Below are positions 1 through 64,000 of a DNA stretch of 64,000 nt, one piece after another. Within the stretch, counting starts at the first letter, position 1. Every line of letters starts with the position of its first letter. The translations under genes and the position numbers were made by a program. Source of the DNA: Lama guanicoe (Eukaryota); assembly GCA_013239625.1 (NCBI GenBank), contig MU053594.1, positions 274,355-338,354 on the forward strand, in the 5' to 3' direction. The notes under the pieces were generated by a model. That model did not search any database, was not told where the DNA came from, and saw only the letters and a program-made list of their open reading frames with translations.

Positions 1-388
1 GTCATTCTAAGTGAAGTAAGCCAGAAAGAGAAAGAAAAATACCATATGAGATCGCTCATATGTGGAATCTAAAAAACAAAAACAAAAACAAAGCATAAAT
101 ACAGGACAGAAATAGACTCATGGACAGAGAATACAGACTTGTGGTTACCAGGGGGGTAGAGGGTGGGAAGGGATAGACTGGGATTTCAAAATTGTAGAAT
201 AGATAAACAAGATTACACTGTATAGTACAGGGAAATATACACAAAATGTTATGATAAATCACAGAGAAAAAAATGTGACCATGAGTGTGTATATGTCCAT
301 GAATGACTGAAAAATTGTGCTGAACACTGGAATTTGACACAACATTGTAAAATGATTATAAATCAATAAAAAATGGAAAAAAAATAAA
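1..388 (+). mobile_element. LINE-1 3' end (young lineage-specific subfamily) with A-rich tail
   Basis: ctaagtgaagtaagccag...tgtggaatct...gacacaacattgtaaaatgattataaatcaataaaaaa, typical L1 ORF2 end and 3'UTR. Confidence 0.85.
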
Positions 389-744
389 GATCTTGAGACA
401 GGGCGGTTATTCTGGATCCTCTGGGTGGGCCCACTGTATTCACAACGGTGTCTATAAGGGAAAGAGGGAGGCAGAAGAGTAAAAGAAGGTGGTGTGACAA
501 GACAGAGACACCTGAAACATATGCCACTCCTGGCTTTGAAGATGGGGAAAGGGGCTGCGTGCCGAGGACTACAGGTAGCCTCTAGAATCTCGAAAAGGCA
601 GGGCAGTAGATTCTCCCCCAGAGCTTCCAGAAAGAACACAGCCCTGCCAGTCCATCGTGGACTACTGACCTCCAGAACTGTAAGACGACAAATTTGTGTT
701 TTTTGGTTGGTAATTCATTACAAAATCAGCAGAGAATGAATACA
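389..744 (+). mobile_element. MaLR LTR (MLT1D-like), partial
   Basis: gattctccccagagcttccagaaagaacacagccctgcc...tgacctccagaactgtaaga...aataca. Confidence 0.8.
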
Positions 745-3700
745 CAACAGCTAGCATGTGAAACAGCACAGTTACGGATGTTGCCCTGGGAGGGGTAAAG
801 AAATCACATCATTAACCCTATTTGGGATCAACATCATCCCTTCAGTCCCTCCCCCTCCCTCAGAGCCACTGGGAGAATGATTCTGAGGGTCCCACCTTCC
901 CATCTAACTACTGTCCCTCACCAGCCCCCACACATAACTGCCCAGCACCTGCTCTGGGCAGCACCTTACTCACTCTTCTTTTCCCAGGACCACTGAGGAC
1001 CATCTCATAGCCAGTGTGGGACGGGCTGGAGTTGGGGCCCCAGAGACGTGGGCAGGAGGAAAAGACGGAGAGTCCTCCATGGACCTGTGTATGTATGGGT
1101 TTGGGGTAAAACATCTTCACCATCAGGTATCAATATTTTCATCCCATAAACAAAGAGAGAAAAAGAAACTAAGTGTGCAGCTTAGTGTGGGGTCCCGACC
1201 TGAGCACATAAGCAAGCGGAGCCATCGCTCAGCGATCAGTCCTGGCATGGTCATAAGATGGGGAGGAGGCAGGGGGCCAGCCTCTGCCCAGAGCATCAGA
1301 ACGGGGCGCCAAGCACTCTGGAACATGATCCTCGGTGCTGGCCACAAGGAAGGGGGTGGCCTTGAAAAGGGGGAACTCAGAGGCTCCTAGGGAGGGATGG
1401 GAGCATTTTAGGGGGGGTGGGGTAAAGAACGGGGCAAGAAGTGTTTCATAGTCCCCTCCATAGAACTTCTGGGCTTTGCTGCCACCTTGTGGAAAGAATT
1501 TAGAAGGACAGGGTTGTGGCTGCCCTTGGCCAAAGCTGGACATCTCATTCCCCGCCTTAGGATTGTACTTGAGAGAGTCCAGGCACTTGGAAGTGAATCC
1601 TAGGGGCTCCCATAGTCCTGGATGGTCATACTCATAATGTGTCCCTTTGCCAAGAGTTTAGTTCTCTTTGCAGATAGGAATACAGGAGATGGAATTGAAG
1701 AGGAGAGACCCAGCCAGGATCAGGATAGTTCACTCAAGCTGTCCCCAGTATCCACACGCTTTCCCAGAGGAGGAACTCAAAGCTGCGGTTTCAGGGAAGA
1801 ACGCTGTACAAAGGAGCCTGGGAATATGCAGGGGCGAGACAGAGCAGGGAGCTACAGGAGAAAAAGGGATATGGATGTGCGGGAAGTAGAGACAGGAACT
1901 TTAGCCCCCACTGGCCTGATGGTGAGTGACCAGCTCACCTCACCGTGCCTATCTCTGAAACGGGGACAAGGAAATGGGGGAAGTCCTCACCCATTCAGAA
2001 TGTGAAGTGAGCAGACAGAGGGAGGGCTGGTATGCCACCGACCCTAGACATCCCTCTACTCTGGCCTCAAGACTTCTCTGGGCTTTGGCTCCATGCTGGG
2101 AGCCTGGTGCCCCACACCTGTGGGCAGGTACAAATGTGAGACCCATTCAAAGGATGAGAAGATTGAGACACAGAAGAGTTAATGGCCTGTCCAAGGTTTC
2201 ACAGCTAGCATGTGATGGGGCCAAACTTTAAATTTGGGGTAGCCTACTCTGCACAGTGCTCTCACAAATGTGTGGCGACAGGAGTAGGCATGACCAAGCT
2301 CTGGTGTCCTAGCTCGGGCTCCCTCCCAGCATGAGCTTGGGCAGTGGAACCTGAGGCAGGTCCTCTCCCTGGTCGGCCCCTTCCCGAGCTAGAGGTCTAG
2401 ATAAACCTAGATAAAGGTCTCTCTTTAAAGGCTTCTAGGAAATGAGGTTCCATTCCTTTCCGCTCAGACTCCCAGTCTAATTCATGTCGGGAATGTGGCG
2501 ATCGGGATGTTCTCCCTGCAGTCTAACCTCCACCCCTCCTCCTGCAAGTCAAGCTCAGATATAAGTTCCCAGCTAGGAGAGAGAGAGCGAGGATGGGGAG
2601 CAGGCTTCTGTTTCAGAGAGGGGTATTTTTCGTCTCTACAACTGGGGTTTAATTCGCTAACTGTGACAGTAGGGGCTGGCCAGTCACAGGCCTTAATGGG
2701 AGAGTTTAAATTATAGAGAACCAAGTTAGAGGAAAGAAGGGGAAAAAAACTCAGCAAAACCCACCCAACTCCCAGCCACTGGAACTGCAGCTGATGGGTA
2801 ATTATCTGCTGTCTGCGTGCACTGTTAGGGCTCCGGACCCTGTCTGCTCAGGGCCGACAGCGCGGCCGGGGGAGCAGGCCTTTGAGTTGGTGTCAGGTCA
2901 GGACAATGGTGAGGGGCCCTGCCAGACCCTTCCCGACTTCTTCCCCCCTTTTCCACCCCTCTGCGCACCTCCAATCAGGGGAGGAGCTGCCCTCTCTTGC
3001 CCACGCCCCTCCCCAAACACTCAGAAGAGAGAGGGAATGATTAGCATGGAGTATTGTCCCCAGATAATGGGCCCCAGCTGCCGTTTGAAAGAAGCGACAA
3101 AGCAAGCGCGGGCATTATCCCCTCGTTAAATCTCTGTTATTAGATTAGATTCCAAACGTATTGATTCCGAGGCTAGGGGGAAGGGAGAGAGGGAAGAGAA
3201 TCTGGCTCGTGAGTGCTGGACCCCACTCTCCACAGGCTCGCCCTCTCCCCGCTTCACCCCACCAGGCAGCTTTCCCTCTTTCCTGGTCTCTCAGGGACAT
3301 CTCCCCTCTGCCAGTATCCAGACTCTGAGCTCAGCTACTCCCCCTGCCCTCTCTCCTGAGAGCTGTCGAATGTCCACTCCTGTGAGGGGCCCAGGGGTCA
3401 TTGAGCACAGATGGCTGTCACCCAGGAGAGGAGGCTGCCTCCCAGATGTGATGGTGGCAGTGTAGCTGGCTGGCTCTGCAGCTTGGAGCATCCTAGAGGG
3501 CTGGGGGGTCCAGGCTGGGCACTTTCGAGACCTTTAAGGGAATCTTTTGAGTAGAAATGGTGGGTTTGGAAAGCGGGGTGGCTGGGAAAGGAGGCGAGAA
3601 CTGGGACTGTATGCAGGTGAGAGGAGAAGGCTGCAGGGGAGGAGTGGAGATGAGACAGAGAACTGGGAAGCTTCTCAGAAATACTTATAAAGACATGGGT

Positions 3701-5248
3701 GGTTTCTGGCTTTCTTTCACTGCTTAGGATAGAAGGTGAGGGGTGGAACTAAAGTGGCAGGAGAAAGGGAGAGATAACAGGTGGGAGGGAGAATTGGGGT
3801 GTTCTTACATCCCAGACAGAGTAAAGGTCTCCTCGGGAGGAGACCAAGATCAATACTGATGGACAAGAGTTAGTACCCTGGGGGATTCTCCGGCCCTGGG
3901 CCTCAGTTTCCCATCCCAGGGCAGCACAGCCTGGAGGCTGGATCGATGAGCTGATTGGCTGTGGCTAGTGGAGCAGAAGATGTTACACGTGGCGGCTCAT
4001 TCTCGAGGTGGTTAATTGGCTGCCTCAATGCTGGGCTCTGTTGCCCCATTGATTGTGGGCAAAGAGAGGGGAGGGGGAGATGGGGAATCAATAGGTTGAT
4101 TAGTGTCTTACTAGCTCTTTGGTTGGACACTTTGTCAATAGCCACCCACTTACTGATCAGTGGTGCATTGACAGTGCCAGGCTGTCCAACTCTCTCTCTG
4201 TCTCTCTCTCTGGCCTAAGACACGAGAATCATCCAGCAGCAAGGCTGGCCCGGCAAGCCCAGGGGGAGTGGGGCAGCTTTCAGCCCAAGACCAGGTTCCC
4301 AAGTATGGGCTGTCAGGATCCTCCTGAGAGAGTCAGGCTGAACCGTGCTCAGCCTTAGGCCACTCTCTGCTCAGCGGGAGAGACAACTGTGGATGGAGGG
4401 CCAGTCTCCAGCCCCACAGTCTCCTGCTTTTTGCTGGGGAAACCCTGAAACCTACCTATGAACAAAACAAAGTAAAATCCTTAACTATTATCAAAAGCTC
4501 ATACACCTGGGATGGAAGTAACAGATGAAACCTCATTCCAGCTCATCTTAGGGACCAGCAGCTGGTTAGGCAATATTCAATGAGTTCTTTCTGCCTGCTG
4601 GGGAGGCTGGGGTGAGAAGCTCAGAGAAGCTAAACCAGACAAATCGGCTTCCTCAGGCTCTAGGCTTTTTCAGACACGAAGCTTTCAAGGGCCCAAGGTT
4701 CTGCCCTCCATCCGGCCTCTGATGGTCTACAAACTAGAGCTGCAGTGTTTGGGGTCAAGGGAAGGTCTAGGTTCAGGTATTCCGTGCTGAATCCCTTACA
4801 ATTAGCCAGCCTGGAACAACTCATCCCAGATATTCAGGGGTGGGGTGGGGGGGGTCCTTTTCTTTTAGCCTGGCAGACTCCAGTCCCTGAGAGACAGGCA
4901 GCCCAGGACAGGGAGAGGAATAAGGCTGGAGCGAGCAAAGGAGAACCGGGGAAAGCCTCAGGCAAACATGGTGGACACTGAGCCATCATTCTCGGTGGTT
5001 TCTGGCGTTCCTTTCCTCTGAGCGCTTGTTAGGTGGGTGGAGCGGTAGAGTTGCTATGCTCCTTAGCATGTCTTAAAGCCTGCTGAGTGGAGAGGGGCCC
5101 AGATAAGAAAAGTAAGATCGATGCTCCAAACTTTGCTTCCCTCGTGGTCCTGCTTTCTGGTAGATGTGCCAGGGGCCGGCTGCTGAGAGTTCCCTAAGGA
5201 GACGAACTCAAGACTTGGCGTTCTCTGCTTTCAAACACCAAACCAGCT

Positions 5249-5269
5249 GGCGCTGGCCGTGGTGCTGAT
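5249..5269 (-). promoter_or_regulatory. RE1/NRSE (REST binding site)
   Basis: ATCAGCACCACGGCCAGCGCC matches consensus TTCAGCACCACGGACAGCGCC at 19/21 positions. Confidence 0.75.
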
Positions 5270-5620
5270 TCCTCACCGACTCCCAGCTTCACCAAGAGAC
5301 TGGGAGCCCAGAATGATAACAGATCTGTGTACACCCTTCTAGCATCCTTCCAAGGGTCACAGAGCTGAGCCTCCTCCTCCCCACCTCCCCACTGCTAAGT
5401 GTTCATGGTCCTGACCCTCACACCTCGAATCCCACCTCCCGTTCTTCAGAAGAGCCACCGTTTGGTCACCTCTGAATTCCATGGGGAGGAAATCACCAAA
5501 CATCTGAAACTACAGATAATTCTCCAACCTCATTTTCACCAGTAACTTCAAACCTCATCTTCCACCACCCAACTGCAGACAAATAAATGGTCAAGAAGAG
5601 AGTTTAGGGCTTCATCGCTT

Positions 5621-5626
5621 TTTATT
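5621..5626 (-). terminator. Candidate HTR3A polyadenylation signal AATAAA
   Basis: tttatt on the + strand about 500 nt past the stop codon. Confidence 0.65.
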
Positions 5627-6130
5627 ACCCAACCCCCCCCGCCCCCATCTAAAGTGTGTTCAGGGAAGTAGCCACAGGTGAAGTGAACAGGGAGACATTA
5701 AGGATGGATAAACCCAATCCAGAGTTATCAGGCCTGTGCAGTAGAGAGCTGGTTTACCTTCCATCTAAAAACAAGGCTGAGGGAGTAAGCAGAATTCTAG
5801 AGTGACTTATTCAGGGAAGCGCCAATGGGGAAACTGAGGCTTGATTGCTTAGGTAGTGAAGTCAGGGCATGCTTGGGTTGCTCTTGATCTAAGACAGCAT
5901 GTTTTAAAGTTGTAATGGGCAAGTACGGGAGTGGAGGAGGATGTAAGGACCAAGGTTTTGGGGAAGAGTTGAGGCCCTGGTTTGGGATTGCTGAGATGAA
6001 CTGGCAAGGGAAACAGCTGGGGAACTGTGTATGTGTCTTGAGAAGGTCCCTGGCATCCCCTGAGCCCTGAAAGTCCCCCATCCCCGTCCTAACCAATGCT
6101 GTTACCCACCCCCTGCTGGGCTGTGCCCAC

Positions 6131-6429
6131 TCAGGAGTACTGCCAGATGGACCAGAGCGTGACCAGGGTGACACTGTAGGCCAGCACTGCCAGCAGGTAG
6201 ATGCGGAAGAGCAGCTTGTCCAGCACAGAGCCCACGCGCAGCCAGTCCCGGGCCACCTCTCGGCTCTCGTCCCGCTTCTCCAGGAAGTGCCGGATGGAGG
6301 TCAGCTCCTGCAGCAGCCCACGCATCGCCAGGGAGGCCTCCCGAGGTGGCGGGGGAGGGCTGCCTCTGCCCCTCGGGGTCTTCTCCAAGTCCTGGGTTCC
6401 CCCCAAATGGCTGCAGTGGTTTCCTATGT
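6131..6429 (-). CDS. HTR3A: HTR3A exon 9 coding part (MA helix, M4, stop)
   Basis: DIGNHCSH...LEKRDESREVARDWLRVGSVLDKLLF...WQYS-TGA; 299 nt; acceptor ctttcttctAG. Confidence 0.97.
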
Positions 6430-9400
6430 CTAGAAGAAAGGCAGAGTGTTGGCAACGGAGGGAGGCCCAGCACGATTGCCTGAACACTGGCCCTTATGTT
6501 TCTGTGGCCTCAGGAATGTTTCTTACATGCAATTTTAGGCCTAAAGAGTACAGAGAATAACTTAACGTGTTTGACTCAACTTAAGCAAATAAAGAAAGCC
6601 CATACGGTTGAAGGTCCCTGTGGACCCCTCCCCACGTCACCAAGATCATGAATTTGATGTTTACCCTTCCCATGCATTTTTTTAAACCCATGGGCTTGCT
6701 CCAGCGATGCGATATTCATTATTTCATTTGAGCCTCCCAGTGGCCCCACAGAGAGGCAGAGTAAGCGTGGTTACTGTCCACACTCTTCATATGAAGATGC
6801 TAAAGCTCAGAGAAGTTAAGTGACTAACCTGGGGTGACACAGCTAATGGTGAGGCCACCAAAGTCCAGTATCAGACTCCAAATCCGCTGCTCTGTCCACT
6901 ACATCATATTAACCTCACTGCCTCCCCTTCGTGACTGTGAGTCCTTCTGGACCAGAAAACACACCTCGAGATCACTACCTTCACCGAGTGTGCAGTGGGA
7001 TTGGGTATTAGGACGCATGATGAGGTGGTCTTAGGTCAACCAAAAGTCTTCTGTAAAAGGCCTGGCCCCAGCCAGGAGGAGGACACAGAGGAATGGAGTA
7101 AGGTGGCGGGTTTAAAACACCAGCTTAGAGTCAGATGGGCCTGGGTTCAAATCATGGTTTCACTAGGTCCTGGCTCCATGATGTAGGGCAAGCTGTTTGG
7201 CCTCTGCCTCTGTTTGCTCGTTTGAAAAATGAGAATGGGAATCCTGTTGGGTTGCCATGAGGATCACCTGTGATAATGCACATTTTTCACCTGATAAAGT
7301 AATCAAGAAATAAACCAGCAAACTAACAATGCTGATAGATTCCGCAGGGGCATGAGGAATTTGGTGTCCCTCTGTGCCCTCTCTGCCTCATAGGTGTTTG
7401 AAATTCAAAAGGACCCTGTCTTTGGCTGATTCCAAGGAGAGAGTGATAGGAACCCGGCTGCAGTAAAGAACTGCGTGGTGCGTGGGCATAGTTGTCCTAT
7501 TAACTGCATCCATTTGATCTACCTTGGGGTCTGTCTCAGGAAAGGCCACTCCGAGCCCAGAGGTTTCAGCTCCTAACATGCTTAGCTCTGGGATGCCTAA
7601 CTCGTCTCTGTCCCCATCTGGGCTGATGAGCAGATGCAAAGGTGAGGAAAGGGCTGATTGATGCCTTTGGCTGAAGTCTGCCGTGGGCACTGTGTGCAGG
7701 ACGGTACCCAGTTCCCAGGCCCGGCCCAGGATCTCTGGCCGGGCATGCCCTCTGGAGACTCCCCACCATGTCCCTGCCTCCAGGCCAGAGGGGGCCCTCC
7801 ACGTGGGACTCTTCTAGTCACACTCTCACCTGAGCAGTCATCCATCTTGGCGGCTTGGGAGGGGGCTGGGGGCCTCCGGGAAGCTGACTGCTCCCCTAGG
7901 CAAAGGAGCAGGGTGATCCTCTCCAGAACCAGGTGCCGAAGCCAGGCGGGCACCGGCCGCTGCAGGTCTTGCTTGTGCACAAGGCGCACGATGAGGATGG
8001 TCTCGGCCAAGCTGATCACCAGGAGAGCCATGCACACGACGAAGTAGACACCTGTGCACCCCGGGGCGGGGTGGGAGTGGGGGACACACACGGGAGGTAG
8101 AGGTAGGGGAGGGCCAGTTCCTCGGCCACACTGAGCTCTTCCCCAGGAGAGGGTCTTACCGATGAGGGGCGTGCCGATGGCCGTGGCCGGCAGCGTGTCG
8201 GACACAATGATTAGGAAGACCGAGTAGCCCAGGAGAAGAGTGATCTTGAAGGAGACCCTCTCACCGCTGTCCGGGGGCAGGTAGAAGCCCACGATGTCCA
8301 TGACCATGAGGAAGATACTGGGCAGCAGCAGGCTGACTGCATAGAATAGGGGCCGCCGGCGGATGACCACCTGGGATGGAGGGAGGAGCTCGGGGAAGCC
8401 TGGGGATGTGAACCCCATCCCAGACCCCCTGCTTCATGGAGCTTTCAGCCTGGATTGCTCGGAGAAGGAGCTGAAAACACCCCACATTCTGCCTCTGGAT
8501 CCAGGCTCCGGGCTGTTCAGGGTAAGTAAGGGGCAATTCAGTTGAATTTCTCCATCTACTTCATTGAGGTTCTGAGGGATGAGTGTGACCCTAGAGTTGA
8601 GAAAAGGGCCACGGAGGTGCCTCCAACATGCCTCCTTAAGTCTATCTGGGTGTGACTTTCTGCATCGTTTTACCCACATCCGCCCCCACGCCCACCCCAC
8701 TCACGTAGAACTTCATTTCCGCATAATGGTGGCTGCTTTCTATGCTGAACTCCTGAAACCGGGTCAGCACCCCCAGCAGCTCCCACTCGCCCTGGTTCAT
8801 GAAGACGCTCCTGTCCGACTTCACGGTTTCCGGCAGCCGCAACAGGGAGATATTGATGTCCTGGACTGAGACGGGAGAAACCAAGCAGCTTTGGAGTCTC
8901 GGCCGGGAGTGTGCCAGACCCTGTGATGGTGGGGCCGCACCCACGTGGCATGGCTCAAGTCTCAGCCCTTAACCTTCAGCCTCAGCTTCCTCTGCTACAA
9001 GATGAGGTGATAGTGCAACCCTGTACCTACCTGTGAGCGGGGCTGCGGTGAGGGAGATGAAGGCTCGGACGGAAACACAGCAACACGCAGAGAACAAGAC
9101 AAACCTTTTATTCGGAAACTCTCTCCTCTCTCTGTATCTGTCTGTCTCTCTGTCTCTCATACAGACACCCACACCCCTTCAAGCACATTTCTAGGTTTCC
9201 TGTTGGACTTTCTCATTTAGGAGGTGAGCGAGAGTCAGCATTCCTCACCTCTGCCTTCAGAGAGCTGCCTGTCTTTAACATTTATTTTTTAATGGAGGTG
9301 CTGGAGATTGAACCCAGTACCTTGTGCATGCTAAGCACAGGAGCTGGGAGGGAGGAGGAGGGGGCAAGGTGGCTTACAAGAGGAAGCTGCAAGTGTATAA

Positions 9401-12400
9401 CAGAAGGAACAAGGAGCATTGGGGTCCAGGGAGGAAGGCAGCTGGGCTGGGAAGCGCATGCCAGGTGAGGCTGGAGTGGTGGCTGTGGGCAGGGCCAGAC
9501 TTTGCAGGGGTCTGTCAGCCAGGTAAGAGATTTGGATTGTGTCTCAGGGGTGCTGGGAAGCCACTGAGGGTTTTAAGCAGAGTGACATGATCAGGTCTGC
9601 ATTTTATGAGATCTCCCAGGCCGCTGTGAGGAGCATGAATTGGAGGGGGACCAGCGGAGTGGCTTTCGCAGCAACGCGGGCAGGAGATGAGGGTGGTTTG
9701 CATCAAGGGGAGGGGCTGTCAGTGGAGAAGTGAGTGGATTTAAAAGACATTTCACGCCAGTCCCCATCTGTGATGTTGGGAAAGAACTGTCCCTGATTGC
9801 GCATCCTGCCATCAGTTCACGCCAGCACATTCAATCCTTAGGACAGCTGAGGGGGGCGGGAAAGGCAACAGTATCAGCGCCGTTTGGAGGATGAGGAAAC
9901 AGAGGCTCAGTAACAGTGACAAATAAGTGGCGAGCAAGCTGGGTGCGGGAGACCGCATCCTAGGGTGTGCTCCTCCCGCAGGCGTCCTGGGGGCCCCCCA
10001 CCCGTGCTCCGCCTCCCGGAGCCCGCAGACTCACTGGTGTGCAGCCAGCTGGTGAAGGTCAGCGAGCAGTTCTGGACGTCGAAGGGGAAGTTGTAGATGT
10101 CGAGGCTACAGGCGGTCACCACCTGGAGGGGCTTGTAGTTCTGGACCTCCCCGTCATGCCGGACGTACACGTACGGGATATATGGAGACTTCCCCACGTC
10201 CACGCTGGCCAGGGAAGAGGGGTCGGTGTGGGGCAGGCTCAAGAAGCAGGTCAAGCCCTGGGAATCTGAAGGTCTCTGAGCAGCTCAGCAGGGAAAGAAA
10301 TGCAGGGGGTTCCAGGCAGCAGGGCAGCCTGGCAGTTTAGTCTGGCCTTCGTTTTCCCAAGCTTCTTATCTACCTCCTGACCTGCCACTGCCAAGGCCAC
10401 TTTCCAAATAGTAAAGGTCATTTCTCCTTTATTCCCCTGGCAGCCTAGCTACAAAGGCAGACCGGGTGCCCTCAGACCCCAAAGCCACGGGCTGTAAGGC
10501 GATTGCCCAGCTGTCCCCATGCACCACCCCTGACCCCGGGCTGGGCAAAGCTCAGGCCCCAGGGTTGCCAGCCTGGTACAGACAGGCTTGGTGGGAAAGC
10601 AGAACCTTGAGAAGTCAAGACGAAGGCTACGTCACTGTTTAAGCTGGAGACCCAGGAAACTGGGGCTCCCCAATCCCTCTAGCCCAAGCAATGCAGGGCT
10701 TGGGGCTCTGGGTCAGCTGTCTCCCCGAATAATGATGCGAGTGGCACCCCCTGAAGCTGGGCGATGCAGTGGGTACTGGGTGGAGGGCAACTGGCCCCCC
10801 CCACCTTCCCCTTCAACCTGCCTGCCCAGCCATCTTCCCAGCCCTCGGATTCAGGAGCCCAGGCGGTGGCGCCTGAAGGATGGGGAAAAGGGAAGTTGGT
10901 CAAAGCCAAATGAGACAGTGTTTGGCTATTGGGAAAAAAAGGCTGATGGGACCCATTTGATATCAGGGGTGCAATCTGTGGCCTGTCAGGCACCTGTGTG
11001 ACTTGAAAGTCTGAGTGTCTCCTGGCCCCAAATCTCCTCTGCGACCAGGAGCAGTCACCACCACTGGCACTTCATTCCTTTCAGTAATATTCCTGCTCCT
11101 TTTAAAACACAGCTGCCCCTCATTAGACTCTCATAAGTCAGTGTGGATTCATTTACTGGCCGCCTTTTCATGGGGAAGAGGGCCCTTGGGCCAAGAAGTA
11201 CAGAGTTTCAACATCAGACATAGAAAAAGAGGAGATTTGTTTGTTTGTTTGTTTTTTAAAGAAAAGGAAAGGAGGAAAAAAAAGACAAAGGGGAATTTGG
11301 GCCCAAGCCAACTTTACCTACAGTTCTGCAGGTCTGGTGGGGCATCTCAGATGCAACAGACACAACTCATTGATGAGAATGTCTGGGACCCAGATGCTGT
11401 CCGTGGGGATGGACAACTTGGTGATGTTGTCAAAGTCCTCAGGGTTCCACTGGAGAAACTCATCAGTCCAGAACTAGGGGAGGAGAAGGTACAGTCACGG
11501 GCAACCCCTTACGTCTTGGGCGGTATGGTCCGCAACTCAGGCCAACTTCACCGCTCGGAACCCCACGCAACAGGTGGGCGTCTTCTTGGGAGAATCTGGG
11601 CGTCAGTGGTACCCAGACCACTCAGTAGTCCCCCCACCTCTGTACTCACACATCCGTGTTCGAACATGACACAAACAGACACAGCCTCTCCCCGGGAAGG
11701 TATTCAGTCTTTTCTAAATGTTATAAATCCACTAGCCACCAACTGAGGGATCTTAGACAAATAGCTTCTTGGGTCTTGATCTGCACATATGCAAATGTAG
11801 CATGCACCTCACAGGGTAGAGATGGTTATTGCTAAATTTTGATCAATGCATCCTGCACTATCCTGCCAGCATGACTGCTCTAAAATGTAAATTTGATCGT
11901 GTCACTCCCTTGCTTAAAATTCTTCATGTGGTGCCCTGTTGCCATCAGGATAACATTAAACCTCACGGGCAAGAAAGGCCTACATATTCTGACCTGCACC
12001 TGTCTCTCTAGCCTCATTTTTCTTGCCGAGCTCTCCGTGCAATCTACCCTCCAGCCACATGAAATTAAACATTGTGGAAACCTCCACATCGCTGCAGACC
12101 CTGCTCCCTCCCCATCCTGCGATCCTGTCTTCTCTATCGAGGTGAATGTTTCTCGTCCTACCAGACTTAGCCAAGGCATTTGTCTGTTTCCTTCTCCAGG
12201 ATCCTTCCATGACCCCCACTTCCCAGGCTGGGTTTTGTGCCTCCTCTGTGCTCCCCTGGAGGCTGGTACCTTACTTTGCTGCATTGGAACAGTTGTCTTG
12301 CTGCTTTGAATTGTGGCTCTTGTGTTGGTGGCCTCCACTAGTCTGTGAGCTCATTGTGGGCAGAGCCTGAGTCTAGTTTGTGTCTCTAATTCTGGTCCCT

Positions 12401-13769
12401 TAGCACAGCTGCTGGTGCACAGCCGACTGGCCTCACTGCTGGGACACACAAGTGATCCTACAGGTCCAGAGGTGGGACTGAGGCCAGATGTCTCGGGAAA
12501 GGGGCCCCAGGCTGCCTGTTCTTTCTTGGGTCCCCAGCTTCAGGCAGGTGTGCTCTGTATAAAGCGATCTCTCCAAGGCAGAGAGGGAGCAGTACGTGAG
12601 GAATCAGCATTCTGGCTTCTTCCTCCGCACCACTCCCTGTCCCATGCGCTGGTGGTGGAGGTGGATGTCGCTGTGAGTAGGGGAAGGGATTTAACAGAGA
12701 CCCACATCTGCCAGGTGTGTCCCCAAAGCCCCCTTCAGGTGTGACTTCTAAGAGCTGTCCCCCGCCTCCTGCCGCCCTCTCTTCAGCCACTTTGGTGTCC
12801 CCTCCTGCTCTGCTGTCTTCCCCACAGCCTCAGGGGCTGCCGGAGCAGGACCAGCTGGGGACTGCAGCCCCCGCTGCTGGCCTGCCCTACCCCCCCAGCT
12901 CCAACCAGAAATGCCACCAGGACCTTAGAGTCATCCACACCCGGGTGCCTGAGCGATGCCCCTCAGAAGCTGGCAGAGGAGGGGAAGGCTAGGTGGATGG
13001 ACTCATCCTGTTTCAATCACCCCATTTGGTAGTCATCCAACATGACTCCACAGAAGGAAGAACTTCCTAGCAATCGGAGCCGTTTGAAAGCCAGCAGATG
13101 CCTTCTGAGCTCCGGGGCACTGAGGTGTTTAATCAACAGAGGTGGGGCAAGCACTTGTTTGAGGTGCTGTGCAAAACCTCAGAAGCCAGCAGGGTTTGGA
13201 GGATTTCACCTCCGCTAATCTTGCAGCTTCCTTCCGTCCCCTGAGATTAGAGGAGTCCAGACTCAGGAGATCCTGGGTCTCATGAGTATGCCTGGCCCCT
13301 CTCCTCTCCCTACACCTTTCCCTTCCTCTCCTCCTCCCTCCCCTCCCATCTCTGTCCCATCCCCCCCTCCCGTCCCATCCCATCCCCTCCCCTCCCTGAG
13401 GCCTCCTAGAGTCCAGTCCCATCCCATCCTGACTCCTCTGAGATGGAGTCTTTCCAGGAAGGGTAAGTCCGGTCCCAGGAAACGCGGGTGGGGGAGGGGC
13501 TGGTCGGCTCACCTGCCGGTACCAGATGTAGGTGGTCAGTACCTGATTCTTCTCATCCTGTGGAAGGAAAGGGTGCTCAGCACAGGTGGCCCTGCGGGCT
13601 GGGGGCCCACCTTGCACACACCAACCCCAACAGGAGTTGCTGCTCAGTGTCCCTGTTTCCTTGGGAAGTAAGAGTGATGAAATGGGGCGGGGAAAAGACG
13701 CCAACCGGAAAACCTGGTCTTTAATAGGACACACCTAGAAAGAAGTTCAAGTTTTTTTTAAACTCATAT

Positions 13770-13805
<36 letters not shown>

Positions 13806-16800
13806 ATAGAAGACATATGTGACAATATCATATAGATACATGTCTGTACATTTATACATCTCTCTATCCAGATAGATGTCTCTCTCCTGCCTTAGTATGA
13901 AGTCAAGCTGTGCAAAACCACATAGAGTGAAAAATTCATCACTCTCCCTCCCTCCATCCAATTCCCAATCTCCCTTCCCAAAACAGCCACATTGTAGTAA
14001 ACTGTCAAGGTCAGTTTCACCCACCCTCCCCCAGCACAGTGCCCAGCATCTCTGCAACTGCCTTCTTGTTTACCTCTGCCCAGTGTCCGACCTCCTCTGC
14101 TGGACAGTGCACCCCACCCTACTCCAGTAATTGATTAATTGACTTATTTATCATTCATTCTTCAACAGCAATTTAGTTAACACCCGCCATGTACCAGGGA
14201 TGTGTGCAAGACAGCAAGGGCGTAAGTGGATCGGACAGTCTGAGCCCTCACGCAGCTCCCACCGCAGAATCAATGTGTGACCAACCACCTGCCGGGAGTG
14301 ACCCACTGGCTGTAGGGCGTGGGAGAGGCAGCCACGCAGGTGAGCCGTTTTCTGGTTTGGGCAGCTGTCCTGAGCCGTGCCAGACCACAGGTATTGTGGG
14401 CAGTTGAATGCCCACTGTGCTGCCGAGGGGTGACTTGGTCTCACGTGGTCTCCCACCCGGGCAGCAGGGCGGAGCGCTCACCACATTGAGGATGGCGTAG
14501 ACGATGACGTCGATGGACACGGTGGTCGGCTTCCTCCAGTCCCGCACCGGCCGCACGCCCTTCTTGTAGTCGGCCAGAAGGTGATCTGATAGCCTCAGCA
14601 GAGCGGGCCTGGAGGAGTTCCGGGCCGGGAGGCCCCTGCCGTGCCTGGCTGGGAAGGAGAGCAGTTCCAAGTGGATGGTGGGGCCTGAGCCTTCCCCACG
14701 TCTCCTGCCCTGGTTTGAAAGCTGTTCAAAGGAAAGCAACCCTAGCGTTCCCCCCTCCCCAGATGCCCACACACCCCCACAGGATGAAATCCTCATCACT
14801 GGAGCATTTGTCTGGAGAGATTCCTGCCAAAATCCAAAGGGATTGTCTGGAAAGGGGAACAGAGGTGCCCGTTTCCATGAGAAGGGCAGCCGGGCGGTAG
14901 AGCAGCTGACATGAGACAGGCGAGGTCTAAAGCAGGCTGAGAACTGAGACAGGTTGAGAGTAGCTACCTGCCCAGAGGAGGCGGGCCCGTGGGAGATAAC
15001 GGGAAGTTGGCCCTGGGACGTGACGCCGGGAGGTGCGAGGTCTGCAGGAAAGCACAGCCCCGCGCACACAGTTTCTAAGCCCAGTGGGCTGCCGAGGGTG
15101 AGCCGCGGCCAAGGTCAGAGCTCCGCACCCGCCCAGCTCCTCGCCATCCTCTTGACCCCAGCCCGCAACTGACAAAGAGGGAGGGGCGGGCCTCCAGTGA
15201 GAACAGACGCCCCCACTCCGATCTGCAGATTGCAGCCCCAGAAGATCCTCGCCCCCTCTCCACGCTCCCACCAGCTCTGGGGGACGGTTGGGCCGGCCTC
15301 CTCTGTGGGCCAATTTGATGGGGTTAGGAAGAGGGCTGGGGCGAGGTGTGTAGGAAGCGAGGAGAAGCCAGACTGTCCCCAGAGCCGGAGGCCCAACCCA
15401 ACTCCGAGGCCCAGCCCCTCTCTGGGGGAATTTCGCCCGCACCTCAGGGGTCCCTCTGGGAAACAGTATGGGTGCTTCCTGAAAGATGCCAGAAACATGG
15501 TGGTAAAAGAGGGCGGGGAAGGGGAGCGGCGGGGGGACCAGGGTACAGGCTGCGAGGCCATCAGGGGCTGGCAGCGTGAGACAGACCCTGGGCCCAGCAG
15601 GCCTGAATTCTCGAAACAAAGCTGCCTCTTTGATGGTGTCCATCACCTGTGCAACCTGAATAGCAAATTGGCCCCGCCCCTCACCCACCTGCCCCCGATA
15701 ACCTTCCAGCTTCCCTCAGAAAGACAGAGAAGAGCAGAGAGAGAGGAAGACAAGAAGCTGTTTACTGCATGTCTGTCTTGGAATATTATCAGTGAACATA
15801 TGGCTCATTTCAGTTTCAGAAAAGCCCACTGCAGTGGCTTTCATGACAGTCCCCACTTTACAGACAAAGACCCCCAAAGTTCAGAAAGTACTATGTCCTA
15901 TGAATAAGGGGAGTGAGATTTGAAGCCGGGTCCCTGTGTGTTTTCACTACCCCAGCAACAGCCCAGCAACAGTCCTGTTGTCTGGGACTCTTACCAGCTT
16001 GGAGAGAGCCAGACCGGGCCCTGCGGGCCTCAGAGCCAAAGGCCATTGCTGGGAGGGGCAGAGCTTCTCCCCAGACAACGAAGCCCCAGACCACAGTCAT
16101 AACTTGCAGCCTCGGCCTCCCTGTCGCACTGAGTTTCCCTAAGCGACAGCTCGGAGGGGGAAGAAAGCCTTGTGCCCAACAGCCGTTCAGATCTGTCCAG
16201 TTAAGCACATCCTAACTGTGCCCCAGGCCCAACTTTAACTCAGCTCTGGACGGAAAGAAAACCTCCCCAAATGGGGACTGAACATTGTCTGAAGCTAAAG
16301 GAAACAGATCCTTTTGTGCCTAAAACACCCTGTATCCATGGGAGGCAGGAAAGGATGGGTGGGGGAAGGCAGAGAGAAGTTTGGTGTTATTGGAGTTTAG
16401 CCCCGGAAGGGAACTTAGAAGAGGAAGGCCCAGGCAACTTGTGCAATGAAAGCAGTGGAGTTGAGGAAAGATGACCACGTTAGTTCTGGCCTCCACACGA
16501 CTGCTAATGAGCTGTGTGACCTTGAGTGAATTACTCCGCCTCTCTGGACCACAGCATTCCCACTTATAACAAGAAAGGGTGGACCAAATGAGCTCCAAGT
16601 TCCCTTGCAGCTGCCATCTGATGGGTCTGGGGGCAGGGCAAAGAGGAGAGGAGCCCCTCTCTGGTGCCTGTCTAAGCGTTTCCCACATCGCAGGCTGCTG
16701 CTCTGAGCCCCTCGCTGCAAGCCCTGTTCTCCCCTGTACTCATCCTCTCCAACTTGCCAGCTGGACCCCAGTGCCTTAAAATTTTCTCATGCTCCTATGT

Positions 16801-17005
16801 AGTAGGATCCCTGACTCTCCAGCAGCCTCACCCACTCCCAAAGCCCCCTTGCCTCAACTCTTGGAGGAACCGAGCATCCGCTACCCAGCCTCCGTAGCCA
16901 CCAGCCAGGTCCCATGTGCTTCCCCACGGTCCCCTTACCTTCTCCCGGCGCCAGGAGCGTGGGCAGAAGCAAGGCGAGCAGCGCCCACGGCGCCCACGGC
17001 AGCAT
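6131..17005 (-). CDS. HTR3A: 5-hydroxytryptamine receptor 3A, whole spliced CDS span (9 exons, 1452 nt, 483 aa)
   Basis: Exons of 67,167,45,110,170,161,211,222,299 nt join in frame at GT-AG boundaries. The product has a signal peptide, WVPDILINEF, Cys-loop [15 protein letters not shown], M1-M4 and C-terminal WSIWQYS. Confidence 0.98.
6720..6910 (-). mobile_element. MIR SINE
   Basis: atgaagatgctaaagctcagagaagttaagtgactaacctggggtgacacagct core. Confidence 0.6.
7830..8051 (-). CDS. HTR3A: HTR3A exon 8 (M3, start of intracellular loop)
   Basis: GVYFVVCMALLVISLAETILIVRLVHKQDLQRPVPAWLRHLVL...DDCS; 222 nt. Confidence 0.97.
8160..8370 (-). CDS. HTR3A: HTR3A exon 7 (M1, M2)
   Basis: VVIRRRPLFYAVSLLLPSIFL...GERVSFKITLLLGYSVFLIIVSDTLPATAIGTPLI; 211 nt. 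Confidence 0.98.
8705..8865 (-). CDS. HTR3A: HTR3A exon 6 (loops F and C)
   Basis: QDINISLLRLPETVKSDRSVFMNQGEWELLG...YAEMKFY; 161 nt. Confidence 0.97.
9280..9339 (-). mobile_element. tRNA-Ala-derived SINE fragment
   Basis: Reverse complement gtgcttagcatgcacaaggtactgggttcaatctccagcacctccattaaaaaaataaa. Confidence 0.7.
9480..9770 (-). mobile_element. L2 LINE fragment
   Basis: gggaagccactgagggttttaagcagagtgacatgatcaggtctgcatttt L2 signature. Confidence 0.65.
10035..10204 (-). CDS. HTR3A: HTR3A exon 5 (loop E, Cys-loop, loop B W183)
   Basis: VDVGKSPYIPYVYV...[25 protein letters not shown]; 170 nt; donor A|GTGAGT. Confidence 0.97.
11364..11473 (-). CDS. HTR3A: HTR3A exon 4 (FWTDEFLQWNPEDFDNITKLSIPTDSIWVPDILINE)
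   Basis: 110 nt; acceptor ctcccctAG, donor TT|GTGTCT; translated by hand (not in the ORF track). Confidence 0.95.
11850..12420 (+). mobile_element. L2 LINE fragment
   Basis: taaaatgtaaatttgatcgtgtcactcccttgcttaaaa...tgtgagctcattgtgggcagagcc...cttagcacag. Confidence 0.6.
13513..13557 (-). CDS. HTR3A: HTR3A exon 3 (DEKNQVLTTYIWYRQ, loop D)
   Basis: 45 nt Cys-loop-family exon with AG/GT boundaries. Confidence 0.97.
13773..13802. repeat. (TA)n microsatellite
   Basis: Direct read. Confidence 0.9.
14482..14648 (-). CDS. HTR3A: HTR3A exon 2 (ARHGRGLPARNSSRPALLRLSDHLLADYKKGVRPVRDWRKPTTVSIDVIVYAILNV)
   Basis: Acceptor tccttcccAG, donor GTG|GTGAGC; 167 nt. Confidence 0.95.
16939..17005 (-). CDS. 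HTR3A: HTR3A coding exon 1 (signal peptide MLPWAPWALLALLLPTLLAPGE)
   Basis: gccATG start; donor AG|GTAAGG at 16938; 67 nt, phase 1. Confidence 0.95.
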
Positions 17006-17045
17006 GGCGAGCTTCCCGCCGGGCGGGGGTGCCTCTGAGTAGCCT

Positions 17046-17096
17046 TCAGGGTGAGCCCTGCTGAGGACCAGCCGGCTCACTCTCTGCCAGCCGCAT
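17046..17096 (-). promoter_or_regulatory. Upstream ORF in HTR3A 5'UTR (MRLAESEPAGPQQGSP*, 16 aa)
   Basis: ATG at 17096 to TGA at 17046, ending 40 nt before the main ATG. Confidence 0.75.
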
Positions 17097-17178
17097 GTCC
17101 CCTCCAGCCTGCCTCTCTGGGCTGGCTGCTCCCCGCACCTTCCGAGGCTGCAGCCTCCCACTGCCCGGGCCACCAGGG

Positions 17179-17193
17179 CTGGGAAGCTGCCAA
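17179..17193. promoter_or_regulatory. NFI-type site in HTR3A proximal promoter
   Basis: cTGGgaagctGCCAA fits TGG-N6-GCCAA, about 175 nt upstream of the ATG. Confidence 0.45.
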
Positions 17194-17886
17194 GTTTTCC
17201 TGCAATCAGTGCTTCAGCTGGATCAGGTTTCAGGGTGGGAGGGAAGGGGAGGGAGCCAGTGAGAGGGGAGCCCGCCAGACTGATGTCATGTGGTTGGAGC
17301 CCAGTCCACGCATTTGGCCAGGTGGCCCGGCCAAGTTCCCCAAGGAGTGACTTGGGGACAGGGGGCTGCAGAAGCCCCCGGAGCGAGGATGCAGCCTGTC
17401 TGCTGGAAGGTGTTCCAGGATGCTGCCTTCATTTATGTCCGCTGGTAGCACTGGGCTGGGGCAGGGTGGGGTGAGAGAGGAGAAGCAGGATCTCCATCCT
17501 CTTACTGCACGGGTGACACAGTGTCCCAGCTAAGAGGGTGACAGGACGTCTGCAGATAGAGGAAGGGGACCTGGGGTTCCCACATCTGCCTAAATTTTCA
17601 TATTTAAATATGTAAGTAATTCTACACATGTATACGTAGAATTTTATATATACATACATATTTATTTATTTTAATATGCACAGTAAGTACATGTTATAAA
17701 AATATAATAGTAAGACATACTCACTGTAGAAATACATGAAGAAAAGTTAAAGTCATCCATAAGCATACTTACTGCCAGAGACAGCAGTAATAATATTACT
17801 ATTATTTAATATTAATTAATATTTAATATTTTGGTGTATATTTTTCTATAATTTCCTTCGGTAACAGGTATACAATGAAGTAAATA

Positions 17887-17889
<3 letters not shown>

Positions 17890-17922
<33 letters not shown>
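17890..17922. repeat. (TA)n microsatellite in an AT-rich patch 0.9 kb upstream of the HTR3A ATG
   Basis: Direct read. Confidence 0.9.
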
Positions 17923-17926
<4 letters not shown>

Positions 17927-19299
17927 TTGTTTCCTGATATATTTTTGTGGCTTAATATCATTTCATGAGCAGCCTCAGCACTTTCTTTTAAATGCTTGTT
18001 TTCTTAAGACATGTTTCTTTTTCCCTTGTAAGTTAAATACGCAGTTATCTAGCCCTCAGATCCTCAACTGCGTGCCACCAAAATTGTCTGAGAAAAGAGC
18101 CGCTGGGAGTTTCTGTTTTGAGTCCTGCGCCCACTTCACCATCTGAGTAGATGTGGACTTTTTCACCTCAAGTGTGTTAAAGGCAAGATGGACCTGCATC
18201 TGTCATGGCAACTTCAACCACAAAACGTTTTCATTCCTTTTAATCCTCTTCCAGTTGAATTTAAATGTGGAGTAAGCTGAGGACACTGTAGGAAGGAAGA
18301 ATTTTCTGATTGTAGTTAAGTTAAAAAAAAAATCACCTTGGTTGGGGTGAGTCCTTTTTGGTTCTGTCTGGATTTTTCCTCTTATTCATGGGCATGATGA
18401 AATCTGCGTGCAGCATCGCACCTGTCACAGGTGGCGTCCCTTTATGTGTCTATCAGCAGAGTTTGGCTCTGGGATGTCCAATCAAGCTCGAGGAGGTTGG
18501 GCTACCCCTTCTCTTAAGTCATGTGCGTCCTCACTGCACAATCCAGAGAAACGAGGAAAATCATTTCCATGAATTCCTCCTGCAGGGGATGGTGATGAGG
18601 ATAAGTAAGAGGGGGAATAGGAGAAAAGATGTGGCCGTGAACTTCTAGGGAATTTAAAGAGCCAGACTGAATGCGCTCCCACCCTCGGAATGAATGCACT
18701 CGGATTCCGGGCTCGACAGCCCCACAAGGCGAGGCCAGCAGAACCAGGCTGCCCCAGGGCCTCTAGCTGAGGTCTCAGAGAGACTCAAACTCGGGGGTGG
18801 GGGCTACCTGAGGATTCTACCTGCATCCTCAAGTCCAACATCTGGAGTGATAAGCCAAGCCTCTTAGGCTCCTGCAGATTTCTAGAAGGATTTCTCCTCT
18901 TGCTTCTGTGCATGATGAAGTCTGCATATGACATTATACCATCTATTGATGGGGTCCCTTCATGTAGCTGTTAGCCAGGGCTTGATCTTCGGAAGTAACA
19001 AACCCACCTGTGGTTTTCATTATAGTTGTTACATCATTAAAGAGCAAATAGACATTTACCTGCTCCCCGCAACACACCTTAACCCCTGCCCCCAAATGCC
19101 CCCTTCTGTATCCTTGGGGCTCCTTGTGTGCATCCGTGAGGCACCCCCTCAACCCCGTCTCTTGCTCCAAGCCCAGGCTAGCGTGGCCTGGAACCCATTC
19201 TTTCCACAGAGCCGAGCCCTCCGGAGACAGCCAGCCAGGGGGAAGCACCTGACATTGAACTTGTTCTGAAAGGGGCATTGCAAAAGCACAAGGAAAGAC

Positions 19300-19545
19300 G
19301 GACAAGGGGAGGATGAAGAGAAGCAGGAGGTAAAGCTATAGAAAGGGCAGACCTGGAGAAGGAGAAAGGGGAGAGGTTAAAAATAAATAAATAAAAGGAA
19401 GAAGAAAGGGAGGATGAGAAAAGCAGGAAAAATTGGTAAGAAACTGAGAACGGAGAGGAAAATAGATGTAACAGGCAAGGAGGGAGGGGGACAAAGAAGA
19501 GGACAAGAGAAGGAGGAAAAGAAGAGAGGAGAGAGGAGGAAGGAT
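19300..19545. repeat. Purine-rich low-complexity tract
   Basis: Predominantly A/G on the + strand. Confidence 0.7.
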
Positions 19546-22500
19546 GCCGCGGGGGCGGCAGGAAGGGGCTGAGCCATGAGCCCCCGGGTGGGCTGAGTGT
19601 GGGATTCTGGGAGCGGGGCTCTCCACACTGGGCAGCACACCATCTCGGGGCCAGTGGGAAAGCCTGGAGACCCTGTCCCACGGGCCCCAAGCTTTCATTT
19701 CTGCAGTGATCCCCTGGAACCCTCTGAGACTGCCCAACTGTGTTAGGGAGGAAAGAGGATGTCTTCTGTACAGCGTGTGCATTAGAGAATTAGCTTCTTA
19801 GGTAACAGGATTAGAGCGAGCAGGGCGGGCCACGGCCCCGAATGGAGATGTATTGCCTGTGCGCCTCCCTGATGGAGCAGCAATCAAGTTTCCCCTGAAG
19901 AAATTTCCTATTAATGGATTTGATGGCACAACAGACAACGGGAGTTGGAGCCGTGGCCGGTGGCGGGGTGTAAATTGCCTCCGATAAACCTGTGGAGTCA
20001 CTTTTGCCCCTTTTAAACAAGATCAGAATTAGTGTGAGGCCTTGATAAACTCTCCCTGGCCAGTGGGGATGAGGGAAAAGCAGGGGCCTGGCTAATTTGA
20101 TTCCTGAGCTCTGCCTGCAGACGGCCGGGCTCCTCCCAGGGAGCCGAGGCAGACACGCAGATGGCAGCCGTCCAGCGTGGGTAATGAAAAGCTCTGAGGC
20201 TGCAGGACCCGCAGGCCCGGGCCGTCCTCTGTGCCAGCTGCTGCCTGCACCGTGGGAAGGGGGACAACACTCACACGTGGGCCTGGAGTTTTCCACCCGC
20301 TCGGGATGCACGACATATTCCTTCTCTTGCTCCCATTTTTCAGATTGAAACACAGCTCAGACAGCCTCCAGGACTTGCCTCAATTCCCAAAGCAAGTTGT
20401 GGATGGAGCTGAGATCCCCCAGGATCCTGGCTCCGGCCTCTTCCATCACAACTGTTCTTCCCATCTTCTCCAGTAGATTTTTACTGGTCTGTAAAACCTT
20501 TACCACCAGAGAGCCGGAACTTTTAGAACCTATAAACCTACAAAAATTCTGCAAGCTGCAGTACATCTGGCCCCACTCGCGGCCCGCCTGCTGGAGAAGG
20601 GCTGGGGGAGGCGAATGGTTTGTCATCATGGTGCTAAGTGGGAGATACAGCTTCATCCTCCCCCATCACCTTGAGGAGAGGGACCCATGCAGCCCCAGTG
20701 GTTGGACACCCAGGCTTGGTGCTGGCTCACGGAGTCCCCATGAGCCCCACCTCTCTGCCCTGGGGTGGCACAGGGAGACTGGTGCAGCCTTTCCACCACC
20801 CATTTCCAGGGACCTGACACACCAGGGCATCGAGGTTGAACAACTTAGGGGTTGTCTACTCGTGGTGCGGCTGGAAGCCAGATGGACACGGAAAGATGCC
20901 TGGCTCAGTTTTCCTAGCTCCCCTGCAGCAGCAGTGGCCTTCATAGGGAGGAGAGAAGAGGAAGCGTGTCCTCATACATTGCAGGGTCTCTTCCCTCCTG
21001 GTCCTTCTTTCCATGATGTCCCGTCAAGTCCCATCGTGACCTGTTCTCTATCAAGGCCCTGGTCTTAGGAGTGGCCTGGTTCCACACCACTCCACCAACA
21101 GTACCTGTTATTTATCAAGCATACTGGGTCCTCGGCCCTGTGCTAAGCTCTTTATCATATTTAATCTTTACTTCCGATGGAGAAGATCTTGGTCCCATAT
21201 CGCAGATGAGAAAATTGAGGCACAGAGAAATTAAGCAAGCTGACATAGCTGATAAGCGGAGAGTGTGGTATTAAGTCTTACAGACTCAAAAGCCTGGGCT
21301 TTTGACCGTGTGGTTGCACTGAGTCTCAGAGCATCTCTTGGATTTAGATCCAGGCTGATTGGACTCTGGCTCCAATCCCGGGAAAGGATGTGGTCTTTGT
21401 TCTTGCCTTGACTGGTTTTGTTGAGACGGTAGGCTCATTGGGCTGGCCCGACATAAGCCTGCTAATTAAAGATACTTTTATTGAAGAGTGTTGTACATAA
21501 GAATATATGATCACTTAATGGGCTGTGTACTATTTTCCCCAGTACAAAGTGGCCCCAGAAATACCACACTGCAGCATCCTAGCCCCAGCAGGGCCAGTTT
21601 CTGCAAATGTCGGGTGTGGGCTGCTCAGTACATGTGGGACTGGTGACCTCTGCAGCCCCTCCTCATGGTCTGGAAGTGATGCTAGAGTTTTGGGAGCCTA
21701 ATGTTATTCTGTAGAGTCTGGGTGCCTGGGGTGGGGCTTCATAAGAACGGTAGGGTTATTTCTTGGCTCCTGCTACCCGGGAAAGAGGCTTTTCCTAGTC
21801 CTCCAGCCAGACAGGACAGAGGTTCTAAAGTAAGGGACACGGTGAGGCCAGGCCTTCCCAGGGCTGGTGATGAGTCATTCGTCCACCTGGTCACCCCAGA
21901 CCAGAGCTAGACCTGGGGACAGAAGGGCGTTTGGCTTAAAGTTTTCTCTAACTCAAGGGAATTACTGAATTCTAGGGAGGAAGGGACCAGAGAGGACCCC
22001 TTATTCCTGGTGAGTGGCCATTTGTCCATCTGGCCACCCCAGAACTGGACCCAGGAGCAGAAGACGCCTTGGCTTAAATTCCTCTTACTTGAATTCTAGT
22101 TCCCAGCAAGGAAGGGACTGGAGCGGTCATTTTTTCCATCCTCTTGCTTCTGGGACGATTAGTCTTAATATATTGTTATTAGTATTTTCTGGGAAATTTT
22201 TAAAGAAAGAAACATCACAAGCCCCTTTGGGATTTCAAAACCACGTTTCTCCTAATATCTAACTTTAAGTGCACTTGGTACAATTTGAATCATTTCCTTT
22301 CATCCTGTAGAAATGAGTCCCATCTCCCATCCATCCTCCCCATCATCTCCGAGAGGCAGTGAGAACACAGTGGTCATTTCTGGGCTCTTCCAGAGGAGAG
22401 AAAGCAGAGGCAGAGAATAGTACCATTGACCGACCTTTGTGAGCACCACCCGGATGACAGTGCGCCTTCACGCAGGTTGTCACTTCCCCTTTGAAATGCA

Positions 22501-23049
22501 TTGGTGCCCTCTGACATAGGTGACATTATCCCCACTTTATAAATGAAGAACTACAGCTCCGAGACGTTTAGTAACTTGCCCAACGCCATTCAGCTAATGG
22601 GTGGCCACACCTGCTTTGGAACCCTAAGCCAAGTGAGGGCAGCGCTCATGAAGAGCTTAGGCCGTCTTTGACCTTTTCCACAGAGGTGAGAAGCAAAGAG
22701 GAAGGAAACTCAACACGCTGTAATGGCTGCTGCCTCTAGGGGTGTGGGATGTGGGGCTAGAAACAGAATAGGCCTTGTGGGTGCTTGACCAAGTCCATGG
22801 AATGAATGGAAGGGGCAAAGCAATCTGGTGCGAGCTTCTCAATTTATCAGCGAGGAAAGTGCATCTCAGCAGGGCCGGGCAAGTCATCAAAACAGAGCTA
22901 ACTCCAGCTCAGGGAATTTCCCAGAGTCCGCTGCTGGAGTGTTTAGAGAACTTGCTTTGCTTTGTCTTTTTTCTTTTCGGGTCTGGCCTCGTAGCCCACC
23001 TGGCCCCTGTTCCTTCTCTGTCCCCACCTGCAACCCTCTTCCTGTGACC

Positions 23050-23470
23050 CTCCCCATTGTCCTGTCCACTCTGCCTTAGAACCTTTGCCTGAGGTCTTCC
23101 CTCTGCCCAGGGCACTCTCCTGTCAGATGCCTACTCAGCTAAATATGAGGTGCCCTCACCTCCTTCAAGTCTACCTAAATCTCACCTGCTCCATGAGGCC
23201 TACCTTGATACTCATTTCACACCCTCACCGGCCCTATCCGTCCCCAGCACACCTGATCCGGCTTACCTGCCCCACTTTTTTCCTTCTTCCCATGGCCCAT
23301 CACCTCCTAGTCTTCTACAGGATTGACTCATGTTGAGTCTTTATTCTCTGTCTCCACTGATAGACTGTCAGCTCCGCGAGGGCAGGGATCTTCTGGGGCT
23401 TTGTCTACTGATGTATCCCAAATACTATAACCATGCCTGGACCTAATAGGGGCTCAGTAAATATATGAAC
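23050..23470 (+). mobile_element. L2 LINE 3' end
   Basis: tagactgtcagctccgcgagggcagggatc...atgcctggacctaataggggctcagtaaatatatga. Confidence 0.7.
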
Positions 23471-24883
23471 ATATTCGTCTTGTCTTAAGCAACTAAGTGT
23501 GTGGTCATTTGTCACAGCAGCCATAGGAAGCTAATACACGATATTCCACAGACAGCACCCCTCCCAATCACCAGCACAAACCCTAGGTGTGTTTTCTCTC
23601 ATCACACAAAACCTCAGACCCTCACAGACCAACGCTGGGGCAGGAGGACCCTGCAAAGTCCCCGGTGATTGCAGCCCTGATAGCCTCGTGTTCCTCCTCC
23701 AGAGTGCTGTTCCCCATTAAGCCACCCTCTTCCTCCTCCTCTGGAACTTTCCAGATGCTTCCCAAAGGTCTTGCTGACCTGGAGGAGCTTCCCCGAGAGG
23801 GCTCCCTCAATCTTCCTGCTTCCGAGTATTTAGTCCTAATGAAGAGTCTTCCAAAAGTGGGCCGCACTTTGCACGTCTGCTGCCATCATCACATTTGCAC
23901 ACTTGCTGCAGCTGCTGATCGTCCCCCTGGAAAATTTCCTTCCCCTCCGGCTCCCCTGAAGGTGATTTCAGGCATGCACGTCCTCTCCAAATTCTATAGC
24001 TCAGCTTGTCAGTCCACCAAACAAAGGTTGAGGTGACCAGCCCCATTTACACTACGATGTTAAGGTTATTAGGAGGACTAAATTATGTCCAGGATGCAAA
24101 GTTCTCATCCACTGCGTGACATACATTCAGTGACCCACAGGTGGTAGCCACCAGTAATTGGCATCATTACCATCATCTTGATCACTCTCCGGAGTTTATT
24201 GTTACCTTATCCCTGCCTCATCTACAAAATGAGAGCTTTGAACAAGCTGCTCTAGTTCCCTTCCAAATTTGAGTGACTCCCCCCCAAACACACACACACA
24301 CATAAACACACACATCCTGTTGCTCAAAGAGGTAGTGCAGGGGACCCCAGACCTACAAAGCCACAGTGGCAAGCCTGCGTTCTGCTCAGCTACCCTCGGT
24401 GTCAAGTTCAGGGAGCAGGCAGAGTTCCATGGCAGCTGAAAGGGCAGAGGGCAGAGGGGGAGGGGGAAACGGGGCAAATGGCCGGAGGGACGAGGGGGCT
24501 GCAGGGAGACCTATGGGCCTGGAGTTTGGCCCCAGAGCCATCTCCTGTAGCCCTGGAAGCCGTGCCCCATAAAACCTAATGAGTGTTGGCAATCTCACCA
24601 GCTAGGAAGGTCTTAGAGATGGAGTGAGCTTTCATCCCTCCCCGGGACTGGGGCTGAGACACAGTGTCTGGGAGAATGGCCACTGGGTCACCTTAGGGAC
24701 CTGGGTGGGGATACAGCATCGGCTCCACTTGAGTGGTGCCTCTTCCCCGCACTGGCACCTCTGGGAAGCAGGGGACTTAGCGGTGACAGCAGCACAGCCC
24801 CACCCTGTCACTTGGGGTTCTACCCCTCCCCACCCTCAGCACCCAGTGCTTTGATACTAAATGGCAGCACGCACAAAATGCAC

Positions 24884-25369
24884 TGTCTGCTGTATCAGTA
24901 AACAAAGGATATTGCAGCCATCAACCCACTACACCCGCCCTGACAGTGAGCCCCAAGTGAACTCAGGCTGCCCACTGCCAAGCCCACAGCCACTGCAGCC
25001 ATGCCCAATGGTGCCCCGAGAGGGGACCCAGGATGGGAAAGAACTGGACACTGGCCCCGGATAGCTAAGGTGCGTATCACAGGAATGATTTCAGAGAGCC
25101 CAGACTCTCGCATCTTCCGCTACATAGAGAAGCGCTAAATTCATTAACTTGAGATGTTCTGTTTTCTTTAATTAACAGTAATCTTTTGATGTTCCGACTA
25201 CCTGGTTTTTGTTGCAGAAACTCTGGTATATCCTGGCCGCTCCCTTAGCTCTGTGGAGCAGTCCCTCGCTATCTGAGAGGCTGCCTGCGGGGCTTGAAGT
25301 CCTCAGAAAGTCCTCCAAATAAAAACAAAGTTCCCAACTTTTAGGTTGTTCATACTTTTTCAGTTGACA
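24884..25369 (+). mobile_element. ERV1-type solo LTR (MER41-like)
   Basis: TGT...ACA termini, internal tatat and aataaa, flanking 4-mers gcac/gcag. Confidence 0.6.
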
Positions 25370-26139
25370 GCAGAAAGCACTTTCCCCACTGCAGCCTGGC
25401 CGGCTGCCTCTCGGGAAATGGGAGCACAAGTTCCTTCATCCAGAACTCCCAGTGCCGGTGCTCTGCGCGGACAGTACCACATGCCAGAGATACGGGATGG
25501 GTGACCGCAGCGTGGTCCCTCCCATCTCAGGTCCAGCTATGCCTGATACTCTGACGTCAGAACCAAGCCAAGGACCACAGAGCCAAGCTCTGGGCGAGAG
25601 TTTGGATGAACAAATGGGCTGTATCTGTCAGAGGCCAGTCCATCAGAGGAAGCCGTCCCGCGAGGGGAGGGAGTCACACAGTGGAGGTCCGTGGAGAGAC
25701 TGTGGCCAGCAGGAGAGCCCAGGAGTTTGCCCCACACAGCAAGGGGGCTCTGGGGTAAAGAGGGCACTTGATGGTTGGTGCTGGCAGCCTGGTTCTCCAG
25801 AAAAGAGGGTGTGTTCTATCAGGGGAAGGAGGGCAGTGGAAGGGGCCATCTTCACTCCCCTCTCTCCTTGGACGGCACACACACAACCATCTCCGCCATC
25901 TGCCCACAGCCTATAATTCAGCCACCCAGCTGCAGAGTGCTTGGCTGCTCCGCTTGTGGGGAGGGCAGATTACCGAGTGGAGTGCAGTGACTGGCAGGTG
26001 CCTGGCGGGCCCAGCTGCCCTGGTAGCGGTGGCTGGCTCCACGTGATGCTGCACTGCCCGAAAAACAGCCCCCACTCCCAGCCTTCTGGGCATCCCCTTC
26101 CCAGAACTCAGACTGCCCCCCTTTCCCTTCGCCATCCTT

Positions 26140-26312
26140 TAGAGCCGCACTTCTCCAACTGTCATGTGCAAAGGAATCATCTGGAATCTGGTGAGAATTC
26201 AGATTCCAGCGTAGGCTCTAGATTCTGTATTTCTAACCAATTTCCCGGTAATGTACCCTGCCAGTCTGGGGTGATGGTCCCTGCTGGTCCAAGGCTGCGC
26301 TTTTTAAGTAGG
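26140..26312. mobile_element. hAT-Charlie MITE (MER5-like)
   Basis: gaatcatctggaatctggtgagaattcagattcc...ttctgtatttctaaccaatttcccggtaatg...gctggtcc. Confidence 0.6.
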
Positions 26313-26516
26313 AAATCCTTAGAGTTTACATGGCTTTTTAACGCTTGTGATCTCTCTGGGCTCTCGGAATAGCCCTGCGGAAAGATGGTAAATAATAATA
26401 ATTACTGTTATTCTCAATGCTTCTAATGCAAGCCTTGGGTTTTCATACAGTCCATCTCAGTCCTCACAGCGCCTCAGCAGAAGAGATCTTTCTCAGGATT
26501 CACAGATGAGAAAAAA

Positions 26517-26673
26517 GGGAGGGAGGATATAGCTCAAATGGTAGAGCGCATGCTTAGCATGTACCAGGTCCTGGGTTCAATCCCCAGTATCTCCTCTAAA
26601 AATAAATAAATAAACCTAGTTACCTCCCACTGCCTCCCACAGCACCCCCCCAAAAAAATCCATTTAAAAAAAA
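26517..26673 (+). mobile_element. tRNA-Ala-derived camelid-type SINE (Vic-1-like) inserted in a MIR
   Basis: A box tagctcaaatgg, cttAGCat loop, B box ggttcaatcc, aataaataaataaacctagttacctccc tail; TSD agatgag(g)aaaaaa. Confidence 0.85.
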
Positions 26674-26977
26674 AGATGAGGAAAAAATAACTGACGTTCT
26701 GAGATAACTCAGTCACTTGACCAAGGTCAGAAACCCAATGAGTGGTGGAGTTGGAATTCAAACTCCTGTCTTCTTTGAAGATGTAATGGTCAAGAGGGCA
26801 AGCCCTGGAGCCAAAGTGAGCCTGAGGTTAGCCAAGAGCCCAAGAGTCTGGACTCAGACTGCTTAGATTTGAATCTGAGCTTTGTCACTTACTAGCTTAG
26901 TGATCTTGGGCAACTTAACCTCTCTGTGCCTCAGTTTCTTTAACTGTGAAATGGGAATAATACTAGGGTTATCATGA

Positions 26978-27116
26978 GTCAGCCCTCTGTATCTGTGGAT
27001 GTGGAACCTACAGATTCTGAGAGCTGACTGTATAAGACTTGCGCATTTACAGATTTGGCATCCATGGCGGGGGGTCCTGGAACCTATACCCTGCAGATAC
27101 CAAGGGATGATGGTAT
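26978..27116. mobile_element. TcMar-Tigger MITE (MER2/MER8-like)
   Basis: gtcagccctctgtatctgtgg ... cctgcagataccaagggatgatgg inverted termini. Confidence 0.6.
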
Positions 27117-27176
27117 ACGATATCTTATTATACACGTATATCTCATAATGTATATAATCCTCATAATAACCATAGC

Positions 27177-27178
<2 letters not shown>

Positions 27179-27238
<60 letters not shown>

Positions 27239-27245
27239 CATCTAT
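27179..27245. repeat. (TATC)n tetranucleotide microsatellite
   Basis: About 15 units, direct read. Confidence 0.95.
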
Positions 27246-27634
27246 TGTTGACCTTAAACAAATAGGCAATTACTTCTTCAGCAGTAATGGGTTTATTCAG
27301 GATTAGCAATGATTTGCAATCTGGGGTCAGCAACCATGGCAAGCCACGTGCAAGTCTCATACAACAAGGAGAGGAGAACTCTTTTATAGAGAGGAAGAGG
27401 AAGTTGAGAGGGCTACAGTAAACAGAGAGCCCATTGGATGAATTGAGAGTTCAAAGTGCAGTAGCTTTTCATTGGCTGAGCTGTGATCATCTCTCGTTGG
27501 CTGAGCTCTTGATGGTCTAGAAGAGAAAGTTTTTCTTCTTCCTGTTGGGCTCTGCTGTCATTTAGGGTGTGAAGACTCCCCCTTCTGACCGCCCAACTCC
27601 ATCTGAATTGACGTTCTGTTTATTAATTTTTATA
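27246..27634 (-). mobile_element. Solo LTR (ERV-like), minus orientation
   Basis: In minus-strand order: CCAAT (27471-27475, 27433-27437), TATAAAA (27382-27388), AATAAA (27292-27297), end ...TCAACA. Confidence 0.6.
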
Positions 27635-30600
27635 TTATCTACCTAATGAGATAATGAGATTAGAGACAGAGAGAGAGTGACACTGATTACTTGTGAAATG
27701 AGGGTATGAATACTAAGGATTAAAAACTATCATCTAATCATATACCAGCTACTTTTCTAAGAATTTTACATGTAGTAACTCATTTAATTCTCCTAATAAC
27801 TCTATTAGCCAGGGTTACTATTAATCACATTGTATAGATGAGGAAACTGAGGCCCAGAGTTTAAATGACTTGCCCCCAAATCACATAGCTAATAAGTGAT
27901 GGAGCTGGAATTTAAACCCAGTGTGACACATATTGACACACTGAGTGTTTCCTGTGTGGCCAGCACTGTTGTAGGCACTGGAAATATAGCAGTGGACACA
28001 GTAAGCTCCCCGCTCTCCCAGGGCTGGCACTCTAGGGATCCTAGAATAATTCCTCCTAAGAAGTCAGCACAGTGCCCGGCACAGGGGGAAACCCTCAGTA
28101 AACCTTAGCTCTGTTTGTCCTCTCACCCCTATCTTGCCCGGGGCAGACATCACAAATTGATCACAGCATCCTTTCCCGCAGAGCCAGCCTGTGGCCCCAA
28201 AATCTGTCTCAAGACAGCACTCCAGGCAGCCTCTGCCTAACCCTCAGATTTGCACCGAGACCAAAGCTATGTCAGCTCTGGGTCACTGTGCTGTAGTGGA
28301 ACAGACGAACACTTCTGTCCCCAAAGCCTGCAGTGTCGGCACCCAGGAGCAAGCAGATGGGACAGAGACAGAGAGGGAGGCTTGTATGGGGAAGAGCAGA
28401 GAAGCCAAGACTGACCAGGGAGGTGGGGAGAAAAAGAACTTCCAACAGCCCCTCGGCCCCCTTGCTCTCAGCCTGGAGCTCTCCAGAAAGGAAGAGTCAC
28501 ATGAGCGGGAGGCAGGTCCGATCAACGGCTGGCCATCCACCCTTAGTGACACCAATTAGGGCTGATAATCCCACTAGGTCTGCGTGGGCCCCGGTCTTTG
28601 GAGCCTTAGACTTTGGGAGAGGTAGGGAAGCCCAGGTAAGGGGCAAGCAAGGGGCTCCCCCACCCAGATCTGGAGTCTGCTCCCTGCCATGGCACCCGCC
28701 CACTGCCCTGCGGTCCCTTCGCCCCTCCCCGGCAGAAAGGCTCGCTGCAATTCCCACTTTATGGCCTCTGCCAAATGAAGCACAAACTTAACTACATCAC
28801 CCCCCCGACAGGACGAGGAAGGGCTGGGGTGGCACGCCGGGCTGCTTCAGCCCCTCATCTAATCACTGGAGTGGGCCGTTTCAATTCCGCACGCCGGAGT
28901 GTGCTGGGGGTGTGTCAGCTCATAAAAGCCTCCGTGCTGGTGCTCAGCTAATTGCGAATCTCTTACTGTCTCTGCAGGTGGATAACTCGGGACCGAGAGC
29001 TTCTGGCTGCTGAGACGGACAGTGAGCCGCCACGGAACGGGATGGGGGGACACTGAGCTGAGCCCCAGGCACAGAGCGGGTGGCAGGGAGGGAGGCACAG
29101 ACTTCCTGGAGGAAACACAGGAACTGGGGTCTCTGATCACTGCCCAGGGTGACCACCCACCATCTGGGAGCTGGTGGAGGAAATCCTTAGCTTAAAACCC
29201 AAGACCTGAAGTTTTCTGGAACCTCAAAGCCGCGGGGTGGGGTAAAAGTTTAAGCTCCATCCCCTTCTGCTAACCTTGCCTTTAGATGCGTAATTGGATC
29301 TCTGAGCAGTGAGAGGACCTGGGAGCGCTGGGGGCTGCACTGTGGAAAGGGCTAATGCCTTCAGGAGCAGCTTCATGCTGTGGCTCTTTGGTTCCTTTCT
29401 GGATCTGACTCACTAGGCTTTAAGCTGGACCCCGGGAGACTGGCTGGGGATGTAAAAGGCGAGGGGCTCAGCTCCCTTAACCACAGGGCTCCTCCCCTCT
29501 AGGAGAACCGGAGAGGGAGGTGGGGATGTCCTGGGAGGAGAGACCTCCACCGCAGAATTACTGGTCAAACAAAGGGCTGCAGAAGCTGTGGGAGATGGTG
29601 GCCGCGGCACTTGGAGGTCATTCTGAGATGCAGTGACAAGGGGGCTGCCTGTCTAGCCGGGGGCTGTGCTTCACTCACTCTTTCTTCTAGACCGCAGTGA
29701 AATCCCAGGCTGGCGCTGTGATTTCTTGGTGAGTGCTGGAAATACCTTAGATCCTGGGTAACAGCAGACGGTAGGAGCCTTCACGGCTGGGAAAACCCCA
29801 TTTTTGCTCTGTTCCTCAGTTTCCTTCCTCTATGAAACAGGAATCACGAAATGTACAAACACTGGGAGGGGCTGAGTGAACGCTGCTCTGTAAATAAGGG
29901 TGGCTGGCGCCCTTTACCTCCCGCTGCAGGGGGACACTCCTCCAGGAGGAAAGCTCTAGTGCCTTCGTTGACAACGGCTTTGCTTCAGGACGCAGACCCG
30001 ATCCAGGGCTTAGAGTGAGTCCCTGGCTGCCATGTTGAGATCAGGGCCACTTGGCACTTGGACAGAGGAGGTCCACACCGGGGCCCAGCTCAGCAGCCAG
30101 GCTTCACTCTTGAAGGGCTGCTTCCTAGAGCCCGACAGAGAGAACCTGGGAGATATTCCCTAGGGAGGAAGCCAAGGTGAGCTGCGTGGAAAATAAAGTG
30201 GGAAGTCTCGTGGGCAGCCTCCCCCAACCCGAGTCCCCGACAAGGAGGCACGTGATGGCTTCAGCCCTTGGATCCTGGAATAAAGGCGCTTTGGGGGAGA
30301 ACCAGAGCCCATAACTGATTCTGCCAGAGGCAGCTGAAAGAGGACTGCGCACCAAGGGCTCGAGACTGGAACCCATCTGTTGATCGCAGGCAGGTCTTTT
30401 TATTGTGTGATATATTCTTTTCTTTCCGAAGTGCTGTTCAATACATGGCTTCCTTCCGATCCTCAAAACTCTATGATATAGGTAGAATAAGTGGAAGTAA
30501 TGCCGAGGCCAAACAGGGGAAGCTGAAGCTCTGAGAGGTTAGGCTCGAGGTCCCCTGGCTCGGTGGTGATGGAGCCGGGAGCAAAGTCAGGTGCCTTCTT

Positions 30601-31330
30601 CGACACACGGCTGGAAAGGAAAGAGCCTCTGTTGTGCAGAGCTCACTGCAGGCTTTTTCCTCCTCCAATAAGCAAGGAAGTGGGGAGAGATTTAGGGGTC
30701 GATTTAGAGGCTAACTGAGCAGGCTGAAGCAGAGGAGGCCAGTAGCAGAAAGTAGGAAGTGAGGAAGGAAACACGTGGAGCTTTGCATGGACACTTCCTG
30801 CTCACAAACTTCTTATGGTCCTCATTTCATTAACAGCAGCAGTGGAATTTCATGGACAATTGGCGTTGAGCACTAACTGGGAGGTAATGAGAGAGGGAGG
30901 ATGCAGGTAAAGGCTGTTTGAATTTAAATTCTTTTTCTTTGGGGAGATGGGGGGGCATCTTTTTTTAAAGGCAATTTTAATGCTGGAAAAAGTTCCCAGC
31001 AAAGAGCGGTCCTCTGCCAGCCGCTTTAGGAGTGATGCCTGTCACTCAGCCCACTGTGTTTTTCTACCCACCAATTCCTGACATCTGCCCTGCGGGAGGG
31101 ATGCTGAGGGACTGCATGGCTGACTTTGGGCAGATTTCATCCCTCAGACTGGGGAAAACACAGTAGAAATGTGTCCATCATCAGTGGTGAGCTGGGTTTA
31201 AATTTTAATAATTTTGCATAGTCACCATGAGCAAAACTCTGTGTGGACCTGGGCAGAGATGAGGGAGAAACTAGAAATAGAAAAGAGGATTTCTATTTCA
31301 GGAGTGTATGATCTATTTTACAAGTGATGC

Positions 31331-31337
31331 ACACACA

Positions 31338-31373
<36 letters not shown>
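31331..31373. repeat. (CA)n microsatellite
   Basis: Direct read. Confidence 0.9.
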
Positions 31374-31375
<2 letters not shown>

Positions 31376-31878
31376 GCCACAAAACATTCAAAGAGGACAG
31401 GAGATAATGTACATCTGAAGATACAAGAGAGAAGACAGAGTCCTGGGGGCCAGGTGGAAGAGGTGAGGGAAGACAGCTCCTTTGAGCAGGATCTTCAGAC
31501 AGTGATATGCAAGTTGGTGAAACAAACAAACAAGAGCATGGCAATTAGAAGTAGAGGCTTAGATGGAAGTACAGCCCTTCCTGAGGAGGATGGCAGGCAG
31601 GCTGGTTTGGCTAAATTGGGGACTCTGTAGTAGGAAGCAATGAGAAATGAAGAAGGTCAAATATAAGGGGAGGGAAACTTTGTGGAAGGCTTGAATTCTA
31701 ATCTTAAGATTCAGGTTATGAGGCCACAGGAACCACCACATGATAGGATGATCAGTACAGAACTGGCAACTGAAGAGTATGAACCAGAGGTTGACTAGTT
31801 ACCCAAGTACAAGGTGATGAGGGCTCCTCCGGACGAGAGGCCGTGGTCATAGGTGGGAAGCTAAGGGACCACTGGGAC

Positions 31879-32215
31879 TCTGATGGTTAATTTTACATGT
31901 CGACGTGGCTGGGCCACGGTACCCAGATATTTGTTCAAACATTATTCATGATGTTTCTGTGAAGGTTTATCCTGGAGGATAAAACCTACTAGTTTAAACC
32001 AGTAGACTCTGAATAAAACAGATTGCCCTCCAGAATATGGGTGGGCTTCATCTGATCATTTGAAGGCCTTAAGAGAAAAAGATCAACCTCCATAACAGAA
32101 GAGCACATTCTGCCATCAGACCTCCTTTGGACTCGAACTGCAACTCTTCCCTGGGTCTCCAGCCTGCCGGCCTGCCCTGCAGGTTATGGATTTGCCAAGC
32201 CTCTGCAATCACATG
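31879..32215 (+). mobile_element. ERVL LTR (MLT2-like), 5' part
   Basis: tgatggttaattttacatgtcgacgtggctgggccacggtacccagatatttg start typical of MLT2. Confidence 0.8.
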
Positions 32216-32613
32216 TGTTTTATGGGCTGAATTGTGTCCCCCCAAATTCATATACTGAAGTCCTAACCACCTGTACCTCGCAAAGGGACTGGATTTATAA
32301 ACAGAGCCTTTAAAGAAGTAGTTAGGGTTAAATGAGTTCATTAGGGTGGGCCTTAGTCCAATATGACTAATGTCCTTATAAAAGGAGGAAATTTAGATAG
32401 ACATGCACACACACACACACAGTAGACAGACCATATGAGGACACAGGAAGAAAGCAGCCACCTACAAGCCAAGGAGAGAGGTCTCAGAAGAAACCAGCCT
32501 TGCCGACACCTTGATCTTGGGCTTCCTGCCTCCAGACTGTGAGAAAAATCAATCTCTGCTTAAGTCAACCCATCTGTGATATTTTGTTACGGCAGCCCAA
32601 GCAGATAAATACA
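32216..32613 (+). mobile_element. MaLR LTR (MLT1A/B-like)
   Basis: tatgggctgaattgtgtccccccaaattcatatactgaagtcctaacc...ggcagcccaagcagataaataca. Confidence 0.85.
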
Positions 32614-33374
32614 AAGATAGCGGATTATAAATTCCTTGACCCCAAGGGCCATGCATTAAGGCAATCTCCCAGCTCAGTGCCTTACCCATGGTGTGTGTTG
32701 ATAAATGTTGTGCTGGATTGGACACAGAACACTTAGCACCTGGATCCCTTCCAATAATAATACACGGCCGAGAAGGCACAGAGAAAGATGACTCAACTGG
32801 GGCGGTGGCGCAAGAGCTTCAGGATGCAGGCATGGGGGGAATTTTGTGTTCTGGTTGCAACAAGGTTCCCCAGAAGTCAAGTCAAGTGAAGAATGATCTG
32901 AAACTGACTCATTCTGTATTGTCTGGCGTGTCTAACATAATACCTAGGGCTTAGGGCAATGAAAGTTTTGTTGAATGACTCACCTAGTAAGTGATCAAGA
33001 TAGAACTAGGAGATGGAGTGATCTTACAATTAAAAAAAAAAATTAAACATACATGTCTGCTTGTATAGGCCTAGAAATTTTCTGAAAGAGATTGCTAATG
33101 GTGGTCCCTTCTGGGGAGTGAATTGGGTAAGAAGACAGATTTACTTTTCCACTGAATACCTCGTACTGTTTATGCATTTTCATCATGAATGCATTACTCC
33201 TGGGTCGCTCAACAGCTCATTAGGTGTGCCTCCTTGGGCTGAGTAATAAGAGGCAACAGCGGCTGGAGAGCTTTTAAACCCATTATTCCGCCCCCTCCAA
33301 TATCCTCCCCCAAATTTTCAGCCTTCCCCACGTGCCATGAGAGCACACTGATTGAGACGAGCAGACTTCAGCCT

Positions 33375-33610
33375 TCACAAGCCGCTCCACGACACCCAGA
33401 GGGAGCACAGGGTGACGGTGTAAAGTCCCAGCACAACGAGGTAGCTTTGGAAGAGCATTCGGTCAAAGCGTTCCAAGAGGGCCAGCCACCCGGCCTCCTG
33501 CTGGTCCGCCTGGTCCCGGGTTTGGAAGTAGCTGCTAATGGAGCGGAGCTGGGACCAGACTTCCTTCAGGGTCTCGGACTGGGCCTGGTGCTCTTGCCAG
33601 ACGGGGGACT
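33375..33610 (-). CDS. HTR3B: HTR3B exon 9 coding part (MA helix, M4, stop)
   Basis: ESPVWQEH...TLKEVWSQLRSISSYFQTRDQADQQEAGWL...LWVSWSGL-TGA; 236 nt. Confidence 0.96.
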
Positions 33611-36600
33611 CTGCATGGGAGGAGAACACTCTGCATGAGCCAGAGACTTCGAGGGCTCCCCTGGACTTCCCACTGAAGCCGATGGCCTCATCCTTCAAGC
33701 AAGGTTGTAGGCAAAATGGGGCTGGGTTAGGATTAGGGAACCTCTCCCTGCCGCTGAGGGGAGGCAAGGCTGTCCTGAAGGAAGCCCTAGAGAACGTGGC
33801 GAGTCGGGTGTTGTGTAAGCAAGGTGTTTGGGCTCATCCATCCAGGAGATTTTCTGAGCTAGTCACTTAGCGCTCTAGGGGCTAGAGTAGTTCTTTTTTA
33901 AAAAATTGAGATGTAACTGACATACAACATTATATTAGTTTCAAGTGTACAACATAGTGATTCAATATTTGTATATGTTGTGAAATGATCACAGTAAATC
34001 CGGGTAACACCCATCGCCACACAAAGTCACAAATATTTGTTCTTGTGATGAGAGCTTTTGGGCCATACTCTCTCGGCAACTTTCAAGCATGGAACACTTT
34101 ATGAATCTGTGTGTCGTCCTCGCTCTGGGGCCATGCTGACTTCTGTGTCGTTCCAATTCTAGTATATGTGCTGTCAAAGGGAACTTTGGGATGATGTATA
34201 TACTTGCTCACATGAAGCAACTAGAACCCAAATACATACAAACTGCATGTGTGTGTGTGTGCACGTGTGCACAGGCACTGCACTATTCTGGAGTCAATGG
34301 CTCAGTCACTTCAGGGAACTGGCTGAAACTAGAAAATGACACAAGGGAACTGAGGGCTTGACCTCTAGGCTAAAATGGGGCTTTCTGGAAAGCCAGCAGG
34401 AGACGGTCTTCAGTCTCCAGGGAGGTAATGTAAAAGGCAGTGCAGAGGCTAAGCAGTGGATCTTTCCATTTTCTCACACAGCCTGCTGCCCTACCCATGG
34501 AACTGGCGCTGAGGGTGATAAAGCAAGATAAGGCAGGAGCCCCAAGGCTTCCCACAAACCTGTGACCCCGGCAGACTGGGTGCGGGGATCCACTCTGGGC
34601 CCACCAGCATCGGTGTCCCCTCGAAGGCACAGGAGGGTCTGCTCCTGCCGGCTGCACCGCTCGTCATGGAGGAATTTGACCAACAGGATGGACTTGGACA
34701 AGCTGAGAACCAGGAAGGCCATGCAGACTGTGAAGAAGACCCCTGCAGGAAGGAGCCGGAGGAGGCGGAGTTAGCAGGGCTCTCCGGGCCTCCTCCTTCC
34801 CCCCATCTGAAACGCAACATTGGATCTTTGACAGGAGTGACGGAAGATGCTCACCAATCAGCGGGGTGCTCACTGAGCTCCTGGGCACCTCATCAGACAT
34901 GTTGACCCTGAAGACCGTGTAGCCCACCAGCACGCTGGTCTTGAACACAACCCTGGCACGGCAGGTGGGCGGCAGGTAGAAGCTCCCCAGGTCCACGAGC
35001 ATCAGGAAGATGCTGGGAATCAGCAGACTTACAACATAGACCAGGGGGCGCCTGCGAATCACCACCTGGCAGGGGACAAGGGACCTACTGAAAAGAGGGT
35101 CTAAGCCAACGGACGAATGTGTAGCCAAACCCCAGCCAAGAACACTTCCTGCAGTCCCAACATTTTTGCATAAAGTGAAAAGTCTGTGTAGTTGAGAAAC
35201 AGGAGATCATCTTGTGGTTTAAAAAATAGGGGAAAAAATCTTTTAAGCTTTACATAAAGCTAATATTAATATTAATAATTATAATAATAAGTTATCATTT
35301 ATTTACCACTTGCTGTCTGCCAGGCACTAGACTAAGTGTTTCATATTTATTTATTTAATCCTCTTAACAACTCTGAGGACTGGGTGTCATTATCTCCATT
35401 TTACAAACAGGGAAACAGAGGTTCGTAGAGATGAAACTGCTGGTCCAAATTCACACAGCTGGTTAGGGAGAGACTGTTTTAAGACCAGGTCTTATACCCA
35501 AATCTTCCTTCTTAAACAGCTCTGTATGCAATACATCGTATTGGTTTGGGTTTAGCCTATCTTCTTACTGTGAGCGCAAACACCTTAGCACCTATGTATT
35601 GGTCAGAGTCTGGGCAGGAACAAATAGCACCATTAAATTGGGAAAGTTGAGGGGGGCTTGACAGGTGTGGGCAGGAGATAAAGAAATTATAAGAGGGAAG
35701 GCAGTGCTTCAGGGCTTGGGGGGACTGGCTGAGCTGTCCCTGAAGGGGCCAAGGGCTGGGAACGTGATTGAAACCTGGGGAGAGAAAACTGGGCAGAATT
35801 GTGGTTTCCTCTTTGGATCACAGCCAGCTTGGCAGGGAGAGAAACGGAGAAATAACACCCCACTCGCTCTCCCCCCTCCCTCCAACCTCCTGCCACTGCT
35901 CCACCTGCCAGCAACTGGCCCAACCTGACCAGGGGTCCCATCTCTGCAGGCCACAGCCCAGTTTCTAGGAGCAAACGTAGATTTGAGTGGGGAGCAACTG
36001 AAGATAGCTGGTGGGGCCTGCAGGATGGCTGGGGAGAGGGCTGCTGAGTGGCGTTTGTAGCTGGGAGTTGAAGTCTCATAAAATTATAATGAGTATTTTG
36101 CCACTTTTTTACATCTAGCTTCTCTGGGGTGGTGATAGGAAGCATCTGTAATTAACACAAAATCTATTCTCATCCTTCCTGGAGAGAAACCAGGATATGA
36201 CAGGGCTGCCTCCCCCAACCTGTGGACCCTTAGAGGATAAGAGCAGCAACTTTTTTAACCCCTCATGGGGCCAAAAATAATACCCACTTTATAGCAGGTA
36301 TTCAGTAAATGTTTACTGAACAAATGAATGTTCTGGGCCCTTTGCTGTTGCATTTGGGGAAAAAAATAATGTCTGAAACCTCCCATGGCTCTGATTTCTA
36401 TGTGTCAGCGTGCTAGGTAATTTTCACATGTGATGTGATTTGTTTAATCCTCACTGTGAGTTTTTTGTCAGGTGACATAGCATCTCCATCTTATAGATTA
36501 AAAAAAAAATAAAGCTCAGTCCTTAAGTAAGTTGAATAAGTGGCAGAGGTGGGATGGGCCCCCACATCTTCTGATTCCAAGCCCTGTGCTCTTTCCCACA

Positions 36601-39600
36601 CAACATACTCTTGGTCCGATCACGCCCCTGCGCTGAGTTCAGGATTCTTCTCCCTCACCTCTGCCTCCCTCTCTGGAAGAGAATTATTTAGAAATGAGCC
36701 AAGGCAAAGGCCAGGGATGGAACAGAAGGTGGCGGGAGAAGAGCCTGGCTGGATGAGACCAGACATCACCTTGCTGATGAGAGCGGGGTCTCCCTGCCTT
36801 TGGGTCTTCGACGCATATCCTGACTCAGCGGAGCTTGGAAGACCAGAGCCATTTGGTAGGTTGTAGTTTGGCTGTTGTCTTCCCCATGAAACATAATTGG
36901 CTGCAAACATCTAAACCAGAGGAACACTCGCTGCTTTGCAATAATTTGGTTAATTTACATTTTTTACCAAAGTGCAGTCAACAAGCAAAACCACCACAAC
37001 AAAAACTGTCACCAACCTGCCCCTCTCCACTCCCTTCATCATGCTGTGACAGACATGGCTGTGGTCAGGTGGGGCCAGGAGAAGGGGGCCAAGTGGTCAG
37101 AGGGGCCCACAGGGGGTCTTGTGCTGGGGGTCCCACCTGGGCTTTTGGTGATTGGCCATATGGGACGTTGGGGTGACCAAGCCTGCTGTCTCTGGAGGGT
37201 GGAAGCGGGAAGGCCTGCAGAGACTTCACGTTGGATATTATATAAAGGAGATGAAAAGTGTAAAAACAAACCCTAAAGAAAAGTACCAGTAGGCACGGTG
37301 GTCAAGCAGAAAGAGCCCACACTTAGAGTCAAAGGGACGGCAGAGTCTCCAAGCCCCTCAAGGACAAGTGCTTACCCGTGCTAGCTGAGTGATGCCGGGG
37401 AGTACTTAACCCTCCATGCCTTGATATTTCCCTTTTTGAAAAAGCAGTTTATTTTTTGCCTTGCCAAGCATCTTGGGTACAATTGAGATCTGCTGCTGTA
37501 CTCTTTAAGAAAAGTTCCCATGTAAATAGCGCATGCTGAGATGATTTCACTCCACCCAGAGGCTGACGCAGAGAATGAATGGAAATCTGGGTCAGAACCA
37601 AAGATGGGCAGTGTGGCTCCTAGGGGTCCCTGGTTTCCAAGAAAGTGCAGTGTCCTCAGACCACATGTTCCCCAAAGTGCCGGGGGAGAGCGGTGACAAA
37701 GCTAAGGGGTTGGGAGGCAGGCTGGCGTCATGCAGTCACAAGGAGCCCTGCATTTAGAAGGGCCCCAGGCTTGGTTTGGTCCCATTTTGAAATTCTCAAT
37801 AATTTCTAAGCCATGGGCCCTGCCTTTTCACTTTGCACCAGGCCCTGCAAATCATGTACCCGGTCCTCTTGCGAGAACATTCCTCACTGGGTATCAACAG
37901 TAGCTGAAAGTAGAGAGGAAACAGGGAGGCATGAGGGTAGACAATTAGCTTGTGCTGTGACATAAGGCAGAAAGCTCCCTGTCTATGTTTGGATTATAAA
38001 ATTGTGAAGTTAGGCAGGCCCTCCAAAACCACCTCATCCATCCCACTGCCTTTTAGCAAGGATGTTCCGATCACTAAGAGACCGAATAGTACCTACAGGC
38101 TTGGTTTTCTTCATGAACAAAGAACCCACCTTTCTCTTTAGGTTGATTTGGGCAATGTTACCCATGGACTAGACTAATTTTCTCTACAGACCCAGTGCAA
38201 TCTAGAGAAACTCTAATTTTATCCCACAGTTTTCAGAAATGCTTTGTTTTCATGATGTCATTTGATCCTCAAAGCCCTTTACTCCCATGTTCAAGAAACA
38301 CTAGTTGAACATGAACAGAGCCACAGGAACCATTCTAAATATTGGAGTGAGAACTGTGAACAGGACAGGTCCCTGCTCTTGCCACCTCAACGACCCCCGT
38401 CAACATCTTATGGCATCAGGAGCCAGATTCTGATGGTTAAATGTTTCACAAGTCTACAGATGGAAGTTTGCCCCAGAATGGACCGTACCCAGAGTCTACA
38501 CTTGATTTGATGATGAGATTTGGGACTGAGTTTATGTTTAGATGATACTTTGGTCTTAGAATTGGGTTAAGACATTTGCGGATGTTGGGATGGGGTGACT
38601 ATACTTGACACGTGGGGCAGAGATGAATTTGGGGGAGTCAGAGGGTGGCAGGCTGTACTGGGTTGACTAATGCCCCCCCCCCAAATTCATGTCCTTCCAG
38701 AAGCTCAGAATGTGACCTTGTTTGAAAATGAGATCACTGCAGATGAGATTAGTTAAGATGAGGTCTTATTGGGATAGGGTGGGTCCTTGACCCAATGTGA
38801 CTGATAGCATCATCATCAGAAGAAAAGAGGCATGCAAAGGATAAAGCCACATGAAGATGAAGGCAGATGCTGGAGTGACACATCTACAAGCCACGGAAAG
38901 CCAACATTGCCAGCAACCACCAAAAGCTAAGAGAAAGGCATGGAAGAGATTCTTCCCGATGGCACCCAGAAGGAACCAGCACGGCCAACACCTTGATTTC
39001 AGATTTCTGACCTCCAGAACTGTGAGAGAATAAATTTCTATCATTTTAAATGGTCCTTTGTGATGGCAGCCCTAGGAGACTAACACAGGTGACTTGCCCG
39101 GTAACACACAGTGGATGGATGATGCCACAGAAACGGACTGGAAGATACTGCTTGTCTTCAGTTGTATGTCATCACATCATCATAGAGAATTAAGCATAGA
39201 GTTTCCAGAGTCAGGTTCGAGTCCAGACTCCACCAGTCACCCTGTAACCTTGATTAAGTTCCTTAACTTCTCTGCACCCCAATTCCTCCATTTGTAAAAG
39301 TGTGGATATGCAGAGTCCCCACCTCGTAGAGTTGTGAGGATTACATCTACAACCTCCTAAAACGGGGCCTGATGCAGAGTCAGCTCTCAGTTTTATGTTG
39401 CTGTTATGATGCCTCCCTGGACAGATTTCGAGACCCATGATAGGGACTGAGAGCCTTGTTTTATTTATGCTTGTGTTCTCAGTGCTAATCATTGAACTTG
39501 GCAGATGATAAGAGGTGAAAAGATGTTCATTGATTTGTATTAGACTCTTAATAATGCTACTTCTAGTCCCAATGGGCTAGGAGAGAGGAGTGAGTCCAAA

Positions 39601-42600
39601 CAGGTCCTCTCCTAGCTGAGCTCAGTCCCCTGAGGACTACCTGTCTGCAGGTCATGTCAGAGGCAGGGCCCCCTGATGCCAGGGGGATGGTACATCCCCA
39701 GCTCAGTGAGACACAGCTCTCTGCTGAAATGTCCCTACCTAGAGCCCATCATTTCTAATGGACTAAAGGAGCTGGTGCCTTTAAATTCCGCAGAAAGGGA
39801 AGAAAAGGCACTTTAGTTTCAGTCCGTGTTCTCCATTAGACACCCTTCAGGTGTTAGCAATATTATGCCACAATTTCATTATCCATTAAAGCCAGGTAAT
39901 AATAAGTACACAAAGGTATTTGGAGCCTATTGATGTTAATGAAAGAGATCAATCTAATTCAGAATGTGTGTGTGGAGAGCTCCTTGGAGATGGAATAGGC
40001 CCCAAGGTTAGCCTCTAATTGCCTCCTTGATGGTAGACCCCACCAGTACTCAATTTTGCATGACCGTCTTTATGACATAGTTGGAATTTTGACGCCCAGA
40101 CTCCCGCTTCACACCGAAGCCCATTTTCCTCCTCTCCCAAACCCCTCCCAACATTCCCAATTCAGAAAGAATGGGGAAGTTGCTGCCATTTAAGTAAGAT
40201 CCTTGCACAAGAGCGAGAGTTTCTTGGATTTAGACCATAGGCCAGGCTGGATCAGCAGAAAGTTCATGATTTCAGGGTTACTTGAATGACCCTGGAAGGG
40301 TTTCTCAGGGTCTAAGTTCTCTCTCTCTCTCTCTCTCTCTCTCCCCCCCCCTCTCTCTCTCTCTCTCCCTCACTCTCCCTCTCTCTGGAGTGACCTGGTG
40401 GAGCTTAGAAGGATCTTCTATCAAGTTTATGAGCTGCATTCAATGGACATCTCAACAAAATTAATTTACCCTCATCTAGAAAGGAAAATTACACCTACCA
40501 AAGAGGATGAATGAGGCATCTTTCTTTCCCAAATGCCCCTCTGCATTTTTCTAGGAGTCCCTTGTGGGGCCCCAAAATCCTGCCCGGATGAGCATTTACT
40601 TGGTGACAGGACATCTTGTGATCAGGCTGCTCACTTTAGTTTCCACAAATCTCCACCCTTTTCCATCCAACACGAGTGCTCACATTTCATGTCTACCTCC
40701 TCCTGCTTCTACCCTCATTCTTTACAAAACAGAAAAGAAACAAAACACTGTTATACAGAAATAGAATGCTCGCCCTGCTGTTTCTGGGAACCAGCACCTC
40801 CAGTGACGTAACTGGAGGAAACCTCTCCTCCATGGCTGCTGAATCGGGTTCCTGGCTGCACACATACACCCTTGGAGGCTGGAGCGCCTGTGCTCTGGGC
40901 TCCCTATGGAATGCAGCCTGACTCCAAAGTGTCAGTGGTGTCCTGAGAAACAACACTGCCCTGGAGTTGGCAGATGTGATGACATGTCAGCTGGTGCCAA
41001 TGGGGCACTGGAAGCATCTGATTCAGTATCGATGGCAGCGGTGTACATCAGGCCCAGGGCAATGATGTGTGTAGCTCTTGGTTCCTCCTGCCTGCCCCCG
41101 CTGTCCCCCACCCCCTGCTGGACAGCCTGGACTAGGACACAGCAGGTGATTAGATTAAGAGGGGGACGGCCGCTTGCTGCCAGGACCCTGGCAGGCCCAG
41201 TGTTGGCATGGAACTGGGCTCCAAACTTCACATCATTGGCCAAGGGTTGGTGAAGGACACCAGGGTGACTTGATTGCTAAATTCAGAGTAGAATGTCAGG
41301 TATGGAGCAAGAGAACGTGAGCCAATGGCAGTGCACAGAGTAGGAACAGGGAGGTATGGAGTTGAGAGAGGTCGAGGGAGATAAAGAACTGAAGTAGAGT
41401 CACCGAATCTACTTGAAATCTTCCAGCGTTGCAGAACTCCTCCTGAGTCTAGCTCCCCGCCCTACCACATACGATCGTTGACTCTTCTCAGGATTCTTTC
41501 CCTCCTCTGTTCCAGAGTGCTGGGGAGGAAGCCAGCCTTGCTAGATAATCCACCTTAATGCCCAGGGCAAAGGGACCCAGGGAGAAGCTTCGAGAGCATG
41601 ACGTCATATGGATGTCCCCTCCAGCCCCGCTCCACCTGAACACTGAATGGAGAAGCAGGGCGGTGAAGAAGGCAAAGGAATGGGACCATGCTTCTTGAGA
41701 TCCAGGGGAATCTCTTCTGCCTTCAATCATCTTTTATGCCTCTGTTCATCATATTTGAAATGGAGCTAAGACATAGAAAACCTTTCACCACAGTTGAGAA
41801 GACAAATTAATATTTAGGCTAAAGGGTGATATGTAATTACAAATAATGGCCGCTCTATGGAGAGACTGAGAGAGAGAGAGAGAGTGTGTGTGTGTGTGTG
41901 TGTGTGTGTACACATGCGCACACAAGCTCCTGTTTCCTGCCCCATCTCTCGTCTTTGTTTGTCTCCTCCGTGCGGTGTAGGTAATGGTGTGTGCAGCATT
42001 TTCCAGAGTGCTTGGTAGGTGACTGCATTCCACCTTGCACGTGCTACTCCCTCGCATTTCCCTTTAATGCTTTCATTATTCGGGCTGCATTAATAATGTT
42101 TGCGGGCTGATATCTTTAAAATTAATGAGCTGTTTACTCTTAGCCAAGAAACTCATTGAAATTAAAAAAGCTTTCCTTTTTTTCCCCCTCCCTTTCCCTT
42201 GATTAAAAAAAGTGGACAAACAAGCCACCATGCAAGCTTTGCCGAAGACCCAGCAAACTAGGCAGGAGCCCACGCCCTACCACAAGGAAGGTGTGAGTTG
42301 CGATTAGCTGGTCCGCAGAGATATATACATTAGTCAGTCTCAAATCACAGCTGTTTCTGAGGGGCCTTGGTTTAACAACAGCTTTGCTCAAAAGCTGCAC
42401 ACAACACCTTTTAACCAACGGAGGGCTTCTGTGCCTTCAATAATAGCTGATTTCACCACCACCACCCCTCCTTAGTTTGTGATTATTCATTGTAACCATA
42501 GTACCTTAGTCTAGGCTGAATTTTCCTAGGTCTGTTCCAGGAGAATTCATCTGACCTGTCTGTAGTCTCTGCTTTTCAATCAGATTACCTGGCATGAAGG

Positions 42601-45600
42601 ACCCTCCCACCCTGCCCCCGCCAACTACCACCATCACCAGCTGACTTTGTGCAGAAACAGCAGAGCTGAATGCTAATGATGAGTCCAGGGGCTGCAGGAA
42701 CTTGTTGCAGACCATGTGTCAAGACGGTTTGCCAGGAGGGAAGGAGGACGGCGCCGCTGGAGTGCAAAGCAGCATGCTTCACTGTCCTGCACACACCCCT
42801 GCCCCCTCTCCGGGCGCCTGCTGGGTAAATCTCCCTGTGAACAATGCAGCCAAACGCATTCCCAGTGGTGCATCTGAGAAGTTCCTGTTCTCATGAGGCC
42901 CTTTTAGGGTAGTTGTTTTTTCTGATCCAGAAACTGTCAGTGGTCTGTGAAGATCCTGAGGGTGATTTGTTAGCTAATCCCTCAAGATGTGCAAGTTAAT
43001 AATATGATAATTTTATGCATTTGCATCTGGAATTAATTAATAATTTACTCAATTGCAAACAGGACATTAATGTTGAAGAGACACTCGTTTCCAAATTTTT
43101 TACTATGCTGTGTGTTTCTTTTTTTTTCCTCTATCGGTAGTAATTAGAAGTGAGGATATCAGGGTCTGGGAAATAGCTCAGTGGTAGAGCACTAGCTTAG
43201 CATGCACGAGGTCCTGGATTCAATTCCCAACACCTCCAATAACAAAAAAAAGTGAGGATGTTGTATGTACTGAAAGGCTTGAGGATTCCTGCTGTGGTGG
43301 CTGGTTCAGGTCTCTGTGTCTGAAGACCATTTTCTTTATATTCGTATGGAAAGGGCTACAGCAGTTCACCATCTGTGACTTAACCTCTGGTCTCTGAAAT
43401 GTGAGTGTTAGAGACACTGACTTGCATTTCTGATGACAACAAATGGGAATATGCAAGAGAGCAGAGATTCCTCAGCCCAACAGAGAAGGTCAAAGATGGC
43501 AGAGAAGCAGGCAACTGGGACAGAAAGGGGGCGGACCTACATTAAACCGAATCTGGGCAAAATCTCCAGCGCTGCTCCGCAGGATGTTATATGTTGAGGA
43601 CACAGAGAGAAGTTCCCACTCACTGTCGTTCAAAAATGCCTTTTTGTCATGCGTGGTGTCTTCTCTGCTCCTCAGGAAGGCCAGGTCTACATCTTCCACT
43701 GAAAACAACAGAGAAAAACAGTTGAATTGCCCACAGAGAGAAGCACCAATATCAACCCACCTTTCTAACTCCGAATTCAAAGCCTTCCTTATATTCCTGC
43801 CCCGGTGTAACAGTCTTACTAAGATGGGGTCGAATATAATTATTTTGAATTAGGGGTAGGGATGTGGGATAAATACGTTCTAGTCATTGTAAAATCACAA
43901 CTCTGAATTATGGGTTTGTATCCCATTATCTGTAGAATGATGGAGCTGGTCCTGTGACTTCTACAACTTTCTCATGGCAGTGGAGGCCTTATGTTATATT
44001 TCCAAACCAACAGAAGCAGTGGGCTATATCTCTGGGTACCACACTGAATTTACCCTGAATTTAAGAGGAGCCAAGTAACTGCAAGAAGAGATTCTGATTT
44101 ATAGAAAGTCAATTATGGTAAGAATGAAAGAGACCTGAGGGATGGCATAATATAATTTCACCTGTGTGTGCCAACCTAGCCCAAGTGTGTTTGCCCACTA
44201 GCAGACTACATCTCTTATGCCTTACCTGTGTGCAGAATGCTACTGAAGGTTAGGCTGCAATTCTGGATATCAAATGGAAAAGCATATGTCTCTAAGTTGC
44301 ACGCAGAGACCACCTGGATGGGCTTAGAGTGCTTAATGGTCCCAGATGAATTCACATATACATAGGGAAGGTCGGGTGATCTTTCAATGTCCACACTATA
44401 TGAGACACAAGAGGTCTTGTTACAGAGAGGGCTTTTGTCCTTCCAACACATAAACAGAACTGATTATGAAATGATAATGACCATAACATCCAAGGCTAGC
44501 CTAGAAGTGCAAAGACAGAATCACATTTGCCAGCAGATAATTCACCCTGGCAAAGGTGGGTTCTGCACATGACAGCCTCATAAGTCAACTCACTTGCTAC
44601 TCTTTAAACACAGACATAGTCCATGAGCAGCATCAAGCATTAGTAATCAAACCTGTATCTTAAGTGATGTTAACTCATGGTACTTCTAACCTGAATATTC
44701 CCAACAATCTGTTCCTCTTCAAGTTGAGGAAACAAGAAATAATAACAATAACATAAAGTAATCAGCAACTGGTCTGAATATTCTAAAGTCTATAAACCCC
44801 ACAGAAATACACTTACAACTCATTAATGATGATATCAGGGGCCCAGATGGCACTTAGAGGTAGGGAGATCTCGTCAATCTCATCAAACATGCTGGAGTTC
44901 CAGGATAAAAACTCATCATCCCAAACCTGTTAGGAGTAGCCAGAAAAGAAACATCACAAAAGGACAATGTCAACGTCACCAAAGAACTGAAGGATTTGAA
45001 TGAATACTTCAGTTCATCAGCCTGTTAGTACTATTAGAGAAGACTTTCCAGCCAACATCTAAAGATGGTTGTCCCAACTAGAAACCACCGCCATATATCT
45101 TACACAGGTTCTAATAAAGCAGGTCTGCTGCAGATGCAAGAATCTATAAACACAAAGGTAACACCTATTCCTTAGAATAATGACATTTTGCAACAGATCG
45201 AGCTCAGGAGTCCAGCATGCACAGAAGGAAACATGATCATTTACCTCACGGTACCAGACACTTGTCTTTAATTTTTGATTCTGTGCATCCTGCAAAGCAA
45301 AAAGAAAATTCACACCAAATCTTAGAATGTCAGTAAATCAAAGCTTAATTCAATGGTATGACAATTCAGAGGAAGAAAATTGAATCCAACTAAATAATGC
45401 TGATGTTAAAAACATTATTTTGACTCTTCAAGATCTGAGGATTCTCAGTTCTTATGACACACACCTGTCACTATGAGCTTTATTATCTAAGACAAAATGA
45501 CACCTTAACTGCACTTGACATCTTAAATGATTTGCTAGTCTCTTTCCAACTCTAATTAGTTACCCTGTCATTAATCAGGCTGAAAGATGATATGTAGTCT

Positions 45601-48600
45601 TAGCCAAGTCTGGACTAAAAAGATGAGACCAAGCTTTTATTTGAAATCAAGATGTTATTCATAATCTTTGAATGAGTGTTGTCTCACCTGCTACTGGCAG
45701 TCATTCCTGGTGTTACCTTATGTTTGGATTTCTCCACTTATAAAACAGATGGTTGAGTTTAACCCAAATGAGGTATATTTTTGGTGATATAAATAGATGT
45801 GATTTTCCATGTCTGCAATGAGTCAGTATCTTTTTTAAAAGGATCCCCCAAAACATCAAAAAGAAACCCTCTTTACTAATTTTTTTCATATTGAATCTAG
45901 TAAACGAACATTCTAAAATTGCTATGTTCTTAGGGATTAAAAGAAAAGGAATATCTCACAACAAATACAAACATCAATTCAAATGGATCATAAACCTAAA
46001 TGTAAGAGCTAAACTATAAAAGTCTTAGAAGAAAACATAGGAGCTCATGTTTTCATGACTTTGAATTAGGAAACAATTTCATAGCTATGATACCACAAGC
46101 ACAAGCAACAAAAGAAAAAATTAAAATGAAATCAAAAGAAAAAATTTTGATTTCATCAAAATTTAAAACTTCTGTGCTTTAAAAGATGCCATCAGGAAAT
46201 CAAGTGACAACCCACAGTATAGGAAAAAATATTTGCAAATTTCATATCTGATAAGGGGCTTGTTCCAGAATATATAAAGAACTCTTACAACTCAACAATA
46301 AAAAATTAAATAACCCAATTTTTAAGTGAACAGCAAAGGACACAATCAACAGAATGAGAAGGCAACTCACAGAATGGGAAACAATATTTGTGGATCATAT
46401 ATCTGATAAAGGATTAATATCCCGAATAGTAAAGAACTTTACAACTCAAAACAAACAAAAATCCCTATTTAAAAATGAACAAAGTGACATACACTTGAAT
46501 AGACATTTGTCCAAAGTAGACACACAAATGGCCAATAAGCCTGTGAAAACATGCTCAACATGACTTCTATGGACCAAATCGTGTTCTTCCAAAATTCACA
46601 TGGGACTGTATTTGCAGATAGGACTTTTAGGAGATAATTAAGGTTAAATGAGGTCACAAGGGCAAGACCCTAATCCAATCGGATTTGTGACCTTAGTGAA
46701 AAAGAAAGAGAGAATGACCTCTCTTCCTCCTCTGTGTGAGGACACAGTGAAAAGGCAGCCACCTGCAAGTCAGGAAGTGAGTTCTCACCAGGAGCCAAAT
46801 TGCCCGGAACTTTGATCTTGGACTTCTCAGCCTTCAGAACTGTGAGAAATAAATTTCTGTCATTGAAGCCACCCAGTCTATGGTATTTGTTATGGCAGTC
46901 GGAGTTGGCTGATACAATCTCTATTCTTTAGGAAAATACAAATCAAAACCACAATAAAATTCCATTAGCATGGCTATGTTTTTTTTTTCAAAAACAGGCA
47001 GAAAATAAGTGTTGGTGAGGATAATTGGAACTGGTATCCTTGTGCACTACTGGTGGAAATGTAAAATGGCACAGCTACTATGGAAAACAGTGTGGCAGTT
47101 CCAAAAAACTTAAAAAGAGAATTACTGTATGGTCCAGTAATTCCGCTTCTCAGCATTTACCCAAAATAATTGACAACAGGGACGTGGACAGATGCTTGTA
47201 CTTCCATGTTCAATAGCAGCATTATTCACAATAGCCAAGGGGTGGAAGCAACCCAAGTGTCAATCAAAAGAAGAATGGATGGACAAAATGTAGTATATAC
47301 TTGCAATGTACTATTATTCCACTTTTAAAAGGAAGAAGATTCTAATACATACTACAAAACGGATGAAGCCTGAAGACATTATGCTAAGTCTCAAATGAGC
47401 CAGTAACAAAAGGACAAATACTATACGATTTCATTATATATGGTCTAGGTACCTAGACTAGCCAAATTCATAAAGACAGAAAGCAGAACGGTGGCTTCCA
47501 GGGGCTGGGGAATGGGAAATGGGGAGTTGGTGTTTAATGGGTGCAGAGTTTCAGTTTTGGAAGATGAGTTCTAGAGATGGATGGTGGCGATGATTACACA
47601 ACAATGAGCATATATTTAATGCCATTGAATTGCACACTTAAAAAATGTTAAGGTGGCAAATACTATATTATGTGTATTTCACCACAAGCAAAAATAAATT
47701 AAAAATGAGCAAAGGACTTGAATAGGTAGTTCTCCAAAGGAGACGCACAAATATGGCCAATTAGCACTTGAAAAGATGTTCAACATCATTAGTTATCAGG
47801 AAAGTGCCAATTAAAACCACAGTGAGACACCACTTCACCCCATTGGGATGGATAAAATTAAAAAGACAGAAAGTAAGTGTTGGAAAAAATATTAAAAAAT
47901 GAGAGCCCTCCTACATTACTAATAGGTTGATAAAGTGGTGCAGTCACTTTGTAAAACAGTGTGGTAATTCCTCAAAATGCTAAACATAGAGTTACCATAT
48001 GACCTAGCAATTTTACTCCTAATGTATAACCAAGAGACTTGAAGACGTAAGTCCACACCAAAAACCTGTACGGAAAGAAAAAGCACACCTGCACAAGAAT
48101 GTTCATAGCAGCATTATTCACAGCAGTCAAAAAGTGGAAATAATCCAATGTCCATCAAGTGATGAATGGATTTTTAAAATGTGATATGTATCCATTCAAT
48201 AGAATATTTTTCAGCACTAAAACCTAATGAAATGTGATACATGCTACAACATGGATGAACCTTGAAGACATTATGCTAAATGAAATTCAGTTACAAGAGA
48301 CCATTATTGTATGATATCGTATACCTGAAATGTCTAGAATAGGCAAATTCTATACAGATATAAAATCGATTATCGATGTTTGCAGATACTAGCTAATATA
48401 CATACATAAACAGATAAACAACAAGTTTATACTGTATAGCACAAGGAACCATATTCAATATCATGTAGTAACTTACAATGAAAAAGAATATGGAAACTAA
48501 TATATGTGTGTTCCTATATCACTGAAGTATTGTGCTGTACACAAGAAATTGACACAACATTGTAAACTGATTATACTTCAGTAAAAAAAATATATATATA

Positions 48601-51600
48601 TATTAAAAAAGTAGATTCGTTTTTGCCTAACACTGGTGGGGGGGGGAGTGCAGAATGTGACTGAGGTATGAGGGTTCTTTTTGAAGTGACGAAATGCTCT
48701 GAAATTAGACAGTGGTGATGGTTGTACAACTCTGTGAATACACTAAAACCACTGAACTGCATACTTTAAGTGGATCAATTTTGTGGTTGAGGCCTACTTT
48801 AATAAAGCTGCCATTTAAAAAATGTATTAAAAAAGAAAAAGGAAACCATCTTTGAAGACATTTCCAGAGAATTCATAAGTAAGAAGGTTGATACAAACTA
48901 TTGATGAAACTATTCTTTCCATGTATAATCCATCATTAAAATTGTTTCAAAGAGAACAAAAGACATGGAAAATTCAAGATGAAAACATGTGAAATAAAAT
49001 GTGCTGATTTTGGTTCAAGCTAAGGAGTCACTTAAATAACTTTTGTACTTCTGTAATATTTAGCATAATACCAAATTTTGGTAAAATAATAGTTTGGGGA
49101 GTTGCAGAATGAAAGCAAATAACAGCTCAATTTTCCTCCCCAGAATGAGACATATAAAATTAATTATCCAGTCCATTATCCAACCACATCAAAAATAACT
49201 CTTTGTGCATAGGGTAAGAACTACCACTCTCTTCAATCCAGGTTGGGTGGGGGAGGTAGGGAGCTCCCAGTGATATTTATTCCTTGTAGGGGTGCACCTG
49301 GAATTGTGTAATACTCAGACTACAAAGGGGTTACACAGGTTAGCATCATTTGAAAGAGAAATAATAAATTTCTTAAAGTCCCCTCTTTTTGCAATCAAGA
49401 AAGCAAGTTGCTATTGAATAAACATTACTAGGTACCTTGAGAAAGAAGAGATTGTGCAGATACAGAGTGACTCTGTGTAAGTGGTTCAGTAAGGCTAGTC
49501 TGAGTGAACTTGCTCTATAGGTTTTTATGAACTTCAAATAGACACTTGGGAATGGCAGGTTTTAAAGTGATATACAATTGTCCCTTGGTGTCCTCGGGAG
49601 GATTAGTTCCAGAACCCCCTGGATACCAAAACCTATGGATACTCAAGTCCCTTATATATAAAATGGAGATGTATTTGCATATAATCTACACACATTCTCT
49701 TGTGTGTTTTAAGTCATTTCTAGATTATTTACGATGTCTAATACAATGTAAATGCTGTATACATAGCTGTCAGTGCATGGAAACTTCAAATTTTGCTTTT
49801 TGGAAATTTCTGGAATTTTTTAAAAGATATTTTTGATACACAGTTGGTTCAGTCTGTAAATGCAGAACCCAAGGATGTGGAGAACTGACTTGTACAAAGT
49901 GAAAACACTGAATTCACAAGTATTTCCCCAAGGAAACTGTTAGAGGAGGTACAGAGGGGACTCCAAGCCAAGACTGGCTGTAGAGGGGTCACGCTAGTGT
50001 GAAAAAGACCTCTGAGCTCAGGGTTAGGTGACACCACTCTCCTCCAAGTTTTACCAGCTGAGAGATCCTGAAATAGACCAGGTCTCACCCACTAAAGCAC
50101 AGCTCATTGCAGTCAACGAGGGCTCCCCAATAATGGGGAAAAAGTCTAAAGTGCAGCCTGTATCACCAGGAAATACACCTTTTAACCACTCTTTCATAAC
50201 AAATATACTTTCACATCTATGCAATGTCCTGACCAGTTTCTTTATCTGTCACACCAAGTTGCAAACGCATCTCGTTGACTTAGGCGTGTGGCTAGGGAGG
50301 AGGTCTCTGTGTTTTCATGTTTCATTTTCACAGTCATTTTCTCCAGTTGGCTCTTATTAACCACCATGTTGATGCCCATCCCTTTGTCATGCTACATGTA
50401 ACAACAGTGTTAAAATTTTTTCCCCCTAACTTCTTTGAGGGGTATCTGGGCGGATTCGTCATTCAGCCCTAAAGAACACAATGTCAAAAAGAAGTTTGAG
50501 GCTAAAACTGAATTTTTTTTTTTTGTCAAGGGAAACAAGTTTCTCAATGCCAGCTGGTGAACATAATTGGTTCTCTGGTGGCATTATTCACAGCTTTTCC
50601 CTCTGTGTATCTCTCTCGTGCTTTTTTCTTTAGATACCTTCCATCTTGCTTGTTAAAAGCAAAGGATATTTCAGAGAATTGGAATTCATTAGTCTTCTTA
50701 ACAGAGGGAGTCTATTTAGCTCTAAATTGGTGGTTAGCAAATATACAGATAATTCCCGCACATTCTTATTTATCTTCCCCAGTTCTGAAGACTATAGAAA
50801 CAGATGCTTCAACGTCTGGCTGGGAGCCTCTAGTCAATGGACTGGAATACAAAGGTATTTGGGATTCGGAATCGACAAAACTCAATAGAAACAAATTGAA
50901 ACTCTTCACTGTTGAGCAGATTATCTCTATAATCAGATTTCCCTAAGGTACTCATAATACCCAGAAATTCTAAGACAAGACTGTAGTCTTTCATGTAAAC
51001 AAAACAGGAGGCAAAACGTTATAATGGAACCGAGGTACTGTGATGAAAAGCTGAGCTGAAAGCTCTCCACTCCAAACAAAAGTTGCCAACAGTTCAGCTG
51101 CTGGCAGATGCAGCCAACAAGTCATCTATTCACACTGGGAGTGTCCTTGTCTGAGCAAAATCTGTGCGCGATGTTACCAAGTCCTTCACACTGGCCCACT
51201 GGCCCTGCCTCTGGGATGGACTTTAAGATTAGCCCACCTGAATGTAATAGAGACATTTGCAAAGCGTATTAGACTGAAGTCATTCATGAAGACAATCCTA
51301 GAATTGTACTCACAGATCTTAATCAGTTAGCCAAATATCCACCCAGCATCTTTGAAGTAAGATACGTTGTGCTACATATTGTGGGAAATACAAACGTGAG
51401 TTAGAAAATCCTTCCGTCGTGTAGCTATTGATAAATTAGGGTATGTGATATTTTAACAAATAGCCATGTGCATTAAGAAATATACATACTTCATTGGGTT
51501 TAAAAGAAGGAGACTGCTGTCAGTTCGAAGAAATGAGGAAAATTTCTTTTAGGAGCTGAGATTTGAAGGACAATAGTATTTTATAGATGGAGAAGGAAGA

Positions 51601-54600
51601 GGAAAACATTCAGTGGGGGAAATAGCATGTAAGCAGCATACAGGCAGGAAATAACAAGGAGTTCAAGTTTATTGTAGCATTGAGCATACACAGGAGATAA
51701 AGTTAAGACAGTAGATAGGGATAAAACTAGAGGGATGGACTATAAGATTTTTTCACATTTCTGAAGGCAAGTTTTCCATATTCAATAAAATGTCTAACAT
51801 ACTCTTGTAAAAATATTAATATATTCCGCAACGATAGAGAAAAACTTATCTTGAAAAAATAATGGTGTTCTCCTTACCTACCATAATGGATACGATTTTA
51901 TTTTCTTTTATTGGAGTAGGAAGAAAGAGTTACATTAAAAATTTCAACTTGATACTGTTGTTCCAAGGGAAAATATTAATATAAAGAGTTTACTCCTGGG
52001 GGGAGGGCATAGCTCAGTGGTAGAGCACATGCTTAGCATGCACAAGGTCCTGAGTTCAATCCCCAGTACCTCCATTAAATAAATAAATAAACCTAATTAC
52101 CTTCCCTTGCCAAAAAAAAAAAAAGACTTTACTCCTTTTCTTCATTTATCTCCAAATAAGCCTCTAAAGGAAAGTCTGAGCAATTCCACTTTACCTTAGT
52201 CAATATGAAGTCAGAAAGTGGAAGGATGAGGAGAGACCTAGAATTACTCAAGGCCGATTATACCTCTGCCCTGGAGTTTCATATGACACAGCTCATATCG
52301 TGTCTTTATTCAAATCATGCTTTTCCTATTGGATAACGTCCAATAAACAATATAGGCATAGTAGCCCACTGACAAGTATATAGCAAGAACTAGTATCTTT
52401 TAAGTAGGTGAAGATACAGCCCCAGAAAATTGTCTCCAAAATTCGAGTTCAACATCCAATTAGAAAAGAGATTCAAAGGCGTTTTCTCTTGGAGTTCTGT
52501 GTAAGACTAGGTCTTTTGAAGTAAGAGCGGGTATTTTCTGGCATTTAATTAAACAACATTTTCTAGGATCTTAGACATAGTACTTCTACTAGTGTGAGTG
52601 GAAAAATAAAGCTGGGAAAAGTGAAATTGTTTGCTAAAAGGGGGATTTTTGTGTACCATTCAAATGTACCTGCTTATGAAGAAACAATGAGAAGGGGTTT
52701 AACTATAGGAAAATTATGCTAAAATTACTTGCATCAGATAAAAATAACAATTTAAACACTGTTAGAACAGATCAACTATACTGCTAGTTTCAAACTATTT
52801 TTTTTCATCAATTTCAATGCCCAATTCTCTGTCAAAAAAAATCAGTTTATGATTCATAGGATAGCACTAAGATATTAATATAGAAAAACACCTCCATTGA
52901 AATGAAGAGAAATTATTAAATTATTTTAACAAAGTACATTAAGATAATAAAATTGTATTGTAGGGTACATTATGTATGTTAATTTAAGGGGAACAGGTAA
53001 ATGGAATTTTACTGTTGTAAGATTTGTACATTTTATATGAAGGATAATAACATTAATCCTAACTACATTGTATTAAGTTAATACATTGTATTAGGGTGTG
53101 GAGATCCCCAAAGTAACATCTAAAAATGAAACACAGAGGGATTGCTAAAAAGCCAATTTGATTTTAGAGGAACTAAGAGGAGCAGAAAACAGATGAGACA
53201 ACTAAAAACAAACAGCAAAATGTGACAATGAATATATATATGTTCATGTATAACTGAAAGATTGTGCTCTACACTGGAATTTGACACAACATTGTAAAAT
53301 GATTATAAATCAATAAAAAAAAACCCAGCAAATGGTATCGGTAAATGGACAAAAACCTTAATTAAAATGCATAGATTGACAGATTAAAAAAAGCAATATT
53401 CTGGAATACTACTCAGCAGCAAAGAGGAGTGAATTATTGATACACACAACAACTTAGATGTTTTAGGGAGCCCTGTGGTGATGATTGTGTAGCTTGATGT
53501 GGTGGTAATATTGGTTATGCAAAGCTACCCATATGATAAAATTACACAGAAGCACCCCCCTCCACACACACACACACACATATACATATACACAAAAGAG
53601 CACATGTAAAACTGGAGAAATCTGAATATCCACTGTATTGTATCAACAACAATTTTCTTTTTTTTTTAATCTTTAAAATGTTATTCATGTGTTTCACCCA
53701 TGAGCCCCATGGAGTCTCTGAAGGTTTAAACTATTTTTTTTTATTAAAGTACAGTCAATTACAATCTGTCAATCTCTGGTGTCCCAGTCATTCATATACA
53801 TACATATATTCGTTTTCATATTTTTTCCATTAAAGGTTGTTAACAAAATATAACATCATCTTCCTAGTATTGATACTGTACTATATTTTTGGAAGATGTT
53901 AACATTAGGGGGGCATTTGGGTGAAGGGTGCACAAAATCTCCCTATAAGTTTGTTTGCAACTTCCTGTAAATTTACAATTATTTCAAAACAAAAAGTTGG
54001 GGGGAAAAAAGCAAGATCAAACTATATGCACTCTCTAAGAAATAACTTTGCATACAATGTCCCAGGAGTTGAAAAATAAAAGAACGGACAAATATATACC
54101 ATGCAAAAAGTTATCATGAAAAAAACTTCAAGGAAAAGAATATTATCAGAGATTAAAAAAGGGTATCTCATAATGGTTAAGGGTTCTGTTTGTCAAGAGA
54201 CTTACAATCTTAAAAGTTTATGAGTCTAATAGTAGAGCAGAGAAATACACAAACCAAAATTATAATTGAGAATTTTAATGTATCTCTTTATGAAATTAAT
54301 AGAACAACTAGACAAAAATGTCTAAGTTATAGAAGATTTTAACAATACTGTAAAAACATTTATTGAGTTTACACTTATGGAACAGTGCACCTTTCTATTC
54401 AACACAGTACTAGAAGTTTGAGCCAGTGCAATAGGCAATAAAGGGAAAGAAAACGTATAAAGATTGGGGGAAAAAAGAAGTAAAATCTTCATTATTCACA
54501 GACAACAAGATCTTCTACATAGAAAATCTGAAAGAATCTACAAAAAAAAAGACTCAAAAATTAATGGCATGGCAGAATCACAGGATCCAAGGCCAATATA

Positions 54601-57600
54601 TATATGCTCTATATATTTTGTATGCGAGCAACAGAGACCCAAAATTAAAATACAATTTTAATAGCATCAAAAATGTGACATACTTAGGGATAAATTTAAC
54701 CAGATATGTGCCAAACACTGAAAAATACTGAACATTCTGGGAAGAAAGTAAAGAATTAAATAAATGGAGATGCACACTGTAGTTGTGGATTGCAAGCTTG
54801 TTGTTAAGATGTTGATTCTCCTCAAATTGATCTACAGATTTAATGCAATCTCAAAAATTCTGGCAGTTTTTAAATAGTGAAATTGATGAACTGATTCTAA
54901 AGTATGTATGAAAATGGAAAGTACCTAGAAGCATCAAACACCACTTAAACAGAAGAATAAGGTTGGAAGACTAACACTATCTGATTTTAAGACTTCTACA
55001 ATGTACAGAAATCGACACAGTATATTGGCATAAGGAGAAATATGTCGACACAGAACAGAATCCAGAAATAGACCAAAACTATATAAAGAACTCTTGGAAC
55101 TCAGTAATAAGATAATAAACAACTCTATTTTTTAATAAATAAAAGATTTGAGTAAATATTTTACTTAAAAAGATATACAGTTGTCAAATAAGCACATGAA
55201 AAGATATTCAACATCATTAGTCTTTAGTGAAATGAAAGTTTAAAACCACATTGAAATACCCCCACAAATCGACTAGAATGATTAAAATTTAAAGAGATTG
55301 ACAGCATCAAGTGCTGGCAATCATGTGGAGGAACTGAAACTCTCATACGTTGCAGGTGGAATGCACAATGACACAGCCACTTTGGCAAACAGTTTGGCAG
55401 TTTCATATACAAAGTTATATAGACTTATACATAGACTTAAACAACTCAGCAATTCCACACCTAAGTATTTACCCAAAAGAAGTGAAAACATATGCAAAAG
55501 CTTATAGTGGCTTTATTCATAATTGCCCCAATCTAGAAAGAACTGACATCACATGGCAAATTGATAAACAAACTGCAGTAATGTGTACAATGGAATACTG
55601 CTCCTGATACATGCAACAGTACAACACGGATGGATCTCAAAGGCAGAAGTCAAAAACAAAGGGTAAAATACAATATGATTCCATTCATATGACATTCTGG
55701 AAAGGCAAAACTATAGGTAGAAAAAAATCTGTGGTTGCCAGGGACTGGAGCTGGGGGAAAGGAATAGCTTTAAAAAGATGAATTTCATTCTATGCAATTT
55801 ATACCTCAAATTTTAAAATGCATCAAAGTCCATAGGATGCAGTTCAATTAGTGCTTAGAGGAAAATTATAACTTTAAATGTTAAAATTAGAAAAGAAAAA
55901 GGGTTTAAAAATCATGATATAACTATTCACTTTAAGAAACTAGATAAAGAAGAACAAATTAAATTCACAGTAAGTAGAAGAAAGGAAATAAGGATGAGAG
56001 CAGATCTCAGTGAAACAGAAAACAATAAGGAAAATTCAAAACCAATATTCGGTTCTTTAAAGAAATGAATGAAACTGATAAACATTTGGCAATATTGGCC
56101 GGGGGAAAATAAGAGAAAACCCAAACTACCAATATGAGGAATGAAAGAGGCAGTATTGTTGGCCATTCTTTGAACATTAAGAGAATTAAAAAGGAATATT
56201 GTGAGCAAATTAACTTTCAACTTGGATGAAATAGACAAATTCCTTGAAAAATACAAATTACCAAACCTAACACAAGAAGAAATAGAAAATTTGAACATTC
56301 CTATACATGCTAGTGAAATTGAATTCCTATTTAAATACCCTCCCACAAAGAAAATGCCAATCCCAGGTAGTTATACTGGTGAATCCTATCAAACATTAGG
56401 AAAAGAAAATCCCCTTATTACCCAACTCCTTCAGAAAATTGAGAAGGGAACATTCTCCTGACACCAACATAGCCCTGATACCAACATAATCCTGATACCA
56501 AAACCAAACAAATACGTTACAAGAAATGAAGCTACAGCTCAATGCACCTCATTATCACAGCTGCAATCTATAATAAGTAGACATTCACCTCCAGAAATGA
56601 ATAAAGAGGATTATATATCAAGATCAAGTGGGTTTTTTCTAAGAATGCAGGGTGGTTTAATATTTGAAAATCAATCAAAAATAATTTACCATGATAACTG
56701 CATAAAACAGGAAAAGCATATGATCGTTCAAATTGATGGAGAAAAAAATTTGATGTAATTCAACATCATTCATGATTTAACAAAAAAATCTCTCAGCACA
56801 CAAGAAATGAGGGAACTTTTCAACCTGATAAAGAACATCTATGAAAAATCTATAGCTAACACCAGAGTTAATGGTGAAAGATCTTTGCCCCTAAGAATGG
56901 GAACAAGGATGTCTGCTCTCACCACTTCCGTTAACATTGTGGTGGAGGTCTTAGGCAAAGCTACAGGACAAGATAAGAAGCATGAAGAGCACACTTATCA
57001 GCAAGGAAGAAGTAAAACTATTTGCAGAGGACATGATTGTATACATAGAAAATATTAATCTACAAAAAACTACTGGCATTAGTTAAGTTCATTTTGCAAG
57101 GTCACGGGACACAAAATCAATGTACAGTAGCTCACAGAGAAAAAAATGTGACAGTGAGTATATATATGTTCATGTATAACTGAAAAATTGTGCTCTACAC
57201 TGGAATTTGGCACAACATTGTAAAGTGATTATAAATCAATAAAAAATGTAAAAAAATTTTAATGCAAAAAAAATCAATGTACAAAATGGTCCTATTTCTT
57301 TATAATGACAACAAAAAACTACAACAGTTTAAAATTTAAGTAATTTTTATAGCAGCAACAAAAATACTTTCAGATAAACTTAACAGAAATAAGTGTAAAA
57401 CTTCCATATTGAAAATTATAGAAAATTAAAAATAAGATGATTGATCTGCAGAAGACCCAAATAAATGGAGAGACAAACCATACTTAAAGGCTGGAAAACT
57501 CAATATTTTTAAATGTCAATTCTCCCCTAAATTTCTCTGTGGATCACATACCATTCTAAACAAACTCCCAGGAGGATTTTTTTTTAATGAAAATTGACCA

Positions 57601-59954
57601 GCTGATTATAAAATTTATGTAGAAGTAAAAGGTCTTAAAAGCCAAAGCATCTTAAAAATGAAGAACAAAGTTCAAGGACTTACTATCTGATTTCAAGCGA
57701 AATAGTCCCATTTATCAATTAACTTAGTTTTCAGCCAAGACATCAAAGCAATTTAATAGGGAAAGAAAATCCTCTCCAAAAAATGGTGCTGGAACAAATC
57801 TTTTCTAAATGCAAAAAACCAACCAAAACAAAACACAAAACAACAACAACAAAACAACATATGCCTCACACCATCACAACAATTAATTCTCAATAGATTG
57901 TAGAATTAAATCTAAGGAGCTTAAAAACTATAAATCTTCTGAAGAAAAATACAGGCAAATATTTTTGTGAACTTGAAGTAGCAAAAATTTCTCAGACAGC
58001 ACCCAGAAAGCACAAATGATAAATAAAGAATTGATAAAAAATGGATTCATTAAATTTTAAAATGTCTGTTCATCATAAGACCCATTAAGAATATGAGTAG
58101 GAAAGCCACAGATTGAGAATTCACAGTATATAGATGACAGAGAACTTGTGTCCAGAATATATAAGCAACTCCTATATATCTGTAATAAAAGGACAACCCA
58201 CACAATAAAAAAGAGGAAAAGACTTAAACAGGTCCTTCACAAAGAAAGATATGTAAGCCAATAATCACACAAAAATGAGCCCCTAATTATTAGCATTGGG
58301 AATTACAAAGAAAAACCACAATGAAATATCATTACACCGTTTCCAGAATGTCTAAAATTAAAAAGACTGATAACACCTAACGTTGGTGAAGATGTGGGGA
58401 GATGGGAACTCTCATGGCTGATGGGCGGGAGGGTATATACCATGTACAACCAATTTATAAATCAGTCTGGCAGTTCCCATTAAATGTACAACTATCCTAT
58501 GAGAAGTGGCCATTATTCCACTTCTAGGTTTTACCTAAGAGAAATAAAAATATATGTGCACCAAAGGAATTGCACAGAAATAGCAGCCTTATTCATAAGA
58601 TCCTAAAACTGGAAAAAAAAAACCCAAATGCTTATCAATAGGAGAATGGATAAACAAAGCACGATATAGCCATAATGAAGTACTACTTATCAATAAAAAA
58701 AAAACCTACTGATATGCACAGGAACATGAATGAACCTCAAAAACATTATGCTGAGTGAAAACTCCAGACACAATAGCGTCCATAAAAGTATGAAGCTCGA
58801 GAACTGGCAAAAATAATCTCTGATAAAAGAGATCAGGACAGTGGTTGTCCCTGTGGAAGGAGGGGATGAGGACCGACTGGGAAGGAAATGAGGGATCTCT
58901 CCGGGGTGGTGGAAATGTTTGACGTATTGATAGGGATGTGGATTACGTGGGTACATGCAATTACCAGAACTTGTTGAGCTGTGCACTTAAGATCTGTGCA
59001 TTTCGGTATCTGTATACTATACCACAATTAGAAAAAAAGTTTTTAGAAGTAGACTGAAAAATGATTATTGAACTACTTCAACAACAACAAAAAAGCTCAG
59101 TAAAGTCTGCTTTTAAAAAAAATCAAATTAAATTTGGAATCTATATTGAAGACTACGCAATTAAGAAAAAGGAGGAAGAAGAAGCGGAGATAATTTGATG
59201 AGCCATCATCTACTGAGGGCTCACTAAGACCTCTGCTAACTGCTTTACATTCATTTTTCTCCTTAATTCCCACAACAACCCATTTTTCATAGTAGGAAAG
59301 ACGTGCTTCAATAACCAATACTTCCCAACATTCTTAGCATATACCTTAGGTATAAAGTCCCTTGTAGACTCAGGATACCAAGACACTTTTTTCCTCTTTT
59401 TAAAATTTCAGGCAGTACCTGGTAGATGTTTCCTAAACCTACTATTATCACAAAGAAATGTGAACCACAGAAAACAACACCTATTATAGCTGTTGGTTTC
59501 AACAGTGCTCATAAAATACATACTGTGATCTATGACCACAATTCTTAAAATATCTTCCGTGAAATTCATATTTCTAGACTACCTGCCCCTCACGATGTAA
59601 GCTGGGGGCTAGAAAGCATGACTTGTCTAATAAATATCCACCCCCCTGCCAGCTCACTGCTCAGATGAGCCTAGCACAGTGTCTTAATCAACTCAATGAG
59701 AGTCTCAAGAATGAAACCCCTTGACCCCTGTGTAAATAGCAGGTCGTCTCTCAAAAGAATGGTAGGAATAGGAGACAGTGAGGTGGTCCTTACCACGTCC
59801 AGCACTGCGTAGACAAACACATCCAGGTAGACAGTGGTGGCCCGGGTCCAGTTGTGAACCGGCCTCACCTCCTTGCAGTATTTCTGCAATAGTTGTTTGG
59901 TGAGATGACGCAGAGCAGAGCTCCTGGGATGAGGGGCGTCAATGGCCAGGATTC
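33375..59954 (-). CDS. HTR3B: 5-hydroxytryptamine receptor 3B, exons 2-9 (5'-partial; exon 1 not in window)
   Basis: Exons of 161,45,110,170,158,211,183,236 nt join in frame at GT-AG boundaries. Cys-loop [15 protein letters not shown], CRAR motif and M1-M4 are present. Confidence 0.97.
33894..34095 (-). mobile_element. LINE-1 3' end fragment
   Basis: ttgagatgtaactgacatacaacattatattagtttcaagtgtacaacatagtgattc (reverse L1 tail). Confidence 0.75.
34560..34742 (-). CDS. HTR3B: HTR3B exon 8 (M3)
   Basis: GVFFTVCMAFLVLSLSKSILLVKFLHDE...GVT; 183 nt. Confidence 0.96.
34855..35065 (-). CDS. HTR3B: HTR3B exon 7 (M1, CRAR, M2)
   Basis: VVIRRRPLVYVVSLLIPSIFL...CRARVVFKTSVLVGYTVFRVNMSDEVP...TPLI; 211 nt. 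Confidence 0.97.
37718..37867. mobile_element. hAT-Tip100 MITE (MER91A-like)
   Basis: gaagggccccaggcttggttt...ttgaaattctcaataattt...ttttcactttgcaccaggccctgcaaatcatgtacccggtcct. Confidence 0.7.
38430..39087 (+). mobile_element. MaLR internal 3' remnant plus MLT1C-like LTR (LTR 38654-39087)
   Basis: gggttaagac...gaatttgggggagtcagaggg purine tract directly before tgtactgggttga...ggcagccctaggagactaacaca. Confidence 0.8.
40318..40387. repeat. (CT)n pyrimidine microsatellite
   Basis: Direct read. Confidence 0.9.
41868..41909. repeat. (GA)n(GT)n compound microsatellite
   Basis: Direct read. Confidence 0.9.
43161..43249 (+). mobile_element. Short tRNA-Ala-derived SINE/retrocopy with A tail
   Basis: tagctcagtggtagagcactagcttagcatgcacgaggtcctggattcaattcccaacacctcca + A tail; TSD aagtgaggat on both sides. 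Confidence 0.8.
43541..43698 (-). CDS. HTR3B: HTR3B exon 6
   Basis: VEDVDLAFLRSREDTTHDKKAFLNDSEWELLSVSSTY...FAQIRFN; 158 nt. Confidence 0.97.
44226..44395 (-). CDS. HTR3B: HTR3B exon 5 (Cys-loop)
   Basis: VDIERSPDLPYVYVNSSGTI...[25 protein letters not shown]; 170 nt. Confidence 0.97.
44817..44926 (-). CDS. HTR3B: HTR3B exon 4 (VWDDEFLSWNSSMFDEIDEISLPLSAIWAPDIIINE)
   Basis: 110 nt; donor TT|GTAAGT; translated by hand. Confidence 0.96.
45245..45289 (-). CDS. HTR3B: HTR3B exon 3 (DAQNQKLKTSVWYRE)
   Basis: 45 nt, AG/GT boundaries. Confidence 0.95.
46565..46916 (+). mobile_element. MaLR LTR (MLT1A-like) inserted in L1
   Basis: ctatggaccaaatcgtgttc...cagaactgtgagaaataaatttctgtcattgaagccacccagtctatggtatttgttatggcag. 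Confidence 0.8.
48372..48607 (+). mobile_element. Younger L1 3' end inserted in older L1
   Basis: cagataaacaacaag...ctgtatagcacaaggaac...gacacaacattgtaaactgattatacttcagtaaaaaaa. Confidence 0.75.
49575..49892. mobile_element. TcMar-Tigger element (MER2-like)
   Basis: TA-flanked caattgtcccttggtgtcc...ccagaaccccctggataccaaaacctatggatactcaagtccctta...ggatgtggagaactgacttg. Confidence 0.8.
50420..51285 (+). mobile_element. Decayed DIRS-like retrotransposon pol fragment (RT thumb/connection, RNase H, start of methyltransferase-like domain)
   Basis: Ordered motifs LNWWL, IETDASTSGW (TDASTSGW at 50800-50823), GIWDSE..N.LKL, TVVFHVNKTGG (50980-51012, same frame past stops), LKALH..LADAANK (51056-51121, +1 frame), IETFA (51247-51261). 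Confidence 0.7.
51325..51760 (-). mobile_element. L2 LINE 3' fragment
   Basis: gagctgagatttgaaggac...aaaacattcagtgggggaaatagcatgtaagc L2-like; boundaries approximate. Confidence 0.55.
51998..52121 (+). mobile_element. tRNA-Ala-derived camelid-type SINE (Vic-1-like)
   Basis: ggggggagggcatagctcagtggtagagcacatgcttagcatgcacaaggtcctgagttcaatccccagtacctcc...aataaataaacctaattacc + A tail; 15-bp TSD aaaga(g/c)tttactcct. Confidence 0.9.
52930..59040 (+). mobile_element. Patchwork of old L1 ORF2/3'UTR fragments
   Basis: ORF 56201-56461 (NLDEIDKFLEKYKLPNLTQEEIENLN) is L1 ORF2p; further L1 RT and 3'UTR pieces throughout. Confidence 0.85.
57127..57269 (+). mobile_element. Short 5'-truncated young L1 3' end
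   Basis: Highly similar to 260-388; perfect 14-bp TSD aaaatcaatgtaca at 57113-57126 and 57270-57283. Confidence 0.85.
59794..59954 (-). CDS. HTR3B: HTR3B exon 2 (GILAIDAPHPRSSALRHLTKQLLQKYCKEVRPVHNWTRATTVYLDVFVYAVLDV)
   Basis: 161 nt; acceptor ctcttttccAG, donor GTG|GTAAGG. Confidence 0.95.
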
Positions 59955-62267
59955 CTGGAAAAGAGAACTGTCATCGTGAGGATGAAAATAAGAGGAACTT
60001 AGCATCTTAAGGAGACACCGGACTGCTCAGGGCTTGGTGGCTACTAGCAGCATGCAGTTTTCAGCTTCCCTTAATCTGCTTAAGTTCACAGCGAGCTGGG
60101 GGGCTTCTTGGCAGACACTTATTTAAAAGAAGCTGATGGCCTAAGTGCCCAATGGAGAAATCTCATTGTAAACATAAATAAATCAGACCCATCTTCAAAG
60201 ATGCAAGCTGCACCTACAATTCCATTTTCACAGCAATTGTGCATCTTGGAGACAACATCCTTTCTGTATTCCTGTATCACCCCTTCCTGGTACCTAGGAA
60301 ATCTTCCTATGCACTTAACCAAAATGTCACACCCACCTTGGATTTTTCTTTTGATTTTCCATTTGTAATCATTTGTAATTCCAAATTACATAGAAAACCC
60401 AAGCAGAAACATGGACAAACCTCTGAACCCAAAGATCTGTGTGGATTTCTAAGTCATGGGATTAATGAGATTCCAATTCATCCTTTTCTCAGCAAAAAAT
60501 ACATCTGTTCTCTCACTCGGTCTGTCTTTAGATAAAAGGCACTTGTCAGAAAATGAGATCTTCATTTTGGGAAATTCTCTGTGGTTCCAGGGAACAACTA
60601 TTTCCTATATGACCTAGGAATCCTGATTTGTAGAGGAGCAGTGATTGGTGTTGAGGCCGGGGAGGCAAGGGGGAAAGAAGCAAGAGAAGTGAGCACCAGC
60701 AATTGGAAGTGACAAATCTGTGAGGGCTTTCTCGGAATTGCAGAAAGATATTTTGTTCACAAGCTCTGCCAGCCCCTGGGGGATTCAAAGCTTCGCAAAG
60801 TCATTGGGCTGAATCAAATTGCACCCCTCCTGCCACAGCGCAAGGGTGAAATCTATCTGTAGTGTCCTGTGCATGAATTCACCTCAGCTCTCAGTGGTTT
60901 TGACGGTTATTTTGATGAGCTGCTGACGGTGCATTGGATACAGCAGGAAACTGTAAATGAGATATCTTCTCCCCATGCGACAATCCTGTTTATACCCATT
61001 TCTTTATGAACGACGCCATGTCACTTGCCACCACAGGCAGCAATTTCTATGATTTATCAGTATCACTGTGACCAACATGCTCACAATGGCGCTGGAGGTG
61101 CAATTGCAGGCTCATTGTGGGCAGTGGAATATTCACATTTATTACCATCAGAACCAGGAATCTAACGAGCATTTTAACTCCCTAACTATTCACCCGACGA
61201 GATGCTGGAAGTGACAGAAGCTATTCAGGTGTGTAGGACCGAGGCGGGTGGTTCGCATCAGGCATCACCTTTAGTTTTTGTGAACTGTGATCATCCAAAA
61301 AAATGTGCTATGAATCTCTCTACCCGAGACCATTTCTTGCTGAGGGACCCCAGGGGAGAGAAGTCAGAAGCCCAGAGCAAAGCCAGTCTGGTGCTTTTCC
61401 TGCGAACTTCGCTTTGGGCAACTTCACTTTTACTCGCTTGGAAGCCTCCAATTCAAGTCCCAGTTGGGGAAACTCTGAAATGTGTATGTTTCAATACAGG
61501 AAACTACCCAAGACAGAGCTAAGACATAATTCTGAGAAATGAATGTGTGTTGCCCACATCCTTGGCTCATAGAGACTCAAAGCCCCCTCCTTAGGCTCCC
61601 CCACGGATAAACACATATTTTCTGGAACGTGTCAAAGTCTTTGGGTAAAGAGAGAATGTTCTGGAAGCTAGAAATAGGAATAAAAGAGAAACAGGCAGTG
61701 ATAGGAGAAAAATAAGAAGCAAACAAAAGTGTGCTTAAATAAACTACAGGGGGAAAGAATTCTTTGTTTAAAATGGGAAGAAATAATAAATTACATTTCT
61801 GCTATGAATGCAAATTTGCCTGAGGAGAAAGATCAATTACAGGAGTGAGATTAAGGATTTAAGTGACCATTAATTAACAGTAAATTATGCCCCTTGAAAG
61901 CTAATGTGACATTCACACAAGCACTAAACGACTCACAGTTCAGCGATGTTTCAACAGACACTGATGGAAGCCATCAACAGACCCAGGAAAGATTCCTCAC
62001 TAGCCGGCCCCCTTGAATGCTAATCATCAGCTTCAAATAATTCACTTGTAAGATTTCTGGAAAGCAGACTGCGTTAGGAACTGACCTGTGAAGCACTTTC
62101 AGGTGAAGAGAGATTTTAAAAAGATAAGAACACAATAGAATTACTCCTTTGCTTTCTTTGTTTGAATGAGTTACTCGCATACACTCTTACAGTGTTCTGG
62201 GCGCTTTGATGAAAAGAGCTCTTCTTGCTTTGCTGAGTATACCATCCTTAGGATTATGAGAGAGCCA

Positions 62268-62548
62268 CACACATAGAAAACAAACTTCCGGTTACCAAAT
62301 GGGGAAAGGGGCTGGAGGAGGGATGAATTAGGAGCTTGGGATTAGCAGATACAAACTATTATATGTAAAATGGATAAGCAACAAGGTCCTACTGTATAGC
62401 ACAGGGAACTATATTCATTCTCATGTAATAAATCATACTGGAAAAGAACATGAAAAAGAATATATATACACAAACAATTGTATCACTCTGCTATACATGA
62501 GAAACTGACACAACATTGTAAATCAATTAGACATCAATAAAAATAAAA
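62268..62548 (+). mobile_element. LINE-1 3' end (artiodactyl-type)
   Basis: gggattagcagatacaaacta...aacaaggtcctactgtatagcacagggaacta...cacaacattgtaaatcaa...aataaaa. Confidence 0.8.
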
Positions 62549-64000
62549 GAGTCGTACACCCATCTGAGAGGTTACAAGGAAAGAGAAGTCAGGTGTGTGG
62601 TACTACTGAATACCTAACACTGATTAAACAACTTGCTGTATGCCCAGCATGGGGCTAAAATCCCTTTACATGAATTGCCTCATCTAACTTCTACAAGAGC
62701 ATTACGAGATAGGTACTCCACCACTCTGTGAGGAGTCACTTACAGGTGAGGGACTGTAGGCTTGGTGAGCGTGGTACTGCCCAAGGTCATACAGTTTGCA
62801 AGGTGAAGAGGCCAGAATTTAAACAAGACTGATCTGGAGCCAAAGGCCAAGCTCTCACTCTGACACTACACTGACCTGGCTCCCTGAGAATATTAGGAAC
62901 AGCAGTGAGCAATCCTTCAAAAGGAATTGTTGCATGGTATACATTACTGGGCAGAGACAGCCCTGTGAATTTCCGTGTATGTATGATTTCAGGTCAGCAA
63001 TATCTTAACATTTGCGTTGCCCATTACAATTTCGTAATGCTACCTTATTTGGTCTTCATGAACATACAAAATAAACAGTTAACTTACAGAGAACCAGGAT
63101 CTCTAAGGTAAATTGCCTTGCCCAGGGTCACGTGGCTGGTAAATAGTGCCACTGGAACTAAATGGTCCTCCCACCCCTGCACACTGCCTCCAGGGTGCAC
63201 CTGTGAACTGGGAGTTGGTTCAATGCTCTTATATTTACGAACCATCTTGATGTCAACCCAGTAAAAATCCCAAAGGGTGAATTTTTCTGCAACAAATGTT
63301 CTCGGTCAAGCAGTGATTATGAGACACTATTAAAATACTTTTTCTGCCACATTCAGAACAAAAATCAAGCATCATACAAAACATTAGAAAGAGAAATCAT
63401 TAAGGATTTCTTCTGTTTTCTAACCTTCATTTTTCTATTTTATCTTACTTAGTTTAATGTTCACAATTATTTTCTGCTAAGAAACCCATTTGGCATTTAA
63501 TGAAATTTCCTCTGTTTGCATTTTTATAATTAAGATATGCTTTTATCCTTTAAGTTCAACATCCAGGATTTTTATGCTTTAATGATAAGTGGCTATTTTT
63601 CTTCTCTACCCAATGAAAAAATCGTTTCCAGCTGCTTGGCTACCAAATTCCTTCCTCATCTCCATAATTGACTCATTCCACTTCCAGTTATATTTTAAAA
63701 CATGGAAATTCAGATACGAGCTCTAGGAGAACCCTCAAGAAAACGGGGTGCAGGGAAACACCAGCATAAACATAAATTTTTGATTTATGTATGTTTTCTA
63801 AGAATTAGTATCTTAACTCAAATGGTTCAATTCAGTAGAATTAATACTGGCAACACAGAAGTTTAGTTCCAGAAATTTAGAAAAAATATATATATATGTT
63901 AGTTTCTAAAGTATTTTTAAAGGGAATTGTACACTCAACTTGCAAGTTTATGGAGCTTGTCTTTAGAGATAAACTCTTCATTTATACAGACTTTGTGCAG

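Follow-up and report, generated by a model that had tools for sequence, protein, structure and literature searches.

A single-copy DIRS-type pol fossil, antisense in an intron of a 5-HT3B-like gene of the guanaco, with signs of constraint on its DNA

Introduction

Is an open frame within an intron of a guanaco serotonin-receptor gene the remnant of a DIRS retrotransposon and, if so, has it simply decayed, become a new protein or gained a role as DNA? DIRS1-like retrotransposons are reportedly elements of fish, amphibians and non-avian reptiles. In mammals, DIRS elements had long been listed as absent (Chalopin 2015; Kojima 2018), until from 2021 onwards a few dozen fossils became known in human. 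An original prediction, made from the letters of the window (the whole 64-kb stretch of guanaco DNA analysed here), had read the locus as a legible DIRS relic under constraint or exaptation.

Results

The window contains the open frame, with the peptides that had been quoted from it, as a real run of 144 codons from stop to stop on the plus strand (Table 1). As predicted, the same frame continues past both TAA stops into the motif TVVFHVNKTGG. The read-through of this frame, with X at both stops, served as a phmmer query against 1.84 billion representative proteins, and 268 of these matched at E<=1e-3, most of them covering query residues ~10-168, across both stops. From 25 of the matched retroelement pol proteins we built our own profile of 612 positions. 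In a six-frame translation of the whole window, hmmsearch with this profile returned a sole match, at 50527-51015 (+), with 81.6 bits, an i-E of 1.3e-26 and alignment to profile positions 251-411. The alignment stays in one frame through both stops, with no frameshift over 489 bases, and the motifs TDAS..GW, G.W, N..L.L and ..T.V..(I/V)NK.GG are all in register with the profile. Orthologous natural ORFs from other assemblies match the profile too, at <=85 bits, and the best non-orthologous protein (P0019) has 33% identity over 114 aa.

About 160 codons of pol remain, and the profile alignment shows the catalytic glutamate of RNase H replaced. The locus had been described as an RT/RNase H coding sequence, which holds for the post-RT connection and for RNase H, of which some two thirds are left, and fails for the RT core. 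When the flanks (48500-50560 and 50980-53000) were scored against the profile in three frames, only negative scores resulted for a possible RT core, for the C-terminal part of RNase H and for the methyltransferase motif. Moreover, neither the 64-kb window nor the genome, searched with the DIRS protein P0100, yielded an RT core, a methyltransferase or a tyrosine recombinase belonging to the fossil. Their absence is uninformative about the original element, since what survives is a 490-base fragment of presumably great age. The peptides GIWADS, LKALH...LADAANK (taken for the C-terminal motif of RNase H) and IETFAK are present as letters, in flanks that score negative. Because such pieces outside the main block have no profile support, the supported extent shrinks from the proposed 50420-51285 to the ~490 bases of 50527-51015. 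IETFAK had been equated with IDLFA of the methyltransferase; tblastn aligned it instead to the IN.LEL helix of RNase H, within weak recurring matches at 51217-51327 (each E>0.1) that we attribute to chance, this motif being already present in the main block.

Searches of the ORF against Pfam and PDB sequences gave nothing useful; RT_RNaseH, RT_RNaseH_2, RNase_H and RVT_3 had no match to it at E<=10. Around the fossil no terminal repeats of the element are recognisable, as expected of a fragment. Two direct repeats at 48487-48590 and 53219-53322 (104 bases, 81%) were rejected as element termini, being copies of an interspersed repeat of high copy number, for which a first look at the genome gave 3595 candidates.

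Table 1. Positions of the fossil, its subregions and the neighbouring host-gene exons in the window
Feature	Position	Strand	Remarks
DIRS-type pol fossil: post-RT connection and about the N-terminal two thirds of RNase H	50527..51015	+	hmmsearch, phmmer
144-codon open frame, stop to stop, no ATG	50512..50946	+	ends at TAA 50944-50946
Second in-frame TAA	50971..50973	+	aligned with the conserved aspartate of the profile's DN.T motif
Slowly evolving core	50635..50916	unassigned	few substitutions and indels between orthologues, no codon-position bias
Pyrimidine-rich CT/T tract ending in AG	50596..50634	+	indel hot spot, with frame changes in orthologues; resembles a 3' splice site (putative)
Upstream flank, used as local rate control	50300..50511		fast-evolving; ends in a T run of variable length, ~50505-50525
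Open frame with host-gene exon, Neur_chan_LBD positions 3-44	59674..59970	-	E 3.2e-5
Host-gene exon, Neur_chan_LBD positions 55-90	44816..44929	-	E 7.5e-9; next exon found downstream of the fossil
Host-gene exon, Neur_chan_LBD positions 103-152	44218..44463	-	33/59 residues identical to 5-HT3A (PDB)

The assignment to DIRS comes from the company that the matched region keeps in other proteins. Among the 42 phmmer matches of at least 500 aa, RVT_1 occurs in 38, Dam in seven, PCIF1_WW in three, LAP2alpha in two and Phage_integrase in one, and rve in none. In the nearest intact relatives, RVT_1 lies directly upstream of the matched part and a Dam/PCIF1-like methyltransferase follows it; the single nearest relative long enough to show a tyrosine recombinase has one. 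The domain order of P0100 is RVT_1, match, Dam, Phage_integrase, and in two relatives a LAP2alpha domain, that of DIRS ORF1, is N-terminal to the RT. Judged by this domain architecture of its relatives, on which the label "DIRS1-like" is based, and by the profile match, 50527-51015 is a fossil of a DIRS-type pol, as the original prediction had it. It shares with DIRS1-like retrotransposons the same region of pol, with the motifs agreeing in order and in register. Unlike them, it is single-copy and non-coding, and it is without RT core, methyltransferase, recombinase, ORF1 or terminal repeats.

Protein searches and a DNA search of the 2.05-Gb genome found the fossil locus alone besides generic RT matches, so that it is present in single copy; it is likewise the only non-RT match in the genome to a DIRS protein query. 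The gene around the fossil is the 5-HT3 paralogue directly upstream of, and in tandem with, an HTR3A orthologue, which fits HTR3B; the fossil is antisense to it, within a large intron. The antisense placement in a 5-HT3 gene upstream of HTR3A is thus as had been proposed. The intron, given before as intron 2, could be that or intron 3, since the two flanking exons were found but not the small one between them.

Could the frame still encode a protein? It contains no methionine. In orthologues in frame 1, unique variant sites per visible opportunity at codon positions 1, 2 and 3 are 0.245, 0.34 and 0.314; the same measure in orthologues in frame 3 is 0.429, 0.331 and 0.356. Neither set has an excess at the third position. 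Five of the 20 core-covering orthologues switch frame inside the core, and in five others a different frame runs through all of it. At a CAG of the window, 10 codons before TAA 50944-50946, most orthologues have their stop. The absence of a third-position excess, the differing frames and the lack of an ATG together argue that the fossil is not a protein-coding gene; as read from these alignments, its mode of change is non-coding.

Rates of change were taken by parsimony from frameshift-aware alignments of the window with translated ORFs of other assemblies, rather than from DNA alignments; the orthologue sample carries an ascertainment bias, because such ORFs are on record only when the frame is open. 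Compared with the 210 bases upstream, the core has 2-6 times fewer substitutions and ~8 times fewer indels. Divergence is greater in the flank than in the core in eight of the nine orthologues that have both (for example, 0.196 versus 0.032 and 0.459 versus 0.104). The exception, P0011, with only 10 flank codons, has 0 in the flank and 0.018 in the core, and it was left out of the bin count and of the indel densities. Variable three-base bins make up 53/60 of the flank (88%) and 33/94 of the core (35%), a difference for which the Fisher p of 2.5e-11 overstates independence because the orthologues share ancestry. Indel and frameshift events amount to 20.4 per kb in the flank and 2.4 per kb in the core. 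The T run and low complexity of the flank make it prone to misalignment, and it may also mutate faster.

Of the constraint that had been predicted, then, the slower change of the core relative to its flank is what stands; protein-coding constraint finds no echo in codon positions, start codons or frames. These comparisons suggest that the fossil is under some constraint, and the core looks like a conserved non-coding element. By a decay calibration, ~0.2 substitutions per site (range ~0.1-0.3) have accumulated since the fossil last coded for protein. Neither strand of the core folded into an RNA structure of significance (z -1.45 and -0.15), and the fossil contains no Rfam family. A single-protein query of metagenome contigs returned no orthologous sequence. 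The protein collection contains no record of the downstream ORF 51055-51330, which says nothing about how well the DNA to the right of the fossil is conserved. Six RNA runs contain 7-12% of the sampled words of 50400-51300, an observation that is evidence neither of expression nor of conservation.

Discussion

We consider it probable that a DIRS insertion decayed to a remnant of pol, the core of which then took on a function as non-coding DNA by exaptation. In an ancestor shared by several mammalian lineages, a DIRS1-like retrotransposon of the tyrosine-recombinase type, whole or in part, would have inserted antisense in an early intron of the 5-HT3B-like gene. Everything recognisable in it would have decayed apart from ~490 bases of pol, which comprise the post-RT connection and the greater part of RNase H. 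This remnant is dead as a gene, given its two stops, the missing start codon, the replaced RNase H glutamate and the stop codon where DN.T has its aspartate. Purifying selection acting at the DNA level may then have kept ~50635-50916, and we propose that the fossil is still legible because of it. The exapted role would most likely be that of a cis-regulatory element of the HTR3B-HTR3A locus, for which the core is a candidate. A bolder version, possible but on balance doubtful, would make the core a deeply conserved functional element derived from DIRS RNase H, eutherian-wide and possibly pre-amniote, that acts as a putative enhancer or silencer, or as an antisense non-coding exon, in the control of HTR3B-HTR3A, and would make the fossil the best preserved DIRS pol remnant of the genome.

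Three other accounts have to be weighed against this history. That the locus has nothing to do with DIRS, being a chance ORF or a fragment of an ERV, Ty3/gypsy, BEL or hepadnavirus element, is scarcely credible: the missing Pfam match of the ORF itself, weak RT_RNaseH matches in 12/42 relatives and DNA_pol_viral_C in 1/42 speak for it, but a profile E of 1.3e-26 does not suit it, nor do relatives with Dam/PCIF1-like, LAP2alpha and tyrosine-recombinase domains and none with rve. Moreover, the full DIRS protein meets the ERV-like RTs of the genome in its RT part only and the fossil locus in its RNase H part only. We also think it very improbable that the core is a domesticated coding exon, reaching from the tract and its AG at ~50634 to the shared stop after ...FTVE, as the terminal exon of an unannotated plus-strand gene for an RNase H-derived peptide. 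The splice-acceptor-like tract does stand right before the best conserved part, 10 of the 12 frame-1 orthologues that reach the shared stop end there, after FT(V/I)E or FPVD, and 94 codons are open in many assemblies; moreover, DIRS ORF1 has been domesticated twice in mammals (Abascal 2015, PMC4495291). However, third positions show no excess change in either data set, and frames 3 and 1 are conserved to a similar degree (92-94% identity in P0014-16, by BLASTP, and 91-93% in P0002/P0003, respectively). Frame changes within the core in 5/20 orthologues and the lack of an ATG also count against an exon, the peptide would be a partial RNase H fold with its catalytic glutamate replaced, and named or annotated proteins are absent among the matches.

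The more serious alternative, which we still judge unlikely, is a plain neutral relic: a functionless DIRS pol fossil, legible only because its insertion, in stem eutherians, is not so old and because it lies in a slowly mutating, indel-poor patch, beside a flank that seems fast owing to microsatellite-like sequence and misalignment. Neutral change over ~100 My in a slow mammal could reach ~0.2 substitutions per site, so the figure estimated since the loss of coding is within its reach and could equally fit such decay in a slow lineage. The T and CT runs of the flank and the ORF-based, biased sampling of orthologues point the same way. The LAP2alpha exon of ZNF451 is described as eutherian-specific (Abascal 2015, PMC4495291), from which it follows that DIRS elements were active close to the eutherian stem. 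Against a neutral relic stand the 2-6 fold greater divergence of the flank in 8/9 orthologues, its 88% of variable bins against 35%, the ~8 fold lower indel density of the core and the zero frameshifts against the profile across 489 bases. The fossil is also the sole non-RT DIRS match in 2.05 Gb, which is odd if relics so old normally stay legible.

Whether decayed or exapted, the fossil is a further case of a known type of DIRS fossil and not a new kind of element. The novelty first claimed for it is weakened by published work: 20 human sites with DIRS fossils were described by Yao and Frith (2021), and 37+5 DIRS fossils of pre-amniote age by Frith (2022). The latter also reports strong conservation of ancient TE protein fossils in the human genome, DIRS among them, and interprets it as exaptation. 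The searched text of the two papers names ERC2, NFIB, MLLT3, RSU1 and WWOX but not an HTR3 gene, and one supplement has no DIRS or HTR3 entries. The human fossils are likewise ancient fragments in few copies, from DIRS pol or other ORFs; they lie in mammalian non-coding DNA, often close to genes of neurons, are strongly conserved and come to light only when DNA is compared with protein (Yao and Frith 2021; Frith 2022). Pre-amniote age is shown for those human fossils; the present window, from the guanaco, is not human. It leaves the picture of DIRS history unchanged and adds one well-documented case, a legible single-copy pol fossil with signs of constraint at the DNA level, and with it a concrete candidate regulatory element for HTR3B and HTR3A, two pharmacologically important serotonin-receptor genes.

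Other known DIRS1-like leftovers under selection in mammals are the LAP2alpha exons of TMPO and ZNF451, which derive from ORF1 (gag) and are protein-coding, with dN/dS of 0.16-0.38 (PMC4495291). In contrast, our fossil derives from the RNase H of pol and bears no coding signature. A likeness may also be seen to exapted, TE-derived conserved non-coding elements, such as the CORE-SINE-derived POMC enhancer. The present case, known from sequence comparison of translated ORFs only, resembles them in its short conserved TE core, its unrecognisable flanks and its place in or near a neuronal gene.

Extent of the fossil

The open frame of 144 codons contains no methionine and, read past its two in-frame TAA stops (table), runs on for 16 codons more. 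The peptides quoted in the original prediction, and their continuation beyond both stops, are indeed present in this frame and its read-through. The ORF by itself matched nothing in Pfam or PDB sequence searches. From 25 long phmmer matches we built a profile of 612 positions. Searched across all six frames of the whole window, translated with X for each stop, it has a single significant match, in the ORF frame, at 81.6 bits (i-E 1.3e-26) over profile positions 251-411. Elements in register are the connection helix, L.WW, TDAS..GW, G.W, the N..L.L helix and the ..T.V..NK.GG strand. The gaps in this alignment are all in-frame, and there is no frameshift over 489 bases; the IN.LEL motif carries another residue in place of the RNase H glutamate, and the second TAA falls on the aspartate of DN.T.

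The profile match upholds only part of the extent first proposed, 50420-51285, since all profile scores in the flanks (48500-50560 and 50980-53000) are negative; profile searches of window and flanks found nothing left of the RT core, methyltransferase or recombinase parts. Likewise, GIWADS, LKALH...LADAANK and IETFAK, once read as DIRS motifs, are unsupported because the flanks score negatively; weak recurrent tblastn matches put IETFAK onto the IN.LEL motif, not IDLFA. The AT-rich intron also holds a 147-codon open frame on the opposite strand, which has no Pfam match at E<=0.01, so the fossil's ORF is not alone in reaching such a length here.

Features of the fossil and its surroundings
Feature	Position	Strand	Basis or remark
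DIRS-type pol fossil	50527-51015	+	profile match, 81.6 bits
Open frame, 144 codons	50512-50946	+	stop to stop
In-frame stops (TAA)	50944-50946, 50971-50973	+	frame reading
Open frame, 147 codons	55930-56370	-
Direct repeat pair, 104 bases, 81% alike	48487-48590, 53219-53322	+	about 2 kb either side of fossil
tRNA-like sequence	52003-52074	+	Rfam tRNA, 40.7 bits
Neur_chan_LBD exon, profile 3-44	59674-59970	-	profile match
Neur_chan_LBD exon, profile 55-90	44816-44929	-	profile match
Neur_chan_LBD exon, profile 103-152	44218-44463	-	profile match
Neur_chan_memb exon	34667-35206	-	profile match
Second Cys-loop receptor gene, tandem downstream	6134-15114	-	Neur_chan_LBD and Neur_chan_memb exons

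Relatives and copy number

A phmmer search of 1.84 billion representative proteins with the read-through translation (P0001, X at both stops) returned 268 proteins at E<=1e-3, four at E<=1e-10 and two at E<=1e-30. Below three orthologue clusters, the matches are 24-37% identical over query residues ~10-168, spanning both stops. In 13 of the 16 matches scanned first, RVT_1 ends a few tens of residues ahead of the matched part; P0098 additionally has RVT_3 and Dam, and the long relative P0100 has the order RVT_1, matched part, Dam, Phage_int_SAM_1, Phage_integrase. Another of the 16, P0040, turned out to be an unrelated, low-complexity fungal wall protein. Among the 144 remote matches listed, 42 are at least 500 aa long, and these carry RVT_1 (38/42), RT_RNaseH (12), Dam (7), RNase_H (4), RVT_3 (3), PCIF1_WW (3), LAP2alpha (2) and Phage_integrase (1); the rve integrase is absent from the 14 Pfam families listed for them. 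DIRS1-like elements combine RT and RNase H with an adenine-methyltransferase-like domain and a tyrosine recombinase, and their ORF1 is LAP2alpha-like. The available text of Abascal 2015 (PMC4495291) likewise describes this layout. The profile match, together with relatives that have RT, RNase H, Dam, tyrosine recombinase and LAP2alpha domains without rve, makes the predicted DIRS-type pol origin of the segment very nearly certain. The gene models of three relatives (P0032, P0054, P0147), in which DIRS pol is fused to host domains (F5/8 type C, hSac2, PARP), are probably chimeras of gene prediction.

The DIRS1-like pol fossil is single-copy, at ~490 bases. Searches of the 2.05-Gb assembly containing the window with P0001, with the RNase H-to-recombinase part of P0100 and with the fossil's own DNA each returned the fossil locus only. 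Full-length P0100 matched 37 places under a stricter first look, 36 of them by the RT part alone at 22-30% identity, generic RT, probably of ERVs; its RNase H part was matched by the fossil locus only. The flanking direct repeats were considered as possible termini of the element and rejected: they belong to an unrelated, high-copy interspersed repeat with an A-rich tail at its end (3595 first-look candidates in the genome; 40 other scored matches, 86-93% identical), and both copies are young insertions bracketing the fossil region. An Rfam scan of 49500-52500 found no family in the fossil; the sole match above its family gathering score is the tRNA-like sequence, probably the head of a tRNA-derived SINE 1 kb downstream.

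Orthologues and coding potential

In a collection of 5.8 billion proteins, P0001 retrieved 17 related ORF translations, and the frame-3 translation of 50634-50888 retrieved seven, four of them new. Their identities to the window run from 96% down to ~55%, and they are clearly the fossil locus in other genomes; several score as high against the DIRS profile as the window itself (P0006, 85.0 bits; P0003, 84.5 bits). Their N-terminal parts run on, in frames other than the fossil's, into the upstream flank seen in the window. A T run (50505-50525) and a CT-rich tract with AG at its end (50596-50634, + strand) differ in length in nearly all orthologues, with the result that species do not share one frame ahead of the core. 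The CT-rich tract resembles a 3' splice site, judging from its sequence. Twelve frame-1 orthologues extend as far as the window's CAG point, and ten of them stop there, after FT(V/I)E or, in P0006, FPVD; P0010 reads through, and P0012 is already out of frame earlier. Six RNA-seq runs from other organisms or metagenomes share 7-12% of sampled 31-mers from 50400-51300, which we count as no evidence of expression or conservation.

Minimal nucleotide changes were inferred from the translations (HSPs below 50% identity and 18 ambiguous codon changes excluded) and expressed as unique variant sites per visible opportunity at codon positions 1, 2 and 3 of the DIRS frame. The values were 0.245, 0.34 and 0.314 for frame-1 proteins and 0.429, 0.331 and 0.356 for frame-3 proteins, with no third-position excess in either set. 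In frameshift-aware alignment, all 22 proteins shift frame before ~50634, in either the T run or the CT tract. Among the 20 proteins covering the core, 5 (P0010, P0012, P0018, P0167, P0168) shift frame within it; another five stay in frame 3 throughout the core. A protein-coding role is unlikely because third-position excess is lacking, the frame changes between orthologues and the window has no ATG for it.

Constraint and age

We compared divergence per visible site among the upstream flank (U, 50300-50511), the adjoining segment (N, 50512-50634) and the core (C, 50635-50916), at rates that derive from translated ORFs, not DNA, with ORFs recorded only when open and with low-complexity sequence included in U. 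U/N/C divergence was 0.196/0.063/0.032 in P0004, 0.149/0.065/0.041 in P0003, 0.078/0.064/0.027 in P0002 and 0.459/0.211/0.104 in P0013. U exceeded C in eight of the nine proteins having both regions; the ninth, P0011, has 10 U codons only (U 0, C 0.018). Variable three-base bins in the eight proteins other than P0011 numbered 53/60 in U, 25/40 in N and 33/94 in C (Fisher U versus C, p 2.5e-11, a value that overstates independence, given the relatedness of the species compared). Indel or frameshift events per aligned kb in 10 proteins were 20.4, 23.7 and 2.4, respectively, and four of the five core events are in P0018. Predicted RNA folding of the core was unremarkable on both strands (z -1.45 and -0.15). 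The 280-base core behaves like a conserved non-coding element. As to the constraint or exaptation originally suggested, the slower core with fewer indels tips the balance somewhat toward a DNA-level form; the coding form finds neither a third-position excess nor an ATG.

Scored leave-one-out over the same 161 profile positions as the fossil, intact relatives reach 133-217 bits (median 184) versus 81.6. In simulations with random substitutions only, on back-translated relatives (25 relatives, four replicates per level), the median fell to 121, 77, 40 and 5 bits at 0.1, 0.2, 0.3 and 0.5 substitutions per site. Set against these medians, the fossil's score corresponds to roughly 0.2 substitutions per site (range ~0.1-0.3). 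At the neutral rate of a slow mammalian lineage, ~0.2 per site is reachable in ~100 My; neutral decay over that time could fit, and the decay level by itself is compatible with it. However, once it is considered that the core changes several-fold more slowly and that 489 bases contain no frameshift, the decay level is better explained by an older DIRS insertion that would have been preserved by selection.

Relation to published DIRS fossils

In their available text, Chalopin 2015 lists DIRS as missing from mammals, and Kojima 2018 describes the human genome as without DIRS apart from the LAP2alpha domains found in TMPO and ZNF451, which Abascal 2015 (PMC4495291) derives from a DIRS1-like ORF1. 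Of two later papers, one finds 20 non-overlapping human sites with DIRS (minimum E 3e-45) and four with Ngaro (Yao and Frith 2021); the other lists 5 pre-tetrapod plus 37 further pre-amniote human DIRS fossils, whose strong conservation is read as exaptation (Frith 2022). The novelty first claimed therefore does not extend to the kind of fossil, which is already known from these 2021-22 reports; our literature search found no publication linking a DIRS fossil to HTR3B. HTR3 genes are unnamed in the searchable text of both papers, and one supplement has no DIRS or HTR3 entry; the locus may already be in the published site lists.

Host gene

The exon at 9910-10284 of the downstream receptor gene is identical to 5-HT3A (PDB) at ~54 of 59 residues (~92%), versus 33 of 59 for the equivalent exon of the fossil's host gene; by this likeness, the downstream gene is probably the HTR3A orthologue. 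From exon positions, strands and these identities, the fossil lies in antisense orientation within the large intronic stretch that separates the LBD 3-44 and LBD 55-90 exons of a 5-HT3 paralogue directly upstream of HTR3A. This host fits HTR3B, because the tandem order, which we take to be HTR3B and then HTR3A, matches the two genes in the window. Of the predicted placement, antisense within HTR3B intron 2, the orientation and an early intron of an HTR3B-like gene hold; the intron could be 2 or 3, as the ~10-residue exon between the two LBD exons was not located in the window. Base composition shifts sharply at ~44000, from GC 0.43-0.59 over 1-44 kb to 0.31-0.43 over 44-64 kb (2-kb windows).
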